From the NCBI RefSeq assembly GCF_947568905.1, contig NC_079164.1:3472001-3536000 (forward strand): a DNA stretch of 64,000 nucleotides. The letters run 5' to 3'. The notes beneath the pieces were generated by a model. That model made no database searches, was not told the DNA's origin, and saw only the letters and a list, made by a program, of their open reading frames with translations. Positions 1 through 64,000 of this stretch are shown piece after piece (positions within the stretch are counted from its first letter, which is position 1; every line of letters starts with the position of its first letter). Source of the stretch: Ostrea edulis. Taxonomy: Eukaryota. The translations under genes and the position numbers were made by a program.

Positions 1-21
1 TTTTTCATGTTTCAACAACAA

Positions 22-503
22 CCCCACGGGATCCGGGTTAGAATAGGTCCTCAGTACCCTTGCTTGTCGTAAGAGGTGACTAAATGGGGCATTCCTTCGG
101 ATAAGACCGCAAAAACCGAGGCCCTGTGTCACAGCAGGTGCCGCACGATAAAGATTCCTCCCTGCTCAATGGCTATAAGCGTTGAGCATATAGGCCTAAA
201 TTTTGCAGCCCTTCTGACCGGTAATTGTAACGTCTCCATATGAGTGAAATTCTGTAAACGTATTAATTTGGCGTGTACGATATTTGGCGAAAATCGTTTT
301 TTCAACAAGTTAGCGTAGATTTGATTTAACGCATTCCTGAATTACTTTAAACATCTAGATTTACGGATGGCATTTAGCGATGTACTTGATTTAGCGGAAG
401 CTGCGTTCCGCCAAAGTCGCTAAATAGAATACACAGCCAAATGTAATACATTTAGAGTATTATCAAGTGAAACGTAAAACAAGACTCAATTATCAATCAA
501 TCA
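22..503 (+). mobile_element. SINE-like repeat interrupted by a MITE
   Basis: Shares a body with 56376-56600 (tcgtaagagg(t/c)gactaaatggggc...cttcggataagaccgcaaaaac...ctccctgctcaatg...ctaaattttgcag...atgagtgaaa) and ends in a (caat)n tail near 490-503. Resemblance to bivalve tRNA-derived SINEs is from memory. Confidence 0.65.
250..459. mobile_element. MITE with about 30-bp imperfect TIRs, inserted in the SINE 3' end
   Basis: Left end ttctgtaaacgtattaatttggcgtgta matches the reverse complement of the right end (tactctaaatgtattacatttggctgtgta). Removing it rejoins the SINE (tgagtgaaat / ttatcaagtgaaacgtaaaac). Confidence 0.7.
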
Positions 504-1576
504 ACAAGTTGTTTGTTGAAAATTAACGTGATTTACGTACAAGTTACCTTGACAATTACAAGTATTGTTATCATTCTTTACTTTAATTTTTTTTATTATT
601 TTGATGGTAAATTCATCCAAATAAGACGTTTAGAATATCTACATCTAACATTAAATTTAATGTGACTTGCAAAAAGTCGACAAGCCCATCGGATTTCTTG
701 ATTTTTTATTTTCACTGACCTGACCTTAAAATTCACTGGTCTCCGTCTTCGGACCACTGAGTTTTCGTGAAAACTGTAAATTTCTTAATGTGCATAAGAA
801 AAGTACAAATTTTGCTGTACTATCAGAATTGGGGAAAGAACAAGGTAAGATTGTATACATAAAAAGGGCCAAAAATTTTCTCTCTATAAAATGTGTCCCA
901 GGAATTAACCTTAATAAGCGTTTTAAGAAAGTAAAATATATGCCAGGTATACTATGTCAACAAAATCAGAATGATATTCCTAAATGGATAGCATTATATA
1001 TGACATCATGAATAAGACATTTCCCACCTTTTTTTCAAAATAAGCCTGAAAACTCTCAAATGTCATACAGATTATTGCTCAGGAAAAGATGTGCCCATTT
1101 GTCGAGCAAAATAAAAATGATATATATTGTGTACTATTTCAAGATGAAAAACAAAATGAATTTGCTCGACGCATGCGCTGTATGTTTTCTGAAAAGAAAA
1201 CCACCTGAATTTGTGGATATTTTCATTGAAAATGACATTTTTGCAATTTTAAGCCAACTTCTAGCTCTCGTCATATGACACAAATCATTTTGCTGATCAA
1301 ACTGAGCGAATTTGGGGTTTGCTAATCCATTCCTTATTTGAATGCCAGAGTTTGAGCTCCAAGTAAACTCATATATATTTTGGACCAAATAACTTTAGAA
1401 ACTGTACCTACTTGTTTCCTCTAGATCAATATGATGTTTTGAAATCAATCATTTTGTTATTGGTACAGGCTTGAAATCCTAAATGAATTTAAACTACTTA
1501 AGGATGCTTATCTGTGTACATGTATTAATAAATCTTTGCATTTGAATAATAAACTGTCCTGGTACTCACAAGTAGG

Positions 1577-1610
<34 letters not shown>

Positions 1611-2026
1611 TCTGACACCTTAGCTCATGTCTAAAGAGTGTTCCTATATATTCGCATGTAAAACTTTGATCCCCTATTGTGGCCCCATCCTATCCCCAGG
1701 GGACATGATTTGAACAAACTTGAATCTGCACTATATCAGGAAGCTTTCAGGTAAATATCAGCTCTTATGGCCTAGTGGTTCCTGAGAAGATTTTTAAATG
1801 ACCCCAACCTATTTTTGTGATTATCTCCCCTTTGAAGGGGGCATGACCCTTCATTTGAACAAACTTAAAAGCCCTTCACACAAGGATGCTTTTCGCCAAG
1901 TTTAGTTATAACTGACCCAGTGGTTCTGGAGAAGAAGTTGAAAATGTAAAAAGTTTACAGACGGACAGACAGACAACAGGCAATCAGAAAAGCTCACTTG
2001 TGCTTTCAGCCCAGGTGAGCTAAAAA
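1577..2026 (+). mobile_element. Helentron-derived non-autonomous element (HINE)
   Basis: 5' acaagaggcccatgggccacatcgctcacctgag; (acag/acgg)n microsatellite near 1960-1978; 3' aaagctcacttg...aggtgagctaaaa hairpin. A reverse-strand relative lies at 27221-27518. Confidence 0.75.
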
Positions 2027-2126
2027 GTTTTTATTAGAATAAGTTAAAATTGGGTATCCATTCAGAGATTTAATAGTCAGTGTGAATTTCAGAAAATTCT
2101 GTGATAAATACACTGAAACCTGGAAC

Positions 2127-2785
2127 AACAATAGGTACTGTGAGCAATGCTCACTAAGAATACCCCCCGCTTACCCCAATCTCCCAAAGGGTGTTGATAA
2201 TAGGTATAAACTACCTCTTTTCTGAGTGTAAAAAACAAATGGCATGACAAACCGAACCATATTGCTACTTCAATGTCCAGTGCACGTAATCTTTGACCTT
2301 TTGACCCCAAAATCGATAGGGAACATCTTCATCCCATTGGTAGTCCATATGTATGATATAGTGACTGTAGTTGGAAAGGATAACACTTAAGAGCCCAGAA
2401 ACCATATTGCTACTTCAATGTCATGCAGTGCGCTTGACCTTTGACGTTTTGACCCCAAAATCGATAGGGAACATCTTCATCCCATGGGTAGTCCATATGT
2501 ATGATATGGTGACTGTAGGTGGAAAGGATAATGCTTTAGAGCCCGGAAACCATATTGCTACTTCGATGTCCAGTGTGCTTGACCTTTGACCTTTTGACCC
2601 CAAAATCGATAGGGAACATCTTCATCCCATGGGTAGTCCATATATATGATATGGTGACAGTAGGTGGAAAGGATAATGCTTTAGAGCCCGGAAACCATTG
2701 CGTCTACAGAAGGACGGACGGACAGACAACCCGATTCCAGTATATCCCCCCACCACCACCAACTTGTTGCAGGGGGGTATAATAA
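2127..2785 (+). mobile_element. pearl/HINE-like element with three internal tandem repeats of about 145-148 bp
   Basis: Repeat starts (accatattgctacttc) at 2256, 2401 and 2549, with a partial copy at 2694. 5' gtgagcaatgctcac hairpin, ggacggacggacagac microsatellite, 3' tatatccccc...ggggggtata palindrome. Confidence 0.75.
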
Positions 2786-2881
2786 TCAAAATAAATTGAT
2801 GGGAAACTGTGAACTTATTCTAAACTTAAGGAGCGCTTTGGTTTTGAGAACTTTCTTAATAATGTTAAAAATTTTAATATT

Positions 2882-3170
2882 AGAAGGTCTACTTGTAAAT
2901 TATGGATATCAGCTCAAAAGTTTATGACTGAAGTTCATAAATTCTGGTATTACTAGGAATGAACAATCTGTAACAACTGCAACTCGGGTTCATTAGGTGG
3001 GGAGATTTATTTTTTATCAAATGTGAAAAGTTTGTTGATGAAAGAGAATCTTTTTGCGATGTTTTAGAAAAAAAAACAGCAAAGAATTTTACTAGATTTA
3101 ATGATGAAAAAAACTTTATTTACATATTATGTCCTGAAGAGCCATCTATTTTAGAGATAACTGGAAAATT
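2882..3170 (+). pseudogene. Degenerate 3' end of a non-LTR retrotransposon ORF2 (CR1/L2-group style Cys-rich tail)
   Basis: Broken frames read RRSTCKLWISAQKFMTEV and ICNNCNSGSLGGEIYFFIKCEKFVDERESF. This resembles the RISxHxLxIExGR...ICxxC...EDExHFxxxC tail of invertebrate LINEs. Confidence 0.55.
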
Positions 3171-3661
3171 TAATTTGAACAATTTTTGACAGTGTTTACA
3201 TGTTATTTCTTTCTTTACTTATATTCTATAGGGATTTATCTACGTTGTTTTCTACCGGTAAAAGGCATGCAACTTTCCGTTTTGGCAACAAATGGATATT
3301 TCCCTCTCCACAGATAAAAAAGAAAACCTTCATTTGTAGAAACTTCACAAAATTGTATGAGAATTTTCAACAAAAATCATGTTCTAAGTCATTTTCTATA
3401 ATTGTCAGACTCTTACAATATAGATAAAATGAGTAATCAATCACTTTATATATATGGCTGTTATATTTAAATCTGTGGATATCATATTCCATGGATGTCC
3501 CCCATCCCCATCCCCTGGAAGCTCATGACTGCATTCTCAAAAATTCCCCATAAATATAAAATGGGTGGTAACATCTAAATGCTGGATGAAACCCTGATAT
3601 GTATATATGTACAGTATTTGTATGTTTTTTCATGCTGCCCCTTGACAGGTTGGGAACAATT

Positions 3662-3971
3662 CTCTTTAGCGAGAAAAATATATCCCGTGCAATGTTGAAT
3701 AAGTGCAACACACACTCAACACAAAGCGAATCGTTTAGATTATAATATTTACAACAGTCAAGAAATTTCATATCAATGTTACTGAGTAAGGGGGAGGAGG
3801 CTGAAATCCAATGGACATTGTGAGTGGTTTTTGGTTTGATTAAAATATTTGCAGATCGAAGTCTCGGACATTTTAGCACTTTTTCTTCTTTTCACGTAAA
3901 ACACAAAGAGACGTATACTCCACGAGTGCTTTTCCTCAGTTGTACGGGATATATTTACCCTTGCTAGAGAG
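3662..3971. repeat. Inverted repeat pair with about 31-bp arms, possible MITE
   Basis: 3662-3692 ctctttagcgagaaaaatatatcccgtgcaa versus the reverse complement of 3940-3971, ctctctagcaagggtaaatatatcccgtacaa. Confidence 0.55.
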
Positions 3972-6900
3972 GGATAATCGCATTTTAGGGGAAGTGTTTC
4001 CAACCTACTTGAGAGTCCTTCATTGGAAAAATAAATATGTTCTATCATAGCAAGTAAAGATATGTTTAGGCCAATTTTTTTTTAAAAAATTGGTTTACGG
4101 ATTCCAAAATATACAAATCCGTTCGAAGGAGGTAAAAAAAAAAAAATTCAAATGACAAAATGTTAAGTGATAAAAATGGACTTGATTTGAGGTCAATGTT
4201 TTATTATCAACTTTAATATTCTCTTCACTGTCAACTTAAGACGGTGATATATATAGCGACTATTGTGCACCTTGGCAACAAAGCCGTTTCCTTCAAAAAT
4301 GTTATTTGTTTATTAAATTAACTTTCTATCATTATCAAATGTCCATTGTTTACCGTTTGGTTAAGTAAATCCCAAAATAAAAGAACCACATTAATGTTTT
4401 TCCATTCAAAAGATGGCATCCATGACGTATATCACTCATTCTCATATAAAACAGCAAAACCATGTCGCCAGTATTTATAGTTTAATCGTGAACATAATAT
4501 AGCAAATACCGCATTCATTTGGCGAGAAAATTTCTGAGGAAGATATAAAAACAAATTTAAAAAATCAAAAGAACTACATTTCAGCATGAATTTATTAAGA
4601 ACGGGAGTCCAAAGTACAAAAGTACTACGAAAACCCCTTGTCGTCATTTGAGTGGTTCATGTTCAAGTCCAGGTTATAAAAATAAACGTCACATATTCGG
4701 GTCAAACAGTGTGTGTTTACGTAAGATTGGAATGGATAGTTGAATTTGTAATGAAGTTTGGTACGTTATAAGTAACTCCAAATTAATAAAGGACTGATGA
4801 ACTTTGTCGCCAAATCACATGTAATCAACGAGTCCAATGTACTTCTGAAAAATTCAATATACTTTATGCTTCAGAAAGAGGCAGAATATATTCTTATCAG
4901 TTATATATTTTCTATTTTATTTGATATCATAAACATTTCCATCAAGCTGTTAACAATAAAAAAGTTACTAAACCGAGAATCCACAAAAGTCAGTATGCTG
5001 GGTTAAGAAAGTAATCATACGGGACGGGCCTACAGGGCATACTACTTGGAAGTGATACAATTTACTTGTGTTTGTTTTTTCTTTAGATCGTTTAGAAATT
5101 AAAAAATCAAAATTCACTTTGATATAAACAAAAAATATGGAAATTGAACAGTTTTATGTTGAGAAAAGTAATATACGGGACGTAATCTACGAGTCCTAAT
5201 TTTAGTATAGCTATATTCCATCAAGAATATCTATTTTAAAAATTACATCGAGATCGGGAGCTTTTAAATTTTTAAAAACATGCGTGTTTATTACGTCATA
5301 CGGCCAAGAAGTCTACAAAAAAGTTGAAAGGCGGGACGATGTTGTATTCAAAGCCAAAGGATAATTTCTGACTGTATTATATTATCATATTTATTTATTT
5401 GTGTATCTAAACAGAAAATTGTCTTATTATGCAATAATGTGATTTATTCATATTGTATGGAACACTATTTGTCGGTCGAATAGGCATGCAGATGTAAACG
5501 AAATGGCATTGTCATTATGTCACGTGAATTACGGCTCTGCCTCGTAAATTACCTTAATGTTTATGGTTTCCATTTTTAGATTAGTTTTTATTTAGGACTG
5601 TGTATGGTCTAATCATGTTTTATTTTAATTTATAATATAACAAATTAATGACTGGATAATAAAAAGCTTTGATTATATGAGACGATTATTCCCTGTTAAT
5701 GTCTGACTTAGAGGTATACGGACATCTTTAACAACAAAATCTATTCTACACAAGATACTTTATTTTCTGCATGTAATTAAATGATTTCACGTTTTAATAG
5801 ATCTATTTGACTTATTGATATACAGACGTTTATCAAATCTGGTTTACTTCCTGCAAAAAGATCTCCAATAAAGAAAGTAAATCTATCAGTTTTTTGTCCC
5901 GTAAATTACAGAAAATTATTTTTCTGTATTAAAAGTAGATTTGTAAAATTTGTACTCTTCAATGTCTATATATAGTATAAGAATGATTATTACTTGCAAA
6001 AATACATAATATACTATTTGATTTACTATCTAAAAGTTCCAAAATAAAATATTTTGATGATTTAATCAGACATCGACTCGTAAATTACAGATGGCGAAAT
6101 CAAAGTCATACACCTTTACTGAATGTTTCAGAGATATGCTATACATTTTATCATTTAAAATTCGGGAAGCAAAAGTATTGAAGAGTGTATGAAAAGAATT
6201 CTTTGTAAGTAAACTATTTCATTATCTATTCTAAAAATTTGTGCAAAGTTTAGACAAAACATATTTCTTTTGAAATAATTTTCATGATTACAAAAGAATT
6301 AGATATTAATACATGTGTCATTGAATGTTGGTTTATGTTGATTTGATTGCATAGTTTAAAATGTTGTCTTTTGATTTCATTAAAACATTTTCACATCTTA
6401 TATTGGGTTTTCTTCCTATATCATGCTAAATACAATACAAAATGGCCTCGTAAATTACTTCTGGCATTTTATAGTACTCCATTTTAGAAACCATAACTTT
6501 TTTTCTGTTCGTCCTGAGCTGCAGATCTTTTTAGTAAGAATCTACGATATAATCAGCAACACATAAAAATAATAGAAATTAACATTCTACAAAGTTTATT
6601 TTTCAACTTTTCAAAGTTTCAATTTGCTGTTTTATATGAGAATCAGTGATATAGGTACGTACTAATCACTTAGCACCTTAAGTACTAAAATCCTGACTGA
6701 CCTTACCAAGCATATATTTTGTCTAAAAATTTACTTTTAAGTTTAAAGTCTTATTTATGAAGTCAAGTACGTAAAGTTATAAATAAAATTATGAACCCTA
6801 TAAACATTTATTAAAAACGTATGCATGGTAAGATCAGGTAGGGTTATACATGTCGACCAATACAGATGTGTGTCTTCAATATCAATTATATTTCAGATGC

Positions 6901-7913
6901 GTTTGCTATAAAATCAATCTTACCGCCTCCTTTTTTCTACTTCTTCACAGTTGTTGTCGACATTCCATCGTAACTACTCGGCTATTTCTCTAACTTGTCA
7001 GCACAGCCTGCGTCTACTAGATGGCGGGCCGTGTTTACAAACACCACTCGGTACACCTCGCGCCACCTCGCGCGATTTACCGGGCCGACACAGAAACAGT
7101 AAATGAAACAGCAAAAAATATAGACAAAATTTACAAATTTTTGGCGATTAATTTTATTACAAAGACATTGCTTAGTCTCGGGATCATCCGAAGGGTCTCG
7201 GGATTATTCGCGGACCAATCACACGGCGCGTACAACAAATTCGTACTCTGTGACCTCCTTTTAGGCTGCCACTGAAAGAGATGAAGCCCTCTCCGATCAA
7301 TGCACGCAAGATTGTGTCAAATAAAAGAGATGAGATGGGTTTTGAGTTGAAGAGACTTGTAGTATGACATCTCTCCGACCTGCCGCTCGTCAAAATTCCT
7401 TAGGTAACGCTGTAATTACTTGGAAAATGTGTCCGGAAACGGGGACCCCCTGTTTGTTTACAAATTTTTGTTTCTTACCTGGCGTTGTGTATTTTATTAT
7501 ACCGGTAGAAGGCCAATCTTTAAAGCTTACAAAAAGCGTGAAACGATTACAGGAATCGAAAGAGGGATGAGATAGACTGGGAATTCATACATTTCAGAGA
7601 AATTATTGCCACCAAAAAAAAATTATGAAAAGGGGGGGGGGATAGTAATATCCATACTTCAGTCTGCAGAGCTTGCGTTTTCCTAAAACAACCTATAACT
7701 TCAATGAAACATTCTAATCTGCAAATCTTAGTGGTTACTTTAATGTGTATTTTTTAACGACTGTTATAATTTTATCAACTTACATGTTTGAAAAAACTAT
7801 TTCTCACAGAAATCACACATGTATACTTGCATCAGGCAATTGAAATGGTTATGACTAGATGATATCCCTCAAAAGCAGGTGACCCACGAGTTACTTGCCC
7901 CTGATCATAGAAG

Positions 7914-8423
7914 ATACATGAAGTCGAAAGTAAGTATAGCTCTGTGGACAGTATCACTATGACTATACAACGCTGACAATATTAAACGGTATTTGGTAGT
8001 TGGATGGGTTTTTTTTTTATTTTCATAGATAAAACAGTATGGGAAAATAGCAGCTAAAGTAATACTCGTTATTCACACCGCGGCCATTTCGAATCGAAAA
8101 CGAGGCTCGGAACGCAAACAATGGAATCCAGCACTATCAGCACTAAGTCAGCTTGGAGTAAAAACCTTCAACATGTCCCTCATATTACTCAGGATAAAGT
8201 GGAGAAGTGGGCAAATGAGACTGCCAAAATCCCTAGATCCAAACAACAGAAGGGTTACGGCAACTTTATAGAAGGTTTTATACATGAAGTCGAAAGTAAG
8301 TATAGCTCTGTGGACAGTATCACTATGACTATACAACGCTGACAATATTAAACGGTATTTGGTAGTTGGATGGGTTTTTTTTTTATTTTCATAGATAAAA
8401 CAGTATGGGAAAATAGCAGCTAA
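7914..8423 (+). repeat. Exact 144-bp direct duplication (7914-8057 = 8280-8423)
   Basis: atacatgaagtcgaaagtaagt...gggaaaatagcagctaa appears twice at an offset of 366 bp, including the same T10 run. Confidence 0.93.
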
Positions 8424-11400
8424 GTGACTATGAATATTCGTGGATTATGATTTTAAAGTTCTAAATACACTTTTATTTGTTGCTGATTTCGACCGAATTT
8501 CCTCTATATATCAGCTGTTTATCAGGAAATAAGAATTTAGCTGGAATTACTTTTCCTATAATTATGCTACATGTATAGTATATATTCATTGTATCTTACT
8601 TGCTTAAGATATCGAGTAATGGAGTATAAAATCAGTGGAGAATTAGGATTTTATATCATTTTGTCTCTTGCTTTAGTACAAACATGTGAGGATGTAGTGC
8701 GTGTCAGAGCCAAGGCATTCCCATCGATGAAAAAAAATAATCCACCATATAAGTTAATGGTTCGCTAGTTCAATAGTTTAATTGTTGGTTGTTTCATTTA
8801 GTTCACATTGATTTTAAGTATTTGTTTGTTTGTTTTTTGGAAAGGGAGGGGGTAGTTTTGTGTATGTGTGTTTCTTTGTTTCACTATTGCAGACCAGAGG
8901 TATGTTTTAAAGGGAAAAAAATTATTTGAATTATTCAAAACATGTCCAGCAGTCATGAATAATAAGTTTCAAATAATTGCAGAATAGTCAACCATTTTTC
9001 AATTTACTTGAAAAATACATATAAAAATTTGTGATATTTGCTTATTTTGACATGCCATTAAATTAAAATGCCGATGGTCATTTCATTTTCAATTGTAATT
9101 GATTTATTATTTTTTCCCTTTTGAAAGTTTGCTTATTGATCCTAATATTTATGTACAAAACACAAACAGATAGGGAGGTTCAATGATATGATATGAATAT
9201 TTTGTGTAATATGGTAATAAGCCAAATGTTAAATTTAAACTAGGGGGCTATATACATGAACCCCTGATACACTGCAGGAAAAATATTGGTTAATTGTGAT
9301 AGATGTATTGTTATTGTTCATTTCTAATGTGTTTTAGTACAGATTGACAAAAAAAATTAAAATTATATAAAAACATTTTTTCTTTTGCAGGTTGAGTTTT
9401 GTCGAACGTCTTCAGGCATATTGCTTTCACAATGTGAATGTAAAGCTGGGAATGGGCACTGTAGTCATAGTGTAGGATTATTGTACCTTTTGTGCCACTA
9501 TTTAAGGTATCCATTATCAAATTTCTCACATTATATTCTTATTTTTTTGTAATTTATCAGTTTTAAGAAACATACTGTATTTATAATTTAAGTTCATAAT
9601 TATATATTCTAAATGACTTTCATTTCTAAAATCTTGAAAAACATGTTTAAGTTAATGCTAAAGTAAAGAAGCCATACTGCAGACAAATGATGATATTTTA
9701 AAAATTATTAAGCTAGTAATAAGGCCATTTTTATTACACTTATAAGCTACAGAACAATGCATAAGATTTAGTTTTTAGTGCACATGAGCTTAAAGCTCAA
9801 GTGAGGTTTTTTGATCACTTTGTCTGGTGTCCGTCTGTAAACTTACAGCATGGCCATGAATACTCATATTATTATGCATGCATCCCCAGGTAGTGCAGGT
9901 TCAAGTGTTCTCAATCTGACTCGATAATACACGATTAAACAGGATATTGTCATAATTGGTTTGATTACTATTTAATCCGGTTTAGTTAAGTTGCATAATT
10001 TGCATAAAGTTTATGCCTAATCCATGCTTGATATATAACACCTTTTTTTATTCCTATGAGGATATGCAAAGTTTACAGCTTACATAGGCAAGATGATGTT
10101 TGACCATGTGACCTTTGCCTAGGAGTTTGAACCAAATTTTAAAACTTTAACTTTTCTCTTAACTTCTGAATTGTGAGTGATAAATCTTTTTTTATTTTGT
10201 GTATACATCCAACGTGACAAAACCTTTCTTTTGGTACCAGATTTTTAAAAAAAAAAATCACAATAGCTGTACAACAGCAGGGCCAAGATGACTTGTATGA
10301 GCTATGTGACCCATGAACTTCTTGTTAAAAATCTAATCCTCAACAAAATAATTTGGCTTTTTATATACTTATTATATAGACTTGGTCTGAAGGCTGTACC
10401 ACCAATGCAAAGTAAAACGTCTTTACCGCAGACCTGGCATGTTCCCCAGAGAATCGAGGGTTTGGAACCAAAACCAGTACATAGTTTAGAAATATGCAAG
10501 GTATTTTTTTTATGATTCAAATTTATTTGCATGAAGGATTTCTTAGTCTTGTCCACTGAAAGGGGGGGGGGGATACGACAACCAGACTTGAAACTATAAT
10601 CATCTCCAAATTCTTTTTTCATTTAAAAATTACCTGTTTACACTCCACACCTGCAAATACTGGACCATTGAATCCAAGTCTACATAATTATAATATGAGC
10701 TGTCTTGGTGAATGGTGATTGTTATTAAAATTAAGATTGCTGATGTAAATAACTATATATATATATACGTATACTATATGTGATGCTGAGATATTAAAAG
10801 AAAACCCCCTATTTTCTCTACATTCAATACTGAGTCTGTAAAGGTCAAACAAACAATTTTGAAAACTAATGCCTAAATAAACAGATAAATTGTTGTTCTT
10901 TGATAAATTTCATATGTTCCCTCCATAATTTTACAGGTGAATCCTAAAAAGCAACCACCTAAGAAGAAAAGGCGGGTCACTGAAGGTGTCCTTCCAAACA
11001 TATACTGTCCGGTTAAAACGATTCCGTGTGTACAGTTTAAGACGACATTACTTGAGCAGCTCACAGCCATGAAGAGCGATGCACAGATTTTACGCATTTT
11101 ATCTACCGACAGTTCAAGTGAAACAGAGTCTCTATCTAAGTTTGGACCAGTACCCAAAGGATCTGTGCTTTCTTATCAACAAAAACCACATACCTCTGTT
11201 GATGATATAATAAACCACAATGAACAGCAAGAATTCCCTGATTTATTACTTCCAGAACAGCCTCGTCATTATAACAGAGTGTTGAACAATGCAGAACATG
11301 ATGTTTTCATGGGCATGCACATTGATCGTCCTCATGCGTTGGAATTGGAGGAACAAACGCGATTGCAGAGTGTCACTAAGTTATGGCACAACATTCGTCG

Positions 11401-11959
11401 GCATAGGATGACCTCGACAATGTTTAAGGACATATGTGCAAGGAGGGCAGATCATGAGAAGTTAGCTGTGCGTCTTTTAAAATCCAAAAATATACAGACT
11501 GTTGCTATGAAATTTGGCTTGCAAAATGAACCTGAAGCAGCAAAATTATATTCCGATATAACTGGAAATAATGTGTACTTGTGTGGCTTTGTTATAAACC
11601 CAAGTTCTCCGCATCTTGGAGCATCACCAGACAGAAAGATATATGACCCAAATTCTGCATCACAGTATGGACTTCTAGAGATCAAATGTCTGGACAAAGA
11701 TTCTTTTCAAGAATGCGCGTACCTTAAAAGGACCAATGATGGGACATACAAACTCAAGCATTCTCATCAATATTACTACCAAGTGATGGGACAGATGGCA
11801 CTTACTGGGCTCCATTGGTGCGACTTTTTTGTGAAATGTAGACAGGATTACCATAAAGAGAGAATAAACTTTAATGAAGAGAAGTGGGAAGAAATCAAGT
11901 TGTCTCTGGACAGATTTTACTTTGATTATTTCTTGCCCGAAATTCTCAGAATGATGTAA
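8121..11959 (+). CDS. SWIM zinc finger + YqaJ (lambda-exonuclease-like) protein, 5 exons, 505 aa
   Basis: Exons 8121-8295, 8677-8759, 9391-9506, 10380-10500 and 10937-11959; all GT-AG, phases 1,0,2,0 consistent. SWIM motif CECKAGNGHCSH; SKTSLPQTWHVP; YqaJ motifs MTST, FGLQNE, LGASPD, LLEIKC, YYYQVMGQM. Confidence 0.9.
9772..10326 (-). mobile_element. HINE-like element in intron 3 of the YqaJ gene
   Basis: Reverse-oriented HINE ends: tttttagtgcacatgagcttaaagctcaagtgag...tgtccgtctgtaaac at the left and gacccatgaacttcttgtt at the right. Confidence 0.6.
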
Positions 11960-12675
11960 ATGCATTTATTACTTAACATCGATGTCAGTAATTGCTGCTC
12001 AGAATTTATTGAACATAACAGTATACAATACTTCATAGTGATTTTTGTAATCTTGATGTTGCCAGAATTGCTTTTACCTCTATAATTGGTATATGTAATT
12101 TAATTTCAGCAAGGCTGAGGAATATATATCATGAGACAACTTGCTATAGTACACTGTATTCCAATAAATATATACCTCTGTAATTTTCGTAATTATAATG
12201 GTCATTGCTTATCAACATAAAATTCAAATTTGCCTCAATGTAATCTACTCATAAATAAAAACTTTTTATTTCTTCAAATATTTATTTTATATCACATGAA
12301 TAAGTTGTACACATGTAAATGTATGTGCACTGAAAACGTGTACTGCTATACAATCATAAGTTTATAATTGTACTGATAACAAATTGACAATACTCATTGA
12401 AGACATCATAGAGACATCTCTATAAAACACTCTGTAAAAATGACATATTAAATGTATTTTTTTTTAAACCCAGGTACTTTAGAATTTCACATGTATATAT
12501 TCAATGTTTTTATAACAGCTATAATGTACAAGGTCTGAAAAATGTCAAGTAAAAGCTGTGAGAGGAGTTGATTGCACAAAGTAGATACCTATTACAGGGA
12601 AGCCCACCCGCCATTCACCATACTATAAGACAGATGCACGTGTGCAACTCGGTCAAACATTAAACAGTATTATTG

Positions 12676-12716
12676 GAGTTGTGAGATTGATCACTGTTCG
12701 TTATCTTCACCTTTCA
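12676..12716 (+). mobile_element. Short terminal stub of the Penelope-like repeat
   Basis: ggagttgtgagattgatcactgttcgttatcttcacctttca matches the ends of the 34262-34777 and 46231-47127 copies. Confidence 0.5.
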
Positions 12717-12751
12717 TTAATAAGATTCCTAGTGCACGTAATCACATTTAA

Positions 12752-15700
12752 CTAGAATAGAGGTCCTCTGAAATTTGTTAGTATTGCACAAACAGTCCAT
12801 ATCTGATTAATGGATGAAGCTAAATTAAGAGGAATGACACCATCAAATATATGATATTCTTTTATCCGCCTTATAGCTCTTTCAACATGAATACGAAGGC
12901 GTGCTATTTCATGCGTAAGTGCTACCTCCAAAGCAGAAAATTTACCCTTTTCACCAAGAAAAGGAGGTATTACCAAAGAAGCTTGTTTTTTCTCTAATAA
13001 GTCCTCAATCAAAAACCCTTTATCAGCCATGACTTGGTCATTAGACTCCAACAAATCCAAAATTCCTGACAATGCAGTAATAGCTTTATCACTAATGTTA
13101 CCTGTGTACATTGAACTAATAAATGCAACAGCACCACAAGGTGTAATCCCAATTAAGCTTTTAAATGTTGTGTGACTTTTATAATTCGAGTACATTTCAG
13201 AATTTAATACTTTTGAGCTAGGAGTTTGAACTTTAATTTCTGTACAGTCCAAAATCACTCTAACATGAGGATAAGTTTCTTGAAAACATTTTGGCATGTT
13301 ACTGTCAACCACACAACGAGGTGGCCATAAAGGTAAACTACCAAGCATTGTATACAAATAATTTGCCCATGTTATTAAAATTCTACTCACTGAAGACTGA
13401 GATATGTTAAATCTAACAGCCAAGTCCTGTTCTGGAAAACCCTGACGAACTCTACATAGGAACATAAAAAACTGATCAATTAGTGGCAATGCTTCATTAC
13501 GGATAGCATTTAACTTCATGTTTTCCACATTTGAGGAATGTCTCTGCATTTGCGTCCACCTGATCATTGTTTCTGCTGTTGGCTGAAGAGCAATAAACAA
13601 ACATTTTAAGGTTTCATAATTTTTAAAACCAGTGTAAAAGTTAATCAACTGGGGATCTGTGGTGAATCGTTCTACAGAAAAAAGTCTCCTTTCTACTGCT
13701 ACAAGCTTTTCCTGTAAATCCTTAATTTCCTCTTGGGCTGCCTGAAGTTGGTCCTTGGTTGTAGTATGGACACTGTAATCATGGTCATTTGAGACAGGTG
13801 GTGTTAATCCAGTCTGATCCACAAAACAAGACGATAATTCTGGCTCTTCCTCAATACTGCAATTGTTATCCTCTGCAGATCGTACTGGTGACCTAAATGT
13901 AAATGTTGAAAATTCATTTTTTTTTAAATGCCAAAGAGCATCAGAAACAATTAGTCCCGACCAAACAGTGAGGGATGAGGACTCCTCATTAACAAGTACA
14001 AAAAAAATGTCAAAAAGCAGAACATTGATACAAAGATCTAAAAATGTATTTTTCTTTGATATCGCATACGTAAATATATGGAGGGGGTGTTGGTGTTAAT
14101 GCCAACCTTTATTTTTTTATTTGAAATTGCCACCTTATGGATTTCAGACTGAGGGGTGGGGTTAGAGTATTTTTTTTTAAGTAAAAATTTATAGTAGAAA
14201 TTTCAATAAACAGTGAATTCATTATCAAAAAGATTAAGCTTGTTAAACTGAATAAAATATATTAAAAGCCATTTTGTTAATATTTTTAAGCGGGTATTAT
14301 TTCAGTGAAGCAAAAGGTAATTCCAAACAAAAAAGGCCTTTATTTTGGCCCAGTTTTAATTCAATTCAAGCTTCAATTGTATAACTTTGTGAGGTTGTCT
14401 AAAAACCCCTCAATGGGGCCCTCTACTGATGAGTAAACAATTTATAAACAGTTTTAAGTCAATTTAAAAGTTTTTCACTGATCTTATATACATCTAAACA
14501 TTTGTTAACTTACATGTTTTTCAATGATCTTCTAAGTGGCCTGATCCGTTTAACTGGTGAATTCCAAGCAAATATGCTTGGTACACTCCCTGGTTTTAAA
14601 GACCGTATTCCATTCAATGACCGCCGTACTTCAGTTGGAAGAAAGTGGGCTGAACAAACCCTTGTTGCATCTGATATCTAAGGAAAGAACAATATACATA
14701 GTAGCACTAGAACCTGTAAATTATATGCTGTCGAGTATTGACCAATTTTGTGTTTTAAATTTGGTCATTTAAGATATTATCTAAATCAAAATTGCAATAA
14801 ACATAAATCTTTTTATTCCATATAATCACACCTTATTTGGAGGTGCTCGTAAACATTTTTGGGGTGCTTGTAACAACATGGGCACTTTTGGGGGCATGGG
14901 TGACAAATTATTGGTGCTCAATACTTGGAGTGAAATGTTTTCTGGGCGAAGTCACAGAAATATTGATGTTAGATTTTTGAAAATTGGTCAATTTTGGGCA
15001 GTTTTTGTCCCGCACCAAAGGCTCCGGGGCTGCTGGAGTCCTGAAATTCACAGTTTATGTCCCCCTTGTCCCAAAAATGATTCAATATATGCCAAATCTG
15101 AAAAGAATTGGACTAGTAGTTATCGAGAAGTTAAAAATGTTCAACTGTTACCGCACGACGACGGACGACAACCAATATGCAATAGGTCACTTGAGTAATC
15201 TCAGGTGACCTAATATATATATATATATATATAATGAAATTGTTATAAAAGACCAAGTACCTTCAAACTGGTTCAATTACTAAGTGTTAAACATATCAAA
15301 GAATTGATTAATTTAGGTAAATACTTGTAATTAGCATGTTTAAAAAGAGATGCTTAATATAGCTTTTGTTCTATTTATGTATACTCTCCTGTGTGATGTT
15401 TGTTTATAAATATCATATTTATGTTATTCTGTTTTTGAATCTGGTGAGTCATATAACTCATGGATAATAAAGAACTATCATGCATGTACCTGGACAGAGT
15501 TGCTGGACATTAAATAAACAGTGATTTAAATTAGGAATTGGGTGACAGGTGCTGCAATGTACAGAGCAGGAGATTTACCTTCATTCATTCATTAATTTTA
15601 TTCGCTCAAACCACAATGAAAATGATACATTTATTTAGGTACAATACAGAATTTTCATGAATCAATACATGTAACGTCAGAGGAATATATATACATGTAG

Positions 15701-16631
15701 GTACCTACAACTAAATACAGTGAAATATACATAACTATGTACAAAAACTTGAGAAAGCGTGTTAAGGAGACTAATTCGTATATATCTTTAAAATAAACAT
15801 GCACAGCTTTTTAAGGTTTTTAACCAGGGTTGGGCCCCCGGTTTTAACCGTCCCGGTCAATACTCCCCAAGTGGTCAATACTGGTCAATTGTGATTTAAA
15901 CTGTCCATTTTCATATTTTTGTACATTTCTTGCAAAGATAAATTAAGTCTTTTTATTATATGGATCAATTGTTGATTAATATTTTTCATTAGATAATCAA
16001 ATGTAATTTCATAAATTTAATATATTTGGTTTGCTGAAACTGACCGAAATATCTTCAGTACCTATCCGAGGGTCACAGTTCTATAGCATAGCTTGACGAT
16101 TGGAGACAGACCTCTTAATACATGTACCTGGGCAGATTAAGAATAAAAGGTAGCTGGACAGTACCTGAGCACAGGAAGCAAAGTTGACAGGTGTTAATAA
16201 GCACAGACTGGGACCAGAGATGACCAGTGTGCCTGTTATTGTTATGAAAACATCACCAACTCACCCCCTCAAATGTTTATTCAACAGTTAAAATGAAGAT
16301 TAATGAAACAATACTTATAGGTAGTTCTTGTTAAACTAAGGAATTTGAACAGACATTTTTATTCGGGGGTGATATGGTATTGACACCTTCTTATATTATT
16401 GCACACAAAATTATCGATTCCTGTGTATACATGTACGTAACTACTCACTCTGAAGTTTTCCCCTATATCCCTCCGAATTTTAATAATCCATTCCTTCCTT
16501 TTGATCTTATCCGATGGGAATTTGTGGAAGGACAATTCCCTCTTGAGGTCATAACGGGAATCGTTGTTGCAAAGCGGGACACAACAGTGATAAGCCGTAC
16601 CGGTACTGCATGTACTTGTGTTACTCGCCAT
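12752..16631 (-). CDS. THAP + HTH + DDE_Tnp_4 (Harbinger-like) transposase, 3 exons, 495 aa
   Basis: Exons 16631-16449, 14677-14514 and 13892-12752 (phases 0,2; 1488 nt). The THAP domain is split across exons 1-2 (CCVPLC...W...VCSAHF...SVPSIF). Catalytic motifs ILDCTE, MADKGF and RIHVERAIRRIKEY are intact. Confidence 0.92.
14873..15212 (+). mobile_element. HINE-like element in transposase intron 1
   Basis: gacgacggacgac microsatellite followed by the 3' hairpin aggtcacttgagtaatctcaggtgacctaa. Confidence 0.6.
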
Positions 16632-16716
16632 CTTGTTTGCGTTCCGAGCCTCGTTTTGAGATTTGATGACGCAACCCGTGAATAAAGATACCCAGGTTTA
16701 ACCAAGCGAACAATAA

Positions 16717-16800
16717 TAGTCTAGGTCACCTACACGTTTGTCAATGCAGTGTTCTACGAGATTTGAGTGGGAAGTCAAACGGCTTGCGTGACCTAGGCTA
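16717..16800. mobile_element. 84-bp MITE with TAG...CTA ends and a 9-bp TSD
   Basis: TIR tagtctaggtcac / gtgacctaggcta (12 of 13 match); flanked by gaacaataa at 16708-16716 and 16801-16809. Confidence 0.8.
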
Positions 16801-16868
16801 GAACAATAATCGTAACAACTCGACCATTTCCGTAAGGCCGAGCGTGTTCCGATTGTAAGCTAGCGACC

Positions 16869-16931
16869 TAGCCTGGTACCCGAGGCCTTCCGATGTTCTT
16901 TGAACATCGGAAGGCCTCGGGTACCAGGCTA
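16869..16931. repeat. Perfect 63-bp palindrome with TAG...CTA ends
   Basis: tagcctggtacccgaggccttccgatgttc-ttt-gaacatcggaaggcctcgggtaccaggcta (30-bp arms). Confidence 0.95.
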
Positions 16932-16989
16932 CGTGGGCTCATGCAAATCAAAACGAGGCTTGTGCCGGATTGCCGGATTTGGTTCCCTC

Positions 16990-17080
16990 CACGGGCACTG
17001 GAAGTTAATGTAAATATATAGTATGTGCATGTATAATACATGCACATACTATATATTTACATTAACTTCCAGTGCCCGTG
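16990..17080. repeat. Perfect 91-bp palindrome with CAC...GTG ends
   Basis: cacgggcactggaagttaatgtaaatatatagtatgtgcatgtat-a-atacatgcacatactatatatttacattaacttccagtgcccgtg (45-bp arms). Confidence 0.95.
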
Positions 17081-17761
17081 TATAGGTTGAATTTTTATGT
17101 GTATATAAATCCATCTTAGAATTAGACAATCAGGCGGAGGTCTGACCCTACCAAGTAAAAATGGAAAGAGCGTGGAAGCTTCTCTCCCAGAAGGTATATA
17201 TACATTAAAAGATGCTCATAACCACCCTGCACCAATAAATATTGACCTAATTATTTTTCTATGACTATGAAGTCATGAATAGTGAGGACACCAAATGTGA
17301 AGGCTACATAAGAAGAGTAGGCCCCTATTTGAAAAGTCATATTGTGCATGCGAAATATATATGTATATTCAATGCACATTATATTTGTTGTTGACATTTA
17401 ATTTCCAGGTCATGAAGTTCTATGATAAGTTCCCAAAGAGTAAAGTCGTATGCATGGGAATTATCAATTGTGATGTCGCGGTCCGGAATTTTACCGCTCC
17501 GGTTTGTGTTCTAGTGTTTTAGTGTATACTTCCGTGACGCCGTAGCATGCTTTATGTCTCTGTAAATTGTGGGTATTTGGGCCTCCCTAAGGAGTAAGTT
17601 TGCTTAAATACCTTTGTAAACAATAACTTTACAATGTTATGGATGTTTTTCTATAGGTATGATTATGTGTAATCGTTTTCTGAATCTTCGTGGTTTATTT
17701 TCAATAATGTGACCTATTTTCACTCGAAATGTTTGTCATACGTTTACCATACGTTTGTAAT

Positions 17762-19874
17762 GGGTGGGTGTAAATGTAGTCCGGGACATATGTCCCGCGA
17801 TGTCCGATATTGATGTTTGCCGATTTATCGTTACACGTTAGTTTTTCTTCAATTATCTTACTCAATGTGTTTTAAGACGATCACCAAGAGTCTTCATTGT
17901 GAAGTTGGTGTATGGAAATTGCCTAATTATTTAATAAATGGCTTTTATTTTTTCTTCAGGGTGTAAAGGTAGTCCCGAAGATTTTACGAAGAAAATGCAG
18001 TTCCGGTTTTTGTTTTTGCCTCGTTTAAGTACAAAGCACTTATAATCTTTAAGTATTGTGTCCAATTGATAATCATAATAGACTATTTTATTTGGTTATT
18101 TGAAATAATCTCACTAATCAATACATTAAACGGGTTTTTATATCCTTTTTTTCTCGGGACATCGCAGTTAAATGAGATACTAATGCGAGAATCGGACTGA
18201 TATGAAAACATTAAATCCGAATTCATCTAAAGACTAATTTATTATTATTATTATTACTATCCAAAAGCAATGTTAGACGTTTAAATTAAATGTAATTTGT
18301 AATTCATATACAATATCGTGGAAAGATTAATAAAATTTATATTGGGGTTGTTAGCCGTAAGTTAATTAAACATGTAAAGTATGCCCAGCTCTTGCCATGT
18401 GGAGGCCACCCCTCTAAAGAGTCATAGTTTTATTAATTTGATATTTTGCTAAATCTGCACCGAATCATATATTTACTTTTTTTCTGATACTTTATTTTTA
18501 AAATGAAATATATATATTATTTATTTGATATTTTGCTAAATCTGCACCGAATCATATATTTACTTTTTTCTGATACTTTATTTTCAAAATGAAATATATA
18601 GATTTTTAATTTCGGCAATGTAATTAAAGAGTTTTCTTATGTTTATAAACAAACCAGTGAGATGTTAATTTTGTAATTTAAAGCATCTTAAAATTTGAAA
18701 AAGCAAGAAAATTTTGATCAATAAAGGTGGGGAAAAATTAGTATTTTAGAATGAAATTATTTATGTTCTGCCTGTTTTAATTTAAAATTTCTTTAGCACT
18801 ATTATACACACTAAAAATAAATACTACAGTAGGTCTACTGCTAATGCTACATGTATAAGCACTAAGAACAACATCTGCAACACCATGAGAAGCTTTGTGA
18901 ATAATCGCCTTGAAAGTTCACGCAACGATTGTGTTACAACTTTTCACAGATGTCGCATGATGTCATATTGTCAAAGATGTCAGGTAGATTGCAATCAAGT
19001 CCTATAAAATCCAGACCCCCTGCCTCATAAAGTGCCCCCCCCCCCCCCCCCCCCCCCCCGTAACCACAATTCCTGGATCCGTCCCTGTTCATTACAAAAT
19101 GCAACACCTACATTAACTGTAAATATTCCATAGAGAGGGTAGTTTATATATATTTACATGTATTTCTATTCAGGTATAAAATATCACAGAATGTCATGAT
19201 TGTAAATTTGAAATAACAAATTGAAACCCGGCATAATCTATAGCACTATTCAGTTATAACAGTTAAAAAATAAGTGACTGTATGAATAACACAACAAAAT
19301 ATATTGATACCAAATCTTATTATTTATAGTCCTTTATATCAGTTGTAATTAATTTTCCTTACTAGATATATAACACTTCAAATCACTTGTATAGCTATTC
19401 ATAATACGGGTTGAAACTGTCACCTTATTCCGGTTTTAATTTTACACTCTTCGTGTCGAGTCAACCACTGAAGCGATGTCCCATAAAAAAAAGGACGAGC
19501 ATTCACATAACATGCTGAATATTTCGTAAATCTTTTTATCATGATATCAAACAATATCTAAACAAGAGCAAAAGCAACATAAAACACAGAAAAGGTTTTA
19601 CTTCAATTATTAACAAGGCAAAAACCAAAACCGGAAATGCGTTTTCTTCGTAAAATCTTCGGGACTACCTTTACACCTTGAAGAAAAAATAAAAGCCATT
19701 TATTAAATAATTAGGCAATTTCCACACACCAAATTCACAATGAAGACTCGTGGTGATCGTCTTAAAACACATTCAGTAAGATAATTGAAGAAAAATTAAC
19801 GTATAACGATAAATCGGCAACATCAATATCGGACATCCCGGGACATATGTCCCGGACTACATTTACACCCACCC
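17762..19874. mobile_element. Non-autonomous Mutator-like element (MULE)
   Basis: TIRs of about 265 bp (17762-18025 / 19612-19874) starting gggtgggtgtaaatgtagtccgggacatatg. 9-bp TSD gtttgtaat at 17753-17761 and 19875-19883. No coding interior seen. Confidence 0.9.
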
Positions 19875-20606
19875 GTTTGTAATACGTATAGAGCCATGAC
19901 TGGTTAAATAGTTTTTTATTGTGTTCACGTTTTCGCCAACATTTTGATGAAGTTGATCAGTGTTTTATGATTGTTTCTTATTTGTTTTATAGTTTTTTAC
20001 CCTCGTCTCATGAGGAAAGTCCCGAATAAAGAATATATATATGGAGTTCCAGTCGACTCGTTCTAGTTTATTCTTTAAGAACGGCACATCAATAACACCT
20101 TTCAGATTGTAGGTAAGTGAATAAGATACGATTAACAAAATGTGAAGGATAATTAAGTTAGAAGTGATTATTTACGAAGATCTGAAACTTAATTAAATCA
20201 TTTCAGATAATGTTTATTTTATTCCATATTCAGTTAGCTGCATGGACTTGCTCTAACAATAGCTAATTTCACATTCATATTAGAATTAAAAGGAGGAAAG
20301 TTGTGATTTCAAAGTATTAACAGGTGATGCTGATCTTCAAAAATCATATTCGGAGGAAGACTTTCTCGGGCATTATAGAAAGATGCCATACATTAATGAA
20401 GAAGGTATGAATCTTAAAGATATGAAACAATTGTATCAATGGACAACTTCAACATCAATTCATTACTTTAAATATGTTTAAATACTGTTTCCATTACCGT
20501 CATATCTGTAGCATTAGAGGGAGTTTATTATTCGTATTTACCAACATGTGTCAACAATTTAACATATGAGAGTACCCACAAAAATTAATGCAAAACTGGA
20601 GACAAT

Positions 20607-22312
20607 ACACATGGTCTTCTGTTGATAACACTCTAGCATGAGACCACAGTCCTATAACACCCACAAACACACATGGTCTCATGTTGACAACACTCTAGCA
20701 TGAGACCACAGTCCTATAACAGCCACAAACACACATGGTCTCATATTGACAACACTCTAGCATGAGACCAGTCCTATAACAGCCACAAACACACATGGTC
20801 TCATGTTGACAACACTCTAGCATGAGACCACAGTCCTATAACACCCACAAACACACATGGTCTCATGTTGACAACACTGTACCATGAGACCACAGTCCTT
20901 TAGCAACTAAAAACACACATGGTCTCATGTTTACAACACTATCATGAGACCACAGTCCTATAACACCCACAAACACACATGGTCTCATGTTGACAACACT
21001 CTAGCATAAGACCAATCCTATAACAGCCACAAACACACATGGTCTCATGTTGACAACACTCTAGCATGAGACCACAGTCCTATAACACCCACAAACACAC
21101 ATGGTCTCATGTTTACAACACTCTAGCATGAGACCACAGTCCTATAACAGCCACAAACACACATGGTCTCATGTTGACAACACTCTAGCATCAGACCACA
21201 GTCCTATAACAGCCACAAACACACATGGTCTCATGTTGACAACACTCTAGCATCAGACCACAGTCCTATAACAGCCACAAACACACATGGTCTCATGTTG
21301 ACAACACTCTATAATGAGACCACAGTCCTATAACAGCCACAAACACACATGGTCTCATGTTGACAACACTGTACCATGAGACCACAGTCCTTTAGCAACT
21401 AAAAACACACATGGTCTCATAGTTTAAAAACACTGTATCATGAGACCACAGTCCTATAACAGCCACAAACACACATGGTCTCATGTTGACAACACTCTAG
21501 CATGAGACCACAGTCCTATAACACCCACAAACACACATGGTCTCATGTTGACAACACTCTAGCATGAGACCACAGTCCTATAACAGCCACAAACACACAT
21601 GGTCTCATGTTGACAACACTCTAGCATAAGACCACAGTCCTATAACAGCCACAAACACACATGGTCTCATGTTGACAACACTCTATAATGAGACCACAGT
21701 CCTATAACAGCCACAAACACACATGGTCTCATGTTGACAACACTGTACCATGAGACCACAGTCCTTTAGCAACTAAAAATACACATGGTCTCATAGTTTA
21801 AAAACACTGTATCATGAGACCACAGTCCTATAACAGCCACAAACACACATGGTCTCATGTTGACAACACTCTAGCATGAGACCACAGTCCTATAACAGCC
21901 ACAAACACACATGGTCTCATGTTGACAACACTCTAGCATGAGACCACAGTCCTATAACAGCCACAAACACACATGGTCTCATGTTGACAACACTCTAGCA
22001 TAAGACCACAGTCCTATAACAGCCACAAACACACATGGTCTCATGTTGACAACACTCTAGCATAAGACCACAGTCCTATAACAGCCACAAACACACATGG
22101 TCTCATGTTGACAACACTCTATAATGAGACCACAGTCCTATAACAGCCACAAACACACATGGTCTCATGTTGACAACACTGTACCATGAGACCACAGTCC
22201 TTTAGCAACTAAAAACACACATGGTCTCATGTTGACAACACTGTACCATGAGACCACAGTCCTTTAGCAACTAAAAACACACATGGTCTCATGTTGAAAA
22301 CACTGTACCATA
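20607..22312. repeat. 62-bp tandem satellite, about 27 copies, each with an internal hairpin
   Basis: Unit acacatggtctcatgttgacaacactctagcatgagaccacagtcctataacagccacaaac; tggtctcatg / catgagacca form a 10-bp inverted repeat. Confidence 0.97.
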
Positions 22313-22419
22313 AGAGTGTATAAGGGATTGCATTTTCCAAATCAATAATCTCTGTTTTGCATATTAACAATATTATCCAGTGTATCTACCTTATTGCATG
22401 TGTACTTAAATTTCTTTTT

Positions 22420-23450
22420 CATGGAGACTTGTGGGTTCAAATCCCACCACTACTGACATTTAGTAGTCAAAAGTAGTGTAAATTTGGTAGGTCACCATGA
22501 TCTAATACCTATTACCTATATTATCATAGCATGTATACTTGTCTTTTTACCCAATGTGTGTTTGATTTATTCTGTGGATGCTGCCCAAATTTCAAAAAAC
22601 TCCTAGTATACAATATACTGTTTGGATGTTGGTTTTCATCCTGGAAGTTTGAAAAGATAATAATATGTAAATATCGCATGTATTTGAGGGTAACATTGAA
22701 AATTTTCACCCCGAGAAAACCATTGTCAACCGAGGAGGTTGACAATGGTTTCTCGAGGGGAGAAAATTTCAATGTTTCCCTCAAATACATGCAATATTTG
22801 TTTTATTATACTGAATGTTATGTAAACTGGAAAGCAGAAAAACTTACGTCTGTTGACATTTGATCAATCACTGTCGTGCGATATTTCGTATTTCGATGCA
22901 GGTACTCGCGTTTATTACAAACGCTCAAACGACGTCGTCTAGCAATCTACGGCAAACCGTACGTGCATAAATTTGACACATGTGATAATTTTTTATAATA
23001 TCGCCCGTTGTCAAGTACTGTTACCCGTTGCTAGATACTATCACCCTGGGTCGCGTGTTTTCTGTTCTCAGAGGGTAACAATATGTTTTTTCAAATGCTT
23101 CTCGACCAATCAGGTTCGAGTATTTTACATGAAAGTATAATAAATGGTTTTCTCAACCTGCTATTCTGTGTTTTTGCATATTACCAATACTCTATCTAGC
23201 ATGTCTTCAATATTACTAAAATGTCTTTTTCATGGAGACTTGTGGGTTCAAATCCCACCACTACTGATCTTTAGTAGTTGAAAGTAGTGCAAATTTGGTA
23301 GGTCACCATGATCTAATACCTATACTATCCAGCATGTTTACTTTAATGCATGTATCTAACATTTCTATTTCATGGAGACTTGTGGGTTCAAATCCCACCA
23401 CTACTGACGTTTAGTAGTCAAAAGTAGTGCAAATTTGGTAGGTCACCATG
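22420..23450 (+). repeat. Three copies of an 80-nt unit containing a tRNA T-arm/B-box
   Basis: Copies at 22420-22499, 23231-23310 and 23371-23450: catggagacttgtgggttcaaatcccaccactact...agtagt...gtcaccatg. Confidence 0.8.
22657..23144. mobile_element. Non-autonomous element with a long one-ended hairpin (Crypton-like, tentative)
   Basis: Imperfect hairpin 22676-22792 with arms of about 56 bp; ataataa at both ends; ccaatcag near the right end. The family label is from memory only. Confidence 0.45.
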
Positions 23451-23782
23451 ATCTAATACCTACACTATCCTTGCATGCATACTTGTCTTTCTACCTCTTA
23501 TGATTGCCCAAACCTTGCTTTGGTACATACGCTATACAGCCAGTATTTCTTTGGATGTTGTCCATTTTACGAAACCCCTATACATGTATTGTTATTCTTC
23601 ATAAGTTGCATTTGCATGTCTATTATTCATACAAATTTGTTATCACCTTTATGATTGTTGACAACACTGTAGCATGAGACCACACGTGTAAGCATAGTTT
23701 TGGTTACAATTATAGTTACTGTTGAAATACATCATTTTTTTCTGTAATTCCTCATACATAACATAAATTCTATCATTGTTAG

Positions 23783-26700
23783 AAGAGGAAGCCTTTGATC
23801 AATGCCCGATGCATTCAACAGTGGGCGAGTTGTTGACGAAAAACGTTATCGATATGGATGTCCATGAAATGAGGGCTATTTTGTCTCAAGCCTGTGGACC
23901 CAAAGATGTGACATCATGTATGTATGCAAATTGTTGAATTTGTGTGTCTTTAAGGTAAAAGCAATACATGTACTAACCGTCAATTTGCCCGATAAAATAA
24001 TTGTTGCAAAATAATGATTTACTTTTTCAATGATAGAAAAGAATAAGGTTTAAAAGTTTTTGTTATTTATATTTGTGTAAGAAAACGTAGCAGCTCAGGA
24101 GGTTGGTTTGTGTGTTTATTTTTTTCCACATTTGACTAGAATCTTGATTAGTTTAAGACTTTTAATCCTATCGAAGCCCCTCTTACCATTGTTGTTAGTG
24201 GGCGAATTTAAGACAGGGTGAATATGAATTCATTAATTTTTTTGAATAGTAATAACCAAGTATTGAGAAAATTTGAATTTGGACAAAATTATTGTCCAGT
24301 GGGAATGGGCATATATGATGCAAAAATAGCCCTGTAGTATATACAGTAATAAACTAGAACTTACATGCATTTAGATGACTTTAAACCTTTTCATTACAGC
24401 AAAAACCCAAAGAAAGAATTGGTATTCCGACCTGTCAAATGCACCACTGTGGTGGACAGGGACCGGTCTTCCTTGGCTGTCCCTTAACCATCCTAGAAGT
24501 TTGTTTAATTCAATTTATATTTTTTATGCCTCCATGACACAAAGGTGACTGATAAGGCCTTTGGATATCTCTTGTTTAGTATATAAAGTAGTTATGAAAC
24601 AAATTTCAGGAGAACAAAAAAGGTTCAATCGGCAACAGTTATCCCAACTGGTAACGTCACTGCAGGAGTATGCAGACGTTTTAGTGCAACCTCCCCACAA
24701 GAAGATCAAACTCATCAGATCTTGTCAAAAACCTGGTAAGTAAAGTTAATGTTGTGAAGTAAATCAATAACAAAGATATTCAACTGTTGGGTCCTTAAGC
24801 TGACAGAGCATATTACAAAATGATTTTCCTCTTTGATTTAAAAGCGATCCCAGATGAAGATCCGGTGGAACCTGGTAAGTATATGTAATGTTGTGAAGTA
24901 AATCAATAACAAAGAAATTCAACTGTTGGGTCCTAAAGCTGACAGAGCATATTACAATATGATTTTCCTCTCTGATTTAAAAGCGATCCCAGATGAAGAT
25001 CCAGTGGAACCTGGTAAGTAAAGTTAATGTTGTGAAGTAAATCAATAACAAAAAATTGACTTTATTGGATATGTAAATGGCAGAACATATTAAACAGTGA
25101 TTTATCCAGGGAATATCCGTTAGTGATAGCTACTGTATTCAATGTGCATCTTTATGGAAAATAGAACTTACTAATCATATTACAAAATATTAAATGAACA
25201 CAATATTTTAGACTCTGTGTCTGCCCCACAGTAAGTGCATTGTTTAAGTATGTTATTCTGTTTTTGATTTTGATTTTTTCTTCTTTTCTCACGGTGGAAT
25301 CATAATTTCATTCCAGGTGAATGGAATTTTAGCATGTTTTTATGTTCTCATTTATGGAAAGCAGTGCCTAAAGACATGCTATTTTATCATTATTTAGGTC
25401 AGAAATATTTTTTAATGCATATCTAATGGGGGGATGTACCAAGAAATTGACCAAGAAATAACCACCTTAAATTGTGATTCCACAATATTTTATTTCGTAA
25501 ATTGAATTTTCTGTTACTGTTAAAAGTTATACATTTGATGATGCTCACATGCAATACTTTGTCTTTTCAGTATAAGCTTTATCAAAATTACCTGATATTG
25601 CTCATAAAAGGAAATTTGATTACATGTAAATACAGGTCAATCATACATGTAATACCTTCTCTTTTTTTTGAAAAAGTTTTGCAGCAAAAATTTGAATGAA
25701 ATCATTTATATGAATAAGGAATACAGGTAAAAATATGACGGAGTTCTGTCAATCAATATGTTCTTACATGTACGTTTATGTTACTTAGATCTGAAAATCC
25801 TGCTCCAGAGACCATCGGCCGTTTTCTTCAATGCAAGTATCTCTCTATCTCAACTATATGTGTGGGTGTGTTGTGGGCGTAGAGATGTCGAAATTGTCAT
25901 ACAGAATATAGATTGCTTATTACATATCTTCAAATACAATGACGGAATAGCAATTGATAGTTGTATTTAATTTCCTTTATATACATAGTTTTTTGTTGTG
26001 TGAATTTTCAGACCTTAGGAGTTTGTGGACAAAACGTGCAATTCCTTCTAAGGAGAATTTTTTGATTGCTTCATGCGAAGGAGTAAGGTTAAGTGCAGAG
26101 GCATTCCTGTCCTTAAGAGACAGAGTTTCGGATGAGGTATGACCGATGTTCTAACAAATTTGGTTTATGTTGAATGTATTGAAAGTATCAGTATGGGAAA
26201 TACATGTACATTCCATCTTGTTTTTTATTTCCTTTTTTTTTTTTGAGAAACAGCATGATTAATATTGATATTTTCCAATTTAATGTTTCAGTTACTTGAT
26301 GCATACATGTACTGTTGTTTGAGAGCAAAGAAGGTAAGAAAGAAATTTTATGTAATTCAATTGTTTAATGTTTTAAGCTTTTAAAGCACATTTTTATGCT
26401 TTTAAAACACACATTATACTGAAGTTTATCCAATAGTGGAGTGGTATTAGAAATTACACTATGAAATAAGATAATTGTATCCAAGTATTACAAATTATTG
26501 CTGATTAATATTTGCAACAAAATGCTAGGAACAATTCTTTTCAGTTAATTGTACATATTTTATACCATATGGTATGTATATGTGTACTGGTATTGTGAAG
26601 TTTCTGTAGATTTTATAGGTGAATTTTACTTTCTATTTAAGTCGAGTTATGAGTACATAAATTGTACAGTGCTCAGCATGTTACTGAGCAAAAGAAATCA

Positions 26701-29611
26701 GGAGGCTATTGTTGATGTAAGTCTGTCAAGTTATTGATTCATCTAATAGTATAAAGAAGAGCTTTAGTACACAAAATAACAATACCACAATTATTTATAC
26801 AGTTAAAAATGCATGGTGTTCAATATAATTGAAAGTTTGTAGAATATCCAATTGTAAAAATGACATCCCGGCACTCTCCAAAATCTGTTTGAAGAACATG
26901 TATATTGCATATAATGGTACTTTGATAACTTTATAACAGAAATAAGTGTTTTCATGAAAGGCTTGTCAATGATTATTGTGGAAATAACAGATTATTAAAA
27001 CACTTAATTACTAGTAACAAGTAAAGTTCAATATATGGAATATTTTTCAGTACGAAATATCATCACCACTGTTAATGGGATTTTATAACATTGGCAGAAG
27101 GCATTGGGTTTTGATTGTGAGTGTGAATATTAAGTTCATATATTTTTTTTACATATATAAGCAATGTCATGCATACAATGGCATTTTCACTGAAATAATC
27201 AGTTAAAGTATTATAGATGTTTTTAGATCACCTGAGCTGAGAGCTCAAGTGAGCTTTTCTGATCATTGTCCGTCATCTTTCTGCCTGTCTGTAAACTTTC
27301 ACCTTGACCAAAAAAATCCTTTTGCACAATTGCAAGAATAGGATGTGGTCATTTAAAAATCTTCTTATCAACAGCCAATGGACAAGACTTTGTAAAACAC
27401 GGGAATAGGTTGGGGGCCACATTAGGGATAAATGTTTTAAATACAAATACATATGGAAAATCTTCAAATATGGGCCAAGTTGACCCTGGTGAGTGATGTG
27501 GCCCATGGGCCTCTTGTTAAAATCTCCATGAATAACATTCCTTGTTGACTCTTTGTGTTTTGATTTCCTGCATAAAATGTTTCTGTTTATTATTTGCAGA
27601 TGATTTCTTGTATTGAAAAAAGACTGACAGTCCTTGATCCACTGGGAGAGAGTAAAATGACTATGCAATGCATATTATCAACTTGGAAGTGAGACATTTC
27701 ATATATTGATGAAGCAGTTTTACATTTTTTTCATGATGAAGATCACATGTAAAAAAAAAAATGGATGAAATTTTCACATGTATAGATTTCTATATTTGTT
27801 TTTGTGTAGAAATTTCCTGAGAATAAGCAAGAAGAATACTAGCCTGAGTTGTGGTAATTGGTATGTGAACACAATTCCACATACCAAACAACAAGATAGT
27901 AGTTCTTGTGGAATATTTTGTCTTATGGTAATTTAAATTGAAATATAAGTTATATAATACAATATATAAATATAATTGATATAATATATCTATTGTTCAG
28001 AATTATATTGGTAAATGACAAAAAATAGCTTCTATCTGTTAGGCATTGAAAATTTCAGTACATTAAATTTGTATGGATTCTTAAACGAAGTAGTACTACT
28101 TGTGTGTACATACCTCTCAGTATATAAGACTTAACATAATTGAAAAGATATCAGTGTCAAGAGTGCAATTAGTTGGGAAATTCGGTTATTTGTGGGGTTT
28201 TCATCAATCATTTTAAAAGTTTGTTGTTTTTTACTTTAGTTTGTAGAAAAGCTGTTGGAGGAAGAGGCTCTTTTTTTCAATACCTGCAGCGATGCCATAA
28301 CTGCCTTCAGAGTGAAAGTTGCTTCGAGAATAATTGAAAATCAAGGTTTGTATATACATGTACATTTACAAGTTTGTCATTGTTTGACAGGATAGCGCAT
28401 ATTTTTAGCCGAGTTGCAACGAAGTTGAACTCGGCTATTGGTTTGGTGATGCGGGCGGGTGTCAACAATTGGTTTCTGGATGATAACTCGAAAAGTTTAC
28501 AATCTAATCAAATGAAACTTTGATATATTGTTGGGTACCAGGTAAGGAAGACCCCTTAAGATTTTGGAGAAAATAGATCAAAGGTCAAGGTCACAGTGAC
28601 CGAATATAGAATGAAATTTCAGAAATATTTGGTTTCTGGATGATAACTCAGAAAGTTTAAATCCGAATCAAATGATACTTGGATATATTGTTGGATACCA
28701 GCAAAGCAAGGCCCCTGTTGATTTTGGAGAACAAAGGTAAAAGTCACAGTGACCGAATATAGATTGAAAACTTCAGACAAATATGGTTTCTGGACAGTAA
28801 CTCGAAAAGTTTAAAAATGAAATTAGATGTATCCCATGCAACTCGGCTCATGCACCCCTGGGTGCATATACTGATTTTGCTTTGTATATTGGTTGTCAGT
28901 TTGGAGTTGTACTTTTAAATTTCAACATTTGAGGATAGTGTAAGATAAATGTTTTAATTTCATGTTTGCATTATTATTTTTTTTGTCATATCATAGGAAT
29001 TTTATGCATGGGGACCCCATACTTGTGAAGCATAGTTACAGCTGGGTTTTTTTTTTTTTTTTTTTTTGTAGTGAATGGTTTGTTAGTTTCCCCTCCATTC
29101 TCATACTGCCTGCAGCATTTTACTGAATTTCCCAAGAAGTCTTTGAAAGGGACTGATTCACGATTTTCCCCAAACTTTTGTTATGTTGTCATGTAAACAA
29201 TTCAAATTTTCTTTTTTGGTGATAGGCTGTTAACTTGCATTGTATATTTGTATATTTATTTCTTATTTTACTGACAGATGATGAAACTTTACATAGCCTA
29301 TGCAGAATCTGCCAAAAAACTGATAGCATGAAAGGGAAACTAAGATACATTGACTGGGTACTGTTCTTCATCTGATTTGATGTAATTTAAATTGAACAGA
29401 AAAGAAGGATCCAATTAGAACAATATACCAATATACAATGAATTTGATTGGCAATAATACATATCAATTTATGTTTGTTTGTGTGTGTGTTTTAATTCTT
29501 AATCTATCATTATTTTTCCAGGTTGGTTGTGATGACTGTGGACTGTTTTGGTGCCATTTTAGTTGTATGAAGATGTCATCATCATATCATGACTTTATTC
29601 AACAGAAATGA
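23783..29611 (+). CDS. Spliced Ulp1/SENP-like (peptidase C48) protease + PHD finger gene, 5'-incomplete, stop codon inside the last PHD exon
   Basis: Phase-consistent GT-AG exons: 23783-23917, 24400-24498, 24580-24735, 24845-24874, 24984-25013, 26012-26136, 26292-26333, 26642-26716, 27051-27116, 27600-27688, 27810-27927, 28240-28345, 29278-29357, 29522-29611 (about 413 aa). Motifs LSLRDRVSDE|LLDAYM, RRHWVLI, VLDPLG, QQDSSSCGIFC; PHD CRIC...W|VGCDDC...CHFSC. Confidence 0.8.
24736..25050 (+). repeat. 139-bp tandem intron+micro-exon duplication (2 copies plus a partial third)
   Basis: gtaagt...aaaag|cgatcccagatgaagatcc(g/a)gtggaacctg|gtaagt at 24736-24874 and 24875-25013. Confidence 0.9.
27221..27518 (-). 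mobile_element. HINE in the intron between the catalytic His and Asp exons
   Basis: Reverse complement of the 1577-2026 family ends: ttttagatcacctgagctgagagctcaagtgagctttt...gtggcccatgggcctcttgtt. Confidence 0.75.
28401..28880 (-). mobile_element. Helentron-like element with internal repeats of about 155-160 bp
   Basis: Terminal hairpins agccgagtt...aactcggct and atgcacccctgggtgcat; ggtttctgga recurs near 28471, 28631 and 28785. Confidence 0.6.
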
Positions 29612-32115
29612 TCATGTTGTGTATGCTCCAGCTTATTGTTTTTGTACTTTCCGTTCTTTGGGGAGCAGTTGAAGTTAGCTCTTCCAACTTTTGAGCACTA
29701 CTACACAGGATGCTATAACTGTGTATGTACTGATACTGGTTCAATAGTTCATTCATTTGTCCATATACATGAATTGTACATTTATTACTTAAATCTATGT
29801 AGTTGAAAAAGTTTATGTCAATTCAAATTTTAAAAGGGTTTTGAAAACAATAACTAATTCCTGAATTTGGTTGATGTATTTTTTTCTTGATTCTTAAAAA
29901 TGTTCATATCATTTTCCCCAACACTTTCGTTGGACAATTTTATATATTGTCTAATAATTCGCAATTTTAACCCAAAAAAAACACTTCTTTAAGTAATTCC
30001 TATTTTTAATTTCAAGACAAGACTTTGTAAGTACAGTTTTAAAAACTGACAACACTCCTAGTATTTCTTTTTCATCTCAACCTCTATCTATGTATATAAA
30101 TGAATGTTTCCTGAATTTAAGTGCAATATATGTATGAATATTGATTTGTATTACTAACACCAACAAACAAAACTATTTTTGATGTGAATACAGCAAAACG
30201 AAGTTTATGATATACACACTTATTTAAGTACTGGCCTGGATTTCTCGAGAAAAACTTAAATCGAAACTTGGACCTATGTATGAGATTTTACTAAAATTTT
30301 GGCTGCTCAAATAACAGAAAACTCCAACTCAATTTGGAGATTTTTTGGAGAAATCCAAGTCGTATTATTGTATCCTGTTTCGCGTAAATTGCATTTGATT
30401 TCAATGTAACTTTTTTGTTTTAAGTTGTTTTGCACATATATGTTTTGACAATTGATATTGCAAAGATTCTCTCCTAAAGATTCTCTCCCAACCCACATTA
30501 CCGTTTATTTCTTTTATTGCTGTAAATAACTACATTATTAATAGTTTTAACATGATGAAGGAATCCACGTTATTGCTATCTATCATCTTGTATATTGTTC
30601 TAAAGATAACTTCTCGAATATATTCATACCTTTGTATGAAGTATACTGAGGAGTTCTGTCTGTGAAAATTATTGAACTGTTCAAATGCGGGAGATATGAA
30701 AAGATAACCATTGTACATACAACATGTAATATGTGTTTTGAGGATTTTTAGTTACAGTTGTTTGTAATGTTCAATTCTAACACTGTTGTTTAATTATGTA
30801 AGAACAAGATTCAACGTTATTTCAGTGTAGAATTCTGTGTTGAGAATTTCTGTCAAGTGTACAGATTTCAGTGTTTTTCTGCGTATTTCTGTTTTGCTCG
30901 CGTGAAGTATTTAATTCTCTATTTTTTGGTGTAAATTTATTATTGTTATGGCAAAATAGGACTTATTTCTCTATATTCCAATTTAGTCTGCTATATATTT
31001 ACAATCTTCAGAATGCATTATAGATTTGTTGCTTAGAGTATAGTAATGCAATAGATTCAAAATTTAAATCATGATTTAGATTCAAGTAATAGGATTGCTT
31101 TCTTTATTTGAGATTGAGGTTTGATAATTGAGACTACCAAGAGTGATTGTCCTATGCAAAATCTACTTTATTTTAAATTCTATTTGTAGCACATATTTAC
31201 ATGTAAGTAAGCCATTGAGAGTGAATACCTCTGATATGAGTATCTTGTTTATTAATTTGTCCTCATTAAGAGGAATTTCGACATAGATATATCAAAAAGT
31301 ATTATTGGCAAAAACCATCTGTTTTCAAATTTGTCAATTATTAAGTGTTCATAATGTACACGAACTTTGTAATTTAGGGAAATATTTATGTTTTGCACTT
31401 AAGTTGCGAGAAAACCTTGTTTAAGTCATTCTCCGTTGCTTGCTTGAATTAGTACACTGCCATACAGTGTCATTTTCATGGACATGTATTTATGAAATTG
31501 ATGTGATAAGACATGTCTTAAGCAATAAAGAATATATAATCTGACGTTGCCTTGAGTTATTCCCCTTCAATGCGTTTTGTGTAAATATCTACTCTATATT
31601 TGGGGCTTTATGAAATTCCCAAGTTTCCCCAACAATAATTTAAGATAAGCATAACATGTATACAGTGCTCCCTTGATTTATTGCCCCAGTTACAATGCCA
31701 ACCCTGCTTATTGCCTGAAAATCATAAAGAACAGATTTCTCCCCATGTTACACCCCATTGTAATGCTAATACCACATGGTCAAATTTTATAGGGGTTACC
31801 CTTGATAATAATAACAATTATCTAACAACCAACAGTAATCATTCCTCTATTTTGGGACCAGTGCAGTGAATTGAGGTTGGCTGAAAAAGGTATGCAGGTG
31901 TACAAATAATTGTTGAAATGAACTCAAATTGATTTTGACATTGAATAACTCCGTTTACATAATCAAGATATAGTTGTTTAAACATTTAGGATGATATTGC
32001 TATTAATTTATTTCTGATCCAAAAAATAAATCTTACTACAGATCTAAGTGTGTTGTTCATTACTTTTTCAACAAATGTATATTTATATCAGCAGTGCAGA
32101 GTAGAGAACGTTTAA

Positions 32116-32632
32116 ATATGGTCAGTACTCAGTAGACGGTTCTTCGATATGGCCAGTACTGAGTTGACAAGGTTCTTAGATATGGTCAGTTCCGAGTTGA
32201 CAAGGTTCTTAGATATGGTCAGTACTCAGTAGACAAGGTTCTTAGATATGGTCAGTACTCAGTAGACAATATTCTTAGATATGGTCAGTACCAAGTTGAC
32301 AAGGTTCCTAGATATGGCCAGAACTGAGTTGACAAGGTTCTTAGATATGCCCAGTACTCATTTGACAAGGTTCTTAGATATGGTCAGTACTCAGTTGATA
32401 AGGTTCTTAGATAAGGTCAGTACTCGGTAGACAATATTCTTAGATATGGTCAGTACCAAGTTGACAAGGTTCTTAGATATGGTCAGTTCCGAGTTGACAA
32501 GGTTCTTAGATATGGTCAGTACTCGGTAGACAATATTCTTAGATATGGTCAGTACCGAGTTGACAAGGTTCTTAGATATGGTCAGTACCGAGTTGACAAG
32601 GTTCTTAGATATGGTCAGTACCGAATTGACAA
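32116..32632 (+). repeat. 33-bp minisatellite, about 15 copies
   Basis: Unit gagttgacaaggttcttagatatggtcagtacc. Confidence 0.95.
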
Positions 32633-32748
32633 CGGAAACATTTATGTGTAACACGACATGGGATGAGATCAAGGATGCTAGCAATTGACATTTGACAATA
32701 TTTCAAATTCTAGTGACTGATCACCTTCCTTTTTCTGAATATGTCTAT

Positions 32749-33103
32749 CAGTGGCGGGTTTAAGGGGGTGTTCAGGCGCCTCCCCCTAAACTTTGCAAAT
32801 CGTGATCTCGTGTTTTGAAAATTCTAAATGATAAAAGAATTTCTTCCACTCTCTGAGAAATAAATGACAAAGTCCTCTTGATTTATGGATTTACTTTATT
32901 GGTAGAACTTACATTTTTCCAAAAAGCCTTAAAATTTCTGTCATTTATTAATTTCATCTTATTAAAAATGACAGAAAATAGTAAAAGACTACACAGGAGA
33001 CATATTTCAAGCCCAATAAAAGCTGTTTCACCCTGGACTCACTGGGGGCCTCAAGGCGGCCCCCGACCCCCTCCTACAACCGCAATTCCTGGCTCCATCC
33101 CTG
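32749..33103. mobile_element. Short CAG...CTG interspersed element
   Basis: Starts cagtggcgggtttaaggggg and ends aattcctggctccatccctg; tctat flanks both sides. A similar 3' end occurs near 19070-19087. Confidence 0.5.
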
Positions 33104-34127
33104 TCTATACCCTACTTAATATACGGAATAAGCAACTCTTTAATAGAAACTTAACCCAAAACAGTTATAATATATATCCATTGCACAAAAAGCACAATGG
33201 GGTGGCCCGAGTTTCGATTTTTAATTATTTCCAAATATGTCCATCACTAGAGTCTTATTTGAGACCAGAATAAGCATTGTCTGTTCTTTAGGCGTCATAT
33301 TATTCTGATTTTATATTAACAGAGGATAGAAATTAAAATGGTCCCTCCACTAAACAAAGCTGTGATGGTTCTGGAATCATAGAATTAAAAACTCCGTTTC
33401 TAATACAGGGAGAAGAAGAATCAAGGTTGATTAAAATGTAATTCGGCAACTCCAAAATGTATAGAATTTTATCATTTAACAGAATTTAGTTAAGAGAATG
33501 GCAAATTAAAAACAGACCAAGAGTATGGTCGTTTATCAAGTTTTGTTGGAAACAGTCACGTGTGACATTCGAAATTCATGGGAAATTTTCATAAATTAAT
33601 TGTATTCCAACATGTTAGTTTAAACAATATTTATTCGTAAATAATTCGATAATGTTTACAAACAATGTCTTATACATGAAATAGATTGAGAAACAAGCCA
33701 AAAGGCATTGTAAAGCATGAAATTTCGATGAAGCAGAGTTTATTCGAATATTTTCCTAAGATGGCCTTGTTAATGTTAATTCTCTTCTTAGACTACTATT
33801 TTCATATGAAGCATAAAGTCTTCTAAAAAGGTTGTACACAGTATCGCTTTGCTATTAAAAAGATACGAGGTTTAATGAATTTCTGTATACTCTTCCAGAA
33901 TAAATTAAAATGTTTCATGTTATTTTTCAAGTACACCATTTTAGATACATTCAAAGATAGAAGAGAAATTATGTAAAGAACCCTCTCCTTCTTATTTTAT
34001 GAATCCCCTTACCTTAACAGTTGCCTACTCTGTACGGGTTATATCAAGAAGATTTTTCGCCCTGCACTAACAATACTTGAAACTTCTTCATTCTTTTCTG
34101 ACTAAATCTGAAAATCTGTTAAAAATT

Positions 34128-34261
34128 NNNNNNNNNNNNNNNNNNNNNNNNNNNNNNNNNNNNNNNNNNNNNNNNNNNNNNNNNNNNNNNNNNNNNNNNN
34201 NNNNNNNNNNNNNNNNNNNNNNNNNNNNNNNNNNNNNNNNNNNNNNNNNNNNNNNNNNNNN
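34128..34261. other. Assembly gap
   Basis: Run of N. Confidence 1.
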
Positions 34262-34777
34262 GACAAACGGGATGATTTCAGCTTCTCCATCGTCAACTTC
34301 CCATATTTATGTAGCAATATTCCATTATCACCTGCATATAGTGTTTATACCTCTCAACTGATTCGATATGGAAGAGCATGTTCTGCGTATGGTCAGTTTT
34401 TAAATCTCGACAGGCTACAGACAAACAAGTTGATGGTGCAGGGGTTTCAACAGTCTCGTTTAAAGTCAGCATTTCGCAAATTATATGGTCGTTATAACGA
34501 TCTAGTTCGCCAATACCACCTATCATTGGGTCAAGCTGTCTGACGTGTTTCATACCGATTGTTAGGCCGTTCCCAGCACACTGATTTTGACTGCGGATAA
34601 TTCCGTTTACCTGATCAGAACACACGGCGGGTGTGACCGGCCGACAGGGGACGCTTACTACTAGGCATCCGATCCCACCTTTGGTATGTCCAGGGGTTCG
34701 TGCTTGCCCAATTCTCTATTTTGTAATGCTTATAGGAGTTATGAGATTAATCACTGTTCGTTATCTTCACCTTTCAT
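34262..34777 (+). mobile_element. Penelope-like retroelement 3' fragment
   Basis: Closely similar to 46646-47127 (gacaaacgggatgatttcag...gttcgttatcttc(a/g)cctttcata). Confidence 0.75.
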
Positions 34778-34780
34778 ATT

Positions 34781-35526
34781 GCACTGGCTATATCTAAGAA
34801 CCTTCTCCACTGCATACTGTCCACATCTAAAACCCTTGTCAACTCAGTACTGGCCATATCTAAGAACCTTGCCAACTCGGTACTGACCATATCTAAGAAC
34901 CTTGTCTACTGAGTACTGGCCATATCTAAGAACCTTGTCAATTCGGTACTGTCTATATCTAAGAACCTTGTCAACTCAGTGCTGGCCATATCTAAGAACC
35001 TTGTCTACTGAGTACTGGCCATATCTAAGAACCTTGTCTACTGAGTACTGGCCATATCTAAAACCCTTGTCAACTCAGTACTGGCCATATCTAAGAACCT
35101 TGCCAACTCGGTACTGACCATATCTAAGAACCTTGTCTACTGAGTACTGGCCATATCTAAGAACCTTGTCAATTCGGTACTGTCTATATCTAAGAACCTT
35201 GTCAACTCAGTGCTGGCCATATCTAAGAACCTTGTCTACTGAGTACTGGCCATATCTAAGAACCTTGTCAATTCGGTACTGTCTATATCTAAGAACCTTG
35301 TCAACTCAGTGCTGGCCATATCTAAGAATCTTGTCTACTGAGTACTGGCCATATCTAAGAACCTTGTCAATTCGGTACTGTCTATATCTAAGAACCTTGT
35401 CAACTCAGTGCTGGCCATATCTAAGAACCTTGTCTACTGAGTACTGGCCATATCTAAGAACCTTGTCAACTCAGTACTGTCTATATCTAAGAACCTTGTC
35501 AACTCAGTGCTGGCCATATCCAAGAA
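34781..35526 (-). repeat. 33-bp minisatellite, about 22 copies, reverse complement of the 32116-32632 array
   Basis: Unit ctg(a/g)ccatatctaagaaccttgtcaactcagta. Confidence 0.95.
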
Positions 35527-35799
35527 ACTTTTTTATTCTGTTCTAGCCAAATTTATAAAACATTTTTCATATACATGCATAATTAACAAAATAATATATA
35601 ATTTACTACTTGAAAATAATCAAGGTTGCAATATTCATGAAAGTGTGAAAAGATCAGTTACATCAAAATTATCAGTATCTTTAATAATCCAAGAGATGAA
35701 AATTAAGGCATGAATACAACTTTGTAATTTACATTTCATTCCATTCTCCAATGGATTTTAAGTCGCTTAAAATAACATTAAACAAAATAGTTACACAAC

Positions 35800-36115
35800 A
35801 TAACTATGCTGTAACTCTAAAAAATAAATTTTACAATGCTTGGAGCGACCACGTTACCGCCTCCGAGATAAACTCCCCAAAATCTTAACTACAGTATACA
35901 ATTTCACATTGCGGTAAATTCATATCATCAATTTTACAATGCTTGGAGCGGCTACATTACCGCTCCGAGATAAACTCCCCAAATCTCAACTACAGTTTAC
36001 AATATAACTATGCTGTAACTCAACAAATAAAATTTACAATGCTTGGAGCGGCCACATTACCGCCTCCGAGATAAACTCCCCAAAAATCTCAACTACAATA
36101 TATAATTTAACTATG
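35800..36115. repeat. Three tandem repeats of about 100-103 bp
   Basis: tttacaatgcttggagcg...ccgagataaactcccc at about 35830, 35933 and 36033. Confidence 0.85.
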
Positions 36116-36394
36116 CTAGAATAGAAAACAAAGATTGCAAGGTAAAGGCATATTGTACAGATGAAATGAGATCCAAGAAAGTTAAGAAGGAGGTAATATT
36201 CAGTGCATAAATCATTTAAAGACCTGCATTTTAAAATAGCATCATTTTATCAATAGGCTCAAATTGTTTAGAGATGGTGACAATCAGTTTTGTAATTTAT
36301 ATATATGATTTGGAAGAGATGAAGATTTGATGATAAATTTGTTACACAGTTTAAGTTACAAATATCTTATTAATACTTAATATATACATTACAG

Positions 36395-36609
36395 GTTTGT
36401 AACTGCCATTTTGGATGTAACAATAGAAAATGTCGTTGTGTTCGAGAAGGACATTAATGTGAAAAATTATGTCCCTTAGGAAAACAATGCAAAAATGTGC
36501 AGAGCAACAAGTTGGATGATCTCCTACATGACTTAAAAAAAACGTCCCCGAGGAAGAGAATTCATTGTGCTCAGCTTTGTGCCATACTTTTGAATCAAAG
36601 TTATATAAG
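36395..36609 (+). pseudogene. Orphan Cys-rich (CXC/tesmin-like) exon with an in-frame stop
   Basis: acag|VCNCHFGCNNRKCRCVREGH*CEKLCPLGKQCKN...ESKLYK|gttag. Confidence 0.4.
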
Positions 36610-37479
36610 GTTAGTATTTATTAATGTTTAAATGTGAGAATAAGTCATTTGTGTATTTTGTCTGAAGACTAATTTGTTGGTAATGTAATTCTGTTATGTA
36701 ATACTGCTGTGAGGTTGATTCATTGATCAGTTCATTGCCACGATTAAAATGTCCTGCATTTTATTCGTTTTCACACATTTTCTTTTTTTTTCAGAGCAGT
36801 AATGATATACTGTAGCCTATCTTAACTTTTTGCACAGTTTGAATTATCTTTATTCTACCACGTTTGAAAAAGTTGTTGTCAGCATTTTATCCAAACATTC
36901 ACTCCAGCCACCACCTGAGGATTTTCCTCTTAAAGCACTTGAAAAATGTGAAAAATTAGGAAACTATGGTGATGGGTAAGTATTTTCTTACAATCATTAA
37001 TCCTTTGCTGTTTCAACTTTCAGGTTATACAGTTAGTGAAATAAATTATATACTTCAGCAGGTGATTATTACAGGAATGTGGAGAATTTCTACAGTTTTA
37101 GGTTTGTCTGGACCATAATTTTCTTGTTTATTAAGGGATGTATTTCATTCTATCAATAATGTCCCAAATGTTATGTCCCTTGATACAGCAATTCTTCAAT
37201 ATTAGAATTGTCCTGGCCAGAATGTCTATATTTATGTAATTATACCTGTAACGGAAATGGATGTACATGTAGCACGAGGATTTCAAATCCTTCTCATGAG
37301 AACATCAGTCCCCATAAATTAGGAAAATATATTTCCTTTTGTCCCGAATGTCAATTTAGGATAATAAATGATAAACCAAGCAATCTCCGTGATTTGGATA
37401 TAAATATAAACGATTTATTCTCTAAGTTAACATTAAAATATACAGTTATCAATAACACGTCCTACCCCTAGCTCTACGA

Positions 37480-37622
37480 TGTAACAACTCACTTTAAAAT
37501 TAAACCTACCTACAAAGTTGCTGTTGTTTTTTTTTATCAACGTCACCGGTGCCGCGCGTGACACAGAGATAGTGACACCGGTGACGGCAAAAAGCACGTT
37601 AATAAAATACGCACCCGTTACA
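37480..37622 (-). repeat. 3' LTR, 143 bp
   Basis: Inverted termini tgtaac...gttaca; immediately follows the PPT on the minus strand. Confidence 0.8.
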
Positions 37623-37634
37623 TTCCCCTCTACT
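37623..37634 (-). promoter_or_regulatory. Polypurine tract
   Basis: Minus strand gtagaggggaa directly before TGTAACGGG. Confidence 0.75.
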
Positions 37635-38015
37635 TAAACTTAAGGATACTTCTTAAAGTCCCCAAATAATATTACCATTAACATGAATAAAATACATTTT
37701 GAGCATACAATCAGAATAAATGGATCGACAATTAAATATTTACAGACAAAGCATATGAATGCAAATAGACAATGTGTGAGCATACAGTACAATACGAAAC
37801 CTATTAATTTTCTCAATCAATAAGTATACATTTATAACAAATATACTACGAGCACAATACAAAAACTATTAATTTAACAACACGGAACAAATTATGTAAA
37901 TCTAAGAAAGATAATTTAACAAATATGTTCTATTTAACTAGACGACTTAAATCAATTGTCATGCTGAAAAATACAAGATAGAAAATCAGAACGTTTTTCC
38001 ACGACAGTCTCTTCC

Positions 38016-38855
38016 TTACACTGATGTTAAATCAAGGTGGTCCTCCCTGAGTCTTTTTAATTCTTCCCGTAATCTTCTGTTCTCTTCCTCCCATTGGCTC
38101 ACGCTCCTCTTCTTTCCTTTCCTTATGGCCTCCAGTCGTTGTTTGGCTAATTATCTGGACCTGCAGGCAGCATCTATACCATTGCATAAAAATACTAGAT
38201 ACATCTCCAACTCTCGTTCATCCTCAGGCACGGGAGGAATCCCCAGGGGGGGGGGGGGGTACTCCGCTGCAGAGTGTCTGAGCCTCTACAGACTTCAGCT
38301 GTTTGGGTTCCCATCCATCCATCTCCACTGTCAAGCTACCGTGGGTCTGCTGGTCATCGTTCAGAACTGCTGGGAGCTTAACTCCCAATTCCTCCTTTTC
38401 GGCCTTTTGGTCATCCATGGTGATAGCTGGTCTAACAGACGTAATACATGTAATGGGATTGTCTAGCTTTCGATTGTCTGTACGGCCACGGAATTCGAAA
38501 AAGCCAGGGTCAACAAACTTCTTGTTTTCTTTCCTGGCCATCTGACATTTTATCAGAATGTCCTCCATCCTTCTCACGTCCCTCTCATGCTTATGTTTTA
38601 TGTGGGCGCGCATGTCAGCCTTCCTCCTGCAAGTTGTTGGCAGCCCATTACCGCACACTGGTAGGAAACATTCATCTGGCGATGGCGTTCGTTCCAGGGG
38701 CGGAAGTAGCTCTTCTTGGAGGTGAACCTAGATTCAGTACAGCCATATACTGGGTATTCCATGTTGTTGGAATAAAAAATTTCTATCTTATTTTCTTTCT
38801 CCTGAAGCATTTCATCATCCTCATCAATGAAAATGTCGAGTACTGCATTCATCAT
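38016..38855 (-). pseudogene. Accessory ORF downstream of pol: two C2H2-type fingers and a coiled-coil tail, frameshifted
   Basis: Joining frames gives YPVYGCTESRFTSKKSYFRPWNERH, then YQCAVMGC/PTTCRRKADMRAHIKHKH, FVDPG, and WEEENRRLREELKRLRE. Breaks occur near 38643 (1 bp), at the G-run 38247-38259 and again near 38100, plus one in-frame stop. Confidence 0.65.
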
Positions 38856-38967
38856 GATTCTACACTAATAAAAAAAATAACATTATTTTACAAATTAATT
38901 TTAAATTTTAAAAACAAACAAGCAAATTTGAATATACATATTCAAGTCGCCTAGCAATAATTCAATG

Positions 38968-41900
38968 CTAGTTATCGTTATCCCACAGACCAGAACGGTC
39001 TGGTTTTCTAATTTGTCTTCCAGAATTTGTACGCTCATTCAGAGGGCGGGAGATGACACTTTCATCTTGTGACAATTCATTTTCTTCATCATCGACGGTT
39101 TGAAATTTATGACCATATTTACATGGTTTCAAGTGATCAATGTGAACAATTTTCGATTTGTTTCCGTCTATTTCGCGAATTTCATATGTGACATCGGAGA
39201 AGCGCTGAAACACTTCAAACGGTCCTGTCCAACCTAGAGACAGCTTTCGTTTTGATTTTGGAATACTCCATTTCCAAACCAAATCTCCAATGTCAAACTT
39301 CCTTGTTTTCGTGTTTTTATCATGATATTTCTTTTGCTTCTCAAAGCTTAGATTAAGGTTTTCGAATGCACTTTGATATGCCCTATTCATGGCACATCGC
39401 ATCCATTCTATATATTCAACAGGACATTGTTCATCCATTTCATTTGATGGTCGGCCAGCGACTACATCGATGGAGACTGATATTTCTCTGCCTAGCATCA
39501 ATAGGTTTGGCGTGCATTTGGTGCTTTCTGGTACGCTAGAACGGTATGCCTTAAGTAGGTAAGGTAAATGGTCGTGCCAGTCTGATCTGTTCTCATTCAC
39601 AAACATGCATAGCATTTGCTGTAGCGTCCGATTGAATCGTTCGACCATGCCATCTGACTGAGGTCTGTATGGCGTAGTTCTACTCTTGACTATCCCAAGG
39701 AGAGAACACATTTCCGTAAACAGGTCAGCTTCAAATTCCTTCCCCTGAACAGTATGTATCCTGTATGGCACTCCATATCTACAAATGAACTCAGTCACCA
39801 CGATATCAGCAACTGTCTTAGCTGTATGATTCTTTACAGCATAACCTTCCATCCATTTGGAGAAATAGTCTCCAACTACGAGAATGTATTTATTTCCCTT
39901 GTCTGTCTCTGGCAGTGGGCCCAGTATATCAATTGCTAAGCATTCCATTGGGTAAGTGACCATGTTGCGTTGCATTGGTGATTTCCCAGGACCAATCTTT
40001 TTCTGTTCGCAAGGATTGCAGGTATCACACCATCTAGCTACATCACTAGTCATGCCAGGCCAGTAGAAACGAGTTTGGATTCTTTTGAGTGTTTTCTCTC
40101 TCCCTAGGTGTCCAGCTAAGCGACAACTATGCAGATGTTTCATTATCTCTGAACGAATTGATGATGGTGCAACAATCTGATTCATTACTATTCCTTTTTC
40201 TTCATCCTTCCATATCCTACAAAACAGTCCGTTTTCAATCTTCAGCCTGTCCCATTGGTGTAGTAATTGGGATACACTCTGGTTGGCAAATTTTATGGTT
40301 GGTTTTTCTGTGTCTTCTATTTTATATTTCATAACGCTCTGAATGTCTTCATCCCTTTCTTGCAGCTTTACCAATTGTTTCATATCCCATTGCTCAATCC
40401 AATTTGATTCCACAGTGACAGAGGAAGTTGTTAGGTTTTGTTCTATGGGTCCTGAAGTCGTTTCGACAGCTTTATCATCCTGACAATTTTTCGTCACTTT
40501 ACATTCAGGACAATCAGTCCGTTTGCATTTCCTACATGGAGCTCGTGAAAGTGCGTCTGCATTTTGGTGTGCTGTTCCTTTCCTATGTTCGATCTTGAAA
40601 TCATATGTGTCCAGACAAGATATCCATCTTGCAACTACTCCTTCTGGTTCCGTAAAATTTTTAAGCCAGGTTAAGGAAGAATGGTCAGTACGCAGTAAGA
40701 AAGGTCGTCCATACAAATAATGCCTGAATTGTTGAACAAAAGTGACTGCTGCCAAGAGATCTCTATATGTTGTGCAGTATCTCCTTTGTGATTTAGACAG
40801 AGTTTTACTTCCATACGCTATAACCTTCTCTTTGCCATTCTGTAACTGTGAAAGTACGACCCCTATTCCATAAGCACTGGCGTCTGTATCCAGTATGAAA
40901 CTATCGGTTCGTGTGGGGTAAGCTAAGATTGGAGCATTTACAAATTTTTCCTTCAAGTTATTAAATGCGTCATTGCAATCATCAGCCCATTTGAACTTTA
41001 CATTCTTTTGTGTCAGTCTAGTCAACGCATAAGCAATTGATGAGAAGTTTTCGATGAACTGCCGATAATATGATGCCAGACCAAGGAAACTTCTTAAGCT
41101 GGTTAAATCAGTTGGTGTTGGCCAGTTTCTAACAGCATCGATCTTTTTAGGGTCACAATTAATCCCTTTCTCTGAAACAACATATCCCAAATAACAAACT
41201 TCATTCATGAAAAGACAGCATTTCTTCGGCTTTAATTTGAGATTTGCGAACATGAACCTTTTGAAAACAAGCTTCAAATTTTCAAGTGTTTCATGAAAAG
41301 TTGCTCCAAATACAATGACGTCATCTAGATAGGCCAAGCACCTCTCCCACTGCAAACCATTTAGTGTTACTTCCATCAAACGTTCAAAAGTTGCTGGACT
41401 ATTTGACAGTCCAAAGGACATGACTTTGAATTCAAATAGCCCTTTGTGCGTTGTGAAGGCAGTGTACTTTTTGTCCCCATCCTCCATGGCGACTTGCCAA
41501 AATCTGCTTGCCAAATCTAATGTGCAAAAATATCGGGCGCCTGAGAGCGAGCTTATGGATTCGTCGATTTTTGGCAACGGGTAAGCATCTTTTATGGTAA
41601 CTGAATTTAGCTTACGATAATCAACACAAAAACGTGTTGTTCCATCCTTCTTCTTTGCTAGCACTATCGGCGAAGCCCAAGGACTGTTGCTACTTTCGAT
41701 GATACCATGATCTAGCATATTGTTGATTTCTTGTTCGGCAACTTCTTTTTGATGTATTGTTAGTCTGCAAGGTGGTAACTTAATTGGTTTGGCATTCCCA
41801 ACATCAATCCGATGCTTCACAATATCTGTTTGTCCTAGCGTATTGCTTGGGTCAACAAAAATATCCGCATTTTGTAATAAAGTTTCCTTGAGTTCATTTT

Positions 41901-42723
41901 TCTCCTCGTTATTGAGTTTCTTTGATGAATTTTCAAGTAGCGGAGCCAGATGTTCTGGTAAATTAGAAGTCCGGTTTACAGGTAAGTGTACCTCCTTTGA
42001 TACACAATTTACAAAGCATTCAGCCTTGTGAATGGTCGCAACTTCTGAGTTTTCATGCAAAAATACAAGTTGACTTGTTGGATTCAATACGGAAATTATA
42101 ACTTCTTCGTCAGATGGACAAACTACTGACTTCGGTATGAGAACAGAATGTTCCCCTTGAAAGTCTTTACAAGGCTCTATAATGCCTTCTGAACCACTGG
42201 GAAAGTGTCCTACTATTTTGCATTTAGTATAAATTTCGGTTTTGGGAGGTACTGTTATTGAAGTGCTAAGGTGAACTTTAGTGCACTCGTTAATGGAAGG
42301 GTTCTCTTTCTGAAGCTGTATTTCAAACAGCGATGATTTCATTTTTCCTGCACCAGTGTCTATCAATATCCCTTGTTCAGCAAGAAAATCAAGTCCAAGT
42401 ATACCACCTGGAAATCCTCCTAATTCTGCCACTATTACCGAGTGTGCGAATTCTTGATCTCCAACTTTCAATGACACCAAAGTCTCGCCATAGACTTTCA
42501 TGGCTTCCCCATCCGCTGTCATCAATGTGGTATCGACTGAGGTCAACTGAGCTGAACTTGAAACGACAGATCTAGTCAAGTCTGTGTATGTTTCCTTGGA
42601 TATGAGAGTAACCGCCGATCCCGTATCCACTAACATAGCCACTTGCTTCCCCTCAACTTCAACCTCCACATACCAACAACTTGATTTTATTGCTGCTAGT
42701 TTGATTTTGCTAGGTGGTCTCAA
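38968..42723 (-). CDS. pol: Gypsy pol polyprotein (protease, RT, RNase H, integrase), 1251-aa open frame
   Basis: LVDTGS protease; CLAYLDDVIVFG RT; LDTDAS RNase H; H..GH...C..C zinc finger; IDILGP and GMVERFN integrase. The frame stays open upstream to the slippery site at 42795. Confidence 0.95.
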   Translation of the reverse strand: MRPPSKIKLAAIKSSCWYVEVEVEGKQVAMLVDTGSAVTLISKETYTDLTRSVVSSSAQLTSVDTTLMTADGEAMKVYGETLVSLKVGDQEFAHSVIVAELGGFPGGILGLDFLAEQGILIDTGAGKMKSSLFEIQLQKENPSINECTKVHLSTSITVPPKTEIYTKCKIVGHFPSGSEGIIEPCKDFQGEHSVLIPKSVVCPSDEEVIISVLNPTSQLVFLHENSEVATIHKAECFVNCVSKEVHLPVNRTSNLPEHLAPLLENSSKKLNNEEKNELKETLLQNADIFVDPSNTLGQTDIVKHRIDVGNAKPIKLPPCRLTIHQKEVAEQEINNMLDHGIIESSNSPWASPIVLAKKKDGTTRFCVDYRKLNSVTIKDAYPLPKIDESISSLSGARYFCTLDLASRFWQVAMEDGDKKYTAFTTHKGLFEFKVMSFGLSNSPATFERLMEVTLNGLQWERCLAYLDDVIVFGATFHETLENLKLVFKRFMFANLKLKPKKCCLFMNEVCYLGYVVSEKGINCDPKKIDAVRNWPTPTDLTSLRSFLGLASYYRQFIENFSSIAYALTRLTQKNVKFKWADDCNDAFNNLKEKFVNAPILAYPTRTDSFILDTDASAYGIGVVLSQLQNGKEKVIAYGSKTLSKSQRRYCTTYRDLLAAVTFVQQFRHYLYGRPFLLRTDHSSLTWLKNFTEPEGVVARWISCLDTYDFKIEHRKGTAHQNADALSRAPCRKCKRTDCPECKVTKNCQDDKAVETTSGPIEQNLTTSSVTVESNWIEQWDMKQLVKLQERDEDIQSVMKYKIEDTEKPTIKFANQSVSQLLHQWDRLKIENGLFCRIWKDEEKGIVMNQIVAPSSIRSEIMKHLHSCRLAGHLGREKTLKRIQTRFYWPGMTSDVARWCDTCNPCEQKKIGPGKSPMQRNMVTYPMECLAIDILGPLPETDKGNKYILVVGDYFSKWMEGYAVKNHTAKTVADIVVTEFICRYGVPYRIHTVQGKEFEADLFTEMCSLLGIVKSRTTPYRPQSDGMVERFNRTLQQMLCMFVNENRSDWHDHLPYLLKAYRSSVPESTKCTPNLLMLGREISVSIDVVAGRPSNEMDEQCPVEYIEWMRCAMNRAYQSAFENLNLSFEKQKKYHDKNTKTRKFDIGDLVWKWSIPKSKRKLSLGWTGPFEVFQRFSDVTYEIREIDGNKSKIVHIDHLKPCKYGHKFQTVDDEENELSQDESVISRPLNERTNSGRQIRKPDRSGLWDNDN

Positions 42724-42740
42724 TGAAATCTCTTCATTAT

Positions 42741-42935
42741 TTATTTCCTGTTGGGCGGAGCATTTGGCTTCCTGCTCAGCCCTTTCCTGTTTAAAGGTTG
42801 ATCACCTTCCATATTAGATGCTTGGTTAACCGACATTAACTTACTCTCTTGGGACAGTTTCTGCTGATGTGACCTTCTTGTCCACATGAATAACAGTTTA
42901 TTTTCTTTTTCTTTTCGCTATTAGATGTTTTCACA
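42741..42935 (-). pseudogene. gag: C-terminal gag remnant with a CCHC zinc knuckle and a TTTAAAC slippery site
   Basis: KKKKINCYSCGQEGHISRNCPKR...DQPLNRKG...PNRK*; TTTAAAC at 42795-42789. Confidence 0.8.
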
Positions 42936-43634
42936 AAGCAAAAAGTTGAACAAACACAAATCATTGCAAAATTGAGGATACATGTGGATAGACACGTCCG
43001 CCGGGTCAAGGAGTACCATCTATTTGATAGTGTTATACCCTTATTAATGGTTGGTACTATTAACCAGTTATGGACAGTAGCAAATTTGCTAACATTGTTT
43101 AAAGGTCCTCTAGCGATAGATTGGTCTAAGTAGATTCCTTGAAGTAATGCACAAGTATCTTTACAAAGGGATCACTTTTGTTTGTCTGCCTGTCAGTTAC
43201 ATTTTCATTAATGAACCACATTCTCATGAAACTTGCAGGAAGGTCAGTTAGGAGATTCAAAACCATGTACATGTAAAGGTCAAAGTAACCCTAAATATTT
43301 ATATTACTTAATCATGTATTATATATAAGTCAAGCACTATGTATATTTCCATAAAACTTGTATGGGAGGTCAATTCTGATGCAATTTATCCCCAAGTAAA
43401 GTTTATTAATAAGGTCATCGTTAATGTCAAGGTCACTAAATGAGCTAAATACTCTACAGTCAAAACCTGTATTCCATAAAAACGAACAAAGTCTTTATCA
43501 GCCATCTGAATTTGCTCATGTATTGCCGTAATAATATAATTCCTAAGAATGAACATGTACATTTGTAATTTACTAGTAAATACATTAAGCTTTGACCAAA
43601 AATAAAGTATCAGATAGCTGAATAGCAATTATAT

Positions 43635-45090
43635 TTAATTCAAATAATGGTAGAAAAAGAAATCATCAAGCTTTTCTTTCATTACTTTCCAAGTGTCCAT
43701 ATTAAATCAAATCAATTCCAAATGGCTCTCCTCTGAAATCCACACAAAGAAATGACACCATTCCATTCCTGTCACTGCCATCTACATCATGACTTGATAG
43801 AAATAGGCATGGTTCTCCTTGAGTTTGTATCCATTTTCATCCTTGGTGAGGTACTGGCATTCTGACAAAGGATTCACTGGACATTTGATCTCCAGGAGTC
43901 CATACTTGGGGTTCAATGTTGGGCAATACACCTTGCGGTCTGGAGTAGCAGCTAACCACGAGGACCAAGGATTCACCACTAATCCACATGGATAGATGTT
44001 GAGGTCCTTGTTCATTTTCTGCAAATGAAATTTGAACTTTTTAAAAACAAATTTTAGAACTTGCATTAGGATATACTTGTATAAGTAGATCCATATGTTA
44101 TCTGACATTTCTGAAGTTATAAGACAAAAAATTTGAATGAAAATTAAACTTTTAGAACATTTTACTACTATCATTAATTTTCAGAAAAGTAAATTGAAAT
44201 GAAATTTGTTTTTAGCAAGTCGGTCTAACTATTGTAAGAGAAATATTAAATTTAGGTCTTTATATACCTCAACATAGGCAATTGCTGTAAGAGGCTCACA
44301 GGCTATCCCATGTCGCATGCTAGAGGTCACAACCTTTCTAGTTGACTGTAATCTTTCAACTAGTGGACCATACTATGAAAAGTAAAAATACATTTCCATC
44401 ATATTATAAACATAAAAATCATCAAATTAGAATTCTTATCGTTCTAAATTTCATCTGTTTCAGTAGTAACAATACACATGGTGTAATACAGATAACTACG
44501 GTATCAAATTTGATTCATTGGTGTAAATCGGGGGAAATTACTATAGAATATAACATGGCAAGTTACTTATCATTTCTTGATTAAATATATTACAGAATTA
44601 TTTGTATGCTATCCAAAGTTACCTTTCCTTCTTTTTATGATGTCCCCTGCTACAGTAACTGATGCAGTGATTCTATCCTTTCGAATCCTATGCCACTTTG
44701 GATCCTGGGATTGAAGACGGGTACTTTTTTCTATTTCGAAGCATTCATTCTCTGATAAAGTTAATGATTGGAATTGGATGCTCTTGTTGTAGTTGAGGAC
44801 TACCTGAAGTTCGTTATCCATGTGATTTTTCATGGATATATTTTGAAAATCCCCTGCATCCAAAATACCCAAAACATAGTCACTGTGAAGTTTTTGTTGT
44901 GTGGCGAGTGGAGAGCCTTTAGGGAATTTGCCAAATATTGTATCCACATCCTTATTTTGGGCACTTAAGGAGACATTAGAGAAAAATAAACATGAATTGT
45001 CCACTACTCTTAAGTTCTCACACAATTTATAAACATCAAGTTTCTCTGCACTAGATGCGATTCTAGAGAAAAACTTGAAAATGGTGAATT
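43635..45090 (-). pseudogene. Decayed second YqaJ exonuclease gene (ISL2EU-like remnant)
   Basis: FGKFPKGSPLATQQ, STRLQSQDPKWHRIRKDRITAS, WLAATPD, GLLEIKC, FYQVMM*MAVTG...LELI*F...HYLN*. Two premature stops; homologous to 10937-11959. Confidence 0.8.
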
Positions 45091-45240
45091 CAGTGGCTCT
45101 TCAGAAAATTCTTTAGAAGATGGAACAAAAAAAGCAGGGAAGCACATTCCAATGCGCAGATCGGTAAGGACGACAGCAGGCAAACATTGAAATCCAGATA
45201 AGATGCCGACAGCTGTTCTGGAAACACAGGAAATCTTTGT
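45090..45240 (+). mobile_element. Possible C-terminal tail fragment of another Gypsy pol
   Basis: PMRRSVRTTAGKH*NPDKMP resembles the RRSxRxTAGxHxNP tail I recall from mollusc Gypsy integrases; weak evidence. Confidence 0.3.
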
Positions 45241-46230
45241 GTGATATGTGACTATGATTTTTGTAATTAATTTATGTCATTCATTTTGTTTCTTCTTTCA
45301 GTGTCCTGTATTAATCTTATGGGTAGTTTTTTTATCATTCTATTTGAAATCATGCATATTCTTTTTCATTCAGGAGACTTGCAACTATTATCATTATTAA
45401 AGCAATTGAACGTCCATGATATATTTGTGATCATGTGTTTAAAGTTGGAGTGGTTGCATATATTTTTTTAATGCATGTTATTTGTGTACATTTTAAAAAA
45501 AAAAAAACATTTTACAGTTTTGCTGTGGAATGCAAAATACTGAGCAGGGAATAATGTGATGTGATTTTCACAATAGATCGAGTTATCTCTCTTTGTCCTG
45601 CTACATTTTGCTATGGAGGGCATTTTCCACATTCTATTTTTCGCTGTAGGAAACCTTGTCAAACTTGTGTAAATGTAAAGAATTCCATACTTTATGTTTC
45701 ATATATATTTCATTTCTCAAGTAATTGTGAAAAATCAAAGTTTATTTGATGTTTAATGTATTTTAGTAATTTTTCATAAATTCCAAGTTGATTTCCGGTC
45801 GGCACGTGATATAATTGAAAGAATTTTGCACGAAATTTGATGGTGAATTGTCATGACGAGCGCTGATAGTACTCCAAGTTGTTTCTGTGGTCGTGTATCT
45901 GTTGACTGTCTAGAGTACTAGACTTTCATATTTGGCCCTATTTGGGCACACTGCCATTTTTGCCATTATTATAATCACACATATTTGAAACTAGACTTTA
46001 ATAAATTGATAACGAACTGTGTAAACTTGGTTATCACAAGAATGTTGAAGTTTTTTAAAAATTTTGGTTTATATTTGTGTTAGTTGGTTATTGTTTTGAT
46101 ATTGCAGTTTATAGAACCTACAGGGTATTGAAGGGAATAACGTTTAAAAGTGGTCCTTCTTGTGAAATCCTCCATACCTATAACAATCTGCATGGTTTAT
46201 TGGTCCCTAAATTGCAACAAAACATCGTTT

Positions 46231-47127
46231 TATTGCCATGTGAAGGACTCTGAAGTTGAAATAAAAAATATGCTAGAGTTCCTCATTGACAATATCTTCG
46301 TGGTCTTTGGTGATCAGGTCTTCCAACAGTCTATTGGAATTCCCATGAGCACGAATTGTGCTCCTTTGTTAGCTGACCTGTTTCTATATTCATATGAAGC
46401 AGAATTTATTCAAAAACTTCTACTTGAGAAGAAAAAATATCTTGCTGTGGTCTTCAATTCGACATTTAGATATATCGATGACGTTTTGTCTATTAACAAT
46501 AATAACTTTCATTCATATGTCGATTCGATACATCTCTGTGAGCTCGAAATAAAAGACACCACAGAGTCGTCCACTTCTGCTTCATGCTTAGATATTTTAT
46601 TGAAAGTAGACATTAACGGCCAATTAACAACTCAACTGCATGACAAACGGGATGATTTCAGTTTCTCCATCGTCAACTTTCCATATTTATGTAGCAATAT
46701 TCCATTATCACCTGCATATGGTGTTTATATCTCTCAACTGATTTGATACGCAAGAGCTTGTTCTGCGTATCGTCAGTTTTTAAACAAGTTGATGATACAG
46801 GGCTTTCAACAGTCTCGTTTGAAGTCAGCATTTCACAAATTCTATTGTCGTTATATCAAACTAGTTCGTCAATACAACCTTTCATTGGGTTAAATGCTGT
46901 CTGAAGTTTTTCATACCGATTGTTAGGTCGTTCTTGGCACACTGATTTCGACTACGGATAACGCCGTTTACCTGATCAAGATATAGGGCTCACGGCGGAT
47001 GTGACCGGTCGGCAAGGATGCCTGGTCCCACCTCTAGTGTGTCCAGGGGTCCGTGTTTGCCCAACTATCTATTTTGTATTGCTTATAGGAGTTGAGATTG
47101 ATCACCGTTCGTTATCTTCGCCTTTCA
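46231..47127 (+). mobile_element. Penelope-like retroelement fragment with an RT core
   Basis: QQSIGIPMSTNCAPLLADLFL and FRYIDDVL motifs in ORF 46150-46746; shares its 3' end with 34262-34777. Confidence 0.85.
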
Positions 47128-48448
47128 TACTAATAAAGTAGATGCAATTCTTATACGTATATCTTTATCGACGCCATTCCTGATTTAAAGTTCTCTATAA
47201 GAATTACATATACTAGTGCCCTTTAAAGTCGATTGCTTTATAAATGCAATCATATTCAGAATTTTGACCTTTCCAATGTTTTGGCCTTTGATATCTCTAC
47301 AAATTGTAATAGCCGTTTCCTCGAGCAGTTGTCAATAATGTGCGTATGAATATTGATGAATATAGTACGTCTATTTTAACCGCACTAGCGCTTCATGAAG
47401 TCCTCTGGTGTGTTTTTTTTTTTTTCAAAAATGAATTTTATTTCCTACATATTGATTCAAACTCCCTTTGGAAGTATGTAAACTGTAACAGTACAATTAC
47501 TGCACTCAATCATGGAAATAATTTAGTCATGGAAATAATTTAATCATGGGTGGCAATAATTCATCTGGAGATTAAAACATATCTAACTTAACTATACAAA
47601 TATGAGTATTTTGACCCAATTTATGGTACCAACCCGTCGTGCAGAAATAAACTCTATAGATTCTCTCGCTTCGAAAAGCATCATTTATTGCAAGAGGGAA
47701 AGTGATGGAATATTTGCGAGATCCATAGAAATGTTATGTTTATCAGCTTCTATTACCCAAACTCTCTGCTCGTCGTACCTCGTATTTCCTGTCATCTAAT
47801 ATCTGAACAAAAACGTAAGAGTGATTGAGATTGAAATTTGTCATTTATAGCTTACCAAATGACGAAAGAATCTTCAACAGAAGATTCTGGGGAAAATCAG
47901 CTTATACATTCTACAACAAAATACCTGCAAAACTAAATTACTCAAAGTCTGATTTCCCCCAAAGAAGACCAAATGACTTAAATAATGCTACGTTATAAGA
48001 TGACAAATGTTATCCATGATGAATTTAAATCATGGACATTAGAAGGACAAGAATATGACAAATTGAATACTACATGACAAAATACATATTATACGTTTTA
48101 TCAGCACTCAGTCAATACCGTACCTAGGGCTAACATAGCCTAAAGCCTTATATTGGTCTCATATTGAGCTGTTCAGCCTGATATGACAGTTTTATTGACT
48201 CGCCACACAAGACTATAAGCTCTGTTTGAATTTGCACAAATATGAGTGACAACTAACACTAGCTGAAATTAAAAGAGATTATTCATTAACTAAGTGAACA
48301 ATTCGTGCATGAATCCTGATGAATATAGTACGACTATTTCAAAAGCTGGGAATTTTCTAACGGAAATGAAAATAGAATGTAAATATAAGATATCAGTTTC
48401 ATTTTGGAAATACATAAGGGTATGATCAACAACGTTTCAAGTTAGTAG

Positions 48449-50902
48449 GTATATACTCATCAAGAACTGCTAACATCACAACTAAAGCATGTATATACTC
48501 TTCATGAAGCGCTAACATCACAACTAAAGCCCTCATGTATATACTCATCATGAGGCGCTAACATCACAACTAAAGCCCTCATGTATATACTCTTCATGAA
48601 GCGCTAACGTCACAACTAAAGCCCTCATGTATATACTCTTCAAGAAGCTCTAACATCACAACTAAAGCCCTCATGTATATACTCTTCATGAAGCGCTAAC
48701 ATCACAACTAAAGCCCTCATGTATATACTCTTCATGAAGCGCTAACGTCACAACTAAAGCCCTCATGTATATACTCTTCATGAAGCGCTAACGTCACAAC
48801 TAAAGCATGTATATACTCTTCATGAAGCGCTAACATCACAACTAAAGCCCTCATGTATATACTCTTCAAGAAGCTCTAACATCACAACTAAAGCCCTCAT
48901 GTATATACTCTTCATGAAGTGTTAACATCACAACTAAAGCCCTCATGTATATACTCTTCATGAAGCGCTAACATCACAACTAAAGCCCTCATGTATATAC
49001 TCTTCAAGAAGCTCTAACATCACAACTAAAGCATGTATATAATCTTCATGAAGCGCTAACATCACAACTAAAGCCCTCATGTATATACTCTTCAAGAAGC
49101 TCTAACATCACAACTAAAGCATGTATATAATCTTCATGAAGCGCTAACATCACAACTAAAGCATGTATATACTCATCATGAAGCGCTAACATCACAACTA
49201 AAGCCCTCATGTATATACTCATCATGAGGCGCTAACATCACAACTAAAGCCCTCATGTATATACTCTTCATGAAGCGCTAACGTCACAACTAAAGCCCTC
49301 ATGTATATACTCTTCAAGAAGCTCTAACATCACAACTAAAGCCCTCATGTATATACTCTTCATGAAGCGCTAACATCACAACTAAAGCATGTATATACTC
49401 ATCATGAAGCGCTAACATCACAACTAAAGCCCTCATGTATATACTCTTCATGAAGCGCTAACGTCACAACTAAAGCCCTCATGTATATACTCTTCATGAA
49501 GCGCTAACGTCACAACTAAAGCATGTATATACTCTTCATGAAGCGCTAACATCACAACTAAAGCCCTCATGTATATACTCTTCAAGAAGCTCTAACATCA
49601 CAACTAAAGCCCTCATGTATATACTCTTCATGAAGTGTTAACATCACAACTAAAGCCCTCATGTATATACTCTTCATGAAGCGCTAACATCACAACTAAA
49701 GCCCTCATGTATATACTCTTCAAGAAGCTCTAACATCACAACTAAAGCATGTATATAATCTTCATGAAGCGCTAACATCACAACTAAAGCCCTCATGTAT
49801 ATACTCTTCAAGAAGCTCTAACATCACAACTAAAGCATGTATATAATCTTCATGAAGCGCTAACATCACAACTAAAGCAGGTATATACTCTTCAAGAAGC
49901 TCTAACATCACAACTAAAGCATGTATATACTCATCATGAGGCGCTAACATCACAACTAAAGCATGTATATAATCTTCATGAAGCGCTAACATCACAACTA
50001 AAGCAGGTATATACTCTTCATGAAGCGCTAACATCACAACTAAAGCCCTCATGTATATACTCATCATGAGGCGCTAACATCACAACTAAAGCCCTCATGT
50101 ATATACTCTTCAAGAAGCTCTAACATCACAACTAAAGCATGTATATAATCTTCATGAAGCGCTAACATCACAACTAAAGCAGGTATATACTCTTCATGAA
50201 GGGCTAACATCACAACTAAAGCATGTATATACTCATCATGAGGCGCTAACATCACAACTAAAGCCCTCATGTATATAATCTTCATGAAGCGCTAACATCA
50301 CAACTAAAGCATGTATATACTCATCATGAAGCGCTAACATCACAACTAAAGCCCTCATGTATATACTCTTCATGAAGCTCTAACGTCACAACTAAAGCCC
50401 TCATGTATATACTCTTCATGAGGCGCTAACGTCACAACTAAAGCATGTATATACTCTTCATGAAGCGCTAACATCACAACTAAAGCATGTATATACTCTT
50501 CATGAAGCGCTAACATCACAACTAAAGCCCTCATGTATATACTCTTCATGAAGCGCTAACATCACAACTAAAGCATGTATATACTCTTCATGAAGCGCTA
50601 ACATCACAACTAAAGCCCTCATGTATATACTCTTCATGAAGTGCTAACATCACAACTAAAGCCCTCATGTATATACTCTTCATGAAGCGCTAACATCACA
50701 ACTAAAGCCCTCATGTATATACTCATCATGAAGCGCTAACATCACAACTAAAGCCCTCATGTATATACTCTTCATGAAGTGTTAACATCACAACTAAAGC
50801 CCTCATGTATATACTCTTCATGAAGCTCTAACGTCACAACTAAAGCCCTCATGTATATACTCTTCATGAGGCGCTAACATCACAACTAAAGCTCTCATGT
50901 AT
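48449..50902. repeat. 46/42-bp tandem satellite, about 54 copies
   Basis: Unit gtatatactcttcatgaagcgctaacatcacaactaaagccctcat; the short variant lacks cctc. Confidence 0.97.
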
Positions 50903-51294
50903 CTTCAAAAATGAAATTTATTTCATAAACAGCACATTGACGATAACGTTGAGTTGAAGAGCATAATAATAAAGTTAACGACAAAACATTACAGATGCCC
51001 TTCTCATATGATACTATCGTTTTAGGATTCCATGTATATAACCTATTAATAATATGAAATAAATCACGGCAAACTAGATTGACAGCTGTTTCTATAAATG
51101 TACCTGCTCATTTAAATTTCAGATAACTCTAATTCATTTGGAGAAAAAACACGTCATGTGAAACATAACCCGTCCAGATGTTAGTTCCGACCAGGATTTT
51201 GTTTATCATTATTTCAATACACATTAAAGACGATAATCTTAATGTGAGTCATGATCGGATTAGTTCGCTGTGTTGTAGGAAGTCCTTACCTGAG

Positions 51295-51302
51295 TGACGT
51301 CA
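51295..51302. promoter_or_regulatory. Canonical CRE site upstream of the FABP start codon
   Basis: tgacgtca about 100 bp before the ATG; function not shown. Confidence 0.3.
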
Positions 51303-51402
51303 CAGAACAGGACGGAGTGCCCCCTCACATCGTCATTATCGGCGTTACACCTGTACTAACACCGTCACTAATTCTGTGTTTAGGATTCCTTCTTGTTGTG
51401 TG

Positions 51403-51929
51403 ATGGACGTGACCGGAATAGAGAACACAATCGCCGGAGTCTGGGCACTACACAGGAATGAGAATCTGGACGGGTACCTCAAAGAATGCGGTAAGAACTC
51501 AGATTCATTTTAACACCTGTATTACTTTACCGTGAAAGTGGAGGAGTTTTAATTAGATATAAAATTATTTGGTTTATAGTCGTTACTCCTCAAGGCCCCT
51601 GGTTCGTTGATATTTTAAATTTCGAGGTACACATCTTCATCTTAATTTGGATGCTAATCAAAAATTTTAATGGGTATTTAAAACCAGTTTCATTGTAGTA
51701 CATGGAATAGAGTTTATAATTGATCGTGTGACTTCTGAGAATTCATTATGACTATGTTGTCCTGTTTGTGGCAGGAAACCGATGGTACATACTAGGAACC
51801 CTAAGTATAAAGCATTGTAAATCCCAAACACTCATTCAATTATTAATCAGACGGTGTAATTTGTGCGTTGAAATATACAGTGTATTTTCATTTGACAATG
51901 CTTCAATGGAAAAAAAAAAAGGTGGTACG

Positions 51930-51979
<50 letters not shown>

Positions 51980-53673
51980 TCATTATATAGTTTGTAAAAA
52001 GTTGTAAAAAGAAAAAAGAATTCAGTAATAGATACAGTAAATACCTCCAATAATAAAAGTCAAGAAACACAAAACTCGAATAACATTTCTCTATCATGTT
52101 ATTAAATGTTATTCGAGTTTTGTNNNNNNNNNNNNNNNNNNNNNNNNNNNNNNNNNNNNNNNNNNNNNNNNNNNNNNNNNNNNNNNNNNNNNNNNNNNNN
52201 NNNNNNNNNNNNNNNNNNNNNNNNNNNNNNNNNNNNNNNNNNNNNNNNNNNNNNNNNNNNNNNNNNNNNNNNNNNNNNNNNNATAGATATATGACTTCTT
52301 CCTTTTATTTTCACAATATTTCATTAAGTGTGGATAGATATTTTTGTGATGCAAGGTTACACAAATTATCTAATGCACTGACATAGTTTCTTAACGTTTT
52401 ATCTACTAGGAGTGAATTTCATCCTCCGTAAGCTTGCCCAGGCGGCCTGTCTCTGCATCACAATGGTCATTACCGTGGAAGACGGGCAGCTGAGAATACA
52501 AAACAAAGGACCAAAGCACACGGACCACAAAGCTCCCCTGGGGACCGAAATCCACATCACAGACCTGATGCATAATCCCATGAAGGTGGGGAGAGTTTAA
52601 ATCTTCAGACTGAAGAATGCAGAATAACCCAACAATAAAATAAACAAAAATAGTAATGTATTGATGTCATGCAGGCCTCCATAATGTCAGCACGGAGTAT
52701 GGTGTGTTGCTTTTTGGGTTGTTTTTTTTTGTTTTGTTTTTTTTTTGTTGTTTTTTTTTTTTTTTTTTTTTTTTTTTTGGTTTTGGACATTCAAACGCAC
52801 TGTGTACTACGTACGGTATAATCGTTGACGGAAAGTTTAGAAAAAAAGTATTAAGTATTGTGTTGATATTTTTTATACCAAAAAATGATTTATTTTGTGA
52901 ATTTATCTGTCAATATATGCACAATTAGAACTGATCAATCAGAATTAAAGTTTGACTATTCATCAGCATATATGTATAATGTACAGGACATTGTGCAAAA
53001 TAATTCAAAATGATTTATATCATTTCGTAGTTTCAATGTAATTAATGTATTCGTCATACCTTCTCTCGTCAAAAATTTTGCATTAAAAGGCAGACCTATA
53101 CTAAACTGCACGGTTGGTGATTAGACACGCTACGGGCCGCCTTGTTGTTTTATGAATACAAATCCCAATGCACTTCGTGAACTTTAAATTTTGAAAGACG
53201 TGCTTTGAATTTACAGGAAGTTCACACATGGTCGGACAATCAGCTGATCACAATCTCGGTACCAACACAGGGGTCCAAAGCACTTCCAACAAAGGTCGTC
53301 AGAGAACTTGTCGACGGTCATTTAGTGATGGTAAACAGAATTCTGTCATTCATCATGATAAAAACACTGCGACAGTTGTACACCTCTCTTAATTAATTTA
53401 CATTAGTTTTCCTCATATCGATTATCGTTCATTTTTTATCATTAGAAAATGGATTCATTTGTTTGTATTGAATGTTAAGTTTAAACAAGACTTTCTGTGC
53501 GCAGCAGTTTTGAAATTCAGGATGTAAACAGAAGTACGCGCCTGATACGGACAACGACTATTTTGTATTTAGTCGTGCATTTTTTTTCCATTCTTATTAA
53601 TTTCGTCCTCTTTTTCCAGACTCTTTTAGTAAATGATGTTACCTGCAAAATGTTCTACAAGCGGAAGTGCTGA
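51403..53673 (+). CDS. FABP: Fatty acid/retinoid-binding (iLBP/FABP family) protein, 4 exons, 143 aa
   Basis: Exons 51403-51490, 52410-52585, 53217-53330 and 53620-53673 (phases 1,0,0). AGVWALHRNENLDGYLKECGVNFILRKLA fits the GxW...ENxDxYL...G signature; VVRELVDGHLVM; classical four-exon layout. Confidence 0.88.
51932..51978. repeat. (TA)n microsatellite
   Basis: Direct reading; another lies at about 62282-62323. Confidence 0.95.
52124..52282. other. Assembly gap in FABP intron 1
   Basis: Run of N. Confidence 1.
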
Positions 53674-54607
53674 TGGCGAGTTCCCGGATAACCACGTGCC
53701 AAATTCTCAATAGTTGACTCTCCTTAGTCAGGCCCGGGGTGGAAGATGTCCGTTGTCACAGTCCACAGACATATACAAATACTACTGACGTTGAATCGTG
53801 GTGTCATGATATGTTATCACCGTGATGCCTATTTATGTTGGTTGTTCAAAACATGAAGTTTAAAAACAAAAACATCTCTGCACTTTATGTACACTCGTTT
53901 ATCTCATTTAATAGGACATCAGTATTACTTATGTTAGATGTGTGCAGTGCAGAAATGTGAACTCTGACAGTAGTAGTATATCTCAATGATTGTTATTTAT
54001 TTATATTGTTATAATTAATTACGAGTTAAATTGCACATGCCCCCAAGGGCCCTTAATTGGTGAATAAACATATTATCGTATATCTGCATGTGTGAATGTA
54101 TAAATTGTTATATTTGTTATAGAAATAAAGAGAACATGCCGCCATAGCATTATTCTAAAATGAAATCTTTCTAATCAACCTGGCCTCAAGACCATAAACT
54201 GAAATCAGACTATAAAAGTCAACATTTTGATTACTTATTTATAAGCTTAACAGGTATTTACCACAGATATTTAAAGAAACTGCTAGTTTATGGGGGGGGG
54301 GGGGGATACATGCATATATATACATTGGAAATTTTATTTGTTTATCATTTCAGAAAGTTATTTGAATTCGAAATTTAAACTTAGAAATGTAAGTCTATTC
54401 TCAGTATTTGGTCTGGAGGCCCGGATGTTTTTAATGGCGGAATGCTCATTCAAATTCATAGAGCATCCTTCTGATTTATTATTACAAAATTAGGATAGTT
54501 AGATCTATTTGGATTTAAATTGTCACCCTTTCTATCCAGATACATATACTTTAAAACAATACACCAAGCATCTTGCTAATCAAATAAATGAGACAATTGT
54601 ATTGTAA

Positions 54608-54761
54608 CATGCATGCACTGTTAAATAGGTATATTCTCATATCATGCATGGAATGTTAAATAGGTATATTCTCATACCATGCATGCACTGTTAAAAATGT
54701 ATATTCCCATACCATGCATGAACTGTTAAATAGGTATATTCTCATACTATGCATACACTGC
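54608..54761. repeat. 35-bp tandem repeat, about 4.4 copies
   Basis: catgcatgcactgttaaataggtatattctcatat at 54608, 54643, 54678 and 54713. Confidence 0.9.
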
Positions 54762-55526
54762 TTGATTCAGCAAACTTTGATATCATGTCGTGATAATTCG
54801 TTAGGTGATATTTTGGTGTATGACACACATTTTCCGATTTAATCGGATACGGTGATCTGGCCAAATTTCAGAGCATTCGTAAGGATACCGTCATTATTGG
54901 GGGGGGGGGGTCGACCTCCCCCCCCCCCCCCCCCTGCATAAAACATTGGAAGAGGATGCATATTGTTGTTTATCCCTACAGCACTTGTCGTCTCATCGAT
55001 AGTAATCGTAGAGTCAAATATAGGACCGTATGCACCAATTTCAGTGGAAGCCAACGAGAAAATGGAAAGGGGATATATTCTCAATTTAAGCAAGAATTCC
55101 TGATTAAAACTTTCATATCTTCCTTACTACCCAGATGGTGGACATTGTGCAGCGCACGTGGGATTACTTTTGAACGGCATTTGGAAAGTTGATATTTTTA
55201 TTTGTTTATTTTTTAGTTCCAGATTTTGAATCCGCGCACAACACAGTAAACCTCGTGGGTACGCATCAAAGAAATTCTAAATCGAATTCATGGGTATTCA
55301 CCACTCATGTCTTTCGTTATCCTATTTCAAAAGTTTTGTACCGAAAAATTCCTGGGGTTCATATCAAAAGTACACTTTCACAACTCTCAGGGACGCAATT
55401 TATTTTTATCTTTAAACAATTCGCAGGCAGGAATCTCAACTGCCTGTTCACACTCATCTGAAAGTTATCGTTCCGAAATCCAGCCACCATTTGTGTGTAA
55501 AACTTTAAAATGAACTCCAATATCAT

Positions 55527-56215
55527 TACGCAGAGCCAAATCAACATCAACTCAAATAATCAAAGATATTTTTTTAATTATTTGAAGATATCATCAATTT
55601 AATTATTGCTCTCGTCAATTGAATTAATGAAGGATTTAATTCAATTATTGCTCTCATTAATTGAATTAATGCACGCAATAATTGATTTTATGCGCGCATT
55701 TTAAAATCCGATTATTGCTCTCATCAATTCAGTTAATGTGCGCATCAATGTGGTGAAAATATTGCTAGCAAAAAATTAACTTAGAGCTCGGTAAAAATTA
55801 TTTGATAATTTTTTTTATTCCATCGAAGAATTGAAGATATCTTTAATAATTTACAACGCTTTTGTATAAGGAATTAATGTGCGCATCAATTCTTTCAATG
55901 AGAGCAACAATTTAATTAAAGAGATCATTAATTCAATTATGGATATTTTTAATTAAAGATACCTTTAATTACATTGTTGCTCTCTCTCTCTACAAGAATT
56001 ATTGCGCTCTTCAAATGATTTAATGATCTCATTTATTCAATGAAAGAGAGCAATACATCAAATCACTGCTCTCTTCAATTGATTTGTAGTGCGACTCAAT
56101 TCATTTTATGAAAGCAACATTTGAATTGTTGCGCGCATTAAATGAATAGATGATATCTTCAAATGATTAAAGATATCTTCAATTATTTGAGTTTATGTTA
56201 ATTTGGCGCTCCAAA
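55527..56215. mobile_element. MITE with TIRs of about 45 bp and internal (aattattgctctc)-like repeats
   Basis: Left gcagagccaaatcaacatcaactcaaataatcaaagatat versus reverse complement of the right end, ggagcgccaaattaacataaactcaaataattgaagatat. Confidence 0.75.
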
Positions 56216-56375
56216 GCAATTTACATCAATATCTAATTTTAAACAAGATGTCAAACGCTAAATACTGCATATAACGGACTTGTCTCCATGCCCTGATGGT
56301 GATATTCAGTTCCTACAATTCATCATATAAACTTTCTTGATAGGATTGTAAGTTTTGTCTATTTACCGGTCAATT

Positions 56376-56600
56376 GGGATCCGATCGTAAGAGGCGACTA
56401 AATGGGGCGGTCCTTCGGATAAGACCGCAAAAACAAAGACCCCGTGTCGCAAGTATGGTGTAAGAAAGATCCCTCCCTGCTCAATGTCTGTAAGCGCCAA
56501 ACATAGGTCTAAATTTTGCAGACCTTCACCGACATTGGAGACATCTCCACATGAGTGAAACATTCTCGGGCGGGACATTAAACGATATGTGCAACCAATC
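56376..56600 (+). mobile_element. SINE-like repeat, second copy
   Basis: Homologous to 22-503. Confidence 0.7.
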
Positions 56601-57794
56601 AGCTGTTCATTGTACTAACTACATGTATGTAGTTATATGTTTGTATGATGTGTCATAGAAAGTCTCAAGGAAGTGTGGTGTAATGCATAAATTGAGCTAC
56701 AATATTATTACATATTACTGTATAGTCATTAATTTTATTAATCTCATTATCAATATAATTATTATGACCCTCCTGTATAGGCTATGGCCAGATTACGATC
56801 AGAATGAAGCGAAAGTTAAGGAATACCACGAGGACCGCGCATAGTATTTATACCTGTCTGTACAGGTGTAACTGTCACGTGTGTGCGCCACGATTTACAC
56901 GCACGACACGAGAATCGTCGGGATCCGCCTTCAGGTAGAATTCATCATTAGGACGGGGGGGGGGGATGAGTTGTCAATCTAGGTTTAAATAAATACGTAA
57001 AACTTGTAATCAAACAAGCGACAATTTCACGGAAAGGTGTGGTGGGGTAGGTCTAAAGGCCGGAATCGGGCCGAAATGGAGGTAATGGTACTAAAAAAAA
57101 GTACCTATATCTCCGCTAATACTCATAATATTTTTATTCGATAAAAAATCCTATAATCTACGGGGCAACACCTTTCAGAATATATTTAACAATTTTAAAA
57201 TCTAAGATAACAACTAATAGAAATCCCTGCCGGAATGAGCAGTGATCGAAAAAACATTCCGTAATAGAATAGTGGGTATCAAATATTTTATCATAAATCC
57301 TGTTATAGTTGATATTTTTTTATTCGGTAAAATTTCCCATAAAGCATAGGGCAAGACCATTTAGAAAATATAAAAAGAGTTGCATTTAATTGCTGGAAAG
57401 TGTTTGAAAATCCTGCCGGAATGAGAAAATATGGGGAGAAAATGGAGAGGTCAAATGGGAGTCGTTGTTTTATAAAATCATATATCTAAAAACTTATTGC
57501 ATGTTGATTTATTCGGATAACTTTCCCACAATCTACAAGGCAAGATCGTTTAAAACATGTAAAGTTTTTAGAATTCTGTGCATGTTTAGTATGTGAAAAT
57601 CCTGCCGGAATGAGCGGAGATCGTCAAAATTTCATGCCCAAATCGGCGATCGATCGAGTCAATGTTTTTAAAGAAAGAACTGATATGCCGATAGGTGTGA
57701 AAAATGCATTATGTCTAATGAGAAGACACTTCCGGATAATGGAGATAAACTGAATAATTAAATCTTAAAAGTGAGTTAGAATTTACCCAAGGGT

Positions 57795-59608
57795 GTCTCA
57801 AATGTTACCGAATTGTGTAATTTGTATTGTTGGAATCACTTGAAACGGGATTTTAAGTTTTGGTTGCAAAAGAATGGTGCTCAGAGCAATGAAATATCAG
57901 TGTAGGTTTATTTCAGGTGTTACAGAGTGATGGGAATAACGTGGAAGAAGTTATTAATGATATTACTGGAAAATGGTCACAATCAGCTGTGAATTATTTT
58001 AATACATGTTTAAAAACTGACATTTTAGAACATGCAGCAAAGTAATCCAACAATTCCCAGCCTTTATAATCCCTTATCACTAACAATTCCCAGCCTTTAT
58101 AATCCCTTATCACTAACAATTCCCAGGCCTTTATAATCCCTTATCACTAACAATTCCCAGCCTTTATAATCCCTTATCACTAACAATTCCCAGGCCTTTA
58201 TAATCCCTTATCACTAACAATTCCCAGCCTTTATAATCCCTTATCACTAACAATTCCCAGCCTTTATAATCCCTTATCACTAACAATTCCCAGCCTTTAT
58301 AATCCTTTATCACTAACAATTCCCAACCTTTATAATCCCTTATCACTAACAATTCCCAGGCCTTTATAATCCCTTATCACTAACAATTCCCAGGCCTTTA
58401 TAATCCCTTATCACTAACAATTCCCAGGCCTTTATTATCCCTTATCACTAACAATTCCCAGGCCTTTATAATCCCTTATCACTAACAATTCCCAGGCCTT
58501 TATAATCCCTTATCACTAACAATTCCCAGGCCTTTATTATCCCTTATCACTAACAATGCATCAGAAAGTCTAAACAATGGTTTGAAATTACATGTAAACG
58601 GTAAAGAACTTCCAGTAGATGCCTTGGGGCTAAGTTTACAATTACTGCAGTACAGATATTTTTTACAATATTCAATGTGGAATGGCGGGTATTGGTCAGT
58701 ACCAATTATTAGATATTTTTCCTTGTATACAGATACCAAAAGATTAAGGGTCAGACTCAATGTCCGGCTACGGGAACCTGTTATCATATTTTGGCAGCGC
58801 GAATCAAAATTGGGGACAATATTACAGAGACAAAGAAAATTGTTAATCTTAAACAACTGTCAAAAAATAATTTGAAACATAATGATAAAAAATCAGGGAG
58901 AAAAAAAAACGCGACCAAACGATTATGACAAAGATGTCATACCAGCTCTTCAGATGACAAATCTTGCTCCAATTTTCGACATTAAATCAAATTCATGGAA
59001 ATGTAATAAGCAATTTCAAACTACTTCACCGCCATCAGTGCAAATACATCACACGGGTAGGGATCATTGGGTTCTATCTTTGGAGTCTAAAGACAACGAG
59101 GGTTGTATATTTGGATAGCTTAAGTAATATGAAAAACCACACTGCTAATACACCAGCACTTGAAATTCAGTTGTCACTAATTTACGGGAGGGCTAAAACG
59201 TCTATTCATATAAAGTTTTTTTTTAGATATTCAACAGCAAGAAATGGTAACGACTGTGGTTTATTTGCCATTGCAAAAGTGGAATTTTGTTATAATGAGA
59301 ATTTTTTTGAAAGCAAAACATATTTCAAAACCGAGTGTTTAAGGGAACATCTAATTCAGTGTATAGAAAACGGTCATTTTACCAGATTTTCACAAAATAA
59401 TAATTTTGTTTCTAATGACACTTTAAAACATAAAATTGTTAAAATTCAATGTTGGTGTCCATGTGGTTTTCCGGATTGGGTGGATGCAATGGTAGGGTGT
59501 GATTTTAAAGTGGGGAGAAAATGTTGTGATGCTTGGAAGCGTTCAAAGTGTGCAAATGTTTCACCAGATTGTAATGAATGGTTGTGTACTGAACATTATC
59601 GTGAATAA
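57795..59608 (+). pseudogene. Decayed MULE transposase-SWIM-Ulp1-like-PHD fusion
   Basis: Fragments in shifting frames: LYCWNH, KWSQSAVNYF, ITNNASESLN, CPATGTCYHILAA, KKSGRKK, IHHTGRDHWVL, YLDSL, NGNDCGLFAIA, CPCG...VGCD...C..W...C...W.C. Confidence 0.8.
58049..58557. repeat. 29/30-bp minisatellite, about 17 copies, inside the MULE transposase
   Basis: Unit cccttatcactaacaattccca(g)gcctttataat. Confidence 0.95.
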
Positions 59609-60800
59609 AAATCAAATTTAAATACTATGTTGAGTTTTTTATTATAATTTTATCATTGTTTTAATTACAGAAGAGTAAGTCCACTTCACGGTTATGAATT
59701 TCACACCTCGTAATTAGGTCAACACCTGTTGCTGAATACTGATTCTCCGATTTCGACATGAAAATGTGCCTATTTTATCCGTTCCGGCATGATTTTCAAT
59801 GCTAAAAACCATATTTATTTGAAAAGGTCTTGCCCCGTAGATTTTGGGAAATTTATCCGAATAAGACAATATAAATTGTTTTACGAGATATTACAGATTA
59901 TACCATACATACTCCTTCACGACGCCTCCATATTTTCACAACATTTACTCATTCCGGCAGGATTTTCATGGATTAGAAATCATCTAAATGCCATGAATTT
60001 GTTTTGTTCTGAAAGTATTTGCCCCATAGATTGTGGGAAAGTTTACCGAATAAGAATATATTTATTTAGATATTTTAGGAGATACTGGGGAAACACTAAG
60101 TTTTTACAACCTTCGTTCATTCCGGCAGGATTTTCATAGTCTTACCAATAATAAAATGTTAATATCTTATCGAATTCTGAAAGGTGTTGCCCCATAGATT
60201 ATGGGATTTTTTACCGAATAAAAATACGATGATTATTAGCGGAGATATAGGTACTTTTTTGAGTACCACTACCTCCATTCCGGCCCGATTCTGGCCTTTA
60301 GTCTTGCCCGGTGTGGTGTCTTTCATAATTAATCAAAAGCAGCAATTAATCATTTCCATTTTTTTCTTTTCTCTTTATATGAATCACAAACAGTAAAAAC
60401 ATTTTAGTTGAATTATTGGATCTGTAAAAAATATTACACAATTTGATTTACTTATTCAAACGTAAGTGTTTTCATGAAAAACCTTATTTTCCAAATATGA
60501 ACATGCTATCTGGGAAGTTTTAGAGTTACATCAGAACAAAATAAAAAAATAAAAATTAAAAAAAACCGGGAGGGGGCACGAAGAAACTAAGCTATGCGAT
60601 TTATGTCCGCGGGTTAATTTAAAACAATAACCCTTTATCTAGATGAAAACGATGGGTACGTTGTGTGGTGTAACGTTTTAAAGAATATGGTTCATAAAGG
60701 CGAGATATTGCAGAGAAACGATTGTGCCAGGGTCTTCTAAATGAAAGGGTGAAGATACTTCACATTTCACACCAGTACTAACAACAAATCGTAACCAAGT

Positions 60801-60843
<43 letters not shown>

Positions 60844-61295
60844 CACTAAAGTTATAAAGGCATAGATTCAAATCCTTATTAACTTCATATCACAATATTC
60901 AAATACACGTTAATTGTAAATAGTGTTTGGATGTGATATTTGTATGATGTTATTGAAAAGAATTTTGTGTGTGTATATTAATAACTTTTTTATAAATTAT
61001 CCAAAACATTTTAATTAACAAGGTATATTGAACCATTTTTTTTTTTTCGGTATAAGAATTGAGAAAAACGTCATCAGACACAGGATAAAGACGCAACGTT
61101 AAATCTTTGCACTCGCAAAACATGCCAACTTTGCTATTTCGTATCACAAAAAATATACGTAATACATGGATATAATTAATATATATAGAAAGTACACACC
61201 CTATATAGTACTAGGGCAATGAATTACCAACTTCTGAAAATAGGCCAAAATTGACCCTTAGTGTACCTTCTCCTTTCAATTCAAAAGACGTACAA

Positions 61296-61455
61296 NNNNN
61301 NNNNNNNNNNNNNNNNNNNNNNNNNNNNNNNNNNNNNNNNNNNNNNNNNNNNNNNNNNNNNNNNNNNNNNNNNNNNNNNNNNNNNNNNNNNNNNNNNNNN
61401 NNNNNNNNNNNNNNNNNNNNNNNNNNNNNNNNNNNNNNNNNNNNNNNNNNNNNNN
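61296..61455. other. Assembly gap
   Basis: Run of N. Confidence 1.
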
Positions 61456-61867
61456 TAATTTATCATGTTCGATTGATTCAGGCATAATCATGTTATTCGC
61501 TCCGCAGTTTATTCCGTAATAACTCTTACTAAAGGAAAAATAAATCTTACACTTTATCGCATAGTGAATAACATGATTATGCCTTGATTCACAAAACAAA
61601 TTCACCGTGGCATAAAATGTAAATCTATAAATTAAAACTCATTTATTGAGAAACTTCACAATTGCCTGATAAACTACACATCCTTCTCTGTGACCAGTCA
61701 CATTACAACAGGACTGAGGTCTTCATGTAAGGTGTCATATTTCTGCTAAATTTGATGAATAATGTGGTGTAGCGAATCAACGAATACACAGTATACACAT
61801 CGGGATCGGAGTCTGTATTGCATTGCAAACACGTGTTTCTACTTTCACTTTGACCGATATCGCAACA

Positions 61868-62278
61868 ATGACGACCGTTGATGCAAAGAATCAGAAAATG
61901 GACCAGGAATATCCTAACACCAGGACTTTTGTTGTTGACAAAACTGACTTTAATTTCAGTTTCGAACCAACTCTGGAAGAGATGTAAACTTATATTATTC
62001 ATCCACGTGAAGAGATCTCTATTTAGTCTGTTTATATCTGTCTGTAGATTGTAAAACGATTCTCCGTTTTGTTTCAACTTTCAGACGACAAATGCAGGCT
62101 ACATTTAGTAGGGACAGAGACTGGGACCAATTCCACAAGCCCAGAAACCTGCTCCTGACCTTGGTGGGGGAGGTCGGCGAGTTGGCGGAAATCTTGTGAG
62201 TAGGATACAATATTAACTATTTGTCTATATTTTACTACAGACGTTTGATGGATAGTAAATTATTAAAACAAAGTTTAA

Positions 62279-62325
<47 letters not shown>

Positions 62326-62969
62326 CACTAATATATAGAACGAATACAGTTGTATATATCTGAACTATATGATCTGAGAACAATAGTGTGCCTACTGGGT
62401 GACCAGGAAGCAAATCTCTGCCCCCTATCCTGGAAACTCCAAAGATTGAAAGATTTTACATAGAAAAATTGATAAACATGTATAATCTGCACATTTCCTT
62501 CTTCAATTTTACTGGGCAGTATTAGTTCTGAGTATTAATTCTGAACTGGGCAGTATTAGGTCTGAGCTGGGCAGTATTCGGTCTGAGCTGGGCAGTATTA
62601 GATCCAAACTGGACAGTATTAGGTCTGAGCTGGGCAGTATTAGTTCTGAGCTTGGCAATATTAGTTCTGAACTGGGCAGTATTAGTTCTTAGCTGGGTAG
62701 TATTAGTTCTGAGCTGGGCAGTATTAGTTCTGAGTTGAACAGTATTAGTTCTGAGCTTGGCAGTTTTAGTTCTGAGTTGAACAGTATTAGTTCTGAGCTG
62801 GGCAGTATTAGTTCTAAGCTGGGTAGTATTAGTTCTGAGCTGGGCAGTATTAGTTCTGAGCTGGGCAGTATTAGTTCTGAGCTGGGCAGTATTAATTCTG
62901 AACCAAGCTTATTGTTTGTATCCATTAAATGTTTGGGTGTATAATTGTTCACAGATACACACACACAGG

Positions 62970-63019
<50 letters not shown>

Positions 63020-63129
63020 CAGAGAGTCAGGCAGAGAGAGAGAAAGAGAGTGACAGAAAGAGAGAGACAGAGAATCAGAGAGTCAGACAGAGAGTCAGAC
63101 AGAGAGAGAGAGAGACAGAGAGAGAGAAT

Positions 63130-63162
<33 letters not shown>

Positions 63163-64000
63163 GATAAAATACATATAACCTTGTTAATGAAGGTAATGCT
63201 GTTGTATCACAGGAGTCTCTTATGAAAATGATGATTTAATTGATGTTTGAAATGTACGTCATTTTCTTCTTTAAAGATTTTCTATAATGCCTCATACAAA
63301 CATTTGAAAGGATATTTTCAAATCATAAGTCATATTGATAGAGCATCTAAAACTATTCAAATCACAAGTCATATTGATAGAGCATCTAAAACTATTGAAA
63401 AAATATTTGTACTTTTCTCTGGTTACTGTAATCAATTACAGAGGAAATGTTGATGTATGATTTAGTTCTGCCCCTAGAATCAAGTATTCCTGAACATATG
63501 ATACAATACCACCCAACTGTACATGCCATTTTGTGTTACTGCACCTGAAACTGTCTGGGGGAACATTCAACGTTTAAAATTGTCTCAATTTCAGTCGGTG
63601 GAAAGATAAAGTAAAGTTTGGACTGCCAGGTGAGAAGTTTTAGAAAATTCTATTTTTAATGGTTTAACCATTTTGATATATACACTGTATACATTTTTAC
63701 CCTTGTGTCATTTTCACCCAGATGCAATAAGAAATAATAAGAAATTTCCTACTTTTTAAATTTGCAAAAGTCCTTTGTTTGCCACTTTATTGTAATGAGT
63801 AACATATAGTTTTTGCAGTTGTAAATGTGTAGGAAAAAGACAAAATAGACGACAATTTCCCTGTATACAGCAGCATGCAAGACCTTCATGTTTTATTTTT
63901 ATACAATTTGTGCCATAACAGACTTCACTGATAAAGAGAGGGAACATGTTGGTCAGGAAATGAGCGACATCTTGCTCAACCTGGTCAGGTTAGCAGACAA
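61868..64000 (+). CDS. DCTPP1: dCTP pyrophosphatase 1-like (MazG fold); the 3' end runs off the window
   Basis: Exons 61868-61983, 62085-62195, 63595-63629 and 63922-64000+ (phases 2,2,1). FSFEPTLEEIRQMQATFSRDRDWDQFHKPRNLLLTLVGEVGELAEIFRWK...GLPDFTDKEREHVGQEMSDILLNLVRLAD. Confidence 0.9.
62512..62902. repeat. 21-bp minisatellite, about 18 copies (DCTPP1 intron 2)
   Basis: Unit gggcagtattagttctgagct. Confidence 0.95.
62973..63162. repeat. Compound (GA)n microsatellite
   Basis: Direct reading. Confidence 0.95.

What the first reader, a model, noticed from the sequence alone, without database searches (positions are those of the whole stretch)
23783..29611. Hidden 14-exon SUMO/ubiquitin-like protease + PHD gene invisible to ORF calling
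Exons of 30-156 nt chain in frame with canonical splice sites. They assemble a complete C48 triad (His in RRHWVL, Asp in VLDPL, Gln/Cys in QQDSSSCG) followed by a PHD finger. It looks too divergent to be a canonical SENP and sits among transposons. Known: Ulp1-type proteases are carried by some MULE and other DNA transposons. Inference: a chromatin-targeted deSUMOylase, possibly an anti-silencing factor or its domesticated derivative.
Basis: partly seen in the sequence, partly recalled or inferred. Interest (0 to 1): 0.75.

Follow-up and report, generated by a model that had tools for sequence, protein, structure and literature searches.

The report
Oyster Ulp1-like protease gene with PHD finger
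The stretch holds a real, spliced, expressed flat-oyster gene, already listed in RefSeq as an uncharacterized protein, that joins a divergent SUMO-protease-type domain to a histone-reader-type zinc finger, and in this assembly a stop codon cuts that finger short.

Summary
The exon chain is real. Sixteen GT/GC-AG exons (23783-29611, + strand) give an open 423-codon frame. From 25789 onward its translation equals RefSeq isoform X1 of Ostrea edulis LOC125672780 ('uncharacterized protein', four isoforms). So the gene is hidden from ORF callers, not from eukaryotic annotation. Isoform X1 matches Pfam Peptidase_C48 above the curated cut-off (42.9 bits, E 6e-11). It aligns to human SENP2 with His, Asp, oxyanion Gln and Cys in place. 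Only the catalytic half is recognisable.

The C-terminus resembles Spp1/ING-type PHD fingers. However, the reference TGA (29609-29611) lies on the finger's conserved Trp codon and removes the last zinc pair. A TGG allele appears in a relative's transcript contig and in part of the DNA depth of two runs.

An RNA-like contig set from a relative supports the splice junctions. Most listed coding differences are synonymous. I found no transposase, terminal repeats or extra copies.

The six upstream exons are not in the RefSeq CDS. They are only partly supported.

The best reading is a stand-alone, lineage-restricted Ulp1-PHD gene. It probably descends from the Ulp1-PHD module of Mutator/Ginger1 transposases. 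That origin, and any chromatin deSUMOylase or anti-silencing role, is inference. Other notes of this scan report Ulp1-like genes elsewhere in this genome.

The parts
23783..23917 (+). Not in the RefSeq CDS.
   Evidence: Open frame and AG/GT sites. No cover in the RNA-like run X1 (table 2). No Pfam match.
24400..24498 (+). Upstream exon 2.
   Evidence: X1 contig record 1 joins it to exon 3 (table 8).
24610..24735 (+). Upstream exon 3. Its AG acceptor (24608-24609) reads AT in the DNA contigs of X2, X3 and X5.
   Evidence: table 8 (record 1) and table 3 (24609 G>T at full depth).
24845..25013 (+). Two 30-nt exons (24845-24874 and 24984-25013, each encoding IPDEDPVEP) created by a 139-bp tandem duplication. 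A one-copy allele exists.
   Evidence: D6, D8. table 5 (joint 24916>25055 in X2 and X3).
25212..25230 (+). Upstream exon 6 (19 nt).
   Evidence: Rests on frame continuity only. The lengths in X1 record 1 are compatible with it.
25778..25832 (+). RefSeq first coding exon (ATG 25778, MLLRSENPAPETIGRFLQ). Donor is GC (GCAAGT).
   Evidence: A 1-nt deletion allele lies at 25819 (table 4).
26012..26136 (+). Exon 8, the start of the C48-like region.
   Evidence: RefSeq X1. An X1 contig ends exactly at 26012. Four synonymous differences and a +T allele at 26057.
26292..26333 (+). Exon 9. Isoform X4 starts at its Met, and intron 8 is retained in X1 record 3.
26642..26716 (+). Exon 10 (skipped in isoforms X2 and X3).
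27051..27116 (+). Exon 11 with the catalytic His (27102-27104, RRHWVL). Skipped in isoform X3.
27600..27688 (+). Exon 12 with the catalytic Asp (27636-27638, VLDPLG).
27810..27927 (+). Exon 13 with the oxyanion Gln (27889-27891) and catalytic Cys (27907-27909).
   Evidence: Joined directly to exon 14 in X1 record 3. A homologous exon with the same boundaries is on L003.
28240..28345 (+). Exon 14, the end of the C48 domain and the linker.
29278..29357 (+). Exon 15 with the first Cys pair of the PHD-like finger (29301-29303 and 29310-29312).
29522..29611 (+). Exon 16 with PHD ligands Cys, Cys, His and Cys, then the TGA stop at 29609-29611, which is polymorphic A/G at 29611.
   Evidence: table 3 (29611 A>G).
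29612..29632 (+). Sequence just past the stop. It encodes SCCVCSS, the missing last Cys-x2-Cys of the finger, and is read only in the TGG allele.
   Evidence: the full PHD pattern appears only with X at the stop. (alignment to Spp1 and ING4 through K-W-x-C-x-x-C-S).
27083..27679 (.). Very high-copy repeat inside intron 11.
   Evidence: table 2.
28277..29271 (.). Very high-copy repeats inside intron 14, including a MITE-like element with inverted ends at about 28404-28851.

Best explanation
This is Ostrea edulis gene LOC125672780, a single-copy, multi-exon, alternatively spliced, transcribed gene. Its longest annotated product (281 aa) is a divergent clan-CE, family-C48 (Ulp1/SENP-type) cysteine isopeptidase domain with His-Asp-Cys and the oxyanion Gln intact. 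A Spp1/ING-type PHD finger follows it directly. The order Ulp1 then PHD matches the C-terminal module described for Ginger1 and Mutator transposases. No transposase, terminal repeats or extra copies are present here. The gene is therefore most likely a stand-alone descendant of such a module, kept by the host lineage at least for a time (inferred). The assembled allele carries TGA in place of the finger's conserved Trp codon, so its product lacks the last zinc pair. A TGG allele that would complete the finger is also seen. The likely mode of action is inferred, not shown. The PHD finger would bind the histone H3 tail and bring the protease to chromatin, where it would remove SUMO or a related modifier. 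The truncated allele and the isoforms that skip the His exon would separate or abolish these two activities.
For: Gene and splicing: the chain is open for 423 codons. Exons 7-16 equal RefSeq X1. The CDS range 25778-29611 is confirmed on OX387704.1. Contig record 3 of the RNA-like run X1 joins 27926|28239 directly. Its lengths fit exons 9-12 (233 nt) and exon 15 (81 nt). Record 1 joins exons 2 and 3.

C48: Pfam PF02902 scores 42.9 bits against a cut-off of 20.7 (E 6.4e-11). Weaker hits go to clan siblings C5 adenain and YopJ. SENP2 (1tgz) gives E 4.8e-4 with H, D, Q and C aligned.

PHD: Pfam PHD gives E 4e-4 over profile positions 1-33 of 47. The PDB hits are nearly all PHD fingers, led by Spp1 at E 1e-3 and the ING proteins. 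The read-through piece aligns through K-W-x-C-x-x-C-S. The full C4HC3 spacing appears only across the stop.

Polymorphic stop: 29611 A>G is in X1 at 17.8 of 17.8, in X2 at 56 of 166 and in X3 at 21 of 46.

Constraint: six of the eight listed substitution codons in the RefSeq CDS are synonymous, not counting the stop codon. A -1 at 25819 and a +T at 26057, of similar depth, restore the frame exactly before a stop would arise. Divergence from X1 is at least twice as high in the retained intron as in the exons.

Not a mobile copy: exon depth equals that of single-copy flanks, there are no flanking inverted repeats and there is no second copy in the window.

Known architecture: Ulp1, and Ulp1+PHD, at the C-terminus of Ginger1 and Mutator transposases (PMC2836005). 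C48 in Kaonashi MULEs (PMC4948706).
Against: Only the catalytic half of the C48 profile is matched. The N-terminal half gives nothing. No usable structure was obtained (AlphaFold2 on the single sequence, pLDDT 39.9). The PHD match is below Pfam's cut-off. No homologue links the gene to a transposon protein, because the length limits of the word search hide long fusion proteins. Descent from a transposon therefore rests on architecture alone. Signs of weak constraint are the segregating nonsense allele, isoforms without the His exon (X3) or starting inside the domain (X4), a lost acceptor for upstream exon 3 in three DNA runs, and no annotated orthologue found. Run identities are coded, depths come from contigs, and the phase of the two indels was not shown.
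Confidence: 0.7

Rival explanations
1. It is a decaying remnant. On this reading, a transposon-derived or duplicated Ulp1-PHD gene is still transcribed but is losing function in O. edulis, and the annotated protein has no role.
For: The reference allele has a nonsense codon on a conserved PHD residue. Frameshifting indels segregate in exons 7 and 8. The acceptor of upstream exon 3 is lost in three DNA runs. Isoforms lack the catalytic His or start inside the domain. Intron 8 is retained in the main RNA contig. No orthologue was found.
Against: The catalytic residues are intact. The listed coding differences are mostly synonymous, and the two indels compensate each other exactly. Exons diverge less than the intron. 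The exon 13 boundaries are conserved in a 46%-identical homologue. The TGA removes only the end of the finger, not the protease.
Confidence: 0.25
2. It is part of an active or recently active DNA transposon, of MULE, Ginger1 or KDZ type. On this reading the Ulp1-PHD protein serves transposition or counters silencing.
For: The domain order is that of Ginger1 and Mutator transposase C-termini. Some C48-MULEs lack clear TIRs. An unchecked note of this scan (s1-311892) reports a MULE with transposase-SWIM-Ulp1-PHD elsewhere in this genome. The neighbourhood is rich in transposons.
Against: No transposase domain lies in any exon or nearby on this strand. No inverted repeats flank the gene. Exon depth equals single-copy flanks while true repeats reach 1e5-1e6. 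There are fifteen introns, two of them with nested high-copy repeats. A relative carries the same spliced gene.
Confidence: 0.05
3. It is an ordinary cellular SENP/Ulp orthologue that has merely diverged fast, with no transposon ancestry.
For: The best solved-structure matches are SENP2, SENP1 and Ulp1. It has a multi-exon host-like structure. Other multi-exon Ulp1-like genes are reported in this genome by other notes (unchecked).
Against: Similarity to SENPs is marginal (E 5e-4) and limited to the catalytic half. To my knowledge canonical SENPs carry no PHD finger. No orthologue was found by word search.
Confidence: 0.1

Closest known systems
Ulp1(+PHD) C-terminal module of Ginger1 and Mutator-like transposases (e.g. 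Ginger1-9_HM; Bao, Kapitonov & Jurka 2010, PMC2836005)
   Same: A C48 catalytic domain followed directly by a PHD finger. Found in invertebrate genomes. The function of the module is unknown.
   Different: Here the module stands alone. There is no integrase or MuDR transposase, there are no TIRs, the gene is single-copy, and it has 9-15 introns. Sequence kinship to those modules was not tested.
Kaonashi (KI) ULP-like genes of plant MULEs (Hoen et al. 2006, as described in PMC4948706)
   Same: A C48 domain encoded as a separate gene linked to transposons. Function unknown.
   Different: Those are plant elements that are multi-copy and mobile and sit next to mudrA. No PHD fusion is described there.
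SENP1/SENP2/Ulp1 deSUMOylases (PDB 1tgz, 2ckg, 1euv)
   Same: His-Asp-Cys triad, oxyanion Gln, the His-Trp motif, and the same order and spacing of catalytic motifs.
   Different: The match is marginal. The N-terminal half of the domain is not recognisable, and by eye the first substrate-tunnel Trp (the WLND motif) seems replaced. A PHD finger is appended and the protein is much shorter.
Spp1/CFP1 and ING family PHD fingers (H3K4me3 readers; PDB 6ugm, 2pnx, 2g6q)
   Same: C4HC3 spacing, the VGCD-C..W.HF.C core and the K-W-x-C-x-x-C end.
   Different: It scores below Pfam's cut-off. In the assembled allele the last zinc pair is cut off by a stop. Histone binding is untested.

Membership tests
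Peptidase C48 (Ulp1/SENP, clan CE) | Match to Pfam PF02902 at or above the gathering score | tested here: met
   Isoform X1 scores 42.9 bits against 20.7, E 6.4e-11, residues 112-223. X3, which lacks the His exon, still scores 26.1 bits.
Peptidase C48 (Ulp1/SENP, clan CE) | Catalytic His, Asp and Cys plus the oxyanion Gln, in that order | tested here: met
   The alignment to SENP2 1tgz puts H117, D134, Q178 and C184 (X1 numbering) on the SENP2 catalytic residues.
Peptidase C48 (Ulp1/SENP, clan CE) | Complete domain, including the N-terminal subdomain (profile positions 1-90) | tested here: inconclusive
   Pfam covers only positions 91-211 of 217. Residues 25-112 alone hit no protease in the PDB. 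Ulp1 1euv aligns over residues 26-190 only at E 1.3.
Peptidase C48 (Ulp1/SENP, clan CE) | SENP-like fold | tested here: inconclusive
   The single-sequence AlphaFold2 model has pLDDT 39.9 and is unusable. No fold search was run.
Peptidase C48 (Ulp1/SENP, clan CE) | Isopeptidase or processing activity on SUMO, NEDD8 or ubiquitin | not testable with these tools
   Needs biochemistry.
PHD finger (C4HC3) | Match to Pfam PF00628 at or above the gathering score | tested here: not met
   20.8 bits against 24, E 4e-4, profile positions 1-33 of 47.
PHD finger (C4HC3) | All eight zinc ligands with canonical spacing | tested here: not met
   The reference allele has six ligands. The pattern is complete only when read across TGA 29609-29611. 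The piece past the stop aligns to the end of the Spp1 and ING4 fingers. A TGG allele is seen in runs X1, X2 and X3.
Transposon-borne Ulp1-PHD (MULE / Ginger1) | Fused to, or next to, a transposase within one element | tested here: not met
   No transposase domain lies in the exons or in nearby ORFs on this strand. The nearest DDE gene is a PIF/Harbinger-type ORF on the other strand, about 10 kb upstream.
Transposon-borne Ulp1-PHD (MULE / Ginger1) | Terminal inverted repeats and multiple copies | tested here: not met
   No flanking inverted repeats. Depth is single-copy in three DNA runs. No second copy in the window.
Transposon-borne Ulp1-PHD (MULE / Ginger1) | Sequence kinship of the Ulp1-PHD module to transposon copies | not tested
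   No transposon protein library or eukaryote genome search was available. The word search cannot see proteins longer than 1.75 times the query.

The most novel reading that the evidence does not exclude
An oyster-lineage gene has been domesticated from the Ulp1-PHD module of a Mutator/Ginger-type transposon and now acts as a histone-tail-guided deSUMOylase. A common natural allele (TGG>TGA on the PHD's conserved Trp) detaches the protease from its chromatin reader. That would be a segregating separation-of-function variant. A second haplotype carrying an exactly compensated pair of frameshifts would show that the open frame is still under selection.
Probability: 0.15. Interest if true: 0.55.

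Novelty: new member of a known kind. Interest (0 to 1): 0.3.

Why it matters
C48 protease domains recur in Mutator, Ginger1 and other DNA transposons, and their role there is still unknown. A stand-alone, expressed, single-copy Ulp1-PHD gene in an oyster would be a simple case for asking what the module does, because it can be studied without the transposase. Natural alleles with and without a complete finger would help. On its own, though, this is an annotated, uncharacterized, lineage-restricted gene of a known domain architecture, and its function is not shown. One practical point follows for annotation: the RefSeq C-terminus reflects a nonsense allele, not the ancestral end of the protein.

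Tried and rejected
(1) Pfam on single exons found no C48 and only weak PHD and Znf_SCAND3 hits, because the pieces are too short.

(2) My first exon 7/8 junction (25836|26019, GT-AG) also keeps the frame. I replaced it with RefSeq's GC-AG junction (25832|26012), which fits the X1 contig that ends at 26012.

(3) I first took P0007 (...QQKWSCCVC...) as a TGG allele. That was wrong. Its contig L002 has TGA, and the gene caller used a code in which TGA = Trp and TAG = Gln. The TGG allele rests alone.

(4) AlphaFold2 on the single sequence gave pLDDT 39.9. I ran no fold search and did not use the second job, because there were no homologues for an alignment.

(5) Word searches with X3 and X1 returned only the gene's own isoforms. 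This is weak evidence of absence, given the length window and the word filter.

Besides the gene itself it found one fragment, P0002.

(7) The metagenome contig scan gave no relative.

(8) Nothing came from the searches for flanking inverted repeats, for a second copy in the window, for tRNA-like sequences or for coding ORFs in the flanks.

(9) Looking up earlier findings of this scan by sequence returned nothing.

(10) The joined 423-aa model has no reference, so I did not give it to any search tool. It was used only inside scripts. Its N-terminal 142 residues were tested only exon by exon and gave no match.

(11) The read-through finger joined to exon 15 was not submitted as typed letters. 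It was checked with a pattern (X at the stop) and with the two pieces separately.

(12) Locus L001 happens to span the masked run 34128-34261. Its letters there were neither read nor used.

Full report
**What is in the sequence**

The window is AT-rich animal DNA. On the + strand between 23783 and 29611 I could chain sixteen short exons of 19-135 nt. All have AG acceptors and GT donors, except one GC donor. Together they give a single open frame of 423 codons ending at TGA 29609-29611. Stop codons make up 6.0% of trinucleotides in the window, so an unselected frame of that length would stay open with a chance of about 4e-12. The six upstream exons alone have a chance of about 1e-4. These figures ignore the freedom to choose splice sites, so independent support was needed.

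**Independent support for the gene model**

Exon-by-exon Pfam scans were too weak to help. I therefore searched the 39-residue exon 13 against the representative protein library. That search returned a 100% match, P0001 = XP_056007382.1, 'uncharacterized protein LOC125672780 isoform X3 [Ostrea edulis]'.

Its cluster and a word search gave three more isoforms:
- X1 (P0008, 281 aa).
- X2 (P0006, 256 aa), which lacks exon 10.
- X4 (P0009, 216 aa), which starts in exon 9.
- X3 itself lacks exons 10 and 11, and so lacks the catalytic His.

The RefSeq CDS lies at window 25778-29611 on OX387704.1. From SENPAPE to the stop, my chain is letter-for-letter isoform X1. RefSeq uses a GC-AG intron (25832|26012) where I had first used a GT-AG pair seven bases away. 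Both keep the frame.

The gene is therefore invisible only to prokaryote-style ORF calling. It is annotated, and Pfam C48 is precomputed for its products.

**Transcript evidence**

One RNA-like public run (X1, 'organism A', about 93-99% identical in exons) carries spliced contigs (table 8).
- Record 3 places 27810-27926 directly next to 28239-28343.
- It has 233 letters between 26330 and 27810, which equals the rest of exon 9 plus exons 10, 11 and 12.
- It has 81 letters where exon 15 (80 nt) belongs.
- It runs through intron 8, as RefSeq X4 implies, and it ends exactly at 26012, the RefSeq acceptor.
- Record 1 joins exons 2 and 3. It then has 74 more letters. These fit one 30-nt exon, the 19-nt exon and 25 nt of exon 7. 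That fit is suggestive, not proof.

Exon 1 has no cover in X1. In all three DNA runs the AG acceptor of exon 3 reads AT (24609 G>T). These are contigs, not reads, and the run identities are coded.

**The protease domain**

Isoform X1 matches Pfam Peptidase_C48 at 42.9 bits (cut-off 20.7, E 6.4e-11). Weaker hits go to the clan-CE siblings adenain C5 and YopJ. Against solved structures the best hit is SENP2 (1tgz, E 4.8e-4), followed by SENP1, chlamydial Dub1, adenain and Ulp1.

The SENP2 alignment puts RRHW, VLDPLG and KQQDSSSCG on the SENP2 catalytic His, Asp, oxyanion Gln and Cys. In the window these are His 27102-27104, Asp 27636-27638, Gln 27889-27891 and Cys 27907-27909.

The domain is divergent. 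Only profile positions 91-211 of 217 are matched, and residues 25-112 alone hit nothing relevant. By eye, LSLRDRVSDELLDAYMYCCL looks like the 'WLNDxxINxY' helix with its Trp replaced. That comparison comes from memory of the motif, not from a test. A single-sequence AlphaFold2 model was useless (pLDDT 39.9), so there is no structural evidence.

**The finger and the stop codon**

The last 60 residues of X1 match Pfam PHD at E 4e-4. The score of 20.8 bits is below the cut-off of 24, and only profile positions 1-33 of 47 are covered. Their PDB hits are nearly all PHD fingers of the H3K4me3-reader type, led by Spp1 (E 1e-3) and ING1-5.

The protein ends after the sixth zinc ligand. Immediately past the TGA the same frame reads SCCVCSS. 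With X at the stop, the sequence fits the full C4HC3 pattern C-x2-C-x15-C-x2-C-x5-H-x2-C-x16-C-x2-C. A database ORF that happens to read this TGA as Trp (P0007) aligns to the Spp1 and ING4 fingers right through K-W-x-C-x-x-C-S. The TGA position falls on ING4's conserved Trp.

I first took P0007 as proof of a TGG allele. That was wrong. Its contig has TGA, and the gene caller used a code with TGA = Trp and TAG = Gln.

The real evidence for TGG is, table 3. Position 29611 is G in the relative's RNA contig (17.8 of 17.8). It is also G in part of the depth of two DNA runs (56 of 166 and 21 of 46, each 31 letters from a contig end, as expected for a SNP bubble). It is A in a fourth run and in L002. 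TGG is therefore probably ancestral. The assembly carries a nonsense allele that truncates the finger but leaves the protease whole.

**Signs of constraint and of decay**

Signs of constraint:
- Six of the eight listed substitution codons in the RefSeq CDS are synonymous (26046, 26085, 26088, 26094, 27867, 29324). The other two are conservative or near the end (29317-29318 and 29597). This count leaves out the stop codon.
- The retained intron 8 differs from X1 at least twice as much as the exons do.
- One DNA haplotype has a 1-nt deletion in exon 7 (25819) and a +T in exon 8 (26057) at similar depth in three runs. Together they recode 20 residues and restore the frame one codon before the shifted frame would hit a stop. 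Their phase was not shown.
- A metagenome scaffold (L003, P0002) carries a 46%-identical copy of exon 13 with the same acceptor and donor positions. More distant relatives with the same gene structure therefore exist.

Signs of decay:
- The segregating nonsense allele.
- The isoforms without His.
- The lost upstream acceptor.
- The failure to find any annotated orthologue. This last point is weak, because the word search sees only proteins of 0.55-1.75 times the query length.

**Is it a transposon gene?**

The neighbourhood is rich in transposons.
- A PIF/Harbinger-type DDE ORF and a YqaJ exonuclease ORF lie at 11-14 kb.
- A Ty3/gypsy pol lies at 39-43 kb.
- Satellites lie on both sides.
- Very high-copy repeats sit inside introns 11 and 14.

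The gene itself has none of the marks of a mobile element.
- There is no transposase domain in any exon or nearby ORF.
- No inverted repeats flank it.
- There is no second copy in the window.
- Exon depth equals that of single-copy flanks, while true repeats reach 1e5-1e6.

The domain order is nonetheless the one described for the C-termini of Ginger1 and Mutator transposases (Ulp1, or Ulp1 plus PHD; PMC2836005). C48 genes also ride in plant Kaonashi MULEs with unknown function (PMC4948706). Unchecked notes of this scan report a MULE with transposase-SWIM-Ulp1-PHD and several multi-exon Ulp1-like genes elsewhere in this genome.

The most economical reading is a stand-alone descendant of such a module. 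That is inference from architecture. I could not test sequence kinship to transposon copies.

**Mechanism, with what is shown and what is not**

Shown:
- A transcribed, spliced gene.
- A C48 catalytic core with all catalytic residues.
- A PHD-type finger of the Spp1/ING kind, complete only in the TGG allele.

Inferred:
- The finger docks on the H3 tail.
- The protease removes SUMO or a related modifier from chromatin proteins.
- The TGA allele and the His-less isoforms uncouple or inactivate these functions.

The substrate (SUMO, NEDD8 or ubiquitin) cannot be read from the sequence. Nothing supports or tests an anti-silencing role.

**Verdict**

The domain interpretation is supported. The functional story is untested. 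This is a new, uncharacterized member of a known kind of protein. The most interesting detail is the nonsense polymorphism on the PHD's conserved Trp, together with the compensated frameshift haplotype.

Noticed in passing
window 20460-22310 and 23656-23691: A 62-bp satellite with a palindromic unit (CATGAGACCA...TGGTCTCATG). One stray unit lies 90 bp before exon 1. The array seems split by about 1.35 kb of inserted short repeats (22346-22551, 23162-23343, 23314-23495) and a 153-bp palindrome (22657-22809).
   Followed up: partly
window 28277-29271 (intron 14), especially 28404-28851: A MITE-like element with inverted ends AGCCGAGTTGCA...TGCAACTCGGCT and internal tandem units of about 155 bp. 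Summed contig depth in the DNA runs is 1e5-1e6, which puts it among the most abundant repeats of this genome.
   Followed up: no
window 27083-27679 (intron 11): A second very high-copy repeat, with depth 1e5-4e5 in the DNA runs.
   Followed up: no
window 24730-25007: A 139-bp tandem duplication that doubles a 30-nt exon (IPDEDPVEP). DNA runs X2 and X3 also hold a one-copy allele (joint 24916>25055).
   Followed up: partly
window 25819 and 26057: A 1-nt deletion in exon 7 and a +T in exon 8, at similar depth in three DNA runs. Together they restore the frame just before a stop and recode 20 residues. Phase was not shown.
   Followed up: partly
window 32039-32731 and 34684-35676: Arrays of a 33-bp tandem repeat in inverted orientation (about 500-nt arms, 85-88% complementary) around about 2.2 kb that includes a masked N run. 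This is possibly one large element with repeat-built ends.
   Followed up: no
window 17759-18025 and 19612-19877: A pair of 267-bp inverted repeats (95% complementary) enclosing about 1.6 kb with no long ORF. This is probably a non-autonomous DNA transposon.
   Followed up: no
L002 (Logan contig, = window 29251-30292), protein P0007: A database 'protein' called across intron 15 and the gene's stop with a code that reads TGA as Trp and TAG as Gln. Entries of this kind can mimic read-through alleles.
   Followed up: yes
L003 444-584 (ENA marine metagenome scaffold): It carries a homologue of exon 13 (46% identity over 48 aa, HTKQQDSTSCGVFCLM) with the same splice acceptor and donor positions. 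It comes from an unidentified eukaryote.
   Followed up: partly
window 10937-13822 and 38971-42723: A YqaJ-type exonuclease ORF lies next to a PIF/Harbinger-type DDE_Tnp_4 ORF on the other strand. An intact-looking 1251-aa Ty3/gypsy pol ORF (protease, RT, RNase H, integrase) lies further on.
   Followed up: partly
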